Below are positions 1 through 40,027 of a DNA stretch of 40,027 nt, piece by piece (the stretch's first letter is position 1; each line of letters starts with the position of its first letter). Source of the stretch: Phycisphaeraceae bacterium (lineage in GTDB: Bacteria > Planctomycetota > Phycisphaerae > Phycisphaerales > Phycisphaeraceae). The stretch spans positions 1 to 40,027 of the forward strand of contig JADZCW010000013.1 of assembly GCA_020851395.1 (NCBI GenBank). The letters are read 5' to 3'. The translations under genes were made by a program, and so were the position numbers. A model generated the notes under the pieces. It did not search any database. It was not told where the DNA came from and was given only the letters and a program-made list of their open reading frames with translations.

Positions 1-861
1 GTGACTCACCTGCTGGCCCACGACCCCTCGGACCCACTGACCGACGGCATGGTGGCGTGGCGGTATCGCCCCGGCACAGCCCTCGACGCCAGCGGCACGA
101 CCGAGGCGCTTCGGCTGGCCGAGGCGCTCTGGCGCGGCAGCGCGTTGTTCAACCGGCCGGCGGACCGCGATCTGTCTGTGTTGATCCTCCACGCCTATGC
201 CCGCCACGCGGCGGTCGACCAGAACATCTGGCTCATCCGCAACTACTTCAATCTCCAGACGCGCGCCTTCGCGACTAATTCCTATCTGGTGGATTATGAC
301 ACGGACCTGCTGGCGGAGGTCGCCAAGGACACGGGTGATGCGGCCTTGGCGGACGTGGCTGAACGATCTGCTTCGCTGATCCGCAAGGCGCTCGCTCCGT
401 GCGGCCTGCTGCACGAGATCGTTCAGCCCGAGGTGCTGACGCTCATGCCCACCCTCCCGGGGGCGGGGGGAGGCGTTGCCTTCTCGCCCAACGACATCAT
501 CCACCTGGGCAACTCGGCCACCGTGGCGCGCGGCGTGGCGAAGTCAGCCCCCGAGATCGGCAGGCGGGTGTTGGCGTTCGCGACCGCCCGTCTGCCGGAC
601 TTGCGCGTGCACTACCTGGGCCGGACGGGCGAGAAGGTGTCCGCCGACGATGACTGGGCGGGCGGGGACGTGCTCGCGGCGCTGGCGCTGCTAGCCGACG
701 AGCTCGAGGATGGCGCTGGTCTGCGGACACTCCGTCCGATGATGCTGGAAAAAGCGCAGCGATTCGCGGAGCAACCCTCCGAGCCATTGGTGTATCAAGC
801 GACCTCTTTGTCGCGAGCGATGCAACGGATCATGCGGGCTTTTGACGGCAAATCACTATAG
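1..861 (+). CDS. hypothetical protein, 5'-truncated at window edge (family not recognised)
   Basis: Frame is open from base 1 to TAG at 859-861. Amino-acid composition is balanced (W, Y, F, N, K present), unlike the Arg/Pro-rich overlapping frames. Third codon positions are G/C-rich. No diagnostic motif recognised. Confidence 0.5.
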   Translation: MTHLLAHDPSDPLTDGMVAWRYRPGTALDASGTTEALRLAEALWRGSALFNRPADRDLSVLILHAYARHAAVDQNIWLIRNYFNLQTRAFATNSYLVDYDTDLLAEVAKDTGDAALADVAERSASLIRKALAPCGLLHEIVQPEVLTLMPTLPGAGGGVAFSPNDIIHLGNSATVARGVAKSAPEIGRRVLAFATARLPDLRVHYLGRTGEKVSADDDWAGGDVLAALALLADELEDGAGLRTLRPMMLEKAQRFAEQPSEPLVYQATSLSRAMQRIMRAFDGKSL

Positions 862-869
862 TTTCGCTC

Positions 870-1274
870 ATGGATCGCGGACGTCTGCACTGGGTGGTTG
901 TCACCCTCGGCGTGTTCTGGTTCGGCGTGTTCCTGCCGGCCCACCAGCGCGGCGCTGTCCAATTGCCCGGCCCCAAGCCGGCCGCGATCGCTCCCGGCGC
1001 GGCGGAGTGCACGTCGCAGATGACGGGACTCCCGTCCTGCTGCCGTCCGCGGCCCGTCGAGTCGTCGCCGACTTCCGGCCGCGGCCGGCCGATGCCGACC
1101 AGGTCCTGCGCGGTCTGCCACCTCTCCGAGCTGACCGTCCCGCCCCCGCCGTTGGTGATTCCTCCGCACCGGTTGGCCCTGCTGCTGGTGCTGCCCGTGG
1201 AGCGATCGCACGCTCCGGATCGTCTCGGGCCGTGCGTGACCTACCTCGGCCGAGCCCCTCCCCTCGCGATCTGA
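870..1274 (+). CDS. small hypothetical membrane protein with Cys/His motifs
   Basis: ATG at 870 lies 9 nt after the upstream stop. Nearly all third codon positions are G/C, as in the confident genes. Predicted N-terminal TM helix (HWVVVTLGVFWFGVFLPA) is followed by SCCRP and CAVCH motifs. No family recognised. Confidence 0.4.
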   Translation: MDRGRLHWVVVTLGVFWFGVFLPAHQRGAVQLPGPKPAAIAPGAAECTSQMTGLPSCCRPRPVESSPTSGRGRPMPTRSCAVCHLSELTVPPPPLVIPPHRLALLLVLPVERSHAPDRLGPCVTYLGRAPPLAI

Positions 1275-1375
1275 CGCCCTTCGCTCTTGTCCCTGTGTAG
1301 ATCCGTGGACCACGCCCGGCCCGGCCGGCGCGGTTCGTGTCGGCACGCGTCGTGCCCTCATCGAGGAGTCGCGTC

Positions 1376-2083
1376 ATGCGCGATCGGTGGCCTGTTCCAT
1401 CCTCTCGGCGCGTCGGCTTCACGCTCGTGGAGCTGCTGGTGGTCATCGCGATCATCGGCCTGCTCATGGGCCTGCTGCTGCCGGCGCTGGGCTCCGCACG
1501 CGCGTCGGGCCGGTCGGCCGTGTGCCTGAGCCAGATCAAGCAGATCGGCTCGGCGACGCTGATGTACGCCCAGGAGCACGATGACCAGCTGCCGCGCAGC
1601 TCCCACTCGGCCCTGGCTCACCGGGCGATGCCCTGGGGTTACGCCCTGTGCCCCTACCTCGGTGGGTTCGAGTATTCCGCCCCCGGCCCGGCCTGGGACG
1701 ACCTGTTCAACGGACTGTATCGCTGCCCGCAGGACACGCGTCGCGAGCAGTGGAGCTACGGCAAGAGCGTCTGGTTCGAGCTGACCGCCGGCGAGACCGG
1801 CGAGATCACCGGCTCACCCACCGGGCCGGTCTACCCCACGATCGTCACCGTCCCGCTGCCCTCGGGCACCATCTTGTTTGGTGAGCTGGCCAGCGGCTCG
1901 ATGGGCGATCACATCATGGCCCACTTCTGGTATTTCGGCGGCGCCCCGGAAGTGGACACGGCCCGGCACGGCTCGACGAGCAACTACGGCTTCGTCGACG
2001 GCCACGCCGAGTCGATGCCCTTCGCCGCCACCTTCAACCTTGACCAGGGCGTCGACCTGTGGAACCCCGGCACGGCGCGATGA
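1376..2083 (+). CDS. prepilin-type N-terminal cleavage/methylation domain protein with H-X9-DG motif (DUF1559-type pseudopilin)
   Basis: [17 protein letters not shown] is the class-III signal / N-methylation motif. C-terminal [12 protein letters not shown] fits H-X9-DG exactly. ATG at 1376 is preceded by GAGGAG (1362-1367). The track start at 1337 is an upstream GTG. Confidence 0.85.
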
Positions 2084-2126
2084 GCCCCCCGGAAGTTTCC
2101 TTTTCACGAGCCCTATGGAGAGATTT

Positions 2127-2798
2127 ATGCGTGTGAATCGTGTGTCCGTGATCGTTCTGACGTCGGCCTTGTTGGCCCTCCCATTCGCCCCCACGGCGGA
2201 CGCCGCCTACGTCATGCCCCAGATCGGCGGCGGGCAGGTCGGCATGATGGGCGCGCCGATGAAGCACACCGACGTCTCCTTCGACGGCGTGAACATCTCC
2301 CTGCACGTCGACGACACCGTAGCGACGCCGGCCTTGCGCCCGCTCGAGCCGCCGGACGAGTTCGATCCCTCCCTGGCCTGGTCGGTGCTGACGGACAGGG
2401 CGTACAACTTCCAGTACGCCTGGAACCCCGGCGGCTTTATCACTCTCCCGCAGGGAGGATCCATCTGGGTCGAGCGCCTGCATCATGACGCGGGGCTCGA
2501 GGTCTTCCTGCGTCCCCCGGCCGCGCCGGCCTACGCCCCGGTGTTCGCCGCCGACGGCGACCGCTGGATGTGGAGCGGCGCGATGCAGCACAACGCCTAC
2601 GCCGTGCTCAACCCGACGCAGAGCCTTTACACCGCGACGTACCGCGTCTACATCGGCGACATCACGACCGGCCAGCCGCTGGACGGTTACGGCAGCGCGG
2701 AGGTGACGTGGGAATGGACCGCCACGCCGGTTCCCGAGCCGGCGTCGTTGGCGGTGCTGATCAGCGCCGCGGCGATGCTGGTGCGACGTCAGCGATAA
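2127..2798 (+). CDS. PEP-CTERM sorting domain-containing secreted protein
   Basis: Signal peptide MRVNRVSVIVLTSALLALPFAPTADA. C-terminus VPEPASLAVLISAAAMLVRRQR has PEP, a TM helix and a basic tail. GGAG lies 5 nt upstream of ATG 2127. An alternative ATG is at 2115. The rest of the 1878 track ORF is upstream read-through. Confidence 0.8.
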   Translation: MRVNRVSVIVLTSALLALPFAPTADAAYVMPQIGGGQVGMMGAPMKHTDVSFDGVNISLHVDDTVATPALRPLEPPDEFDPSLAWSVLTDRAYNFQYAWNPGGFITLPQGGSIWVERLHHDAGLEVFLRPPAAPAYAPVFAADGDRWMWSGAMQHNAYAVLNPTQSLYTATYRVYIGDITTGQPLDGYGSAEVTWEWTATPVPEPASLAVLISAAAMLVRRQR

Positions 2799-2823
2799 CG
2801 CGACAGGCCATCGATGTTCCGAG

Positions 2824-2859
2824 AAGCCCGGAATCCGCATGATCCCGGGCTTTTTTTCT
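2824..2859. terminator. rho-independent terminator between convergent genes
   Basis: AAGCCCGG (2824-2831) pairs with CCGGGCTT (2845-2852), loop about 13 nt. A T7 run follows on the + strand (2851-2857). The site lies between the PEP-CTERM gene stop (2798) and the minus-strand AKR stop (2861). Confidence 0.6.
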
Positions 2860-2860
2860 C

Positions 2861-3862
2861 TCACCACGCGTAGGCCTGGGGCGCCTCGCCGCCGGGGCCG
2901 GGGAAGATGGCGTCGAGCTCCGCCAACGTCTGGGCGTCCAGACGCAGCTCCACCGCGGCCAGAGCGTCGTGGAGGTGCTCGATGGTGCGGGGGCCAATGA
3001 TCGGACCGGTCAGGTCGGGGTTGGCCAACACCCATGCCAAGCCGACCTGGGCGGGTTTCTGGCCGGTCCGCCGGCACAGGCTTTCGTAACGCTCGAGCTT
3101 GGGGCGGTGGCGCTCGAGGTTCTTGAGCGAGCCCTCGTCGCCGCGGCGGGCGATCTCGTCGAGCGACTCGATGCCCGCGAGCAGGCCGTTGTTCAGCGGG
3201 CTCCAGGCGATCGCGCCCAGACCATAGTGACGGCAGGCTGGCAGCACCTCCAGCTCCGGCGTGCGGCAGAGCAGCCCGTACTTGCTCTGCTCGCAGACCA
3301 GGCTCATCAGCCCGCGCTGCCGGGCGATCTGACAAGCGGTGGCGATGTCCCAGCCGGCGAAGTTGGACGAGCCGACGTAGGTGATTTTGCCCTGGCGGAT
3401 CAGCGTCTCGAGGGCCTGCCAGACCTCGTCCCAGGGCGTCTGGCGGTCGACGTGGTGCATCTGATAGAGGTCGACGTGATCGACGCCCAGCCGACGGAGG
3501 CTGCCCTCGGCGGCGCGGCGGATGTGGAAAGCCGACAGACCACGATCGTTGATGTCGGGGCTACACTCGATGTAACATTTGGTGGCCAGCACAATCCGAT
3601 CGCGACGACCGGGCCGATCCTTGAGCCATCGGCCGAGGATCTCTTCGGTCCATCCGGGATGACCGCCGACATCGGGGCGGGTGAAGAACTTGCCGTAGGT
3701 GTCGGCCGTGTCAATGAAGTTGACGCCCGCCTCGACGGCGGCGTCGAGGATGTCGCGCGCCTCGGGCTCGGGCGTCTGCGGCCCGAAGTTGACCGTGCCG
3801 AGGCAGAGCCTCGAGACCTTCACGCCGCTGCGGCCGAGGGGGAGATACTGCATGCTGTGCAT
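2861..3862 (-). CDS. aldo/keto reductase family oxidoreductase
   Basis: N-terminus MQYLPLGRSGVKVSRLCLGTVNFG, then FIDTADTYG, LATKC and IRQGKITYVGSSNF. This is the typical AKR (Tas/YghZ-like) pattern over the full 333 aa. Confidence 0.9.
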   Translation of the reverse strand: MHSMQYLPLGRSGVKVSRLCLGTVNFGPQTPEPEARDILDAAVEAGVNFIDTADTYGKFFTRPDVGGHPGWTEEILGRWLKDRPGRRDRIVLATKCYIECSPDINDRGLSAFHIRRAAEGSLRRLGVDHVDLYQMHHVDRQTPWDEVWQALETLIRQGKITYVGSSNFAGWDIATACQIARQRGLMSLVCEQSKYGLLCRTPELEVLPACRHYGLGAIAWSPLNNGLLAGIESLDEIARRGDEGSLKNLERHRPKLERYESLCRRTGQKPAQVGLAWVLANPDLTGPIIGPRTIEHLHDALAAVELRLDAQTLAELDAIFPGPGGEAPQAYAW

Positions 3863-4019
3863 CCGTGGGTTGATCGGCCGTGTTGGCGGCGAGTTTACAC
3901 CACGCGACCATCCCGCGACGGTCGGTCACGGCGACCGAATCAGGCTGAACGAGAAGGGCATAAAGTATCAAACAGTCTCAAGAAAGCGATCGATTTCGTT
4001 AACTTTATTCCGGAAGGTA

Positions 4020-4049
4020 TTGACGAAGCGAGCCGTGCATTGATATGGT
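4020..4049 (+). promoter_or_regulatory. candidate sigma70-like promoter for the oxidoreductase gene
   Basis: TTGACG (4020-4025), an 18-nt spacer, then TGaTATGGT (extended -10-like, 4041-4049). It sits in an AT-richer divergent intergenic region about 85 nt upstream of ATG 4133. Sequence resemblance only. Confidence 0.25.
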
Positions 4050-4132
4050 CGTTCCAACTTCGGGCCGGGTAACTGAGGGGCATTTTTGATCATCGGCATC
4101 GGCCACGGGATTCGGCCGGCCGGGGCAGGAAC

Positions 4133-5113
4133 ATGAGTTTACGTGCGGTCGTCATTGGTTCCGGCCAGGCGGGCCGGTTCTATGCTGCGGTCCATGCGCG
4201 CTGCGACGAAGCGCCGCTGGCGGCGGTCTGTGACACCGATCTCTCCGGCGCCACGCGTCTGGGCAAGCTGTACGGTGTCCCGGCCTATAACGACCTCGAA
4301 CGAATGTTCCGCGAGGTCGAGCCCCAGATGGTGTCGATCGCCAGCCCCGAGCGGCAGCACGCCGACCAGGCGATCACCGCGCTGCGGCACGGCTGCCACG
4401 TGCTTTGCGAGCCGGTGCTGGGCCACACGCTTGAGGCCGCGCACCAGGTGGCCGACGCCGCTCGCACCGCCGACCGGCGCCTGGCCGTGGCCATGCACTT
4501 CCGCTGGCTGCCGTTGATCCAGTGGATCAAACAGTCACTCGACGCGGGCTATCTCGGCCGGCCCATCTTCCTGACCATCCATGCCAACAGCTTCTGCTGG
4601 CACCCGATGCTCGACCTGATCCACTACCTGCTGGGCAAGCCCGAGTCGGTGCAGTCCGTCCAGCAGCATGAGCCGGGCCTGCTGGCCGACCTCTGGCCGG
4701 ACCGACGGAGCATCGTTCTGTTTCCCACACGCATGGTCACGGCCACCTTTTCCTACCAGCAAGGACCGGCGGCCGTCCTGACCTCCTCGGCCTACCAGCG
4801 CTACGACCGGGAGATGTTTGATCTCAAACTCGTCACCGAGCAGGCAACGCTGCGGATCGACAGCACGCGCAAGGACCGGCTCGCCGGCCAGCTCCGCATC
4901 GAGACAGCCACGGAACTGCCTCCGCTGCCCGCCGCTGACGCCGTGCCCAGCGACCTTCAGCATGCGGTGCAGCGATCGGTCGAGCTCTTCCTGGCCGCCG
5001 TCGAGAACGGCTCGCACCCGCCTGTCACGGCCGAGGATGCCTACGTCGCACTTCAGATGGAGCAGTCGGTCATCCGCGCCGACGGCAGCCCCTCCCGCGT
5101 GATGATCTTCTGA
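4133..5113 (+). CDS. Gfo/Idh/MocA family oxidoreductase
   Basis: N-terminal Rossmann pattern LRAVVIGSGQAGRFYA...AVCD. Also SIASPERQHADQAITALRHGCHVLCEPV, the EKP-like motif region of the family. Confidence 0.85.
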   Translation: MSLRAVVIGSGQAGRFYAAVHARCDEAPLAAVCDTDLSGATRLGKLYGVPAYNDLERMFREVEPQMVSIASPERQHADQAITALRHGCHVLCEPVLGHTLEAAHQVADAARTADRRLAVAMHFRWLPLIQWIKQSLDAGYLGRPIFLTIHANSFCWHPMLDLIHYLLGKPESVQSVQQHEPGLLADLWPDRRSIVLFPTRMVTATFSYQQGPAAVLTSSAYQRYDREMFDLKLVTEQATLRIDSTRKDRLAGQLRIETATELPPLPAADAVPSDLQHAVQRSVELFLAAVENGSHPPVTAEDAYVALQMEQSVIRADGSPSRVMIF

Positions 5114-5323
5114 GCCGGCAGTCATGGACGCCCATGGCACCCCGGCCCGGCATCACCCTCACGCCTCCTTTGATCGCCTGGCTGAGGGATTTTCCCGGCC
5201 ACTTGTCCCCGGCGGACATGGCCCTAGAATCACCGCACACCCGCACCGGCCTGGCCCCGCTCACCATCGAAGCGCAGCGGGCCTATTCCGCGGTGCGACA
5301 GCCCCATACCCCAGGAGACGCTC

Positions 5324-5827
<504 letters not shown>

Positions 5828-5860
5828 GCCCTGCGCCCACAACTCGCCAAATGCTCTCGA

Positions 5861-5889
5861 CCCCTCGCCCACAGGCGAGGGGTTTTTTT
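5861..5889 (+). terminator. rho-independent terminator of tpx
   Basis: CCCCTCGCC (5861-5869) pairs with GGCGAGGGG, followed by T7 (5883-5889). It lies 34 nt after the tpx stop. Confidence 0.7.
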
Positions 5890-5994
5890 CATCCGAGCCA
5901 AGGAAAATCGCCCCCGGCCCGCAACCTCCGCGATAGCATACGCGTATTCAACATCATCCCGCCCGATCCAACGATTGTCGCTCTGGAGATTGTC

Positions 5995-7539
5995 ATGCCG
6001 CACGATGGCACGTCGTTCAGCCGCCGCGAAATGCTCAAATTCAGCGCCGCCGCCGTCGCCGCCGCGAGCCTGCCCAAGGCCGTTCGCGCCCAGCAGATCC
6101 CCACCACCATGCCGACGGCCGCCACCCGGTCTTCCGGGGGGCCCAAGAACATCATCTTCATGGTCTCCGACGGCATGAGCATCGGCGTGCCGACGATGAC
6201 CGAGCACTTCAGCCGCCTCGTCCGCGGGCCCAAGACCTTCACCCACTGGCACGGCCTGCTGACCCGACCGGACGTGGCCCACGGCCTGTTCGACATGGCC
6301 TCACTCAACTCGCTGACCACCGACTCGGCCGCCGCCAGCAGCTCCTGGGGCTCGGGCTCGCGGATCTACAACGGCATGATCAACACGCTGCCCGACGGCA
6401 CCAAGCTCACCCCGCTGTGCCCTCTGGCGCGGTCGGTCGGCAAGCGCACCGCGCTGGTGACCACCGCGCGCATCACACACGCCACGCCGGCCGGCTTCGC
6501 CGCCAACCAGGCCGCCCGCGACGACGAGGACGAGATCGCCCCGCAGTACCTGGACGTGGTCGACGTCCTGCTCGGCGGCGGGCACAAGCATTTCTCGTCC
6601 GACACGCGCAAGGACAAGGCGGATCTCTTCGCCGCGTACCGTGACAAGGGCTACACGATCTTCAAACAGCGCAGTGATATCGCCCCGGGCCAGAAGCAGG
6701 CCAAGGTTCTGGGCGTCTTCGCTGACGGGCACATGCCCTACACCCTCGACACCAACAGCGACCCCGAGCTCGCCGCCCGCACGCCGACGCTCGCCGAGAT
6801 GGCCAGCTACGCCCTGGATTGCATGGCCGACGCGCCTGACGGGTTCCTGATGCAGATCGAGGGCGCCCGCATCGACCACGCCGCCCACGCCAACGACGCC
6901 GGGGCGATCCTGTGGGACCAACTCGCCTTCGACGACGCCATCGGCGTGGTGCTCCAGTTCGTGCGGGAGCACCCCGACACGCTGGTGATCATCACGTCGG
7001 ACCACGGCAACTCCAACCCCGGCCTGCGCGGCATCGGGCAGAGCTACCGCGATACCAACGCGGCCTTCGAGAAGGTCGCCCTGGCTCGTCAGTCCTACGA
7101 GGTCATGCTCCCGCAGTTCTACAGGGCGGCCGAGGGCCGGGCGGGGGTGCCGACCGACGCGGTGATCGAGATCGTCCGCAAGGGCACGGGCGTGGAGTTG
7201 ACGTCCGAGCAGGCGCAGGCCGTCGCCCTGGGTGTCGAGGGCAAGGGCCACGGCGGGCTCAACCAGCAGACGGACAACTACTACGGCGCGCTCGGCGAAC
7301 TGGTCGGCAACACCAACGGCATCGGCTGGACCGGCACGACCCACACCTGCGACTGGACGCTCTTATCGGCCCTGGGCCCGGGGCAGGACGCCTTCGTCGG
7401 GCTGCATCGCAACGTCGAGGCGTTCAGCATCCTCACGCGATACATGGGTATGGACTTCGCCAATCCTTCGATGACGCTCGAAGATGCCCGCCAGCACGCG
7501 ATGGCCGGTCCGACGCGCCGGACTGTCGACTGGGCATAA
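5995..7539 (+). CDS. alkaline phosphatase (PhoA family) with Tat signal peptide
   Basis: Twin-arginine signal FSRREMLKFSAAAVAAASLP. KNIIFMVSDGMSIG (metal/Ser nucleophile region), RITHATPAGF, DHAAHAN and ITSDHGNS motifs of the alkaline phosphatase family. ATG at 5995 is in frame with the 5851 track ORF. Confidence 0.85.
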   Translation: MPHDGTSFSRREMLKFSAAAVAAASLPKAVRAQQIPTTMPTAATRSSGGPKNIIFMVSDGMSIGVPTMTEHFSRLVRGPKTFTHWHGLLTRPDVAHGLFDMASLNSLTTDSAAASSSWGSGSRIYNGMINTLPDGTKLTPLCPLARSVGKRTALVTTARITHATPAGFAANQAARDDEDEIAPQYLDVVDVLLGGGHKHFSSDTRKDKADLFAAYRDKGYTIFKQRSDIAPGQKQAKVLGVFADGHMPYTLDTNSDPELAARTPTLAEMASYALDCMADAPDGFLMQIEGARIDHAAHANDAGAILWDQLAFDDAIGVVLQFVREHPDTLVIITSDHGNSNPGLRGIGQSYRDTNAAFEKVALARQSYEVMLPQFYRAAEGRAGVPTDAVIEIVRKGTGVELTSEQAQAVALGVEGKGHGGLNQQTDNYYGALGELVGNTNGIGWTGTTHTCDWTLLSALGPGQDAFVGLHRNVEAFSILTRYMGMDFANPSMTLEDARQHAMAGPTRRTVDWA

Positions 7540-7572
7540 TCCCAGGACGATCCTTCCCTCCAAAGAGACAGA

Positions 7573-7600
7573 GCAGTCCGCTTGCGGCTGCTTGTTGTCT
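7573..7600 (+). terminator. probable rho-independent terminator of the alkaline phosphatase gene
   Basis: GCAGTCCG / CGGCTGC stem with one bulge, followed by a T-rich tract TTGTTGTCTT. It lies 34 nt after the stop. Confidence 0.45.
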
Positions 7601-7886
7601 TGAAGATTTTCTTGTCAGCCGATCCACCGCCCCTTGCCTTGGCCCTGACAGGCGGCTACTTTTTTCGCGATATCCGTGTCATGGGTGTCGTGCCCGCCTC
7701 GGGCGGAGAAACAAAGCGCACGACCCGACGCCACCGGCTCCTTCGCACCCCTTTCCGTTAGGTCACTTCGTCCATCCGCGGCGAAAGCACAACAGAGAAC
7801 GCCTGTTGATCCACAACCAAGCACGACGTGTCCGCCCTGCCGATGTCGGCAGGACGACGCTCACGTCACCCGATAAGGAACCGTTT

Positions 7887-8669
7887 ATGGGGATGAATTC
7901 GGCTTCTATCGCGACCACCGTCCGCCCGTCGCGCGTGGTGCCCTTCAAAGCTGCGCGGTGGTTCTACCCCGCCGCCGGCGTGCTGATGCTGATCTACACG
8001 ATCGTCGGCTTCCAGCTCTTCTACTTCCACGGCCGGGCCTATCCCGGTCGGGAGATCACCCCGCCGATCCGCACGCTCGTGATCACGCACGGCGTGGCGA
8101 TGGCGCTGTGGATCATCCTGGGCATCGTCCAGCCCACGCTGGTGGCGATCAAGAAATACAAGGTCCACATGACCCTGGGCTGGTTCGGCGTGGCGCTGGC
8201 GGCGGCGGTCTTCGTGCTGGGGTTGATGATCGGCGTGCAGTCGGCTCGCTACGCCCCGCCCGGGGCGACGATCATGGGCTACACTGCCAAGCAGTTCATG
8301 GCCGTGCCGCTGATCTCGGCGGTGGCCTTCGCGATCCTGGTCGCTGTCGGGGTGTGGAAGCGCAAGCGCCCCATGATCCACAAGGCCATGATGCTCACCG
8401 CCACGCTGGCGACGATCTCGGCGGCGCTCAACCGCATCGACGGCCTGAACAACCTCTACTTCGGCACGTTCCTCGAGCCCCTCTTCGGGCCGTCCCTCTT
8501 CGCGGTGGTCACGGCCGGCGTGCTGCTGCTGATCCGCAGCGTGCTGATCAAGTCATTCGACCGCTGGCTGGCGGTGGGGTTTGTCGTGCTGACGGCCATC
8601 GCGCTGATGATCCCGATCGTCGCCCGCACGTCAGCTTGGGACGCCTTCGCGTCGATGCTGGTGCACTAG
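7887..8669 (+). CDS. integral membrane protein, unknown function (about 7 TM helices)
   Basis: ATG at 7887 is preceded by AAGGAA (7875-7880). The product consists of successive hydrophobic helices (e.g. AAGVLMLIYTIVGFQLFYF, VAMALWIILGIVQPTLVAI). The upstream part of the 6912 track ORF is an out-of-frame shadow of the phosphatase gene plus intergenic read-through. Confidence 0.7.
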   Translation: MGMNSASIATTVRPSRVVPFKAARWFYPAAGVLMLIYTIVGFQLFYFHGRAYPGREITPPIRTLVITHGVAMALWIILGIVQPTLVAIKKYKVHMTLGWFGVALAAAVFVLGLMIGVQSARYAPPGATIMGYTAKQFMAVPLISAVAFAILVAVGVWKRKRPMIHKAMMLTATLATISAALNRIDGLNNLYFGTFLEPLFGPSLFAVVTAGVLLLIRSVLIKSFDRWLAVGFVVLTAIALMIPIVARTSAWDAFASMLVH

Positions 8670-8686
8670 AAGCGGGACAGATTCCG

Positions 8687-9343
8687 TCAGGCCTTCGCCA
8701 CGGGCCGCGTCTGCCGGGCCGCCTCGTAGCGGTCGCGCAGCTCGTCGGTCTCCGTGACGCACATGTTCATGTCGCGCAGCAGGCCGTCCTCGAGGCTGTA
8801 GATCCAGCCGTGGACGGACACGGGCTGCGAACGCGCCCAGGCCTCCCGAATGATCGGTGTCCGACAGACATTGGACACCTGCTCGATGACGTTGAGCTCG
8901 CAGAGGCGGTCGTGGCGATCTTTCTCGGTGGGCAGGTGGTCGAGCTGGTCGCGGTTCTTGTCGCGGATCTTGGCCACGTGGTCGAGCCACTGGTCGGCCA
9001 GACCCAGCTTATCGCCGCGAAGGGCCGCCCCCACGCCGCCGCAGCCGTAGTGGCCGCAGACGATCACGTGCCGGACCCGCAGCACGTCGACCGCGTACTG
9101 GAGCACCGAGAGGCAGTTGATGTCGCCTTCGACCACGATGTTGGCTACGTTGCGATGCACGAACAGATCGCCCGGCAGGAGCCCGACGATCTGATTCGCG
9201 GGCACGCGGCTGTCGGCACAGCCGATCCATAAGTACTCAGGACGCTGCTGGTTGAGCAGCCGGCGGAAGAACTCCGGGTCGCCCCGGAGCATGCTCTCGG
9301 ACCAGGCCCGGTTATTCGCGAACAGCCGGCTGAGTGTGCGCAT
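8687..9343 (-). CDS. can: beta-class carbonic anhydrase
   Basis: WIGCADSRVP, LFVHRNVAN and VCGHYGCGGV are the Cys/Asp/Arg and His/Cys zinc ligand motifs. MRTLSRLFANNRAW aligns with the E. coli Can N-terminus, favouring ATG 9343 over ATG 9370. Confidence 0.9.
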   Translation of the reverse strand: MRTLSRLFANNRAWSESMLRGDPEFFRRLLNQQRPEYLWIGCADSRVPANQIVGLLPGDLFVHRNVANIVVEGDINCLSVLQYAVDVLRVRHVIVCGHYGCGGVGAALRGDKLGLADQWLDHVAKIRDKNRDQLDHLPTEKDRHDRLCELNVIEQVSNVCRTPIIREAWARSQPVSVHGWIYSLEDGLLRDMNMCVTETDELRDRYEAARQTRPVAKA

Positions 9344-9445
9344 GGGTGTCCTCGCGTGGGCGTTCGCCATCCCGCCGAACCTCGTCGGCCGGGTCCCGGG
9401 GAGGGTGTTTATGGTATGCCTGTGACCGAGGCTCTTCCACGCGAG

Positions 9446-12103
9446 TCAAGGTTTGGGCGTGTCGATCCGCAGCGTCACGATCTCGAATGCGCCGACGGGC
9501 ACAGTGCGTTCATCGTCGGTCGACGCCGGCACGTCCGCCCCCGGCTCACCGAGCAGGTCCGCTCGTTTCCACGTCGAGCCCTTGAGCGCGCCGTTGAGGT
9601 GGACGATCAGGTCGCCGGCCTTGTCAGAGGATTCATACGCCCGCAGGAGATAGCCCTTGCCGTCGTAGGTCCGCTCGAGCGTGCTGAAAACCACGCGATC
9701 ATCAGGCCAATCGAACCAACTCATCGTTCCCGGCAGCGCCGTTGGCAGTGTGGAGGCTTGCTCGCCGGCCGCCTCGACCTTCACCACCAGCGGAGGCTGA
9801 TTGAGTTCCTGGGCCAAGCGCTCAGCCCCACCTTGCCGCCAGTCCCCGTCGTGCCCGCGCAGGCGCCAGACATACCGGCCCGTGCCGCTGCTGCCCTGCC
9901 AGAGAGATCGGTAGAAGCGATTGGGCTTCTCCTTGTCTCGGAAGACGTTGGCGTAGGGGGCCTCTTGCGCCCAGGTGATCCCGCCCCCGGAGGGTGCGTC
10001 ATTCCACAGCGTCAGCCAGCGCGGCTGGACCATACGGGCGCCGAAGAAGTTCTCCAGCGGCGCGTGCCAGGCCTCGTTATAGACGCCGTACCACATCCGG
10101 GCGTCCGCCGCCGCCACGGCGCTGCTGGCGTTCCGCGCCGTCGCCGGCTCCAGACGGGGCATGGCCCTCGGCGGTTCGATCGAACCCCACGGCACGCTGA
10201 CCCGGGCCAGGGCGTCGTCGCCGGCGGCCAGCTCCAGCGTCGCGAAGTACATCGGGCCCGGTCGCAGCATCGCCTGGGCCTCGGAGGAGCGCATCTCCGG
10301 CGTCAGTTTCGGTGCCCGGCCGCGCTGGCCCGAGAGCTCGATCTCCACGAAGTCACTGCCCTGCCCCAGACGCACCACCAGGCGCGTCGGCGCGCCGCCG
10401 GTATCGCCCTCGACCGTCAACTCGGCCGCGTCGCCCGCCATCCGCGTGCTGACCGACCGCGGGGTCATCGCGGCGTCGAACCCCGCGAGCAGCTGCCTGG
10501 TCTTCTCGAACTTCTCCGGGCTCATCCGCTGGCCGGCGTCGGCGGCGAGGAAGTACTCCGCCCGCTCGACGCCCATGGCCTCGACGTAGCTGCACCGCAC
10601 CGTCAGCACGCAGGCGTCCTGCACCGGCGACAACAGCTCCCGCCCCTTGAGCTTGTCATAGACCCGCGTCAGGCCGGCCTCCTCGCTGGCCTCTACCCGG
10701 TAGCGAGCGTTCTCGATCACGCCGTCCTCGGCGAGCAGCTCGCGTGCCCCACGCTCCTTGGCTGGCGGCAGCACGACCCACCCCATCGCCGGCAACTCCA
10801 CCTCTTGATATTCCTCCCCGATCCGCACGATCTCCTTCCGGGGGTGAGGCAGGGTGTTGAAGACGACGGTTCCTCCCTCGGGGGCGATGCGGTGGGCAAG
10901 CTCGTTGGACAGACGCTTACGCATCGCCTCGGACGCGGCGCGCGCTTTGCCGGCCTTGGCTTCGAGCGTCCGCTGCCCCTGGTCGGTAAAGGCCCAATTG
11001 TGCGTCGAGCTCTCCATCGCCAGCCGCCAGGCGGCTTCGACTTCCTCCTGGCTCAGCCCCTCAAGCCCCAGCCAGTCGCACCAGACGCCCAGCGTCTGAG
11101 CCTGAGTAATGGTGTTCTCGAAGATCGCCCGATCGCGCGCCAGGTTCCAGACCCGGGCGTAGAGGATCTCGCCGTGCTCGGTGTGGCCACTGAGCGCGGG
11201 GATCGTCGCGCCGCCGTCAAGCTCCTGGCGGAGCTTGGCGAAGTAGTCGGCATAAGTGCCCAGGACATACTGAGCCTTCTTCGAGCAGTTCTCGTCGGCG
11301 TTCCAGCCCCCGACGAACGCGCAGAGCTTGTCCAACGGCGGCATGGCGTCGTCCCAGCCCGGCCCGCCCTCGGTCAGCAGGAGCAGTCGGCCGGTCGGGA
11401 TCGAACGCAGGCCGCGCTGCCCCCCCGGCTCACCCTCGGGCCAGCCCCACGGACGATCACTCCCGAATTCCTCAGCCATGTTGTAGTTCTGGGCGTTGTA
11501 GAGCAGCCGCGAGCCGTCGAGGCCCACGAACCACGCGTTGCCCGCGAAGTCGCGCCCGCCGGCCGTCAGCGACGGACAGCCGCTCTTGTACGCGTGGTAA
11601 TACAACACACCGCTGCGCACCATCACCTGGGCGAGCTGCGGCGTGACGTCCGAGAGCTCACCATTGTCCGCCACGGCCGGCCAGACGCCCAGCTTCTCGT
11701 GCAGCCACCAGCGCGACCAGGCGATCTGCCGGACCAGGTGCTCACCGCTCAGCTCGCTGTAGTGCGGGTTGGTCCAGTTGACGCAGACCTCGATCCGCCC
11801 CTGCCGCACCAACTCGGCAAAGCGATCCGCCAGCTCCGGCCGGGCCTCGAGGAACGCCGCCGTGGCCGAGGCGATCTGCACGCTGAAGCGCGCCGTCGGG
11901 TCCGCCTCGCAGGCCTCGACACCCTGGGCGATGCACTCGACGTACCGCTTGTACGACCCGGCCGGCGGCTGGGTGAAGTCGATGTCCATGTGCGTCGTGG
12001 GGATCAGCACCACCGTCATCGGCCGACGCTGCTGCGCCTGGGCGGATGTCACCGCGGCAAGAAGGGTCAGCACCACAAACACTCCTGATTTCCAGCGTGA
12101 CAT
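9446..12103 (-). CDS. secreted glycoside hydrolase family 38-like protein (alpha-mannosidase-like)
   Basis: Signal peptide MSRWKSGVFVVLTLLAAVTSAQA. N-terminal VVLIPTTHMDIDF...RQGRIEVCVNWTNPHYSELSGEHLVRQI...VADNGELSDVTPQLAQVMVRSGV follows the GH38 N-domain pattern (HxHxD..., Gr.e..gG.w...de...e..irq, D.fG). GGAG lies 8 nt upstream of ATG 12103. The CDS call is firm; the family call is moderate. Confidence 0.75.
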   Translation of the reverse strand: MSRWKSGVFVVLTLLAAVTSAQAQQRRPMTVVLIPTTHMDIDFTQPPAGSYKRYVECIAQGVEACEADPTARFSVQIASATAAFLEARPELADRFAELVRQGRIEVCVNWTNPHYSELSGEHLVRQIAWSRWWLHEKLGVWPAVADNGELSDVTPQLAQVMVRSGVLYYHAYKSGCPSLTAGGRDFAGNAWFVGLDGSRLLYNAQNYNMAEEFGSDRPWGWPEGEPGGQRGLRSIPTGRLLLLTEGGPGWDDAMPPLDKLCAFVGGWNADENCSKKAQYVLGTYADYFAKLRQELDGGATIPALSGHTEHGEILYARVWNLARDRAIFENTITQAQTLGVWCDWLGLEGLSQEEVEAAWRLAMESSTHNWAFTDQGQRTLEAKAGKARAASEAMRKRLSNELAHRIAPEGGTVVFNTLPHPRKEIVRIGEEYQEVELPAMGWVVLPPAKERGARELLAEDGVIENARYRVEASEEAGLTRVYDKLKGRELLSPVQDACVLTVRCSYVEAMGVERAEYFLAADAGQRMSPEKFEKTRQLLAGFDAAMTPRSVSTRMAGDAAELTVEGDTGGAPTRLVVRLGQGSDFVEIELSGQRGRAPKLTPEMRSSEAQAMLRPGPMYFATLELAAGDDALARVSVPWGSIEPPRAMPRLEPATARNASSAVAAADARMWYGVYNEAWHAPLENFFGARMVQPRWLTLWNDAPSGGGITWAQEAPYANVFRDKEKPNRFYRSLWQGSSGTGRYVWRLRGHDGDWRQGGAERLAQELNQPPLVVKVEAAGEQASTLPTALPGTMSWFDWPDDRVVFSTLERTYDGKGYLLRAYESSDKAGDLIVHLNGALKGSTWKRADLLGEPGADVPASTDDERTVPVGAFEIVTLRIDTPKP

Positions 12104-12167
12104 AGGTTGATCTCCAGCCCGGATGCAGGTTCCGGCGCCATGTTCTTCTGACAAACAACAGCCGCAC

Positions 12168-13208
12168 TCAGCCCAACAGCCCCCGGCACGCGCCGACGTA
12201 GACGTCCGTCAGCGTGGCCGCATCAACCGATGCGCCGCGCAGGTGGGCCGTCGATTCCTTGGGCAGGCTCGGGTCGACCATCGACAGGTCCGGGTCCACG
12301 ATCGGGCTCGGGCCGTCGTAGTCGGTCTCGAGCAGCGCGCGCAGGGCCCAGAAGCGCGAGGCGAACAGGTCGAAGCTCAGGTTCGCCGGGTCGGCCACGA
12401 TGTCCGTGCCGAACATCACGCGTCCTGGGTTGCGGGCCAGGAAGTCCCGCAGCACGTCGGCATGCTTCGAGAGTTCGCGCACCATCCACTTGGTGGCCGA
12501 GGTGTCGACCCGTAGACGCGGCCAGCGGTCGAGCAGGCCCTGGAGGAAATCCAGGTCCTCCGGGCTGCCGGCCATGTGCGCGGCCCACCAGTCGGCGTCC
12601 GGGAACATCGCCAGCATCCGCTCGAACCGCGCGTAGTGGTCGCGTTTCGTGCCGTACTTGCCCGCGTCGGCGTACTTGGTGGCGAACCAGGTGTCCGGGT
12701 CAGCCACGTGGACCATCAGCGTCATGCCCAGCTCGCGGGCGAGCCTCATGCTCCGCAGCCGGATCGGCGAGTCGATCCACATCTGGTCCCACTTGTCCAG
12801 CCCGCGCGGGGCCGCCCAGAACTTGCAGACCTTCACGCCCTTCTTGGCGAAGGCCTCGATCCGCCGCAGCCAGTCATCGCCCATCGCGTGCAGCCAGTCG
12901 GTCGCCCAGTAGTCCGGCACGGCGATGAAGGCGATCCGCTTGCCGAATTCGTCACGGATGGCGTCGACCTCCTCCAACGGCGTCATGGACCAGACGCGCT
13001 TGGTGCCGTAGACCTCCGCCGCCTGCATGTAGGCGCGGGCTGAGGCGAGGTTGCGCAGGTGGACGTGGCAGTCCCAGACCTCTCCGCGGTAGGGCAGGCG
13101 CGGCGCCTCGGCCCGGTAGTCGATGCCCAGCCGGTTGGCGTCGCTGATCGGCGCCCGGTGCAGGGCAGGCTGATAGCCGGCAAGACTCGGCATGGTCGAA
13201 TCGGTCAT
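12168..13208 (-). CDS. amidohydrolase-2 (TIM-barrel metal-dependent hydrolase) family protein
   Basis: VWDCHVHL (HxH metal motif), LMVHVADP, HMAG and VMFGTDI are the typical PF04909-like metal ligand series. ATG at 13208 is preceded by GGAAGAGAGAG. The track start at 13244 is a TTG. Confidence 0.8.
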   Translation of the reverse strand: MTDSTMPSLAGYQPALHRAPISDANRLGIDYRAEAPRLPYRGEVWDCHVHLRNLASARAYMQAAEVYGTKRVWSMTPLEEVDAIRDEFGKRIAFIAVPDYWATDWLHAMGDDWLRRIEAFAKKGVKVCKFWAAPRGLDKWDQMWIDSPIRLRSMRLARELGMTLMVHVADPDTWFATKYADAGKYGTKRDHYARFERMLAMFPDADWWAAHMAGSPEDLDFLQGLLDRWPRLRVDTSATKWMVRELSKHADVLRDFLARNPGRVMFGTDIVADPANLSFDLFASRFWALRALLETDYDGPSPIVDPDLSMVDPSLPKESTAHLRGASVDAATLTDVYVGACRGLLG

Positions 13209-13501
13209 GGTCGCTCTCTCTTCCAAGCCCTCAATCTTAAACAATCACCCCGGGGAGTTGGGACCCGAGGTGGGGATCCGGTGGGCTCCTGAGGCCGACG
13301 GGAACATCTTGACGGCATCCCTATGCCGACGTCGTCGGTGAACCACGATCAGAGCACCGTTAGGACAACGTCCGAAAAAGGTTACACGCTGTGCCGGGGT
13401 CATTTCGTGCATGGAATTCTCCGATGTCACGTTCATCTTCTTGACGGCCGCGCTGCGCGACCGTGCTTTCACACAAGGATCACCTGGGCCTCTAAAGACC
13501 T

Positions 13502-14404
13502 TTGACGCACGGGGTTGACGCCATTTTCGACCTGCTGTTCAGAAAACCTCGACCTCTGGCCGTTGCCGAATCACCTCGGGCGGCCATCAAGCTCGTCGCC
13601 CTGGACGTCGACGGCACGCTCCTGTCGTCACAGAAGAAGCTGACCCCGCGCGTCATCCGAACGATCGAGCGCGTGGCGACGCGGGGCGTGCGGCTCGTGC
13701 TGGCCTCGGCCCGCCCGCCACGGGGGTTGATCACGCTGCACCAGCAACTCGGGCTCGACACCCACCTGGTGTCCTACAACGGGGCCCTGATCATCGAGCC
13801 GGGCAGCCACCACGTCCTGGAACATCGCCCGCTGCCGCCGGCGCTGGTTCAGCAGATCATCGAAGTCGTCCGCGGGATCGAGCCGACGACCTGGTTTGGC
13901 CTGGACAACCTCGACGCTTGGAGGGAAGTGCCCGTCCCGGCCGTCGTGTCCGCCGCTCAGTCACCGGCCGACGCCGTGCCCCAGCTCGACCTGGGGATGG
14001 GTGTCGCCGCGCCGCCCGCGGAGTTCGTGGATCAGCCCGCTACGCGCCTGCTCTTCCAGACCACAGCCGAGCGGCGCGCCGACGTGGCCACGGCGCTGGC
14101 CGAGCGCTTCGCCGGCCGGATCAACGCGGCCATCACCGACAACCACGTCGTGCAGGTCCAGCACGCCCAGGCCGACAAGGCCCACGCCCTGGCCCGGCTC
14201 GCTCGGCACTACCACGTGCCCCGGCAGAGCGTCATGGCCATCGGCGACGCGCGCAACGACCTGGGCATGCTCCGCTGGGCCGGCCTGTCCCTGGCGATGG
14301 AGAACGCCCCGCCGCGCGTCCGCAAGGCGGCGCACGCCGTCATCCCCTCCAACGACGACCACGGCGTCGCCCACGCCCTCGAGCAGTACATCCTCGAGGC
14401 GTGA
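13502..14404 (+). CDS. Cof-type HAD-IIB family hydrolase
   Basis: LVALDVDGTLL (motif I DxD), LASARP (motif II), and AIGDARNDLGMLRWAGLSLAMENA (motif III/IV). TTG at 13502 is the only canonical start between the upstream in-frame stop and motif I. Confidence 0.85.
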   Translation: MTHGVDAIFDLLFRKPRPLAVAESPRAAIKLVALDVDGTLLSSQKKLTPRVIRTIERVATRGVRLVLASARPPRGLITLHQQLGLDTHLVSYNGALIIEPGSHHVLEHRPLPPALVQQIIEVVRGIEPTTWFGLDNLDAWREVPVPAVVSAAQSPADAVPQLDLGMGVAAPPAEFVDQPATRLLFQTTAERRADVATALAERFAGRINAAITDNHVVQVQHAQADKAHALARLARHYHVPRQSVMAIGDARNDLGMLRWAGLSLAMENAPPRVRKAAHAVIPSNDDHGVAHALEQYILEA

Positions 14405-15394
14405 TTGCCCCTGGACCTCGTCCGGCGATTCTCGCGGGCCTTCGCCCATTTCCGCCGACGTCCGCGATCTGATTACACTAGAGACGTGGCCACCGATCCG
14501 CCCCAGCCCGGCCCGCGTCTGCCCTGGAGCCAGGGACCCTGTCTGATGGGCGTGCTCAACGTCACGCCGGACTCGTTCTCCGACGGCGGCCGGTTCGGCG
14601 ACAGCGTCGGCGCGGCCGTCGAGCACGGCCTGACGATGGCCGGACAAGGCGCGGCGATCATCGACATCGGCGGCGAGTCGACGCGCCCCGGCGCCTCGTC
14701 GGTATCCGAGAGCGAGCAGTTGCGGCGTGTGCTGCCGGTGGTCGAGGAGCTATGCCGGGCGCTCGACGCGGCGCATCTCGGCGACGTCCTGATCAGCGTG
14801 GACACGACGCTCCCCGAGGTGGCACGGGCCGCGCTCGACGCCGGCGCGCGGATGCTCAACGACATCTCCGCCGGGCGGCATGGCGGCACCGCGCCTTCCC
14901 GCCCCGACGCCATGCTCGACCTGGCTGCGGCCCGGCACGTCCCGATCGTGCTGATGCACATGCTCGGATCGCCCGCGACGATGCAGCAGGCGCCGACGTA
15001 TCACGACGTGGTGATGGAGGTCCGACAGTTCCTGCTCGAGCGCGCCGCGGCGGCGATGGATCGCGGCCTGCCGCGGGATCACGTCGTGCTCGATCCGGGC
15101 ATCGGCTTCGGCAAGACGCTCGAGCACAACATCGCGCTCCTGTCTCGTCTCGACACGCTCGTGGTCACGGGGCATCCCGTCCTGATCGGCGCCAGCCGCA
15201 AGCGCTTCATCGCCGGGATCAGCGAAGCGTCGACCGGCATCTCGCCGCCGCCGGATGATCGTCTCGGAGGGACCTGCGCCGCTACCGCGTTGGGCGTGCG
15301 CACGGGCGTGCGGATCATCCGCGTGCACGACGTGCCCGCGAATCGACAGGCGATGGACCTGGCCGCGGCCGTGCGGCAGCACTCGCCGATCTGA
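14405..15394 (+). CDS. folP: dihydropteroate synthase
   Basis: MGVLNVTPDSFSDGGRF, IIDIGGESTRPGA, SVDT, NDISAG, MHM, DPGIGFGKT and GASRKRF are the complete DHPS motif set. The start is uncertain: TTG at 14405 abuts the upstream stop, or GTG at 14486. Confidence 0.9.
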   Translation: MPLDLVRRFSRAFAHFRRRPRSDYTRDVATDPPQPGPRLPWSQGPCLMGVLNVTPDSFSDGGRFGDSVGAAVEHGLTMAGQGAAIIDIGGESTRPGASSVSESEQLRRVLPVVEELCRALDAAHLGDVLISVDTTLPEVARAALDAGARMLNDISAGRHGGTAPSRPDAMLDLAAARHVPIVLMHMLGSPATMQQAPTYHDVVMEVRQFLLERAAAAMDRGLPRDHVVLDPGIGFGKTLEHNIALLSRLDTLVVTGHPVLIGASRKRFIAGISEASTGISPPPDDRLGGTCAATALGVRTGVRIIRVHDVPANRQAMDLAAAVRQHSPI

Positions 15395-15927
15395 ACCGGA
15401 GCGCCGCCGCATCGAGCTAGCACGTCGGCCGCGATTATGGGACGCAAAAAGCATCCAGCGGCATTACCATCGCCTAACGCATTACCGGACGCAGCGTACG
15501 GATTTCATTCGCAAGATGTTGTTTTATCTGATCTTAAAGAACTAAACAGTCGCCCGACATTCCTTCAAGAGTCCAAGCCTCGCTGGGCGATATTCATGGT
15601 GTTCGAGCAGCACGGCGTTCGTGAGGCCGTGAGTGCGACGGATGACAAGTACAGAGCTAAACCCCGCGTGGCCAAGCGTAGTTCCTGCCGGGCCAAGGCC
15701 GGCTTCGTCGGCAGCCTAAGCCACGCAAGGGACCTTAAATAAGGTGAATCAGCCCGTCTGGGGTCGCGCGGGCTGACGGGACATACCCGAACCAAGACTT
15801 AACAGACGACTCGTATTTTGAGCTGAACGGTTTTCTCCGACCGATACGGTTAGTGAGGGAAGTCCGATAGAATCCCTCGCGGCGGAGATAGTGCGCCGAG
15901 CGAAGTGCGAGTCCAGGAGATTCGAAG

Positions 15928-16200
15928 ATGAGTGAAGTTTCCCCCCTGTCCAGACCCAATGCCCCGGCCCTGACGCCCAACGTCAAGCCGGCCGACGCCA
16001 AGGTGGCCATGCCCGCCAAGCCCGCCCGCTCAGACCAGGCTGACTTCTCCGCGGCTGCACAGCTCCTGGGCCGGCTCGACCAGATCCCCGACACCCGCGA
16101 CGAACTGATCACCCGCGTCAAGCAGGAGATCGCCCTGGGCGCCTACGAGACCCCGGAAAAGGTCGACGGCGCGATCGAGGAACTGCTCAAGGACCTCTGA
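15928..16200 (+). CDS. flgM: anti-sigma-28 factor FlgM-like protein
   Basis: A 90-aa protein with a disordered Ala/Pro/Lys-rich N-terminus. C-terminal DTRDELITRVKQEIALGAYETPEKVDGAIEELLKDL fits the FlgM C-terminal pattern (..kV..ik..I..G.Y.vd...ia..ll). AGGAG lies 7 nt upstream of the ATG. Confidence 0.7.
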   Translation: MSEVSPLSRPNAPALTPNVKPADAKVAMPAKPARSDQADFSAAAQLLGRLDQIPDTRDELITRVKQEIALGAYETPEKVDGAIEELLKDL

Positions 16201-16241
16201 TCGCCGGCTGACCCGGGGATTCCAGAATAGATCCACCCACG

Positions 16242-16271
16242 CCGCCCGGTTCGTCCGGGCGGTTTTCTTTT
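16242..16271. terminator. rho-independent terminator (flgM; between convergent flgM and uppS)
   Basis: CCGCCCGG (16242-16249), loop TTCGT, CCGGGCGG, then TTTTCTTTT. It lies 42 nt after the flgM stop. Confidence 0.65.
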
Positions 16272-16295
16272 CAGGCGCTCGATGTGACAGGGGGG

Positions 16296-17129
16296 CTACG
16301 CCCGGGGCTCGACGACCTCGCCAAACTTCCGCGTTCGCCGGGCGTAGGCCCGCAGGGCCTCGTGAAGCTGGACCACGTCAAAATCGGGCCAGCAGACGTC
16401 GGCCACGTAGAGCTCAGCGTAGCTGCTCTGCCAGAGCAGGTAATTGCTCAGGCGCATCTCCCCAGCCGTGCGGATCAAGAGGTCCGGGTCCGGCAGGCCG
16501 GCGGTGAAGAGGTGGTCGCTGATGACGCCCTGGTCGATGGCGGAGGGATCGAGCTCGCCGGCCTTGACCTTCCGGGCGATGGCACGGACGGCGTCGGTGA
16601 TCTCAGCCCGCGAGCCGTAGTTGACCGCCAGGGCGAGGGTCAGGCCCGTGTTGCCGGCCGTGGCGGCCGTGGTGCGGTCGATCATCTCCAGCACCGTCGG
16701 CGACAGGCCCTCCCGCCGGCCGATCTGCTTGAACCGCACGTTGTTGGCCAGCATCGTCGGCAGCTCAGCCTCGAGGAATTGCAGCAACAGCCCCATCAGG
16801 AACTCGACCTCAGCCTTGCTGCGCAGCCAGTTCTCCGTCGAGAAGGCGTACAGCGTCAGGACCTCGATGCCCAGCTTGGCGCACTCGGTGACGATGGGGT
16901 TGACGTTGCGGGCCCCGTGCTCATGGCCGTAGACGCGGGGCTTGCCCTGGGCGCGGGCCCAGCGGCCATTCCCGTCCATGATGATCGCCACGTGGCGGGG
17001 CAGCGATTTGGCGTCGAGATCCACAGCCCCCGCCGGGCCCGGCTGCGGCCGCGGTTCGATGGTGGTGGTGGGCTTGGTCGATCCGGACATGACGGATTCG
17101 CCTCGGGGGTCGCCTGATTCTATCGCCAC
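16296..17129 (-). CDS. uppS: di-trans,poly-cis-undecaprenyl-diphosphate synthase (isoprenyl transferase)
   Basis: PRHVAIIMDGNGRWA, LTLYAFSTENWLRS, LIRTAGEMRLSNYLLWQSSYAELY. The start is GTG at 17129 (4 nt after the purA stop) or ATG at 17090. Confidence 0.92.
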   Translation of the reverse strand: MAIESGDPRGESVMSGSTKPTTTIEPRPQPGPAGAVDLDAKSLPRHVAIIMDGNGRWARAQGKPRVYGHEHGARNVNPIVTECAKLGIEVLTLYAFSTENWLRSKAEVEFLMGLLLQFLEAELPTMLANNVRFKQIGRREGLSPTVLEMIDRTTAATAGNTGLTLALAVNYGSRAEITDAVRAIARKVKAGELDPSAIDQGVISDHLFTAGLPDPDLLIRTAGEMRLSNYLLWQSSYAELYVADVCWPDFDVVQLHEALRAYARRTRKFGEVVEPRA

Positions 17130-17133
17130 AACG

Positions 17134-18510
17134 TCAACGGACGAGGATCTGGTCCCGCCGTCGGCCCACGCAGGCGAGGATCACCGGCACGCCCACAAAG
17201 GCCTCGACCCGCTTGATATACGTCTGGGCCGGCCCCGGAAGTTCGCCGAAGCTCGTGCATTCCGCCACGGGTCGGCCAAAGCCTGGCAGCGCCTCGTAGA
17301 CCGGCTCAACCTGCTTAAGCACGTTGGCGTCGGCCGGAAACGAGGGCAGGTCGCGCCCCTTGTAGCGGTAGCCCACGCAGATTTTCAGCTCCGGCAGCCC
17401 CGCCAGGACGCTCAGCCCCGTCGCCGCGATGCCCGTGCAGCCGCTCAGCCGCGCCGCGTAGCGCACCGCCACCAGATCGAGCCAACCGCAGCGGCGCGGC
17501 CGGCCCGTGGTGGTGCCGAACTCGTGGCCGGTCTGGCGGATCTGCTCGCCCGTGGCGTCGTGCAGCTCGGTGGGCATCGGCCCGCCGCCGACGCGGCTGG
17601 TGTACATCTTGACCACGCCGATGATGTCGCCGACGCGCCCGCCCGGCACGGCCGAGCCGGCATAGATCCCCAGCGACGAGCAGTTGCTCGAGGTCACGAA
17701 GGGGTACGTGCCGTGATCGACGTCCAGCAGGCAGGCGTTGGCCCCTTCGAACAGGATCCGTTTGCCCGACTCCATCGCGTTGTGCAGCAGATCCGTCGTG
17801 TCGCGGATGTGGGCCCCGAGCTGCTGGCTCCAGGCGGCGCACTGCTGATAGATCGCCTCGGCGTCAAAGGGCTCGAACGCCTGGCCGTAGCCCGACGCCA
17901 GGGCGCCGAGCATATGGTTCTTGACGTCCACGATATGGCGGAGCTTGTCGCGCAGAGCGGGCAGGTCGAGCAGCTCGCCCATGCGGACAGCCGTGCCGCG
18001 CAGGGCCTTGTCGGCGTAGCAGGGGCCGATGCCGCGCCCGGTGGTGCCGATCATCTCGCCGCCGCCGCGACCTTGATTCAGGGCCTGCTCGAGCAGCCGA
18101 TCCTGCACCTTGTGGTAGGGGAGCACGACGTGGGCCCGGTCGCTGATCAACAGGTTGGGCCCGATGACCACGCCGCGCTCGCGCAGGCCCTGGATCTCGG
18201 AGAGGATCGCCTCGGGGTCGATCACCACGCCGTTGCCGACGACGTTGATCGCCTTGGGGTTGAGGATGCCCGAGGGGACCAGGTGCAGGGCGAACTTCTG
18301 CTCGCCGATCAGGACGGTGTGCCCGGCATTGGCCCCGCCGTTGTAGCGGACTACCAGGTCGAACTTCTGCGTCAGGACGTCGGTGATCTGCCCCTTGCCC
18401 TCGTCGCCCCATTGCATGCCGATGATCGCCGCGTGCGAGCCCCGCAGCGTCAGGCGGTCGAGATTGCTGGCGGCTGGGTCAGCGGTAGCGGCGGTGGGGG
18501 ATGTGGCCAT
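17134..18510 (-). CDS. purA: adenylosuccinate synthase
   Basis: GMQWGDEGKGQITD, RYNGGANAGHTV, GTTGRGIGPCYADK and TTGRPRRCGWLD are the full-length PurA pattern. AGGAGG lies about 8 nt upstream of ATG 18510. Confidence 0.95.
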   Translation of the reverse strand: MATSPTAATADPAASNLDRLTLRGSHAAIIGMQWGDEGKGQITDVLTQKFDLVVRYNGGANAGHTVLIGEQKFALHLVPSGILNPKAINVVGNGVVIDPEAILSEIQGLRERGVVIGPNLLISDRAHVVLPYHKVQDRLLEQALNQGRGGGEMIGTTGRGIGPCYADKALRGTAVRMGELLDLPALRDKLRHIVDVKNHMLGALASGYGQAFEPFDAEAIYQQCAAWSQQLGAHIRDTTDLLHNAMESGKRILFEGANACLLDVDHGTYPFVTSSNCSSLGIYAGSAVPGGRVGDIIGVVKMYTSRVGGGPMPTELHDATGEQIRQTGHEFGTTTGRPRRCGWLDLVAVRYAARLSGCTGIAATGLSVLAGLPELKICVGYRYKGRDLPSFPADANVLKQVEPVYEALPGFGRPVAECTSFGELPGPAQTYIKRVEAFVGVPVILACVGRRRDQILVR

Positions 18511-18615
18511 CGGCGGCTCCTCCTGGCAGGTGGGACACAAAACGACTTATTTTACCAGGTTTCGTCGTCGCCGACCGTGGTCTGGAAAAGGACTTTTGTC
18601 AGACGATTTGGGCCG

Positions 18616-19863
18616 TTATGTGGCGGATTGACAGAGGCTTATAAGCTCTTCCCGCTCGGCCGCGAAGTCGTTTTCCCGGCCCTGGCGGATCAGCTCCAGG
18701 CCGGTCGAGATGACCTCCCAGTGGGCCTCGCAGCAGAAGAGATTCTTCAGGTGCGCAGCCGCGACGACGCGGAGCTTGGGGTTGTCCATGCCGTCGCGGG
18801 TTTCCTTGATCCGGGCCAGGAAGTGCGGCAGGCGAAAGAGGCAGTAGGCGTTCCAGAACCGCCGATGTGCCTGGGGGTCCGTCTGGATCTCGGACAGGCG
18901 GTTGAGCCGGCGGAAGAAGCCTTCACGCTGTGCCGGGGGCAGCAGGCTCGCGTGGCCGGTGGCGGGGTCCATGCGGGTGGGGTGGATGTCCACGCCGACG
19001 CACGTTCGGCCGCTCAGGTGCAGGCGGACGATCATGCCCACCCACCACAGCGCGTCCTCGCTCGAGGCCGGGGCCCAGAAGAGGAAGTTGCCCAGGTTGT
19101 AGATGATCGGCACGCCCTGGTGGACCTCCATGCCCTGGACGGTGTGGGCATGGTGGCCGATGACCGCGTCGGCGCCGGACTCGGCGATGGCCCGGTAGTC
19201 GCGGACCATGCGCGGGCTGGCGATGGGGCAGAACTCGTTGCCGCCGTGGATGAAGACGACCAGCAGATCACATTGCTGGCGTGCCGTGCTGACGCGGACG
19301 CAGACCGGCCCGAGGTGCAACGGGCCCGCGCCGGCCTCCTCGGGCGTGGCGTTGGAGAACTCGTTCTCCGCCACGGCCAGCAGGCCCACGCGCAGGCCGT
19401 GACGCTCCACGAACAGGGGTTGCCAGGCCTCCTCAAGACTGCGTCCGACGCCCACCACGCCCAGGCCGTGCCGGCGCGCCAGCTCGACGGTTTCGAGCAT
19501 CGACTCGGGGCCGTAGTCCTTGACGTGATTGTTGGCCATGTCCACGACATCGAAACCGCCGAACGCCACGCCCGCGATCGCGGCGGGGGGGCCCTGCAGC
19601 GCCGGGCCGTCCTTGATGATGGGTTGGCCAAGGTCGCTCAGCGGCAGCTCGAGGTTGGCCACCGAGAGATCCTTGTCCGCCAGCATGGGCAGGATGTCGC
19701 CGTAGACGGCCCGAACGGCGTCGGGGCCCTGCGTGAAGAGTTCGTCGAGCTTCCAGCCGCGGGACGGGCAGATGTCGCCGGTGGCCAGCAGGCGGAAATC
19801 AGAACCCAAGCCGCCTGGGCCGGAGCCCAGGCGCCACTGACCGGTCTGGATGTCGAGTTTCAT
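18616..19863 (-). CDS. CapA-family (PGA_cap) metallophosphoesterase-like protein
   Basis: LATGDICP, VANLELPLS, FDVVDMANNHVKDYG, VFIHGGNEF and ADAVIGHHAHTVQG follow the CapA / poly-gamma-glutamate capsule family pattern. ATG at 19863 (MKLDIQ) leaves an 11-nt gap to the upstream Wzz-like stop. Confidence 0.8.
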   Translation of the reverse strand: MKLDIQTGQWRLGSGPGGLGSDFRLLATGDICPSRGWKLDELFTQGPDAVRAVYGDILPMLADKDLSVANLELPLSDLGQPIIKDGPALQGPPAAIAGVAFGGFDVVDMANNHVKDYGPESMLETVELARRHGLGVVGVGRSLEEAWQPLFVERHGLRVGLLAVAENEFSNATPEEAGAGPLHLGPVCVRVSTARQQCDLLVVFIHGGNEFCPIASPRMVRDYRAIAESGADAVIGHHAHTVQGMEVHQGVPIIYNLGNFLFWAPASSEDALWWVGMIVRLHLSGRTCVGVDIHPTRMDPATGHASLLPPAQREGFFRRLNRLSEIQTDPQAHRRFWNAYCLFRLPHFLARIKETRDGMDNPKLRVVAAAHLKNLFCCEAHWEVISTGLELIRQGRENDFAAEREELISLCQSAT

Positions 19864-19874
19864 ACGGCCAGATG

Positions 19875-21482
19875 TTACCGCCCGGCGGCGCATCGGGCCC
19901 GACGGTGCCGCCGAACCTCCAGGCCCGTGGCCACGACCAGTCCGCCCAGCAGCGACACAGCCGCCAGCAGCGACAGCCTGGGGAACGACTCGCGCAGCGG
20001 GAGCATCGGTTGATCGACCGATCGCGTCATCATCAACGTGTTGGCCTGGCTGAGCACCACCTGGTGGCGCATCTCGGCGGTCTTGGCCCAGAGGTTTTCA
20101 TAAATGCGTGCGGCCCGCTCGTAATCCATCCACGCCTGCGCCTTCTCGGGCATGCCGGTCAGGCCGGAGCGGAACTGGTTGATCTCCGCCTCGAGCTCCG
20201 TCACGCGCTTGTTGGCTCGCTCGAGGTAGTTGGTCATCGACGCCGCCATGTCCCCCACGAGCGTCTTGCGGGCCGACTGCAGCGCGACCAGCGGCGGGTA
20301 GTCCTCGCGGAACTGCGAGCGCAGGGCGGCCGCCTCGGCGTTGACCTGCGTCAGCCGCTGGCCCATCGATTGCAGCAGCGGGTCCTCGACGAAGGAGGGA
20401 AGCGTCATCTCCGTCTGGCCCGACTTGAGGCCCTCGACGAGCTGCTCGAGTTCGTAGAGCCTCAGCTTCTGCTCGCGCAGGGCCAGCTCCTGCTGGACGA
20501 GGCTCTGGATCTGGAGCCTGACCTGTTCGTCCAGGGCGATGACCCCGGACTCGGTCTGGTAGGCCGCGAGTTTGGACTGCGACTGGCGGACGTCGGCGAG
20601 CATCTGGTCGAGCTGGCGGGTGGCGAACTGGCCGACCTTCTCCGACAGCTCGTCGGCCCAGTGCTCCTTCATGGCCGAGTAGTCCTCGAGCAGGGCCGTC
20701 ACCGCCTCCTGGGCCAGGAAGGGCGAGCGGTCGGAGAAGCTGACGCGGATGACCTTGCTCTGCGAGGTGAGCTGGCTGGTGGCCTGAACCTCGAGCTTCT
20801 TGGAGAACTTCTCGAGCACGCTGCCGGCCGGCCGGATGGTGAGCTTCAACCGCGTGCCGGCCTCGGGAACATTCGCGTCATGATGGTCCAGGACGAAACT
20901 GCCCCGGGGCGTGACAAAGGGCTTGGCGAGTTCGCCCTCCCCGAGCGGTTGGCCGCTCTCATGATCGGCGACGGTGAACTTCCCGTCGGCCGCGAACTCG
21001 ATGTCGAAGGTGAGCTTCTGATAGACGTGCGGCGCGGTGGTGGTCTGGTGGACGAACAGGCCGCGCAGGTACCGCCCCGTGTCACGCCCGATCCGCCACT
21101 GCCAGAAGAAGGGCCGCTGCGGGCGAAGCCGGCTGGGCCCGGAGAGCCTGGCGTTGAATCCGCAGGCCTCGATCGCCGCCAGCGAGAGGCGGTCGCTGCG
21201 CAACAGGTCCTTTTGCGACAGCACGTCGCCGGTGCCGCCGAGCATGGCGCTGAGGTTCGTCGGCGCGGCGCCCATGGCGCTCAGGGCCGGCTTGTCCTCG
21301 ACGTAGACCGAGCCGGTGCTGGTGAACATCGGGGTCAGGTGCATGCCCGCGAGCAGGATCACCGCGGCCCACAGCGCCGTGCGCGTCGCCAGGCGGCCCT
21401 TGTGTTCGAGCACGGGTTCGAGCATCGCCGTCAGGTCCAGCCCGTCCGTCGGCGTCGTGTTGTGGGTGTCTTGGCCGGTCAT
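19875..21482 (-). CDS. polysaccharide chain-length determinant (Wzz/GumC/EpsF-like, no kinase domain)
   Basis: N-terminal TM helix (ALWAAVILLAGMHL), a long periplasmic coiled-coil region (QQELALREQKLRLYELEQLVEGLK...), and a C-terminal TM helix (LSLLAAVSLLGGLVVATGL). It sits directly downstream of the Wza-like gene. No Walker A/B tail. Confidence 0.8.
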   Translation of the reverse strand: MTGQDTHNTTPTDGLDLTAMLEPVLEHKGRLATRTALWAAVILLAGMHLTPMFTSTGSVYVEDKPALSAMGAAPTNLSAMLGGTGDVLSQKDLLRSDRLSLAAIEACGFNARLSGPSRLRPQRPFFWQWRIGRDTGRYLRGLFVHQTTTAPHVYQKLTFDIEFAADGKFTVADHESGQPLGEGELAKPFVTPRGSFVLDHHDANVPEAGTRLKLTIRPAGSVLEKFSKKLEVQATSQLTSQSKVIRVSFSDRSPFLAQEAVTALLEDYSAMKEHWADELSEKVGQFATRQLDQMLADVRQSQSKLAAYQTESGVIALDEQVRLQIQSLVQQELALREQKLRLYELEQLVEGLKSGQTEMTLPSFVEDPLLQSMGQRLTQVNAEAAALRSQFREDYPPLVALQSARKTLVGDMAASMTNYLERANKRVTELEAEINQFRSGLTGMPEKAQAWMDYERAARIYENLWAKTAEMRHQVVLSQANTLMMTRSVDQPMLPLRESFPRLSLLAAVSLLGGLVVATGLEVRRHRRARCAAGR

Positions 21483-21487
21483 GGTGA

Positions 21488-22675
21488 TCAGTTGTTGATG
21501 TTGTTGCCGTTGGAGGCCGAGATGATCTGGGCCAAGGGAGTCACGACGTTGCCCAGGACCTCGATCGTGGGCAGGATCTCGCGCATCAGGTCGTTCCAGT
21601 TCCCGAGCTTGCTCTTGGGCAGGTAGACGATGTCGCCGGCCATCAGGTTAAAGGGAGGGGCCTGGCCGTCGAGGATCATCTTCAGGTTCACCGTGATCAG
21701 CTCCCCGCGCGTCGGCGAGTAGGAGCGCAGGACGCGGACCTGCTTGAGCAGCCCGCCGACCTTGACGAACCCGCCCGCCATGGAGATGGCCTCGGTCAGC
21801 GTGAGCTTGCCCTGGGTCATGGGCACGGCCCCGGGCTGGTTGACGTTGCCCAGCACGAAGACGCGCTGCTCGCTGAGGTCCGGAACGTAGAGCGTGTCCT
21901 GGGGCATGAGCCAGATGTTCTGCTCCAGGTCGCCCTCGTTGAGCAGGCGGTAGACGTCCACGGGCAGCACGTGCTGGCCGCGGATCACCCGCGCGCCGGG
22001 CAGGAAGGCATTGTCCGCCAGCCCCGAGCCCAGGGCGATGCCCTGGAGCAGGCTCGTCGGGCGGTTGAGGTAGATCACCTGCGGCTGACGGAAGGAGCCG
22101 ACGAGGTAGACCGGCTGGCTGCTGTACTCGAGCACCTCGACGACGACCCAGGGCTCGGTGATGTAGCGCTTGTACTTCTCAGCCAGCCGCTGCTGAGCCT
22201 GGCCGAGGGTCAGGCCCGTGACCTCGACCATGCCGACCATCGGGAGCTGGATGCGTCCGCGCCCGTCGACGCGAGAGCCGAGCGAGCGATTGCCGAAGGT
22301 CACCGCCCCGGCCGGGCTGCCCAGCTCGGGCTTGCCGAAGACGTTGACGTACAGCACGTCGTGGGGGCCGATGACGTAGTCGGCTGGCGGTTCGCCCGTC
22401 GGGGCGCTCGGGACGCGCAGGGTCTGGCGTTCGACGACGGCCGTGCCGTCGCCGCCGTCGGTCGGCTCGCCGCGCTCGACGGTCACGTCATCCACCGCCG
22501 GGATGGGCCTGGCCGCCACCGGGGCGTGCTCGGGCTTGGACCGCGGGTCCCTGAACGAGGCCGCCACCGAGCAGCCGACCAGCGATGCCGCCGCGAACGC
22601 CCACGCCGCCGCACGGAGCCCCCGCGTCCCCAGCCCGATCGCTCGCCTCCAGGACCGCGTCTCGATTCGGATCAT
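21488..22675 (-). CDS. polysaccharide export protein (Wza/Poly_export + SLBB domains), probable lipoprotein
   Basis: A Cys-containing lipobox-like signal end (SLVGCS). DYVIGPHDVLYVNVFGKPEL...VDGRGRIQLPMVGMVEVTGLTLGQAQQRLAEKY is the Poly_export signature. It is followed by two SLBB-like repeats (VYLVGSF..P, VFVLGNVNQPG). Confidence 0.85.
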   Translation of the reverse strand: MIRIETRSWRRAIGLGTRGLRAAAWAFAAASLVGCSVAASFRDPRSKPEHAPVAARPIPAVDDVTVERGEPTDGGDGTAVVERQTLRVPSAPTGEPPADYVIGPHDVLYVNVFGKPELGSPAGAVTFGNRSLGSRVDGRGRIQLPMVGMVEVTGLTLGQAQQRLAEKYKRYITEPWVVVEVLEYSSQPVYLVGSFRQPQVIYLNRPTSLLQGIALGSGLADNAFLPGARVIRGQHVLPVDVYRLLNEGDLEQNIWLMPQDTLYVPDLSEQRVFVLGNVNQPGAVPMTQGKLTLTEAISMAGGFVKVGGLLKQVRVLRSYSPTRGELITVNLKMILDGQAPPFNLMAGDIVYLPKSKLGNWNDLMREILPTIEVLGNVVTPLAQIISASNGNNINN

Positions 22676-22714
22676 GCTTCTTCCGCTCTTGCCGGGTCGC
22701 CGGCGATGGACTCG

Positions 22715-24205
22715 CTAGTACGCGCCGCGTCGGTCGAGCAGAATGCCGACCGTGCGGATCAGGATCACCACGTCCAGCCAGACCGACCAGTTCCGCACAT
22801 AATAAGCATCCAGCCGCATGCGTTCACGGTAGGTCAGCTCGTTGCGTCCGCAGGCCTGCCACATCCCCGTGATGCCCGGGACGGCCCGGCAGTAGACGTC
22901 CATCTGGTCGCCGCGCTTGGCCCGCTCGCTCTCGGGGAACGGGCGCGGCCCGACCAGGCTCATCTGACCGAGCATGACGTTGATGAACTGCGGCAGCTCG
23001 TCGAGGCTCAGCCGGCGCAGCCACCGGCCCACCCGCGTCACCCGCGGGTCGGCGCGCAGCTTCCGCGTCACCTCCCACTCCTGACGCAGCTCCCGATTCG
23101 ACGAGAGCGTCTCGTGCAGCACGTCGTTGGCGTTGGCGACCATCGTGCGGAACTTGAACATGTCAAAGGCAACGCCCTGGCGCCCGATCACGCGATGACG
23201 GTAGAGCACCGGCCCGCGCGAGTCGAGCTTGATCAACGCCGCCAGCAGCAGCCCCAGCGGCAGCACCACCACCATCCCCGCCGTCACCAGCAACAGGTCC
23301 ATCAGCCTCTTGATCCGCCGGGGCATCGGCTCGAGCAGGTGCTGACGCACCTCCAGGGCCAGCATCCCCCCCATGTCCCGCGCCTGCACCCAGAGCGTCG
23401 AGAAGTCCAGGAAGTCCGGCACGATCAGCACCCGCCGGAACACCCGGCACTCCTGGTCGATCATCCGCAGAAGCTCCGATCGCGCCGCCTCGGGCATGGC
23501 CAGGATCGCGTAGTGGATCCCCACTGCCCTCGAGACGCGCTGCGCCTGGTCCATCCCACGCACCACCGGCACGCGCCGGATCGCCGACCCGCCCGCGAGT
23601 TCATCGGTCAGCACCACCGCCGGCCGCAGGCCCAACGCCGGCTGCGCCTGCAGCAGCCGGATGACCTGCCGGCAGACGCACCGCCGGCCCATCACCACCA
23701 CCGGGTACCCCCACCACGTCCGCTGGCCGAACATCCAGCGCACGATCCCCCGGCCTGCCGGCACTGTCGCCAGCGCCAGCAGCCACGCCAGCACCATCAT
23801 GCCGCGCGATGACGCGGGGTTGTCCGACAGCAGCAGCACCCCCGCGCCCAGCAGCAGGAAGCCCAGCGTCGTCGCCCGCGTCAGCAGGCGCAGCTCGCGC
23901 GCCGCCACCAGCCCCACGCCCGGGTAGGCCCCCATGCCCCAGTAGACCGTCAGCAGGAACACCAGCCAGGGCCAGCAGGCCAGCAGCTCGCGGCGCTGCG
24001 GCCATCCCTCGGTCCAGGCCGATTCGATCAGCAGCGCCGCGGCCGTCGCCAGCACGATCGCCATCGCGTCGGCCAGGAGCGTCGTGGCCGCGGTCAGGTT
24101 CGGCCAGGACTGCCGGCCCAGCGCCGCCCAGGGCGCGACCGCCCGCGAGACCTCCTCGGGCAGAATCCCGCCGACGCCCTCCCAAGCCATCGCGTTTCTG
24201 CTCAT
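22715..24205 (-). CDS. exopolysaccharide-priming undecaprenyl-phosphate glycosyl-1-phosphate transferase (WbaP/bacterial sugar transferase family)
   Basis: N-terminal multi-TM region. C-terminal KRLMDLLLV...PVLYRHRVIGRQGVAFDMFKFRTM...DPRVTRVGRWLRRLSLDELPQFINVMLGQMSLVGPRP is the PF02397 signature. Confidence 0.9.
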   Translation of the reverse strand: MSRNAMAWEGVGGILPEEVSRAVAPWAALGRQSWPNLTAATTLLADAMAIVLATAAALLIESAWTEGWPQRRELLACWPWLVFLLTVYWGMGAYPGVGLVAARELRLLTRATTLGFLLLGAGVLLLSDNPASSRGMMVLAWLLALATVPAGRGIVRWMFGQRTWWGYPVVVMGRRCVCRQVIRLLQAQPALGLRPAVVLTDELAGGSAIRRVPVVRGMDQAQRVSRAVGIHYAILAMPEAARSELLRMIDQECRVFRRVLIVPDFLDFSTLWVQARDMGGMLALEVRQHLLEPMPRRIKRLMDLLLVTAGMVVVLPLGLLLAALIKLDSRGPVLYRHRVIGRQGVAFDMFKFRTMVANANDVLHETLSSNRELRQEWEVTRKLRADPRVTRVGRWLRRLSLDELPQFINVMLGQMSLVGPRPFPESERAKRGDQMDVYCRAVPGITGMWQACGRNELTYRERMRLDAYYVRNWSVWLDVVILIRTVGILLDRRGAY

Positions 24206-24268
24206 CGTCAGCCTCCCTCGATCAGCGGCGATTCATTGGTTCGTTGCGGATTTCCGGCCCCGCCGTGA

Positions 24269-25867
24269 CTAATAGGTGAATTCCAGCCCCACCGACCCGA
24301 TCACCACGACGGGGCTGTCCCCCGTCCCGTTGGCCAAGCTGAGCCGTTGCAGCGGACTGCCGAGGAACAACACCGACCCCCCGGTCGTCAGGTCCAGCAG
24401 GACCATCTGATCGCCGGGCGTGGACATCGTCAGCAGGGGGATGCTCAGCTCCAGACCGATCTGCCCGTAGCCGAAGAACTGGTCCTGGCCGGCCGGGTCC
24501 TCGAAATAGTCCGACAGGCTCAGCCCGACACGCACCGGCACGGCCAGCGTGATCGGCCGCTTGAAGCTCTCGATCCTCAGCAGCTCGAACTCCGGCCGGA
24601 CACCCAGCTCCAGGTAGATGCCCTGGCCGAACCCGGGGGCATTGGAGTTGGGGTTGCCGCCGTCGGAGTCGCCCTGGTACTCGATCGTCAACAGCGCGTA
24701 GGGCTGGAGGCTGAAGGGAAACGCCGGCGTGCTGTCGTCGAAGGCCAGCTTCGCCTCAAAGGCGTGCACGTCGGCCAACTGCTGGTTCACGCCGATGCGG
24801 TTGGTCTGGTAGACCCCCAAGAGCAGACGCTCGAAGCCGGTGAACTCGACGCCGCCGTCGAAGTCCAGCTCGTAGAACTTCTCGTTGCCCCCGCCGGGCG
24901 TGTTGGCCGTGGGGCCGAAGGTGTGGAACGAGCGGAGCTTGATCACCGCGTCGAGCTTGTTGAAGACGTCGGACATCCGGTCCTCGTACGGACGGACGCG
25001 GATCTCAGCGCCGAGTTGAACGAGCCCCTCGTTCTCCTGGCCGATGCCGCGGTAGAAATAGGCGGTGTCGAATTGGGAGGTGGCATGAAAGAGGAACCGC
25101 CAATGGTCCGCGGGCTCGAGCTCGCTCGGCGGCTCGCCCGGGGTCGGGTAATGGTGAACGCTCGGGACGGCGGAGTGCCGGGGTTCGTCGGCCTCTTGGG
25201 CATCGGCCGGCTGCGTGGCGGCCGGCGCGACGACGGTCTCGGACACGGGCTCCTGGTCGTCCAACGGAGGCGACTGCGGGGCGGTGACGATCGGAGGTTC
25301 GATCGTGATGACCGGGGCGGGGGCGACGGTCTGAGCGGCCTGGGCCAGCGAGGGCGCGGGCTGTCTCCATCGCAGGTTCGCGTAGCTCGCCCCGGGCAGG
25401 GACAGCTCGATCGTCGGCGTCGGCTCAAGGATCAGCAGACGAATCCACCGCCCGCGTGCCGGGCCGGCCTCGAGGCCGTTGAGCGCCAGGCGAGGTCGCT
25501 GGCGGCTGCCGACCATCTCCAGCTCGCCCGGCTGGCCGGCGCCAAGGTCCATCGTCAGCTCTTCGGGCCCGCTGCGCAGGACCAACTGCTTGGCGTCGGT
25601 GTCGAGCTCAAGCCCCAGGCTCTTGTCCAGCACGTCGGATTTGGGGATGACCAGCTTGGGCGTGACGCCGGCCTGCCCGACGAACACCGCCTCGGACGTC
25701 TGCTCGGTCACGTACCAGTCCGGGCCCAGGTCGCGGCCGACCCCGCCGGCGCTCGTCTGCGCCAGGACCGTCAGGCTCAACCCCAGCGCACCGATCAATT
25801 TCAGGACCAGCGGCCGACGCCGTTGTCCCTGGTTCTTCCGCGTCCGTGCTTGGCGATCAGCTCGCAA
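24269..25867 (-). CDS. putative outer-membrane beta-barrel protein of the EPS locus
   Basis: Signal peptide (LVLKLIGALGLSLTVLAQTSA), a Pro/Ala-rich linker, and a C-terminal half of alternating-hydrophobic strands ending in an aromatic terminus (...SVGLEFTY) typical of OMPs. The track start is a TTG, so the exact start is uncertain. No family recognised. Confidence 0.65.
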   Translation of the reverse strand: MRADRQARTRKNQGQRRRPLVLKLIGALGLSLTVLAQTSAGGVGRDLGPDWYVTEQTSEAVFVGQAGVTPKLVIPKSDVLDKSLGLELDTDAKQLVLRSGPEELTMDLGAGQPGELEMVGSRQRPRLALNGLEAGPARGRWIRLLILEPTPTIELSLPGASYANLRWRQPAPSLAQAAQTVAPAPVITIEPPIVTAPQSPPLDDQEPVSETVVAPAATQPADAQEADEPRHSAVPSVHHYPTPGEPPSELEPADHWRFLFHATSQFDTAYFYRGIGQENEGLVQLGAEIRVRPYEDRMSDVFNKLDAVIKLRSFHTFGPTANTPGGGNEKFYELDFDGGVEFTGFERLLLGVYQTNRIGVNQQLADVHAFEAKLAFDDSTPAFPFSLQPYALLTIEYQGDSDGGNPNSNAPGFGQGIYLELGVRPEFELLRIESFKRPITLAVPVRVGLSLSDYFEDPAGQDQFFGYGQIGLELSIPLLTMSTPGDQMVLLDLTTGGSVLFLGSPLQRLSLANGTGDSPVVVIGSVGLEFTY

Positions 25868-26066
25868 GAACCTTGTTCTCCTGGCCCTACATGCGCACGG
25901 CCGGATTTAAACCGCCCACGCCATGAAAGTCAATTAATCTTCCATCGTCAGACATCCGTAAAGATCCCGTGCACCTCCGGGCTCGCGTGGCTTTCTTCAT
26001 TGACGCATCCAACCGTGACTTCTACGCTATGACCAGACAGGCCTCCAGCCCCCGCCGCAGCCGATC

Positions 26067-27083
26067 ATGAGCGGTACTTCACCTAAGATCTCGGTGATCA
26101 TCCTCGCCAACAATGAGGAGCGCAATCTTCGCCGCATGCTCCCCACGCTGGTCGGCCAGAAGACGCCCGAGCCGTTCGAGATTGTGCTCATCGACTCCGG
26201 CTCGACCGACCGGACCAAAGAGGTGGCCCGGGAATTCGGGGCCCACGTGCACTCGATCGCGCCCGAGCGGTTCCAGCACGGCCGGGCGCGGAACCTCGGG
26301 GCCCGGCTGGCCCGCGGCTACTTGCTGGTGTATCTCGTGGCCGACGCCGTGCCGGCGGACGATCGCTGGCTGGCGCGGATGGTCGAGCCCTTGCAGGACC
26401 CGGCCGTCGGCGGCGTCTTCTGCCGGCAACTGCCACCGCCGGGCACCATCCCCCCGCACGCCTACGCCCTCGAGCACCGCTACGGCCCGGAGAACCGCCG
26501 GCACCGGCCGCGACCGGGCGAGCCGTTGACGCTCAGCCGCGTGCGCATCTCCAATGTCGGTTCCGCCTACCGCCGCCAGACGCTGCTCGAACAACCCTTC
26601 CCTGAGAACCTGATCGTCTGCGAGGACGTGGCGATGGGCCTGGCCCTGCTGCGCCGGGGGCACGAGGTGCTCTACCGTGGGGACACGGCCGTCTATCACG
26701 CCCACAATTACACGCCGGCCCAGATCTTCCGCCGCTACTTTGACATCGGCAGCGCCCTGCGCGACCTCTGGTCGCAACTGCCCGAGCCGGCGAAAGACCT
26801 CGGCTCGCGGCCGCTCGAGAGTCCGCTTCGCCAGTTCCTGGCCTACCTCGCCGGGCAGGCCCGCTACCTCGTCCGCCATCGCCAGTGGGGGTGGTTCTTC
26901 GTCATCCCCTACTACGACGCCGCCCGCCTGGCGGGATATGCGGCGGGTCGCGGCCACCGCCGGCTGCCCAACGCCCTTCGCCGGTGTTTCAGCCTGCCGC
27001 GGCACAAGATGTTCTGGGATCAGCCGGCCCCCGCGCCCGCCCAGGCCGAGGACTCCGTTCAGCCGGTCGTGGACGTCGCCTGA
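26067..27083 (+). CDS. glycosyltransferase family 2
   Basis: KISVIILANNEERNLRRMLPTLVGQ...EIVLIDSGSTDRT is the GT2 N-terminal Rossmann and DxD-like region. The ATG start is clear. Confidence 0.85.
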   Translation: MSGTSPKISVIILANNEERNLRRMLPTLVGQKTPEPFEIVLIDSGSTDRTKEVAREFGAHVHSIAPERFQHGRARNLGARLARGYLLVYLVADAVPADDRWLARMVEPLQDPAVGGVFCRQLPPPGTIPPHAYALEHRYGPENRRHRPRPGEPLTLSRVRISNVGSAYRRQTLLEQPFPENLIVCEDVAMGLALLRRGHEVLYRGDTAVYHAHNYTPAQIFRRYFDIGSALRDLWSQLPEPAKDLGSRPLESPLRQFLAYLAGQARYLVRHRQWGWFFVIPYYDAARLAGYAAGRGHRRLPNALRRCFSLPRHKMFWDQPAPAPAQAEDSVQPVVDVA

Positions 27084-28300
27084 ACGTCCGTCGCCGCCGG
27101 CGCGCCCCCCGTCCGCCTGGCCGTCCGGGCCGACCTGAAACACACCACGCCGATCGCCCACATCAGCAGGTACGGGAAGAAAAGCAGGTAGGGCGCGAAA
27201 AACGACAGGTACGTCGCCCCCAGCACCACCGTGTGCGTGAACATCCGGCCGCCGCCGCGTGTCATCCGGGCCGCGCTCCACTGGCCCAACGCCCCATAGA
27301 TCAGGTTGACCCCGATCACCCCCGCCCAGCGGAAGTCCAGCACGGCCGGCCCGAGGTAGTGCGGCGCGTTGTTCAGCGGCTGACGCGCCAGCTCCGCGGC
27401 CCGGCTGACGTTGTAACCCGCCCACGACTCCTGCAGCGCGCCCGGCAGCAGATACGCCAGCGACACGCTGCCGCGATCCGCCGAGCTGCCCTGGTCCATC
27501 CAGTACACGACGTTGTCGAAACTCCCGCTGATATAGCTCATAACCCAGATCAGCCCCGTGCCCGCCGGGCGGACGTGCGGGCTGACCTGCAAGGCGTCCA
27601 TCATGGTCTTGCCGCCCGTGCGGATTTCACCCATCGCCCACATGACCCCCGTCACGCCCACCGCCGCCGTGCCCAGCAGCCAGACCGCGCGCCGCGTGCG
27701 GGCCATCGACGACCGCCGGCCCAGCCGCACGTCGCGCAGGTCGTTGACCCTGCGGGCCTGCACCTCCGTCAGCACCCAGAAGAGCACGGCCATGATCAGC
27801 CAGCCCCGGGTGATGTGCAGCACGAACATCGCCATCGGGATCACCCGCATGGCCCATCGCTGCCAGGCCCGCGGCGCCCGCGCCGAGAGCGCCACCGTCG
27901 CGACGCAGACCGTGGGCCATACCGCGTTGAACGACCCGTACTCGAGATAGGTCGGCGCCGCCAGACCCAGCGTCAGCAGCGGCGGGGGGCCCGCGAGCCA
28001 CCAGTTCCGCACGATGACCAGGCCGGCCACCACCCAGAAGAAGCCCAGACGGCGCCAGTCGAGTGCGCCGGCCGGCGCGTCGTCCGCCATCGGCTTGAAC
28101 GGGCGCGGCGGCAGCCACAGCCCGGCCAGGACCATCCCTGCCAGGTAACTTAGCACCGACAGCCCCAGCACGCCCCAGGCCGTCCGGCCCGGCTCGAAGT
28201 ACTCTAAAATGTGCCAGGAGTACAGACCGATCACGCACAGCCACACCGCCAGAAAGACCGCCAGCGGATGAATCGCCAGACGTACGATCAACTGGGCCAT
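27059..28300 (-). CDS. Wzy-like oligosaccharide repeat-unit polymerase (multi-TM membrane protein)
   Basis: About 10-12 hydrophobic helices with one larger loop (RTGGKTMMDALQ...). Located in the EPS locus. ATG at 28300 (MAQLIVRL). The N-terminal 383 aa of the 797-aa track ORF are an Arg/Gly-rich shadow of the GT2 gene on the other strand. The family call is contextual. Confidence 0.65.
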   Translation of the reverse strand: MAQLIVRLAIHPLAVFLAVWLCVIGLYSWHILEYFEPGRTAWGVLGLSVLSYLAGMVLAGLWLPPRPFKPMADDAPAGALDWRRLGFFWVVAGLVIVRNWWLAGPPPLLTLGLAAPTYLEYGSFNAVWPTVCVATVALSARAPRAWQRWAMRVIPMAMFVLHITRGWLIMAVLFWVLTEVQARRVNDLRDVRLGRRSSMARTRRAVWLLGTAAVGVTGVMWAMGEIRTGGKTMMDALQVSPHVRPAGTGLIWVMSYISGSFDNVVYWMDQGSSADRGSVSLAYLLPGALQESWAGYNVSRAAELARQPLNNAPHYLGPAVLDFRWAGVIGVNLIYGALGQWSAARMTRGGGRMFTHTVVLGATYLSFFAPYLLFFPYLLMWAIGVVCFRSARTARRTGGAPAATDVQATSTTG

Positions 28301-28303
28301 GTC

Positions 28304-29353
28304 GTGGACCCTCGCCAGACCGAGCACCCGTCCCACCGGGCGCTCGGCCCCGATGGTAGCGTCGCACCCCCTGCCCACCAAGCGCCCGGCGGGCGCGTCC
28401 AGATCCTGCTGGCGACCTACAACGCCGCGGCCTGGCTCGAGCCCCTGCTCGACTCGCTCCTGGCCCAGACGCACCCGAACATCGAGATCCTCGCCCGCGA
28501 CAACGCCTCGATCGACGACACCTTCTCTCGCCTCGAGCACGCCGCCGCCCGCCACTCGAGCCGCGTGAGGCTCCTCCGCCACCGCGAGCCCAATCTCGGC
28601 GCCCTGGGCAATTTCGCCCGGCTCCTGGATCAGGCCGACGCCCCCTACGTCATGTTCGCCGACGCCGACGACGTCTGGCGGCCCGACAAGGTGGCCGTCA
28701 CGCTCACCGCGATGCGCGAGCTCGAGGCGCAGGTCGGCCCCGGCACGCCGCTGCTGGTGCACACGGACCTGACCGTGGTCGACGCCCAACTGCACGAGAT
28801 CCACCCCTCGGCCTGGCGGGCGGCCAACCTCGACCCTCGGCTCAGCCGCGATCCCCGCCGGCTCCTGACGCAGAACTGCGCCTGGGGCTGCACCATGATG
28901 CTCAACCGCACGCTGGTCGAGCTCGCCCGGCCCGTCCCGACGGACGTGGTGATGCACGACTGGTGGGTCATCCTCGTCGCCGCCGCGATGGGTCGGGTTG
29001 CCTACCTGCCGCGGCCGACGATCCTGCACCGCCAGCACGGGGGCAACGACACGGGCGTCAAGTCCTGGGCGCTGGGCTACGTGCTCGAACAGGCCCGCCG
29101 CATCACCGACCGAGGCCAGTTCGACCGGCGCATGGCCCCGACCATCGCCCAGGCGGACGAACTGCTCCGCCGGTTCGCGGATCGACTGCCCCCCCAAGTT
29201 GCCGCCGCGTCGACCGCTTACGCGAAGTTGGCTTGTGTTTCGCCGCCGCGCCGCTGGGCCCGGGTGGTCCGCCACGGCCTGTGGCAGCGGGGGCTGGTTC
29301 GCAACCTTGGTTGGCTCTGGGCCGTCGCACGGATGCCGCGGAAGCGATCCTGA
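28304..29353 (+). CDS. glycosyltransferase family 2 (rhamnosyltransferase-like)
   Basis: VQILLATYNAAAWLEPLLDSLLAQTHPNIEILARDNASID and MFADADDVWRPDKV (DxD). The start is uncertain: GTG at 28304, or ATG at 28268, which would overlap the divergent wzy-like start. Confidence 0.8.
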   Translation: MDPRQTEHPSHRALGPDGSVAPPAHQAPGGRVQILLATYNAAAWLEPLLDSLLAQTHPNIEILARDNASIDDTFSRLEHAAARHSSRVRLLRHREPNLGALGNFARLLDQADAPYVMFADADDVWRPDKVAVTLTAMRELEAQVGPGTPLLVHTDLTVVDAQLHEIHPSAWRAANLDPRLSRDPRRLLTQNCAWGCTMMLNRTLVELARPVPTDVVMHDWWVILVAAAMGRVAYLPRPTILHRQHGGNDTGVKSWALGYVLEQARRITDRGQFDRRMAPTIAQADELLRRFADRLPPQVAAASTAYAKLACVSPPRRWARVVRHGLWQRGLVRNLGWLWAVARMPRKRS

Positions 29354-29379
29354 GGCTTGAACCGTTAGAGCCGTGGGCG

Positions 29380-29415
29380 AAAAAAAGTGGACGCTCTGTT
29401 CGCCAGAGCGTCCAC
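29380..29415 (-). terminator. strong rho-independent terminator (minus strand)
   Basis: Perfect 12-bp stem GTGGACGCTCTG (29387-29398) / CAGAGCGTCCAC (29404-29415) with loop TTCGC. It is flanked by A7 (29380-29386), which reads as U7 after the hairpin on the minus strand. Confidence 0.7.
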
Positions 29416-29739
29416 AAAGATCACCGGGGCGTCGGGAGGAGCCGTGACGCAATGGTCGGCGTCACGACAGCGGACTTGGCCGGCGCCGCCGGGCTATGGG
29501 CTGCTCCACCCATGGATTCACAACAATCTCAAGGCGGAGCAGCTCGCCGATGGAGCGTCCCTGCCGCGTCTCTCCTTTCCCTCACGGCCTGGCCGCCCGC
29601 TCGTCCGTGCCGGGGGCCATCTCTCCCCACCTTCCCCTTAAAGGCCCTGATTCCATGCAAGGTTCTGGATCAGGGCCGCTGCGTGGATCTCACATGCTGG
29701 CCTGCTAGACCGACCTTGCGCATGCTCGGGTCATGACAT

Positions 29740-31047
29740 TCACCGCCGCCGCCACAAGGCCAGGCCGCCGAGGGCCAGCAGGCTGAGGCTGGCGGGCTCA
29801 GGGATGACGGCCAGCTGGGCGGCGTCGACGCCGTTGCCGGCCAGCAGGGCGACGAAGGTGTTGATGTCCTGGACGTTGATGACGCCGGACTGGTTGGGGT
29901 CGACCTCGCCGTAGACGGCGTCGACCTCGCTGGTGCCGAGGCTCAGGGTGGCAAGACGGACCGCGAGGTAGGCCTTGTAGGCGGCCTCGGAGCCCAGGGC
30001 GGTGACGAAGGGGTTGATGTCCTGGACGTTGACCAGGCCGTCAAGGTTCATGTCGCCGGGGGTGAAGGGGTCGCGGGCGTTGGCGACGGTGACACGGAAG
30101 TCGATGTTGTCGATGCCCACGGCCATGCGGTCGGAGGGCTTGGAGCCGTAGAGCCAGAAGTAGATGTGGGGCTCGGAGTAGGTCGCCATCCAGACCGAGA
30201 CGTAGTAGTAGTCGTAGGTCGTCTCGATGTTGAAGGAAGTGTCGGTGGGGTTGGTGACCGAGAGGGTGTGCCATTGCATGCCGAGTGAGCCGATGTCCGG
30301 CTTGTCATCGCCGATGCCGGCCCAGCCCCAGGTGTTCCAGTTGGGGCTGTTCCAGACCGTGCGGGCGGTCAGGTCCGGGCCGAGCTCAGGGTAGGTGCCG
30401 TCGGCCCCGCCGAAGATCGGGCCGGCCCGGTCCTGCCAGGTGGGTAGCTCCTCGGCGTTGAGGCCGCCGATCCAGACGTGGAAGATGCTGTCGGCGTCCA
30501 GGACGACGTCCTCCCACTGGTTGAACCAGTAGTCGAAGTTGATCGTGGCCGGTCCGGCGACGTGATTGGCCGGGGCCTGCATGATCTGCGTCGCGTGGGG
30601 ACGGAAGAAGACCCCCTCAAGGAAGTGGTTGCTGGGATTGGTCGGGTCCTGTGAGACGTTGATGCCGTTGACCTTGTCGGTCCATGAGCCGACATACAGG
30701 CTCCTAGGATCGGGCTTGGTGGTGATGCCGACCTGGTTGTCGTAATCGCCCGAGGCGCCCGCGCCCCAGTTGGTGATCCAGCGGCCGACGTCGAACTGAG
30801 GATGGAACTGCCACGCCCGGACCGGATTGGCGCCGGCCGACACCTCATCGGCGGTCCGTGGGGAGTGCTGCTCCTTGATGTAGGGGTAGTCCTGAACGGT
30901 TGGCCCGCCGCCGGCGCCGGGGTCGAAGGTGATTTTCGTCAAATCTTCGAAGTCGCCGCCACTGACGATGTTGTCCGAGAGGGCACCAAACGTGGGAGCG
31001 GCCAGGACAGCCGCCGCGACAAGGGTAAATACGATTGGCCGGCGCAT
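29740..31047 (-). CDS. secreted CBM-like / dockerin-like repeat / PEP-CTERM protein, paralog 1
   Basis: Signal peptide. NIVSGGDFE start is typical of CBM4/9-like jelly-roll modules. Two EF-hand-like dockerin loops (DMNLDGLVNVQD, DPNQSGVINVQD). C-terminal IPEPASLSLLALGGLALWRRR. GGAG lies 8 nt upstream of the ATG. Confidence 0.85.
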   Translation of the reverse strand: MRRPIVFTLVAAAVLAAPTFGALSDNIVSGGDFEDLTKITFDPGAGGGPTVQDYPYIKEQHSPRTADEVSAGANPVRAWQFHPQFDVGRWITNWGAGASGDYDNQVGITTKPDPRSLYVGSWTDKVNGINVSQDPTNPSNHFLEGVFFRPHATQIMQAPANHVAGPATINFDYWFNQWEDVVLDADSIFHVWIGGLNAEELPTWQDRAGPIFGGADGTYPELGPDLTARTVWNSPNWNTWGWAGIGDDKPDIGSLGMQWHTLSVTNPTDTSFNIETTYDYYYVSVWMATYSEPHIYFWLYGSKPSDRMAVGIDNIDFRVTVANARDPFTPGDMNLDGLVNVQDINPFVTALGSEAAYKAYLAVRLATLSLGTSEVDAVYGEVDPNQSGVINVQDINTFVALLAGNGVDAAQLAVIPEPASLSLLALGGLALWRRR

Positions 31048-31122
31048 GTGATCTTCTCCGTGGTTTTCCTGGGTGCGAATAGGGTCAGAACAAAAGGTTG
31101 TCCATGAATCACAGTTAGGGTT

Positions 31123-32430
31123 TCAGGCGACCGCCCGACGGGACCTCGAGTGCAAAAACAGACCACCGAGCGTCAGCAGGCTGAGGCTGGCGGGCTCGGG
31201 GATGACGGCCAGTTGATCCGCGTCAACGCCGTTGCCGGCGAGCATGGTGACGAAGGTGTTAATGTCCTGGACGTTGATGACCCCGTCCTGGTTGGGGTCG
31301 ATCTCAATGATGACGGCATCGAGTTCGGGGGGGCTGGTGCCCAGGCCCTTGGCGATGAGGTAGTTGGCAATCAACGCTCTATAGCTGGCGATGCTGCCCA
31401 GGGCGGTGACGAAGGGGTTGATGTCCTGGACATTGACCACGCCGTCAAGGTTCATGTCACCGGGGAGGAAGGGGTCGCGGACGTTGCCGACGGTGACACG
31501 GAAGTCGATGTTGTCGATGCCGATAGCCAGGCGATCCGTCGGCTTCCCGCCGTACAGCCAGAAGTAGGGGTGCCCCTCGCTGTAGGTCGTCATCCAGACC
31601 GAGATGTAGTAGTAGTCGTAGGTCGTGTCGAGGTTGAACGTCGTGGTCTCGGGGTACATCCCCGACAGCGAATGCCACTGCATGCCCTGCGAGCCGATGC
31701 TGGGCTTGTCATCGCCGATGCCCGCCCAGCCCCAGGTGTTCCAGTTGGGGCTGTCCCAGATCGGGTTGTACCCGGCGGGGGGGGCCCCGCCCCAGACCGG
31801 GCCGGCGCGGTCCTGCCAGTCCGGGAGGTCGGCCGCGTTCACGCCGCCGATCCAGACATGGAAGATGCTGTCAGCGTCGGTGATCACGTCCTCCCACTGG
31901 TTGAACCAGTAGTCGAAGTTGATCGTCGCCGGGCCCGCGACCTGGTTGGCCGGGGCCTGCATGATCTGCGCCGCATGGGGACGGAACAGGACGCCCTCGA
32001 GGAAATGGTTGCTGGCGTTGGTCGGGTCCTGCGAGACGTTGATGCCGTTGACCCTCTCCGTCCACCCGCCGTTGACGTAGAGGCTTCTGGGATCAGGCTT
32101 GGCAGTGATGCCAAGCTGGTTGTCATAATCGCCCGAGGGGCCCGCGCCCCAGTTGGTGATCCATCGGCCGACGTCGAACTGAGGATGGAACTGCCACGCC
32201 CGGACCGGATTGGTCCCGGCCGAGACCTCATCGGCGGTCCGCGGGGAGTGCTGTTCCTTGACGTACGGATAATCCATCACGACCGAGCCTCCACCGGGCC
32301 CGGGGTAGAACGCGACCTTGGTCAGTTGCTCGAAGTCGCCGCCGCTGACCAGATTGTCCGACAGGGCGCCGAACGCGGGCGCAGCCAAGAGGGCCGTCGT
32401 CGCAGCAAGCATCGCAGCGAATCCACGCAT
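31123..32430 (-). CDS. secreted CBM-like / dockerin-like repeat / PEP-CTERM protein, paralog 2
   Basis: Same architecture as paralog 1, and by eye roughly four-fifths identical to it (e.g. KEQHSPRTADEVSAG.NPVRAWQFHPQFDVGRWITNWGAG). DMNLDGVVNVQD and DPNQDGVINVQD loops. IPEPASLSLLTLGGLFL PEP-CTERM. Confidence 0.85.
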   Translation of the reverse strand: MRGFAAMLAATTALLAAPAFGALSDNLVSGGDFEQLTKVAFYPGPGGGSVVMDYPYVKEQHSPRTADEVSAGTNPVRAWQFHPQFDVGRWITNWGAGPSGDYDNQLGITAKPDPRSLYVNGGWTERVNGINVSQDPTNASNHFLEGVLFRPHAAQIMQAPANQVAGPATINFDYWFNQWEDVITDADSIFHVWIGGVNAADLPDWQDRAGPVWGGAPPAGYNPIWDSPNWNTWGWAGIGDDKPSIGSQGMQWHSLSGMYPETTTFNLDTTYDYYYISVWMTTYSEGHPYFWLYGGKPTDRLAIGIDNIDFRVTVGNVRDPFLPGDMNLDGVVNVQDINPFVTALGSIASYRALIANYLIAKGLGTSPPELDAVIIEIDPNQDGVINVQDINTFVTMLAGNGVDADQLAVIPEPASLSLLTLGGLFLHSRSRRAVA

Positions 32431-32504
32431 CCTGTCTCTCCTTCGGACTGTCTGTCACCGCGGCAGTTCGACTCGATCGGGTAGTCGTGACGGATCGCGA
32501 AGGT

Positions 32505-33854
32505 TCAGGCGGACGGCCTCGAGGACCTGGCCAGCCGTGTAAGGCCCGCCAGGACCAGGAGCGAGAGGCTCGCGGGCTCGGGGATGACGGCCAGTTGGGC
32601 GGCGTCCACGCCGCTGCCGGCCAGCAGGGCGACGAACGGGTTGATGTCCTGCACGTTGATGACGCCGGACTGGTTGGGATCTACCTCGTCAAAGACCTGG
32701 TCGACCAGGCTCGGGTCGAGGCCTAGTGTGGCCAGGCGGGTGGCGAGGTAGGCCTTGTACGCGGCCTCGCTGCCCAGGACCTGGACGAAGGGGTTGATGT
32801 CCTGCACGTTGACGACGTCGTCGAGGTTCATGTCGCCCGGCAGGAAGGGGATGCGCGCCATCTCGAGGCTGACATTGTCGACTGCAACCGAGAACTCATC
32901 CGCCGGCCGGCCGCCGTACAGCCAGAAGTAGGGGTGCGGCTCGCTGTAGACGCAGAGCCAGAACTCGACGTAGTAGTAGGCGTAGGTCTGGCCGAGGTTG
33001 AACGAGCCGTCGGTGTAGAGATACTCGGCCGGATCGCTGCCCATCACGGTCGAGGTCACGCCGTCCGAAAGCGTGCGCCACTGCGGGGTGAAGGGCGAGC
33101 CGTAGGCGATCTGGACGAAGCCGTTGTCGGCCAGGTTGCCGCCCCAGTTGGACCAGTGCGGGGAGCTGTAGAGCAGGTCCCAGCCGGTGAGGTTCGGTGT
33201 GGTGCCGATGTCATGGCTGCCGGGCCCCCATCGCTGCTGCCAGGTGGGTAGGCCGGCCTCGGGCAGGCCGTAGACGTAGGCGTGCAGAATGACCGGGGCG
33301 TCAGGGTCGGGGTTCCAGTACTTGATGTAGTAGTCGAAGTCGATCTGCGCCGTGCCGGTCGTCTGCCGGTTGGGGGCCTCGACGAACTGCCCCATCCAGC
33401 TCCGGAACGTCACCCCCTCCATGACATGGTTGCCGGCGTTGAAGGGGTCGACGGAGATGTTCTGGTTGTTGACGCTGTCGACCCAGGCGTTGTTCTGGTA
33501 GAGGCTGCGCGGGTCAGGTTGGGTGGTGATGCCGATCTGGTTGTCGTAGTCCCCGCTGGGCCCGACGCCCCAGACAGTCATCCACCGGCCCAGGTCGAAT
33601 TGAGGATGGAACTGCCAGGCGCGTACCGGATTCGCGCCGGCGCTGATCTCTTCCGCCGTGCGAGGCGAATGCTGCTGCTTGTAGTGGGCGTAGTCCTGAA
33701 CCGTGCCGCCGCCTCCCGCGCCGGGGTCAAAGGTGATCTTGGTCAGCTGCTCAAAATCTCCCCCACCGATGATGTTGCCCGTCGTCCCGCCCAGAGCCGT
33801 AGCAGTCCAAGCCAGTCCGACAACCATGCCCAGCAAGGCAGACCGATGTAGCAT
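32505..33854 (-). CDS. secreted CBM-like / dockerin-like repeat / PEP-CTERM protein, paralog 3 (more divergent)
   Basis: Same N-terminal conserved block (QQHSPRTAEEISAGANPVRAWQFHPQFDLGRWMT). DMNLDDVVNVQD and DPNQSGVINVQD loops. IPEPASLSLLVLAGLTRL PEP-CTERM. AAGGAG lies 7 nt upstream of the ATG. Confidence 0.85.
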   Translation of the reverse strand: MLHRSALLGMVVGLAWTATALGGTTGNIIGGGDFEQLTKITFDPGAGGGGTVQDYAHYKQQHSPRTAEEISAGANPVRAWQFHPQFDLGRWMTVWGVGPSGDYDNQIGITTQPDPRSLYQNNAWVDSVNNQNISVDPFNAGNHVMEGVTFRSWMGQFVEAPNRQTTGTAQIDFDYYIKYWNPDPDAPVILHAYVYGLPEAGLPTWQQRWGPGSHDIGTTPNLTGWDLLYSSPHWSNWGGNLADNGFVQIAYGSPFTPQWRTLSDGVTSTVMGSDPAEYLYTDGSFNLGQTYAYYYVEFWLCVYSEPHPYFWLYGGRPADEFSVAVDNVSLEMARIPFLPGDMNLDDVVNVQDINPFVQVLGSEAAYKAYLATRLATLGLDPSLVDQVFDEVDPNQSGVINVQDINPFVALLAGSGVDAAQLAVIPEPASLSLLVLAGLTRLARSSRPSA

Positions 33855-34132
33855 CGACGTTTCTCCTTGATTTTGACAGACGACAACAATACTGCGCCGG
33901 GGCTAGGCTACGCTATGCCATATAGCGTGCATGAACGCCATAACCGATGTTCATAAAAGACTCTACGTCGAGTCTTCGTTGACTTCAGACGATGGAAACC
34001 AAGCCGGATGCCGGCGGGAACCGCTTTCCGACCCATGAATAGGGTCCAACAATCAACACTGAGCAACAACCAGAAAAATAGCCTACGATCGCCTGTTGGG
34101 CAATAGGTGAATGGATCGAAAGCCCCGATTTT

Positions 34133-35038
34133 TCACGCATAATACGATTTTCTGAACGTGCAAACCGTCTTGCCAGTTTCCCAGATACATATTTCATCCA
34201 ATTTGGAGCCAACCCCAGCGACCGGGCCTTCCAGCAGATCGTGGATCACACGCGCGATATTCTCGACCGAGGGGTTGAGGGCTCGAAACTCCACCACATC
34301 GGTGTTCAGGTGTTTGTGGTCAAGCTTCTCGATCACGTGCTGATCGACCAGCGCGTCAAGTTGGCTGACGTCGGGCACTCGCCCATGGGGGTCGATCGAA
34401 ACGATCACGGCGACCTCGAGCTTGTAGTTGTGCCCGTGGCCGGCGGGGTTGTTGCACTTGCCGAAGACTTCCTTGTTCTTCTGCTCGCTCCACGCCGGCA
34501 CGTGCAGCCGGTGCGAGGCCGAGAACTCATACTGATGACGCAGCAGCACTTGGTCCATGTCCCGGCTCCGGATCTCGAGGCTGTAGAAGGGCGTCAGCGC
34601 CAGGCGCAGCGACTCGACGCTTCCGCCGAGCGCCGGCTGGATCAGTTCACTGAGCCGACGCATCAGCGCGCCCATCGCCACGGCGGACGACCCGCCCGGC
34701 CCGTTCACCACCGCGAACAGGTGCGGCAAAGCCGCCTGGCGCACGGCCTGGTCAATATGGCGGATGTTCAGGAAGTAGCCGCTGACCGGATCGACGTCCC
34801 CCCGGCAGCGGACGAGCAACTCGTAGTAACGACCGAGACCGCGCATCGCGGGCCAGCCGGCGAAGGTGTTGCTCTTGGGCTCCGCCTCCCAGCCCGGCCC
34901 GGCGGGGTCGCTCAGGCAGAATCGCACGGTACGCGTCAGTTCAACCACGCCCGGATTATAGAGCGGCCGGCGGCGCGCGTTGCGGGGCGTCGTGTCCCTG
35001 TTACCCTCACGACATGACGACCCCTCCCGAGAATTCAT
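34133..35038 (-). CDS. 6-pyruvoyl-tetrahydropterin synthase family protein (eukaryote-type PTPS C-terminal domain plus extra N-terminal half)
   Basis: The C-terminal 140 aa SASHRLHVP...VFGKCNNPAGHGHNYKLEV...LDHKHLNTDV...NPSVENIA closely follows the animal PTPS pattern (GKCNNPNGHGHNY, LDHKNL, TTENVA). The N-terminal 130-160 aa are extra. The start is uncertain: ATG at 35038 overlaps the divergent TPR gene; the alternative is GTG at 34948. Confidence 0.85.
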   Translation of the reverse strand: MNSREGSSCREGNRDTTPRNARRRPLYNPGVVELTRTVRFCLSDPAGPGWEAEPKSNTFAGWPAMRGLGRYYELLVRCRGDVDPVSGYFLNIRHIDQAVRQAALPHLFAVVNGPGGSSAVAMGALMRRLSELIQPALGGSVESLRLALTPFYSLEIRSRDMDQVLLRHQYEFSASHRLHVPAWSEQKNKEVFGKCNNPAGHGHNYKLEVAVIVSIDPHGRVPDVSQLDALVDQHVIEKLDHKHLNTDVVEFRALNPSVENIARVIHDLLEGPVAGVGSKLDEICIWETGKTVCTFRKSYYA

Positions 35039-36108
35039 CGAGCGGCAACACCGCTTCCACCCGCCCCGCCGTGCCCTGGGGCAAGCTCCTGGTCATCCTG
35101 CTCTGCCTCGCCGTGACGATCTGGTACGTCCACCACGTCCGGCAACGGCAGACGGCGCCCTCGCCCGCGACCACAAGCACGGCGTTCGACGCCACGGCCG
35201 CCCAGGCCCAGGTCCAGGCCCTGGGCCAGAAGGTCAGCCACGCCATGACCACCGGCCTGCTCGGGCCGGCGATGGAGCAGGAAGCGCGGGCGCTGGCCGA
35301 TCGATTCCCGCGCTTCGCCCCGGCCCGCACGCTCCTGGCCCAGGTGCTCTGGAGCCGTCAACAGGTCCCCGCCGCCTACGAGCAGCTCAGCCTCGGACTC
35401 GGGCTCGATCCCAAACAGGCGGCGGTCCAGGAGATGGCCGGCACGCTGGCCCTGGAGCTGGGCAAGCCCGACGAGGCCGGGACGCACTTCTCCCGCGCGA
35501 TGGACCTCGACCCCAAGGAGCCTCGTTACCGGCTCGACCTGGCCAACGTCTACCTGCGCCAGCGCGAGTTCGACCGGGCGGAGCGGCTGTTCCTCGAGGC
35601 CCTGCAGATCGACTCGAACCTGCACGCGGCCTACGCGGGCCTGAGCGACCTGTTCGCCCAGCAGAACAAGCTCGTCATGGCCCTGGATCAGGTGCAGCAC
35701 GCCATCGACCACACGCCCGTGTCCGAGCGTGCCCGACAGGTGATCTACCTGCGCAAGAAGGCCAATCTGCTCCGCCGCGCCAACCGGCCGGCCGAGGCGC
35801 TGCAGGTCTTGAACATGCTCACCGACGGCGAGCGGCGGGACCCGGCCGTGCTGGCCGAGTTGGCGACGACGCACACGATGCTCGGCAAGCCCGCCGACGC
35901 GGCCGAGCTGTACCACCGGGCCTGGGAGAAATCGCCGACGCAGTGGGAGCTGGCCGCCGAGGCGGCGCGCTACTACCAACGCGCGGGCAACACCCTGGCC
36001 GCGGGCCAGATGCTCGAGCAGGTGCGCCAGGTCAACCCGCAGGCGTCGGTGCTCACGGATCCCGGCCAGGCGCGGGAGGCCGCGGCCGGGGCGACGACGG
36101 CGCCCTGA
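35014..36108 (+). CDS. membrane-anchored tetratricopeptide repeat (TPR) protein
   Basis: N-terminal TM helix (LLVILLCLAVTIWYV) followed by repeated 34-residue Ala/Leu/Tyr patterns (e.g. AGTHFSRAMDLDPKEPRYRLDLANVYLRQREFDRAERLFLEALQIDSN). Confidence 0.8.
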   Translation: MTTPPENSSSGNTASTRPAVPWGKLLVILLCLAVTIWYVHHVRQRQTAPSPATTSTAFDATAAQAQVQALGQKVSHAMTTGLLGPAMEQEARALADRFPRFAPARTLLAQVLWSRQQVPAAYEQLSLGLGLDPKQAAVQEMAGTLALELGKPDEAGTHFSRAMDLDPKEPRYRLDLANVYLRQREFDRAERLFLEALQIDSNLHAAYAGLSDLFAQQNKLVMALDQVQHAIDHTPVSERARQVIYLRKKANLLRRANRPAEALQVLNMLTDGERRDPAVLAELATTHTMLGKPADAAELYHRAWEKSPTQWELAAEAARYYQRAGNTLAAGQMLEQVRQVNPQASVLTDPGQAREAAAGATTAP

Positions 36109-36123
36109 CGCGCGCGCCCCGGC

Positions 36124-36411
36124 TCACACCTCGATGTCCATGGCCATCAGCTCGGCGTCCTGCCGCAGCGGGCCGGCGACCTTCACGTGCTCGGGATGGA
36201 ACTGATACGTCTGCAGGGCCTCGCGGCTGGCCAGCGTCACCAGCAGGCCGTGCGTGAAACCATTGGCCCGATCCGTGAAGTTCGGGCCGATGCTCAGCTT
36301 CGTGACCCCCGGCACCGTCTTGCTCAGACCGGCCAAGCCCGTCAGGTGCTCCTCGATCCGCTGCGGCGTCACGCCCGAACGAAACTTGATCCAGACCATG
36401 TGCTCAACCAT
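36124..36411 (-). CDS. Dabb (stress-responsive A/B barrel) family protein
   Basis: A 95-aa protein. MVWIKFRSGVTPQRIEEHL..L..L...VPGV...S.G.NF.......THG....F.S.EAL..YQ.HP.H is the PF07876 pattern. Confidence 0.85.
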   Translation of the reverse strand: MVEHMVWIKFRSGVTPQRIEEHLTGLAGLSKTVPGVTKLSIGPNFTDRANGFTHGLLVTLASREALQTYQFHPEHVKVAGPLRQDAELMAMDIEV

Positions 36412-36624
36412 GTTCGGTCACTCCTTGGATCGACCCGGCCCAGGATATCGCCCGCCATGCGGGAGGTGGCGAGGACAGGGCGGACAACATTTTCTAGGCA
36501 GGACAATAATTTGCCATCTATCTGTGGCTCGCAAGTCATGATTTGTAGAGAATTTGCTCGACTCCAATCAACCCCCCGCCGCGGATCGGGAGGGAACTGT
36601 CGACCGTGTCGCGGGCGGATCTGA

Positions 36625-37719
36625 TCAAACGCCGCCGGCTTGGGCGGGAGGCAGCAGGGATCGCTCGATCAGACTCCAGAGCTCATCCAGACCGTCGAGC
36701 CAGCGCAGGCCCACCACCGCGCGGCGGACGGACAGCCCCTGCCAGGCGCCGGGGTCGATGTCCCGGAGCTTGACCCAGTCCTTCTCCGACGTCACGACCA
36801 CTTCGGCGCCGTTCTGCCGGGCCCAGGCCGCGATCTCCCGGACGTCGGCCTCGGTGTAGGCGTGGTGATCGGGGAAGCTCGTGCAGGCGAGCACGTCGAC
36901 GGCGACCTGGCGCAGGGACCGCTCGAAGGCCCCGGGGTTGGCCAGACCGCAGACGCCGACCACGGGCTCGTTCTTCACCGCGTCGAGCGGGATCGATCGG
37001 CCGTCGGCGTCGAGGTACTCGCGCCAGCCGTGGGCGGCGTGGGCGATCGGCGGCCGGCCGGCGCGCCGCTCGATCTGTCGATCCAGTTCGACCAGGGCGG
37101 CGGCGTCGACCTGATCGGCGCGAGTGACGATCACCGCGTCGGCCCGTCGCAGGGATGAAACGGGTTCACGCAACAGCCCGCGAGGCAGAAGATGGCCGTA
37201 TCCCCAGGGGTTTGAGGCGTCGATCAGAACCACGTTCAGATCGCGGTGCACCCGGCGGTGCTGGAAGCCGTCGTCGAGCAGGAAGACGTCGACGTCCGTG
37301 GTGTTCAGGACCTGTCGCGCAGCCTGTGAGCGATCGGCGTTCGCGGCCACTGGCACGCCTGGGCCCAGGGCCTCGGCCAGCATCATGGCCTCGTCGCTGC
37401 GATGGTTCGCGTCGGCCTTGTAACCGCGCAGGAGCACCGCCGGGCGCCGCCCGCGCTCCCGCAACCGGCGGGCGAGGTCGATGACCATCGGCGTCTTGCC
37501 CGTGCCGCCAGTGGTGAGGTTGCCCACACTGATCGTCGGCCGACCCAGCCGGTGGACGCTGCGCAGGCCGTGGTCGAACATCGCGTTGCGGACGACCACC
37601 GCCGCGGCATAGCCCGGCACGAGCGCATTCAGCCCCACGCGCAGCAGGCCGGCCTGGGGGCCACGCGCCTCGCCGGACATCACCGCGACGATCCCGCCGG
37701 GGCTGGATCGCGAAGACAC
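36625..37719 (-). CDS. lpxK: tetraacyldisaccharide 4'-kinase
   Basis: ISVGNLTTGGTGKTPMVIDLARRL (P-loop), LLRGY, FLLDDGFQH and DHH are the LpxK pattern over the full length. Confidence 0.9.
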   Translation of the reverse strand: MSSRSSPGGIVAVMSGEARGPQAGLLRVGLNALVPGYAAAVVVRNAMFDHGLRSVHRLGRPTISVGNLTTGGTGKTPMVIDLARRLRERGRRPAVLLRGYKADANHRSDEAMMLAEALGPGVPVAANADRSQAARQVLNTTDVDVFLLDDGFQHRRVHRDLNVVLIDASNPWGYGHLLPRGLLREPVSSLRRADAVIVTRADQVDAAALVELDRQIERRAGRPPIAHAAHGWREYLDADGRSIPLDAVKNEPVVGVCGLANPGAFERSLRQVAVDVLACTSFPDHHAYTEADVREIAAWARQNGAEVVVTSEKDWVKLRDIDPGAWQGLSVRRAVVGLRWLDGLDELWSLIERSLLPPAQAGGV

Positions 37720-37758
37720 GTCATTTGCAGGGGGAAATGGGGCAGTCAGACGTCGGCC

Positions 37759-38448
37759 TCACGTGGGATCAGCGGGCGATCCATCGCCCCATTCTCGCAG
37801 AATGGGCAGGATCCTGCGCATCGGCAGGCCCACGACCGTGCCCGGATCGCCCTGGACCTTGACCGGCCAGCGGCCCTCGAGCTCGGCCAGGTTGTACCCG
37901 CCGGCCTTGCCCCGCCATCGACCCTGCTCGAGGAACGCGTCGAGCTCCGTGGGCGAGACGGGACCAAGAGTCACGCGGGCGACATCGGCCAGGCTCAGGC
38001 GGCGCGTTTCCACGCCATCGCGCAGGGCGATGAGCATCACACCCGTGACGACCTGGTGCTCACGCCCGAGCAGGCTCTTGAGCATCGTTCGCGCCTCATC
38101 GATGCCCTGGGGCTGACCGAGCAGCAACCCGTCGGGGTTGACGACGATGGTGTCGGCCGCGATCAGGACGACCAGAAGGGTACGGGGTACAGGGTACGGG
38201 GTAGGGGGGAGTGGGTTCTCCTTACCCCGTACCCTGTACCCCGTACCCTTCAGACAACTCTCAGCTTTCTGTCCCGCCAGTTCTATCGCGTGGGCGATGG
38301 CGTCGCCCGCCTCGCTCGCCGGGCTGGGCGGGTCGGCGAAGGGCGGGTCGATCTGTGTGAAGGGGACGCCCGCCTCGGCCAGCAGGGAGGCCCGGCGGGG
38401 TGAACGACTGGCCAGCAGGACATGGGGCCATTGTGGCATGGGGGGCAT
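37759..38448 (-). CDS. maf: Maf-family nucleoside triphosphate pyrophosphatase carrying an in-frame 25-codon palindromic insertion
   Basis: VLLASRSPRRASLL, AADTIV, GREHQVVTGV, GKAGGY and GLP motifs. The probable start is ATG at 38448 or 38439; the track start at 38502 adds an atypical 18-aa extension. See the repeat at 38176-38250. Confidence 0.85.
   Translation of the reverse strand: MPPMPQWPHVLLASRSPRRASLLAEAGVPFTQIDPPFADPPSPASEAGDAIAHAIELAGQKAESCLKGTGYRVRGKENPLPPTPYPVPRTLLVVLIAADTIVVNPDGLLLGQPQGIDEARTMLKSLLGREHQVVTGVMLIALRDGVETRRLSLADVARVTLGPVSPTELDAFLEQGRWRGKAGGYNLAELEGRWPVKVQGDPGTVVGLPMRRILPILREWGDGSPADPT
38176..38250. repeat. 75-bp perfect palindromic element built of RGGGTAC heptads (28-nt arms, 19-nt spacer) inside maf
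   Basis: Arm 38176-38203 AAGGGTACGGGGTACAGGGTACGGGGTA is the exact reverse complement of arm 38223-38250 TACCCCGTACCCTGTACCCCGTACCCTT. Each arm is four tandem 7-mers. CAG flanks both ends. Confidence 0.9.
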
Positions 38449-38673
38449 TGTAGGGCGGGGGATGTCGACGTGGAAAATGGCGTTATCAGTGCTGATATTC
38501 AAGGTTTGAATTCATAAGTCCCGATAAATGAGGCATGACGGACTTAGCGGCCAGAGCCGCTGCGCCCGCCCCTCGCCGCTTACGGACAAACGGCGAGTCA
38601 GGACTCCAACGACTCGGTAGGCAAGGCTCACTCGACGCCGGCAGGTCCGACTCAGGGACGAAAGGACGAGCCC

Positions 38674-40023
38674 GTGCGAACCATCGCGATCATCAACCAG
38701 AAGGGCGGCTGCGGGAAAACCACCGTGGCCATCAACCTCGCGGCCGTGCTCGCCGGTCAGGGCCGCAAGACCTTGCTGGTGGACATGGACCCGCAGGGCC
38801 ACTGCGCGCTGGGACTGGCCGTGCCCGAGGCGCAGATCGACCGCTCGATCTCTGACGTGCTCCGCTGCGGCCTCGACGGCTCACTCGCCTTCGCCGACGT
38901 CACCTGGCAGATCTCCCGCCACCTGGACCTGGCCCCGGCCACCATGGCCCTGGCCGGCATCGAGCAGGAGCTGGCCAACGCCACCGACCGCGACCGCCGG
39001 CTCATCCAGGTGCTCTCGACCGTCGCCGACCAATATGAGTTCTGCATCATCGACTGCCCGCCGTCGATCGGCCTTTTGACCTTCAACGCACTGCGCGCGG
39101 CCCACGAGGTGATCATCCCCGTCGAGACGGGCTACTTCGCGCTGCAGGGTTCGATCAAGCAGGAGGCGACGATCGAGATGCTCGCCCGCCGGGTCAACCA
39201 CCAGGCGCGGTTCAAGGTGCTCGCCACGATGTACGACGTGCGGACCAAGCTCGCACGCGAGATCCTCTCCGAGCTCAAGCGACACTTCGGCGACAAGCTC
39301 CTGCCCGTGGTGGTGCACTTCAACAGCAAGCTCAAGGAGGCGGCGAGCTTCGGCCAGGCGATCACCGAGTACGACCCCGGCAGCCGGGGCATGCAGGACT
39401 TCGAACGCTTGACTGAGTGGCTGATGGCCAACCCCTGCGAGGCGCCCGAGGCGCCCGAGCCGGCGACGGTCGGCAGCCCGGCGCTCAGCCGCGCAGCCGA
39501 GCTGGTCGAGCGTGCCCGGGCCCTGTCGCGCCGCACCGCCGCGCTGGCCGCCAAGCTCCAGGCCGACGCCGACATCCAGGCCGAGCCGAGCGTTCGCGCC
39601 CCGCAGCCGCCGACGGCCGTGGCCGAGCCCACCCCGGCCGGCGACAACGGCGATGGCTCGGTCCTCGCCCCCGTGGCCCAGGAGATCCCCGCCACGCCGC
39701 CGCTGTCCCTGTCCGAAAAACTCGCCAAGGTCTACGGCGTGCGCGCCACGACGCAGGGCCTGCTCTTCGTGCAGCCGGTCGACGGCAAGACGCGAGCCGT
39801 CGCGGTGGCCGGCGACTTCAACGCCTGGTCGCAGACAGCCACCCCGCTGGTCCGGGATGAGCAACTGGGCGTCTGGCAGGTCTGCGTGCCGGTGCCGCCG
39901 GGCCGTTACCGCTACCGATTGATCGTCGACGGCCAGTGGGTCCACGACCCCTACAACCACTACGTCGAGTCGAACCCCTTCGGCGAGCTCGACAGCGTGG
40001 TCGAGGCCGTCGCGACGGCGTGA
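38674..40023 (+). CDS. ParA/Soj-family deviant Walker-A ATPase fused to a C-terminal CBM48 / AMPK-beta glycogen-binding-like domain
   Basis: N-terminus VRTIAIINQKGGCGKTTVAINLAA, LLVDMDPQG, IIDCPPS. A central Ala/Pro-rich linker. C-terminus AVAVAGDFNAWSQTATPLVRDEQLGVWQVCVPVPPGRYRYRLIVDGQWVHDPYN fits the GxFNxW...pGxYxYkfiVDGxW..DP pattern. The GTG start is preceded by AAAGGA. Confidence 0.9.
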   Translation: MRTIAIINQKGGCGKTTVAINLAAVLAGQGRKTLLVDMDPQGHCALGLAVPEAQIDRSISDVLRCGLDGSLAFADVTWQISRHLDLAPATMALAGIEQELANATDRDRRLIQVLSTVADQYEFCIIDCPPSIGLLTFNALRAAHEVIIPVETGYFALQGSIKQEATIEMLARRVNHQARFKVLATMYDVRTKLAREILSELKRHFGDKLLPVVVHFNSKLKEAASFGQAITEYDPGSRGMQDFERLTEWLMANPCEAPEAPEPATVGSPALSRAAELVERARALSRRTAALAAKLQADADIQAEPSVRAPQPPTAVAEPTPAGDNGDGSVLAPVAQEIPATPPLSLSEKLAKVYGVRATTQGLLFVQPVDGKTRAVAVAGDFNAWSQTATPLVRDEQLGVWQVCVPVPPGRYRYRLIVDGQWVHDPYNHYVESNPFGELDSVVEAVATA

Positions 40024-40027
40024 TTCA

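Follow-up and report, generated by a model that had tools for sequence, protein, structure and literature searches.

An in-frame convergent pair of GGGTAC heptamer arrays, probably gained recently, in the maf gene of a Phycisphaeraceae bacterium

The maf gene of a Phycisphaeraceae bacterium carries, in frame, a near-perfect palindrome built from two opposed arrays of a G-rich heptamer, most of which is missing from the closest relatives. The element is a new case, in the Planctomycetota and both intragenic and in frame, of a known but mechanistically unexplained class of repeats. Some bacteria contain G-rich heptamers in large numbers, and neither how these arise nor what they do has been settled (Rehm et al., 2015, PMC4692102). 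On balance, and with moderate confidence, we favor the reading that this convergent pair was gained recently in a loop of Maf by copying primed from a pre-existing seed, not by transposition, and that it is carried as a tolerated passenger. Such an event would have brought (GGGTACR)4, a short degenerate stretch, and complementary C-rich heptads into the hypervariable loop that links helix alpha2 to the strand of the catalytic Asp, in one Phycisphaeraceae lineage. The outcome for Maf would be a disordered, Pro/Gly-rich loop longer by 23 residues, with frame and fold intact. One clean filled site and two identical empty sites provide a before/after pair for the G-rich heptamer class, and the locus offers an example of simple repeats adding disordered loops to enzymes.

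The element was examined within a 40,027-nt stretch of DNA, hereafter the window, and its parts are listed in Table 1 together with the arrays found in other genes. Arm 1, the loop, and arm 2 follow one another without a gap on the plus strand from 38175. The repeat finder describes the arms as 32 nt long, 97% complementary with one mismatch, and 13 nt apart. Inside them lie the 28-nt segments 38176-38203 and 38223-38250, which are exact reverse complements with a 19-nt spacer, just as a first-pass annotation of this DNA had said. That annotation also gave each arm four heptads. There are indeed about four units of GGGTACR per arm, but the innermost one is degenerate (GGGGTAG or GGGGTAA), and in heptad register the 13-nt loop corresponds to two degenerate units. 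Tandem Repeats Finder reports a period of 7, with 4.4 and 3.7 copies and the consensus GGGTACG. Arm 1 supplies the C-rich 3' arm of the hairpin in maf mRNA, while arm 2, in the maf sense, is the G-rich 5' arm with four G-tracts, a G-quadruplex (G4) motif; the pattern G3N1-7 x4 is present on both strands of the element. The 26-nt arm occurs twice in the window, both times in the element, and in none of 100 shuffles, and neither another period-7 array nor an inverted repeat of similar quality turned up in a scan of the 40-kb window. On each strand, two frames out of three stay open across the element. The minus-strand frame, which is that of maf, reads LKGTGYRVRGKENPLPPTPYPVPRTLLV, and the plus strand encodes KGTGYRVRGRGEWVLLTPYPVPRTL.

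Table 1. Positions of the maf element, its host gene and neighbor, and heptad arrays in genes of other bacteria. Positions without a locus prefix refer to the window.
Feature	Position	Strand	Description	Evidence or organism
maf	37759-38448	minus	Maf/YhdE-type nucleoside triphosphate pyrophosphatase	Pfam PF02545, E = 5.9e-37
lpxK	36625-37719	minus	39 nt downstream of maf	Order as in sister contigs
Insertion	38171-38239	minus	69 nt, 23 codons (Y68-V90 of Maf)	Missing in sister genomes
Pre-existing 'seed'	38240-38251	minus	GAAGGGTACGGG in maf sense, codons K-G-T-G	GAAGGGCACGGG in both empty sites
Arm 1	38175-38206		Plus-strand GAAGGGTACGGGGTACAGGGTACGGGGTAGGG; G-rich heptads on plus	Direct reading, repeat finder, TRF, folding
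Loop, 13 nt	38207-38219		Plus-strand GGGAGTGGGTTCT	Direct reading, repeat finder, folding
Arm 2	38220-38251		Plus-strand CCTTACCCCGTACCCTGTACCCCGTACCCTTC	Direct reading, repeat finder, TRF, G4 pattern
trpD array	L088:2925-4055			Nostoc
rnfC array	L034:4166-5563			Omnitrophota
SNF2 helicase array	L075:5475-8000			Victivallales
gidB array	L085:6041-7039			Acidobacteriaceae
Mur-ligase-family array	L009:1575-1754			Acidobacterial
Mur-ligase-family array	L077 (ORF 6223-7839)	minus		Acidobacterial
mnmG (GidA) hairpin-type arrays	L041:1859-2053, L047:6904-7098, L158-L165		Proteins P0123-P0242	Acidobacteria

G-rich heptameric repeats have been described as GGGAATC in Xanthomonas and as GGGGA(C/T)T in Nostoc, where each genome holds 70-75 convergent inverted pairs (Rehm et al., 2015, PMC4692102). 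Between 89 and 93% of the copies are intergenic and 7-11% intragenic, the latter in Xanthomonas, and copies vary between close relatives. The arrays prefer four units and form G4s in vitro, and for the class as a whole no function was identified and no regulatory role found (PMC4692102). The heptad type of the maf element had at first been taken as unknown, a view that these repeats, with four units and convergent pairs, overturn. Like them, the maf element has a 7-nt unit, the period found by Tandem Repeats Finder, that opens with a tract of three or four Gs; it has four units, and four G-tracts, per array; and its G-array lies 5' of a neighboring C-array on the opposite strand, a convergent arrangement that may form a stem-loop or G4. 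It also shares the intragenic position of a minority of copies and the presence or absence between close relatives. Unlike them, its unit is GGGTACR with a self-complementary GTAC core, its host belongs to the Phycisphaeraceae (Planctomycetota), its arms are perfectly complementary over 28 nt, and it sits mid-way in a conserved ORF, in frame. The cyanobacterial STRR heptamers, attributed to Mazel et al. in 1990, are reportedly counted in the same class. The small dispersed repeats (SDRs) of Nostoc, attributed to Elhai et al. in 2008, are said to be very small, specific sequences of 21-27 nt that turn up within or beside heptamer arrays and, now and then, in genes that they leave intact. In maf, unlike with the SDRs, it is the heptad arrays that make up the inserted DNA.

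The host gene starts at 38448 or 38439, and its reading frame on the minus strand runs unbroken through the element. The invariant residues of Maf (S/R/K/D type) are all retained in the window protein. An AlphaFold2 model built with 120 homologs has a mean pLDDT of 90.9, and Foldseek comparison with 2p5x, 4p0e, 4heb, and 1ex2 gives target-normalised TM-scores of 0.74-0.87. In this model the insert is a low-confidence coil that joins helix 47-66 to strand 90-100, the strand that bears the invariant D96-T97. This helix-strand connection ranges from 12 to 85 residues in the 120 homologs, with a mode of 15, and measures 12 residues in the sister and 35 in the window. The earlier proposal of an insertion in a surface loop of Maf is upheld, since the closest relatives are without the segment, the loop is hypervariable, and the segment is modeled as a low-confidence coil. 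The differences between maf and its sister number 11/9/34 by codon position, which fits purifying selection on the whole gene. Judging from the model, the Maf enzyme with its extra floppy loop is probably functional. In addition, maf and lpxK are probably co-transcribed, which would place the hairpin within a maf-lpxK transcript.

The closest homolog, P0002 from the Phycisphaeraceae MAG GCA_020850375.1, is 91% identical to the window Maf and 23 residues shorter. The contig that carries it, L001, runs colinearly with the window along all 4272 nt (86-90% identity) and is interrupted just once, by the 69 nt at the element. A cluster look-up added two more relatives without the insert (P0244 and P0245), whose Maf proteins are 89-93% identical; all three have exactly 23 codons fewer than the window Maf. 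The relatives come from GCA_020850375.1 and SRR29197585. A Maf identical to that of the window, insert included, was present on a 3.8-kb contig of a separate Logan assembly (P0243). The empty sites of L001 and L166 are identical in DNA and read ...CCCGAAGGGCACGGG followed directly by CGTCCTGATC..., with the break between CCCGAAGGGCACGGG and CGTCC, and the filled site in the window reads ...TCTGAAGGGTACGGG, the 69 nt, and CGTCCTGATC.... Comparison with these two empty sites reveals no target-site duplication at the insert, and no direct repeat able to mediate deletion exists at its junctions. Alignment of Maf orthologs indicates that the insert is lineage-specific, and no related segment occurs in more distant Maf homologs.

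The same comparison alters the expected extent of the insertion. A unit of 75 nt, or 25 codons, had been proposed; its passage in frame is confirmed, but the DNA that is extra relative to the sisters amounts to 69 nt, or 23 codons. The 75-mer is bordered by CAG on both sides, and the idea that these flanks were a 3-bp target duplication fails, because the empty sites already hold 12 of the palindrome's nucleotides and their flanks do not meet at a single CAG/CTG. Of the two CAGs, one belongs to the old flank, where the relatives have CCG, and one is part of the insert. Because three relatives share the empty state, two of them being identical in DNA, that state appears to be ancestral. At third codon positions maf differs from its sister by 16.7%, so that about 5 substitutions would be expected in the 64 arm bases of an element older than the split, and at most one mismatch is observed (Poisson P ~0.03). 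Near-perfect arms against this divergence suggest that the gain was recent, unless the arms owe their perfection to selection or to homogenisation within the hairpin and not to youth.

The junction itself suggests how the DNA may have been acquired. One arm has the seed as its outermost 12 nt. At the far end of the insert, the other arm finishes in the reverse complement of the seed, with the non-heptad GAAG/CTTC included. Just 5' of the insert in the maf sense (38240-38265), the window shows four C-to-T differences in 23 nt from both empty-site relatives, which agree with each other at these positions; one of the changes turns the GGGCAC of the seed into GGGTAC, and another produces the substitution P63L. 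In this one filled/empty comparison, the coincidence of the palindrome end with the gene's own GAAGGGCACGGG points to templated copying from the seed, either by a template switch during replication or repair or by a microhomology-primed copy. The pre-existing seed end and the missing target duplication together constrain the mechanism to templated copying and not transposition, so neither a cut-and-paste nor a copy-and-paste step would have been involved. The maf locus would then illustrate that a hairpin can arise de novo in a conserved gene, without target duplication and with one end drawn from a pre-existing heptad-like sequence.

Another GGGTAC-type array would probably have been the donor, although no donor locus came to light and the preference over local slippage is a weak one. 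All units of the insert are GGGTAC and the seed is GGGCAC in both empty sites, which makes an outside array somewhat more likely and pure slippage in situ from the seed less so. The distinguishing base is one of the four neighboring C-to-T changes and may be an ordinary mutation. Once present, the element is most likely a tolerated passenger, as far as its sequence allows a judgment, with selection acting only to require a position that is in frame, stop-free, and in a permissive loop.

Seed-primed copying must be weighed against a miniature mobile element of the MITE, RPE, or REPIN-like kind, moved in trans by a transposase and in frame by chance. The inverted-repeat build, the small size, and the clean presence or absence between close relatives would all suit such an element. 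Rickettsia palindromic elements (RPEs) likewise are palindromic DNA that keeps the frame of housekeeping ORFs and places its peptide at a structurally permissive site. MITEs and REPINs, which are short and non-coding, are also inverted repeats that fold into long hairpins, and REPINs, the REP doublets that RAYT transposases mobilise, resemble the maf element in size and in being inverted doublets. Nevertheless, a mobile element seems unlikely. The maf insert has no target-site duplication and, as far as the metagenome matches below reach, no family-specific internal sequence of the MITE or REPIN kind, and the 12 nt of one 'terminal repeat' that the empty sites keep are the target's own. Its arms are tandem simple repeats, whereas those of REPINs are unique REP sequence. 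RPEs measure about 100-150 bp, occur many times in a genome, and fall into sequence families that encode a conserved peptide, inserted in frame in many genes. The maf element, in contrast, comprises 69-77 nt of simple heptads, is single copy within the 40-kb window, has no detectable sibling or related peptide (a weak test), and has one end in common with its target; the in-frame property is all that the two share.

Across 241 million metagenome records, the loop 25-mer is nowhere matched exactly, and the 26-nt arm matches 19 metagenome loci, all of them generic heptad arrays from organisms of 43-71% GC; part of these are hairpin-type, and none has the same loop. The MITE- or RPE-like family considered in the first-pass annotation is not borne out by these matches. 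When the 30-residue insert was compared by HMMER with 1.84 billion representative proteins, it retrieved only two unrelated repetitive proteins, a weak test because the representatives were clustered at 50% identity, which could conceal in-frame inserts elsewhere. Four open-frame peptides of the element gave 0 matches in a protein word index, a search that was uninformative, since it missed the window's own Maf too.

Arrays of the same unit are widespread. A scan for GGGTACNGGGTACNGGGTA in one genome per species (596 Gb) returned at least 120 rows, compared with a chance expectation of about 70 for the pattern (estimated as 2 x 5.96e11 / 4^17). Of the 138 arrays among the matches listed, however, 108 contain four or more units, the mode being 4 and the longest array 20, which indicates that the matches are real arrays despite the chance expectation. 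Arrays of (GGGTACN)n occur in at least 15 phyla (loci L002-L121 of genome contigs); the matches listed include Acidobacteriota, Gemmatimonadota, Cyanobacteriota, Chloroflexota, Nitrospirota, Bacteroidota, Planctomycetota, Actinomycetota, Patescibacteria, Desulfobacterota, Pseudomonadota, Omnitrophota, and others. The heptad type is therefore not new to the Planctomycetota. Loci of Nostoc have GGGTACT units interspersed with GGGGATT/GGGGACT units, which makes GGGTACN a sub-type of the G-rich heptamer class. Many GGGTACN arrays lie at contig ends, which suggests that the arrays break assemblies. The three-heptad pattern is also found on 17 IMG/VR viral contigs (L141-L157).

The orientation of neighboring arrays is biased. 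Among the matches listed, 108 arrays lie clear of locus edges. Within 120 nt, a C-tract heptad triple is present downstream of 18 of them and upstream of 2, compared with 0.5% in controls, and this G-then-C topology is the same as in the window. Loci with a downstream C-partner include L004, L006, L015, L024, L027, L028, L043, L057, L058, L063-L065, L071, L084, and L107, among others. The partner is often another heptad (CCCCAAT, CCCTAGT, CCCCGAT) and hence only partly complementary.

Some of these arrays also lie in genes. A stop-to-stop ORF test had no power to discriminate, because open frames of at least 100 codons were present at 90% of the arrays and at 94% of random positions; location in genes was judged instead by Pfam checks of ten candidates. 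Pfam-backed arrays occur inside or between the domains of trpD, mnmG, a Mur ligase, rnfC, an SNF2 helicase, and gidB (Table 1). The two Mur-ligase-family arrays, in L009 and L077, occupy one protein loop on opposite strands, indicating independent gains at a permissive or hot site. In the MnmG of Ca. Sulfotelmatobacter and relatives, a 25-residue segment within the GIDA domain is present in about 100 of the 120 cluster representatives. This segment, ...PSTQYPV...LGTRYSV, represents C-heptads, a loop, and G-heptads, and the corresponding hairpin has energies of -36 to -59 kcal/mol in eight genomes. A few members possess a decayed form of 23 residues, and in L164 a palindrome of a different heptad, CTGAGAA, stands at the same MnmG site.

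Overall, the survey suggests that the class is much wider than described, with at least 15 phyla, a strong G-to-C orientation bias, and in-frame copies in genes. A bolder extension, which we offer tentatively and regard as rather doubtful, is that GGGTACN arrays and their G-to-C hairpin pairs are pan-bacterial micro-elements that are actively generated by homology-primed copying or by a dedicated enzyme, colonise ORFs, housekeeping ones included, in frame, and may persist for the lifetime of a clade. If this were true, acidobacterial MnmG would exemplify clade-wide persistence and maf a freshly caught event. The maf pair would then expose the entry rule, namely a heptad-like seed at one end and its reverse complement at the other.

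Folding predictions give the element a marked physical signature. The maf-sense RNA forms a single hairpin of -68.9 kcal/mol (shuffle mean -36.4; z = -9.1), and the same element as DNA reaches -41.3 kcal/mol (z = -8.6). With a G4-aware energy model, the isolated G-arm RNA adopts a G4 at -15.8 kcal/mol, compared with -7.5 kcal/mol without it, while the full element stays a hairpin at -68.9 kcal/mol. The competition between hairpin and G4 that had been proposed for the mRNA is thus only half confirmed. Both the hairpin and the G4 motif are present, but the G4 is favored for the isolated G-arm only and the full RNA is a hairpin. According to this model, the G-arm alone, for example before the C-arm is transcribed, would prefer the G4. 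A perfect mRNA duplex of 29-32 bp is a plausible RNase III substrate and ribosome brake. The predicted consequence for maf is a 29-32-bp, -69 kcal/mol hairpin in the maf-lpxK mRNA, which may slow ribosomes and offer a double-stranded substrate of the RNase III type, and a DNA site prone to cruciform or G4 formation. The effect, if any, would be to lower or uncouple maf expression.

Another reading is a selected cis-regulatory structure, whether an RNA hairpin/G4 switch or processing site that tunes maf or uncouples it from lpxK expression, or a DNA structure that affects replication or transcription. The very stable fold and the modeled preference of the isolated G-arm for a G4 are consistent with this view, as is the count of four units, which is the G4 minimum as well as the modal array size (PMC4692102; matches listed). 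A comparable in-frame heptad hairpin is, moreover, kept clade-wide in acidobacterial MnmG. However, we regard selection for regulation as quite improbable, given that three close relatives do without the insert. A terminator scan found nothing at the element and no terminator tail, and an Rfam search of the element gave no family above threshold. In the MnmG set, 1 of the 27 pairs is compensatory in the common register and the covariation term is unfavorable, so that selection for the MnmG structure is not demonstrated, and no regulatory role for these repeats emerged from the published work (PMC4692102). The Rfam matches returned for the maf element reflect generic long-hairpin similarity to miRNA precursors and all lie far under the gathering scores.

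Recent gain, as favored here, also has to be set against an ancestral segment that the relatives lost by palindrome-stimulated deletion. Long palindromes are deletion-prone, and the loop is variable in length. This history is nonetheless very improbable. Loss would have had to leave an identical junction in three relatives, confirmed in DNA for two of them, with no direct repeat at the junctions to drive the deletion, and it accounts neither for the missing segment in more distant homologs nor for arms that are near-perfect in spite of 16.7% third-position divergence. That the palindrome is an artefact of assembly or amplification, a fold-back chimera for example, is scarcely credible even though chimeric reads can create palindromes and the source is a metagenome-assembled contig, because both flanks are colinear with the sister contig, the insert is in frame and stop-free, the identical protein with its insert recurs on another contig of the separate Logan assembly, and many isolate genomes commonly show this architecture.

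Two further features were observed around maf. The sole sigma-70-like promoter match between 37600 and 38700 is at 38447-38476 on the minus strand, directly upstream of the maf start. Divergent from maf, at 38674-40023 on the plus strand, lies a gene for a ParA/MinD-type ATPase (AAA_31, CbiA) with a C-terminal glycogen-binding module (AMPK1_CBM / CBM_48), an unusual combination of domains.

Follow-up and report, generated by a model that had tools for sequence, protein, structure and literature searches.

A ParA-type ATPase fused to a CBM48 module defines a conserved, multi-phylum subfamily that may link storage-sugar granules to the chromosome

The gene at positions 38,674–40,023 (+ strand) of the window, by which we mean the whole 40,027-nt stretch of DNA analysed here, encodes a ParA-type ATPase that carries a C-terminal CBM48/AMPK-β-type module. 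This protein, ParA-CBM, belongs to a conserved, multi-phylum and uncharacterised subfamily of Soj-like 'orphan' ParA ATPases. Our preferred reading, to which we assign a probability of about 0.45, is that of an orphan ParA that would bind cytoplasmic α-glucan directly and tether or distribute it on the nucleoid, with a partner protein driving ATP turnover. In such a scheme, the ATP-bound ParA dimer would bind the nucleoid non-specifically through Arg190 and nearby invariant basic residues, and each dimer would display a pair of CBM48 modules, carried by long and flexible linkers, that would bind cytoplasmic α-1,4/1,6-glucan (glycogen) particles multivalently. The N-terminal peptide of the partner would then stimulate ATP hydrolysis and so take ParA off the DNA. 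Overall, glycogen granules would be tethered to the nucleoid, spaced on it and inherited in an ATP-dependent manner or, in equivalent terms, a ParA/partner positioning system would be recruited to glycogen. ParA-CBM and its partner may in this way link storage-sugar granules to the chromosome.

The open reading frame is complete, with 449 codons and a stop, and begins with GTG, 7 nt downstream of a Shine-Dalgarno-like AAGGA at 38,662–38,666 (+). The N-terminus, MRTIAIINQKGG, agrees with those of homologues when these are aligned, which supports the GTG start. The window ends 4 nt past the stop codon (40,024–40,027), as the sequence-only reading had remarked, and the absence of a parB upstream, which it had also pointed out, is borne out by the genes found there, namely a divergent Maf gene (37,759–38,502, −) followed by LpxK (36,625–37,719, −). 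The window is chromosomal in character, given its housekeeping genes purA, uppS, folP and lpxK. The first 255 residues (38,674–39,438, +) form an ATPase domain of the Soj/ParA fold. Pfam places AAA_31 on residues 1–177 above the gathering cut-off (E 2.5e-46) and CbiA with E 1e-20, PDB sequence searches give E 6e-51 for the ParA structure 8ray and E 1e-45 for Thermus Soj 1wcv, and the AF2 model, whose mean pLDDT over the whole protein is 86.8, exceeds pLDDT 90 across this domain and superposes on Soj/ParA structures in Foldseek with TM 0.89–0.92 (E 1e-23 to 5e-28). The deviant Walker A motif KGGCGKTT (aa 10–17; 38,701–38,724, +) holds the signature Lys10 and the catalytic Lys15; its residues K10, G11, G12, G14, K15, T16 and T17 are invariant in both homologue alignments (A2 and A3), as are the Walker A′ motif LLVDMDPQ, with D37 and D39, and the Walker B motif CIIDCPPS, with D127. 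The ATPase is thus shown to combine intact deviant Walker A, A′ and B motifs with the Soj fold. Further along, MYDVRTKLAR (aa 186–195; 39,229–39,258, +) lies in a stretch, M186 to L198, that is invariant in A2. Within it, the invariant Arg190 aligns residue by residue with the arginine of the D-x-R-T motif in 8ray and 1wcv, and we take it to be the equivalent of Bacillus subtilis Soj R189, the non-specific DNA-binding arginine, which makes Arg190 a putative DNA-binding residue.

Following the ATPase domain, residues 256–351 form an Ala/Pro-rich linker that is itself divided in two. Its first part contains a conserved helix, NPALSRAAELVERARALSxRTAAL (aa 268–302; 39,475–39,579, +), with Leu and Ala spaced every 3–4 residues, in which R273–L284, R287 and T288 are invariant in A2 and for which AF2 predicts a helix over residues 270–302 (pLDDT 67–84). 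A local HMM of this helix matches only Phycisphaerae loci and one further locus (L007), and the helix is specific to the Planctomycetota clade with long linkers. The second part (aa 303–345; 39,580–39,708, +) is variable, Ala/Pro-rich and predicted to be disordered, with pLDDT below 50 over residues 305–342 and with a length that differs greatly between aligned homologues.

The C-terminal module (aa 352–446; 39,727–40,011, +) is assigned to the CBM48/AMPK-β type by Pfam, by phmmer against the PDB, by AF2 and by residue conservation. AMPK1_CBM (PF16561) covers residues 372–444 with E 7.8e-12 and 45.7 bits, the gathering cut-off being 26.8, and CBM_48 (PF02922) reaches 33.0 bits where 22.4 is required. 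In the PDB, the last 107 residues match AMPK β-1 and β-2 CBM structures with E 1.6e-9 to 1e-8 and the glucan phosphatase SEX4 with E 1.7e-7, and AF2 models residues 355–445 as all-β with pLDDT above 90; with the full-length model as query, all 50 Foldseek matches listed fall on the ATPase domain. The earlier proposal of a ParA-type N-terminus, an Ala/Pro-rich and partly coiled linker and a C-terminal CBM48/AMPK-β domain has thus held in all three parts. We take W100, K126, W133, L146 and N150 to be the carbohydrate contacts of AMPK β-1, a numbering that fits the CBM alignments, and the sugar-site equivalents in the window protein are W385, R415, W422, F436, G437 and D440. Among about 400 fusion proteins, the AMPK-β sugar-contact residues are retained in 95–99%: of 402 family members, 397 have Trp at the W100 position and 382 at the W133 position, 388 have Arg or Lys at K126, 392 have Gly at G147, and at N150 there is Asn in 327 and Asp in 26, while the L146 position is hydrophobic across the family. 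The alignments thus show a CBM48 that is intact and whose canonical glucan-contact residues are conserved. Since the residues kept are the canonical glycan-binding ones of AMPK-β, it is reasonable to suppose that ParA-CBM binds α-glucan directly.

It is conceivable that the CBM48-like β-sandwich is instead a protein–protein module, one that docks the partner or the ATPase domain and binds no glycan. The AMPK β-CBM is known to touch the kinase domain as well, the partner is co-conserved with ParA-CBM, and glycogen genes are absent from the vicinity of the loci examined, all of which would suit such a role. On the other hand, conservation sits exactly on the sugar platform (the equivalents of W100, K126, W133, G147 and N150), which is the pattern expected where glycan binding has been retained, and members that have lost the CBM keep the partner, which shows the partner to be independent of it. 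We thus regard a pure docking function as quite improbable.

The fusion itself is real, as the sequence-only reading had assumed. PF16561 is found in every one of more than 120 full-length homologues at 62–75% identity, and about 400 proteins from Planctomycetota, Omnitrophota, Myxococcota, Gammaproteobacteria and Acidobacteriota share the same ParA-CBM fusion. The architecture persists in more than 150 clusters, defined at 50% identity, and is still present in homologues as distant as about 39% identity. An artificial origin, whether by a frameshift or by an assembly that wrongly joined separate parA and CBM48 genes, was rejected and receives almost no credence from us, because the same architecture recurs in hundreds of independent assemblies in NCBI, JGI, ENA and Logan; the frame is also continuous, with a GC3 of 0.92, and AF2 is confident on both domains.

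A second question is whether ParA-CBM might be an ordinary chromosomal (or plasmid) Soj/ParA with a decorative tail, whose ParB–parS system is encoded elsewhere. The ATPase domain is indeed nearest to chromosomal Soj/ParA structures, its putative DNA-binding arginine is conserved, and databases name the homologues 'chromosome partitioning protein'. A scan of the loci, however, finds an adjacent parB at none of about 27 that encode a CBM-ParA but beside at least 33 of the plain ParAs it covered, about 60 in number, and the CBM-ParAs are placed in a tree outside the canonical clade of parB-linked ParAs. With the NCBIfam ParA_partition equivalog the protein scores 108.8 bits, where 180 is required, and the PRNVRLSEAPS of canonical ParAs is replaced by an invariant HFNSKLKEAAS. 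No parS-like site was found in the 40,027-nt window with up to three mismatches allowed. Furthermore, the family also occurs in Myxococcota and Gammaproteobacteria, groups that normally possess their own parAB, and parA–parB loci were found in other species of these groups, at four loci. The earlier expectation that this is not simply the parB-linked chromosomal Soj thus stands: taken together, the gene neighbourhoods, the tree, the NCBIfam score and the lack of parS in the window make a canonical chromosomal Soj unlikely, and the reading as a whole, plasmid variant included, very improbable. Among the 5000 best-scoring plasmid records in PLSDB there is no match covering at least 80% of ParA-CBM, and with this null result and the chromosomal character of the window a plasmid partition gene was rejected. 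A role in anti-phage defence was rejected as well, PADLOC being negative: its matches to the ATPase were all sub-threshold P-loop ones, and the partners drew no match. Hundreds of proteins whose present annotation reads 'chromosome partitioning protein' or 'AAA family ATPase' probably carry the wrong label.

What follows the gene in relatives is not a ParB. In all Phycisphaerae relatives examined, a partner gene of 570–640 codons lies directly downstream on the same strand, starting 13–165 nt past the ParA-CBM stop at the eight loci for which this distance was determined, and by analogy it is expected just beyond position 40,027 in the source genome. The sequence-only reading had supposed that the fused CBM takes the place of a separate adaptor, and this conserved partner speaks against it. 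The partner consists of a short N-terminal helix, a domain of MinD/FlhG fold that lacks a Walker A motif, and a C-terminal domain. Its α/β domain matches FlhG, FleN, MinD and HypB in Foldseek (E 5e-6, probability 1.0), and the list of matches is filled by this MinD-like domain, with none assignable to the C-terminal domain. At the Walker A position it carries GNLPGxxGPW, and on this structural modelling the domain is a predicted pseudo-ATPase whose Walker A has been lost. The N-terminal helix is conserved (aa 3–18 in the partner P0394), and its motifs KKRLGKSLDDISHFFLS, KPLGRGLEDISHLFLTQ and RTxQxLDxLADLFLTG resemble, in appearance only, the GLGRGLxALI of ParB, whose N-terminal peptide stimulates ParA; the partner's peptide could plausibly activate the ATPase. 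Searches of Pfam (E up to 10), NCBIfam and PDB profiles assign the partner to no family by sequence, the sole match being that of one p1 protein to CpaE/Ssd at 17.9 bits, far below the cut-off of 154.45.

In Myxococcota and Gammaproteobacteria, the two domains of the partner are encoded after ParA-CBM by separate genes, p1 and p2, and separate p1 and p2 genes occur at seven loci in all, including L015. The partner corresponds to a fusion of p1 and p2, with hhalign probabilities of 91.7 and 87.4 (E 8e-7 and 4e-6), a link that required the deeper profiles, as profiles of 2–3 sequences gave no significance. Two loci, L013 from the Isosphaeraceae and L015 from the Nitrospirae, keep the partners and lack the CBM. 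From this we infer that a system of ParA and partner came first and that the CBM was added to this older module. The core function would in that case be independent of glycan binding, and the idea that the CBM is the only link to cargo, implicit in the sequence-only reading, does not survive.

These same observations bear on a further possibility, namely that the CBM48 is a sensor and that the partners, sometimes together with a MerR-type HTH protein, define the cargo or process. Glycogen would then sequester or modulate the ATPase, and an unrelated positioning process would respond to the state of carbon storage, in a manner like that in which the AMPK β-CBM makes kinase regulation responsive to glycogen. 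The retention of the same partners at the CBM-less L013 and L015, the conservation of the partner module between phyla and a MerR-type HTH gene immediately upstream at four loci (L015, L022, L086 and L088) all favour it, as does the gene neighbourhood: glgA, glgB, glgC, glgP or glgX adjoins the gene neither in the window nor in the examined loci of relatives, a survey that covered Phycisphaerae, Myxococcota, Omnitrophota, Gammaproteobacteria and Planctomycetia with 10-kb flanks. Against a sensor, the CBM keeps its sugar-site residues intact in nearly all members despite deep divergence, the long flexible linker resembles a tether made for reach, and PADLOC, NCBIfam, Pfam and PDB searches on the partners identify no alternative cargo. 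We consider the sensor unlikely, while giving it real weight. In the Myxococcota loci, a PGM/PMM-family gene lies about 5 kb away on the other strand; its length is, in our judgement, typical of GlmM.

The preferred reading, in which ParA-CBM would bind and distribute α-glucan on the nucleoid, has to be weighed against three difficulties. First, the absence of adjacent glg genes counts against a glycogen cargo. Second, L013 and L015 retain the partners without the CBM. Third, in the classical diffusion-ratchet it is the partner that is found on the cargo, and an ATPase attached there itself is at odds with that model. Its precedents are the non-enzymatic CBM48 adaptors to polyglucan, namely AMPK-β and, reportedly, PTST1 and Atg45. 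A bolder version, in which ParA-CBM48 and the pseudo-MinD partner constitute a dedicated, ancient, multi-phylum machine for the nucleoid-based spacing and partition of glycogen granules, we put forward tentatively, as possible and somewhat improbable. If this is true, active segregation would be extended to a storage polysaccharide for the first time, and ParA-CBM would become the first ParA to grip its cargo by its own covalent ligand-binding domain and not by an adaptor alone.

For positioning, bacteria rely on ParA/MinD ATPases as general-purpose motors, and a field has grown up around each new class of cargo, be it plasmids, chromosomes, carboxysomes, chemoreceptor arrays or division sites. 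As a carbon store, glycogen is found very widely in bacteria; we know of no described system that controls the position or inheritance of its granules, and our literature search found none, nor a paper on ParA-CBM48 or on a link between ParA and glycogen. A ParA with a built-in module of the glycogen-binding type in at least five phyla makes the positioning of glycogen granules directly testable. Furthermore, ParA-CBM and its partner represent a natural ParA paired with a Walker-A-less MinD/ParA-like pseudo-ATPase, a pairing of which, to our knowledge, there is no described example.

We turn finally to the differences between ParA-CBM and known systems. PhaM of Ralstonia eutropha bridges the PHB granule and the nucleoid so that daughters receive granules; this is a functional analogy only and not evidence. 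PhaM, which is no ATPase, has no sequence relationship to ParA-CBM. With chromosomal Soj/ParA of type Ib (Thermus Soj 1wcv and 2bek, ParA 8ray, Helicobacter pylori Soj 6iub), ParA-CBM has in common the fold (TM about 0.9), about 40% identity over 250 residues, the deviant Walker A with its signature lysine, the catalytic Asp residues, Walker B and the D-x-R-T arginine. It differs from them in its position outside the canonical clade, in the absence of parB beside the loci examined and of parS from the window, in its HFNSKLKEAAS motif, in its 195-residue C-terminal extension with the CBM48 and in a partner that, in relatives, is not ParB.

The C-terminal domain, on the other hand, finds its best sequence matches (E 1e-9 to 1e-7) in the group formed by the AMPK-β CBM and other non-enzymatic CBM48 adaptors, to which plant PTST, SEX4/LSF and yeast Atg45 are counted. 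AMPK-β is a non-enzymatic CBM48 adaptor to polyglucan, PTST1 (the subject of PMC6322578) is reportedly another, and Atg45 is, going by the title of the paper (PMC11145338), said to be an autophagy receptor for glycogen. The Trp-Trp platform, the basic residue and the Asn of the AMPK-β CBM are conserved in the ParA-CBM family, with K126 replaced by Arg and L146 by Phe, Val or Tyr. In PTST-type proteins a coiled-coil or linker precedes a C-terminal CBM48, and the helix and linker of ParA-CBM, followed by its CBM48, reproduce this layout. Unlike in AMPK-β, SEX4 and Atg45, the module sits on a P-loop positioning ATPase and not on a kinase scaffold, a phosphatase or an autophagy receptor and, in contrast to these and to PTST, ParA-CBM is bacterial and cytoplasmic. 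Parallels in overall design are McdA/McdB of carboxysomes, PomZ/PomX/PomY and ParC/PpfA of chemoreceptor arrays, which are likewise built on parB-free ParA-type ATPases, McdA being among the Foldseek matches of the ParA-CBM ATPase. As in McdAB- and PomXYZ-type systems, the ATPase gene lies, in relatives, beside a lineage-specific, fast-evolving and partly disordered partner. This partner, unlike McdB, PomX/Y and ParP, contains a MinD/FlhG-like domain that lacks Walker A, and the ATPase, unlike those of McdAB-, PomXYZ- and ParC-type systems, bears a ligand-binding module of its own, the CBM48.

The gene under study is an ORF at 38674-40023 on the forward strand, encoding 449 aa from a GTG start with an AAGGA motif 7 nt upstream, and its third-position GC of 0.92 is typical for true genes here (window GC 67.6%). 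The first 250 residues match P-loop models of the AAA_31/CbiA/BcsQ type (Pfam AAA_31, E 2.5e-46) and, among solved structures, the first 259 match ParA 8ray (E 6e-51) and Thermus Soj (E 1e-45). Residues 372-444 score 45.7 bits with Pfam AMPK1_CBM (cut-off 26.8) and 33.0 bits with CBM_48 (cut-off 22.4), and the last 107 residues match the solved CBMs of AMPK beta-1/beta-2 (E ~1e-9) and the SEX4 glucan phosphatase (1.7e-7). An AlphaFold2 model from an alignment of 28 sequences (mean pLDDT 86.8; Foldseek TM 0.89-0.92 to Soj/ParA structures) places a Soj-like domain at residues 1-255, a helix at 270-302, a disordered stretch at 305-342 (pLDDT <50) and an all-beta module at 355-445 (pLDDT >90). Structurally this protein, ParA-CBM, belongs to the ParA/MinD family, and by sequence matching its C-terminal module is a genuine AMPK-beta-type CBM48. 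The sequence-only reading had named both domains, and both are confirmed, as are its other factual statements. Its remark that no parB lies upstream also holds: the 5' neighbours are a divergent Maf and LpxK, no parS-like site was found in the window, and the window ends 4 nt past the stop. An imperfect hairpin at 38572-38597 (10-nt arms, 90% complementary, 6-nt loop) sits ~80 nt 5' of the start, within the 171 nt that separate the divergently oriented maf and ParA-CBM.

An artefactual fusion, created by a frameshift or an assembly join, has a negligible probability and we discard it, since the same layout recurs in >120 full-length homologues (62-75% identity, PF16561 in all, recorded from Phycisphaeraceae or Planctomycetota as 'AAA family ATPase' or 'chromosome partitioning protein') and in >150 clusters down to ~39% identity (exhaustive HMMER search, 50%-identity representatives). 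Searching again with the Myxococcota form as the seed yielded at least 120 further members. The survey of Planctomycetota that had been proposed finds the fusion there and beyond: in a scan of one genome per species, the matches listed include Phycisphaerae, Sedimentisphaerales and Planctomycetia/Planctomycetales, Candidatus Omnitrophota (fetched loci L012, L014, L018, L019, L029), Myxococcota (L016, L021), Gammaproteobacteria (L022 and L086 (Thiogranum)) and an acidobacterium of the Vicinamibacterales (L024). Members from other phyla have a short linker and a length of ~350-420 aa. The family is large and ancient. One protein of the representative library, P0149 (1812 aa), carries 17-18 AMPK1_CBM/CBM48 repeats in tandem, lacks an ATPase domain and was picked up solely because each repeat resembles the query CBM.

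The catalytic motifs of the ATPase are complete (K10/K15 in KGGCGKTT, D37/D39, D127 in CIIDCPPS), and the Arg190 of the invariant block MYDVRTKLAREIL falls on the arginine of Soj's D-x-R-T motif, the residue by which the B. subtilis protein binds DNA non-specifically. ParA-CBM departs from canonical ParAs in several respects. First of all, an invariant HFNSKLKEAAS stands where canonical ParAs have the near-universal PRNVRLSEAPS. Second, the NCBIfam ParA_partition score is 108.8, below the cut-off of 180, and the protein stays under the cut-off of every curated NCBIfam model. Third, by a strict motif test across the 88 loci fetched, a ParB-like ORF lies within 600 nt of 0 of ~27 CBM-bearing ParAs, compared with at least 33 of ~60 plain ParAs, which lack the CBM. 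Fourth, in an ATPase-domain tree, which is indicative only since it is a neighbour-joining tree with midpoint rooting and the pattern of the scan skewed its sampling, plain ParAs form one clade, except for L013, L015 and the contig-truncated L011, and CBM-ParAs fall outside it in three groups. Finally, among the 5000 best-scoring PLSDB plasmid records there is no match covering >=80% of the protein. ParA-CBM is therefore an 'orphan' ParA, outside ParABS. That it is simply the chromosomal Soj with a tail is very improbable: two traits that define the ParABS Soj are absent, namely a linked parB/parS and a score above the NCBIfam cut-off.

Wherever a Phycisphaerae relative has 3' sequence, ParA-CBM is followed 13-165 nt further on, in the same orientation, by a 570-640 aa ORF (L001/L002, L004/L005, L006); this partner is also present in L009, L010 and the Isosphaeraceae locus L013. 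The gene that follows in relatives is not a parB, and the idea in the sequence-only reading that the CBM takes the place of a separate adaptor is not supported, given this conserved partner. The partner has no match in Pfam, NCBIfam or PADLOC, and those of its 36 detectable homologues that are named are 'hypothetical protein' from Phycisphaeraceae or Planctomycetota. The AF2 model of the partner P0394 (mean pLDDT 75) comprises an N-terminal helix (aa 3-18), a disordered stretch of ~100 residues, an alpha/beta domain (aa 118-330, pLDDT >90), a second disordered stretch of ~110 residues and a second folded domain (aa 450-589, pLDDT >90). The alpha/beta domain resembles FlhG, FleN, HypB and MinD (Foldseek best E 5e-6, probability 1.0) and carries an invariant GNLPGxxGPW at their Walker A position; the modelled fold and this replacement therefore indicate a predicted MinD/ParA-fold pseudo-ATPase. 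In Myxococcota and Gammaproteobacteria, ParA-CBM is followed by two unannotated genes, p1 (~230-285 aa) and p2 (~170-220 aa). In hhalign comparisons, which depend on profile depth and are not significant at 2-3 sequences, 6-8-sequence profiles link p1 to the pseudo-ATPase domain (probability 91.7, E 8e-7) and p2 to the C-terminal domain (probability 87.4, E 4e-6). These profile matches make the Phycisphaerae partner a fusion of two genes that stand apart in other phyla, and the three-part module is conserved across phyla.

Partners share a short conserved N-terminal motif: KKRLGKSLDDISHFFLS in p1 of L015, KPLGRGLEDISHLFLTQ in p2 of L024, RTxQxLDxLADLFLTG in Phycisphaerae and ARELGDVLHYFL in Myxococcota. 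It resembles the GLG(R/K)GLxAL(I/L/F) N-terminal peptide of ParBs from the same scan. The ParB N-terminal peptide is a ParA-activating element, and the partner motif may play such a role.

Turning to the CBM, we aligned ~400 family CBMs with the AMPK beta-1/beta-2 sequences, using a numbering of the AMPK glycogen-contact residues that we assume and that agrees with the structure-match alignments of the last 107 residues. Among 402 family CBMs, the W100 equivalent is W in 397, K126 is R or K in 388, W133 is W in 382, G147 is G in 392 and N150 is N in 327 and D in 26; the L146 equivalent is hydrophobic in every aligned sequence. The window protein has W385, R415, W422, F436, G437 and D440. This pattern is as expected for a canonical alpha-glucan site under selection, short of proof of binding, and a CBM that serves instead as a protein-docking module is improbable. 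The Isosphaeraceae locus L013 and the Nitrospirae locus L015 have ParA and partners and no CBM, which makes the CBM an accessory of a more ancient ParA-partner system. No glycogen-metabolism gene was found near the gene, be it in the window or in any other locus examined, and genomic context gives no independent link to glycogen. The main rival, which we consider unlikely, is that the partner sets another cargo or process, with the CBM sensing the state of glycogen as it does in AMPK.

Neighbourhoods differ among lineages. Phycisphaerae have Maf, LpxK and an HldE-like gene as divergent neighbours. Maf and LpxK are called as a single 584-aa fused product in the closest relative (L001 7948-9702, GCA_013328875.1) and two adjoining genes in the window (36625-38502) and in L004/L006. 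DnaJ and ClpB genes lie two genes 3' of the partner, on the same strand, in several Phycisphaerae relatives (L001 14818-18554, L002 4955-6102, L006 14124-17584), likely plain synteny of close relatives. A small MerR-type HTH gene lies immediately 5' of ParA(-CBM) in Nitrospirae, Gammaproteobacteria and one Myxococcota locus (L015 5415-5900, L022 5380-5910, L086 5146-5601, L088 9438-9950) and is missing from Phycisphaerae loci; its product, weakly similar to HspR, CarH and RacA-type proteins, might regulate the system or be one of its parts that binds DNA. In the Omnitrophota loci L012, L014, L019 and L029, where p1/p2 partners were not detected, ParA-CBM sits in another conserved mini-operon: an unannotated ~190-aa ORF lies 5' of it, and 3' of it comes a ~105-aa ORF in 4/4 loci. 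The next ORF in L012 and L019 (140-170 aa) has weak EF-Tu domain-2-like matches; L029 has a 122-aa ORF at that position and none was seen there in L014.

The window also carries housekeeping genes beside an exopolysaccharide-type cluster at 18616-29353, comprising, on the reverse strand, PGA_cap-like (18616-19893), Wza/Poly_export + SLBB (21488-22675) and Bac_transf priming transferase (22715-24205) genes, two forward GT2 glycosyltransferases (26067-27083, 28211-29353) and two large ORFs without family match (19875-21482, 24269-25867). Three tandem paralogous ORFs at 29740-33854 (reverse; 434-448 aa, mutual identity 77% and 54%) have a C-terminal PEP-CTERM sorting signal, repeated dockerin-like 'DxNxDGVVNVQDIN' motifs and otherwise no Pfam domain; together with the cluster they suggest an EPS/exosortase-type locus. 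A 797-aa reverse ORF without family match (27059-29452), antisense to the second GT2 gene, is probably a high-GC shadow ORF. The ~1.1 kb at 7540-8686, between alkaline phosphatase (5851-7539) and beta-carbonic anhydrase (8687-9370, reverse) genes, showed no ORF whose third-position GC looks coding.

What the sequences show is a Soj-type ATPase that looks active, a CBM48 that looks intact at the end of a long flexible tether, and a co-conserved partner with a ParB-like peptide and a pseudo-MinD domain; the cargo, and what the CBM does, we infer. In the mechanism we favour, with a probability of roughly 0.45, an ATP-bound ParA-CBM dimer would sit on the nucleoid, its two CBMs, on their long flexible tether, would hold glycogen particles multivalently, and the partner would set off ATP hydrolysis and turnover. 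Glycogen granules would thereby be anchored to the nucleoid, distributed across it and passed on with it. Full-text search of the published literature found no paper on a ParA-CBM48 fusion or a ParA-glycogen link. Eukaryotes have known CBM48 proteins that act as non-enzymatic adaptors to polyglucan: AMPK beta is one, and PTST1 and Atg45 are reportedly further instances. The observation itself is solid and the hypothesis is open to direct test. In its working mode, ParA-CBM may be likened to the orphan ParA positioning systems McdAB, PomXYZ and ParC/PpfA.
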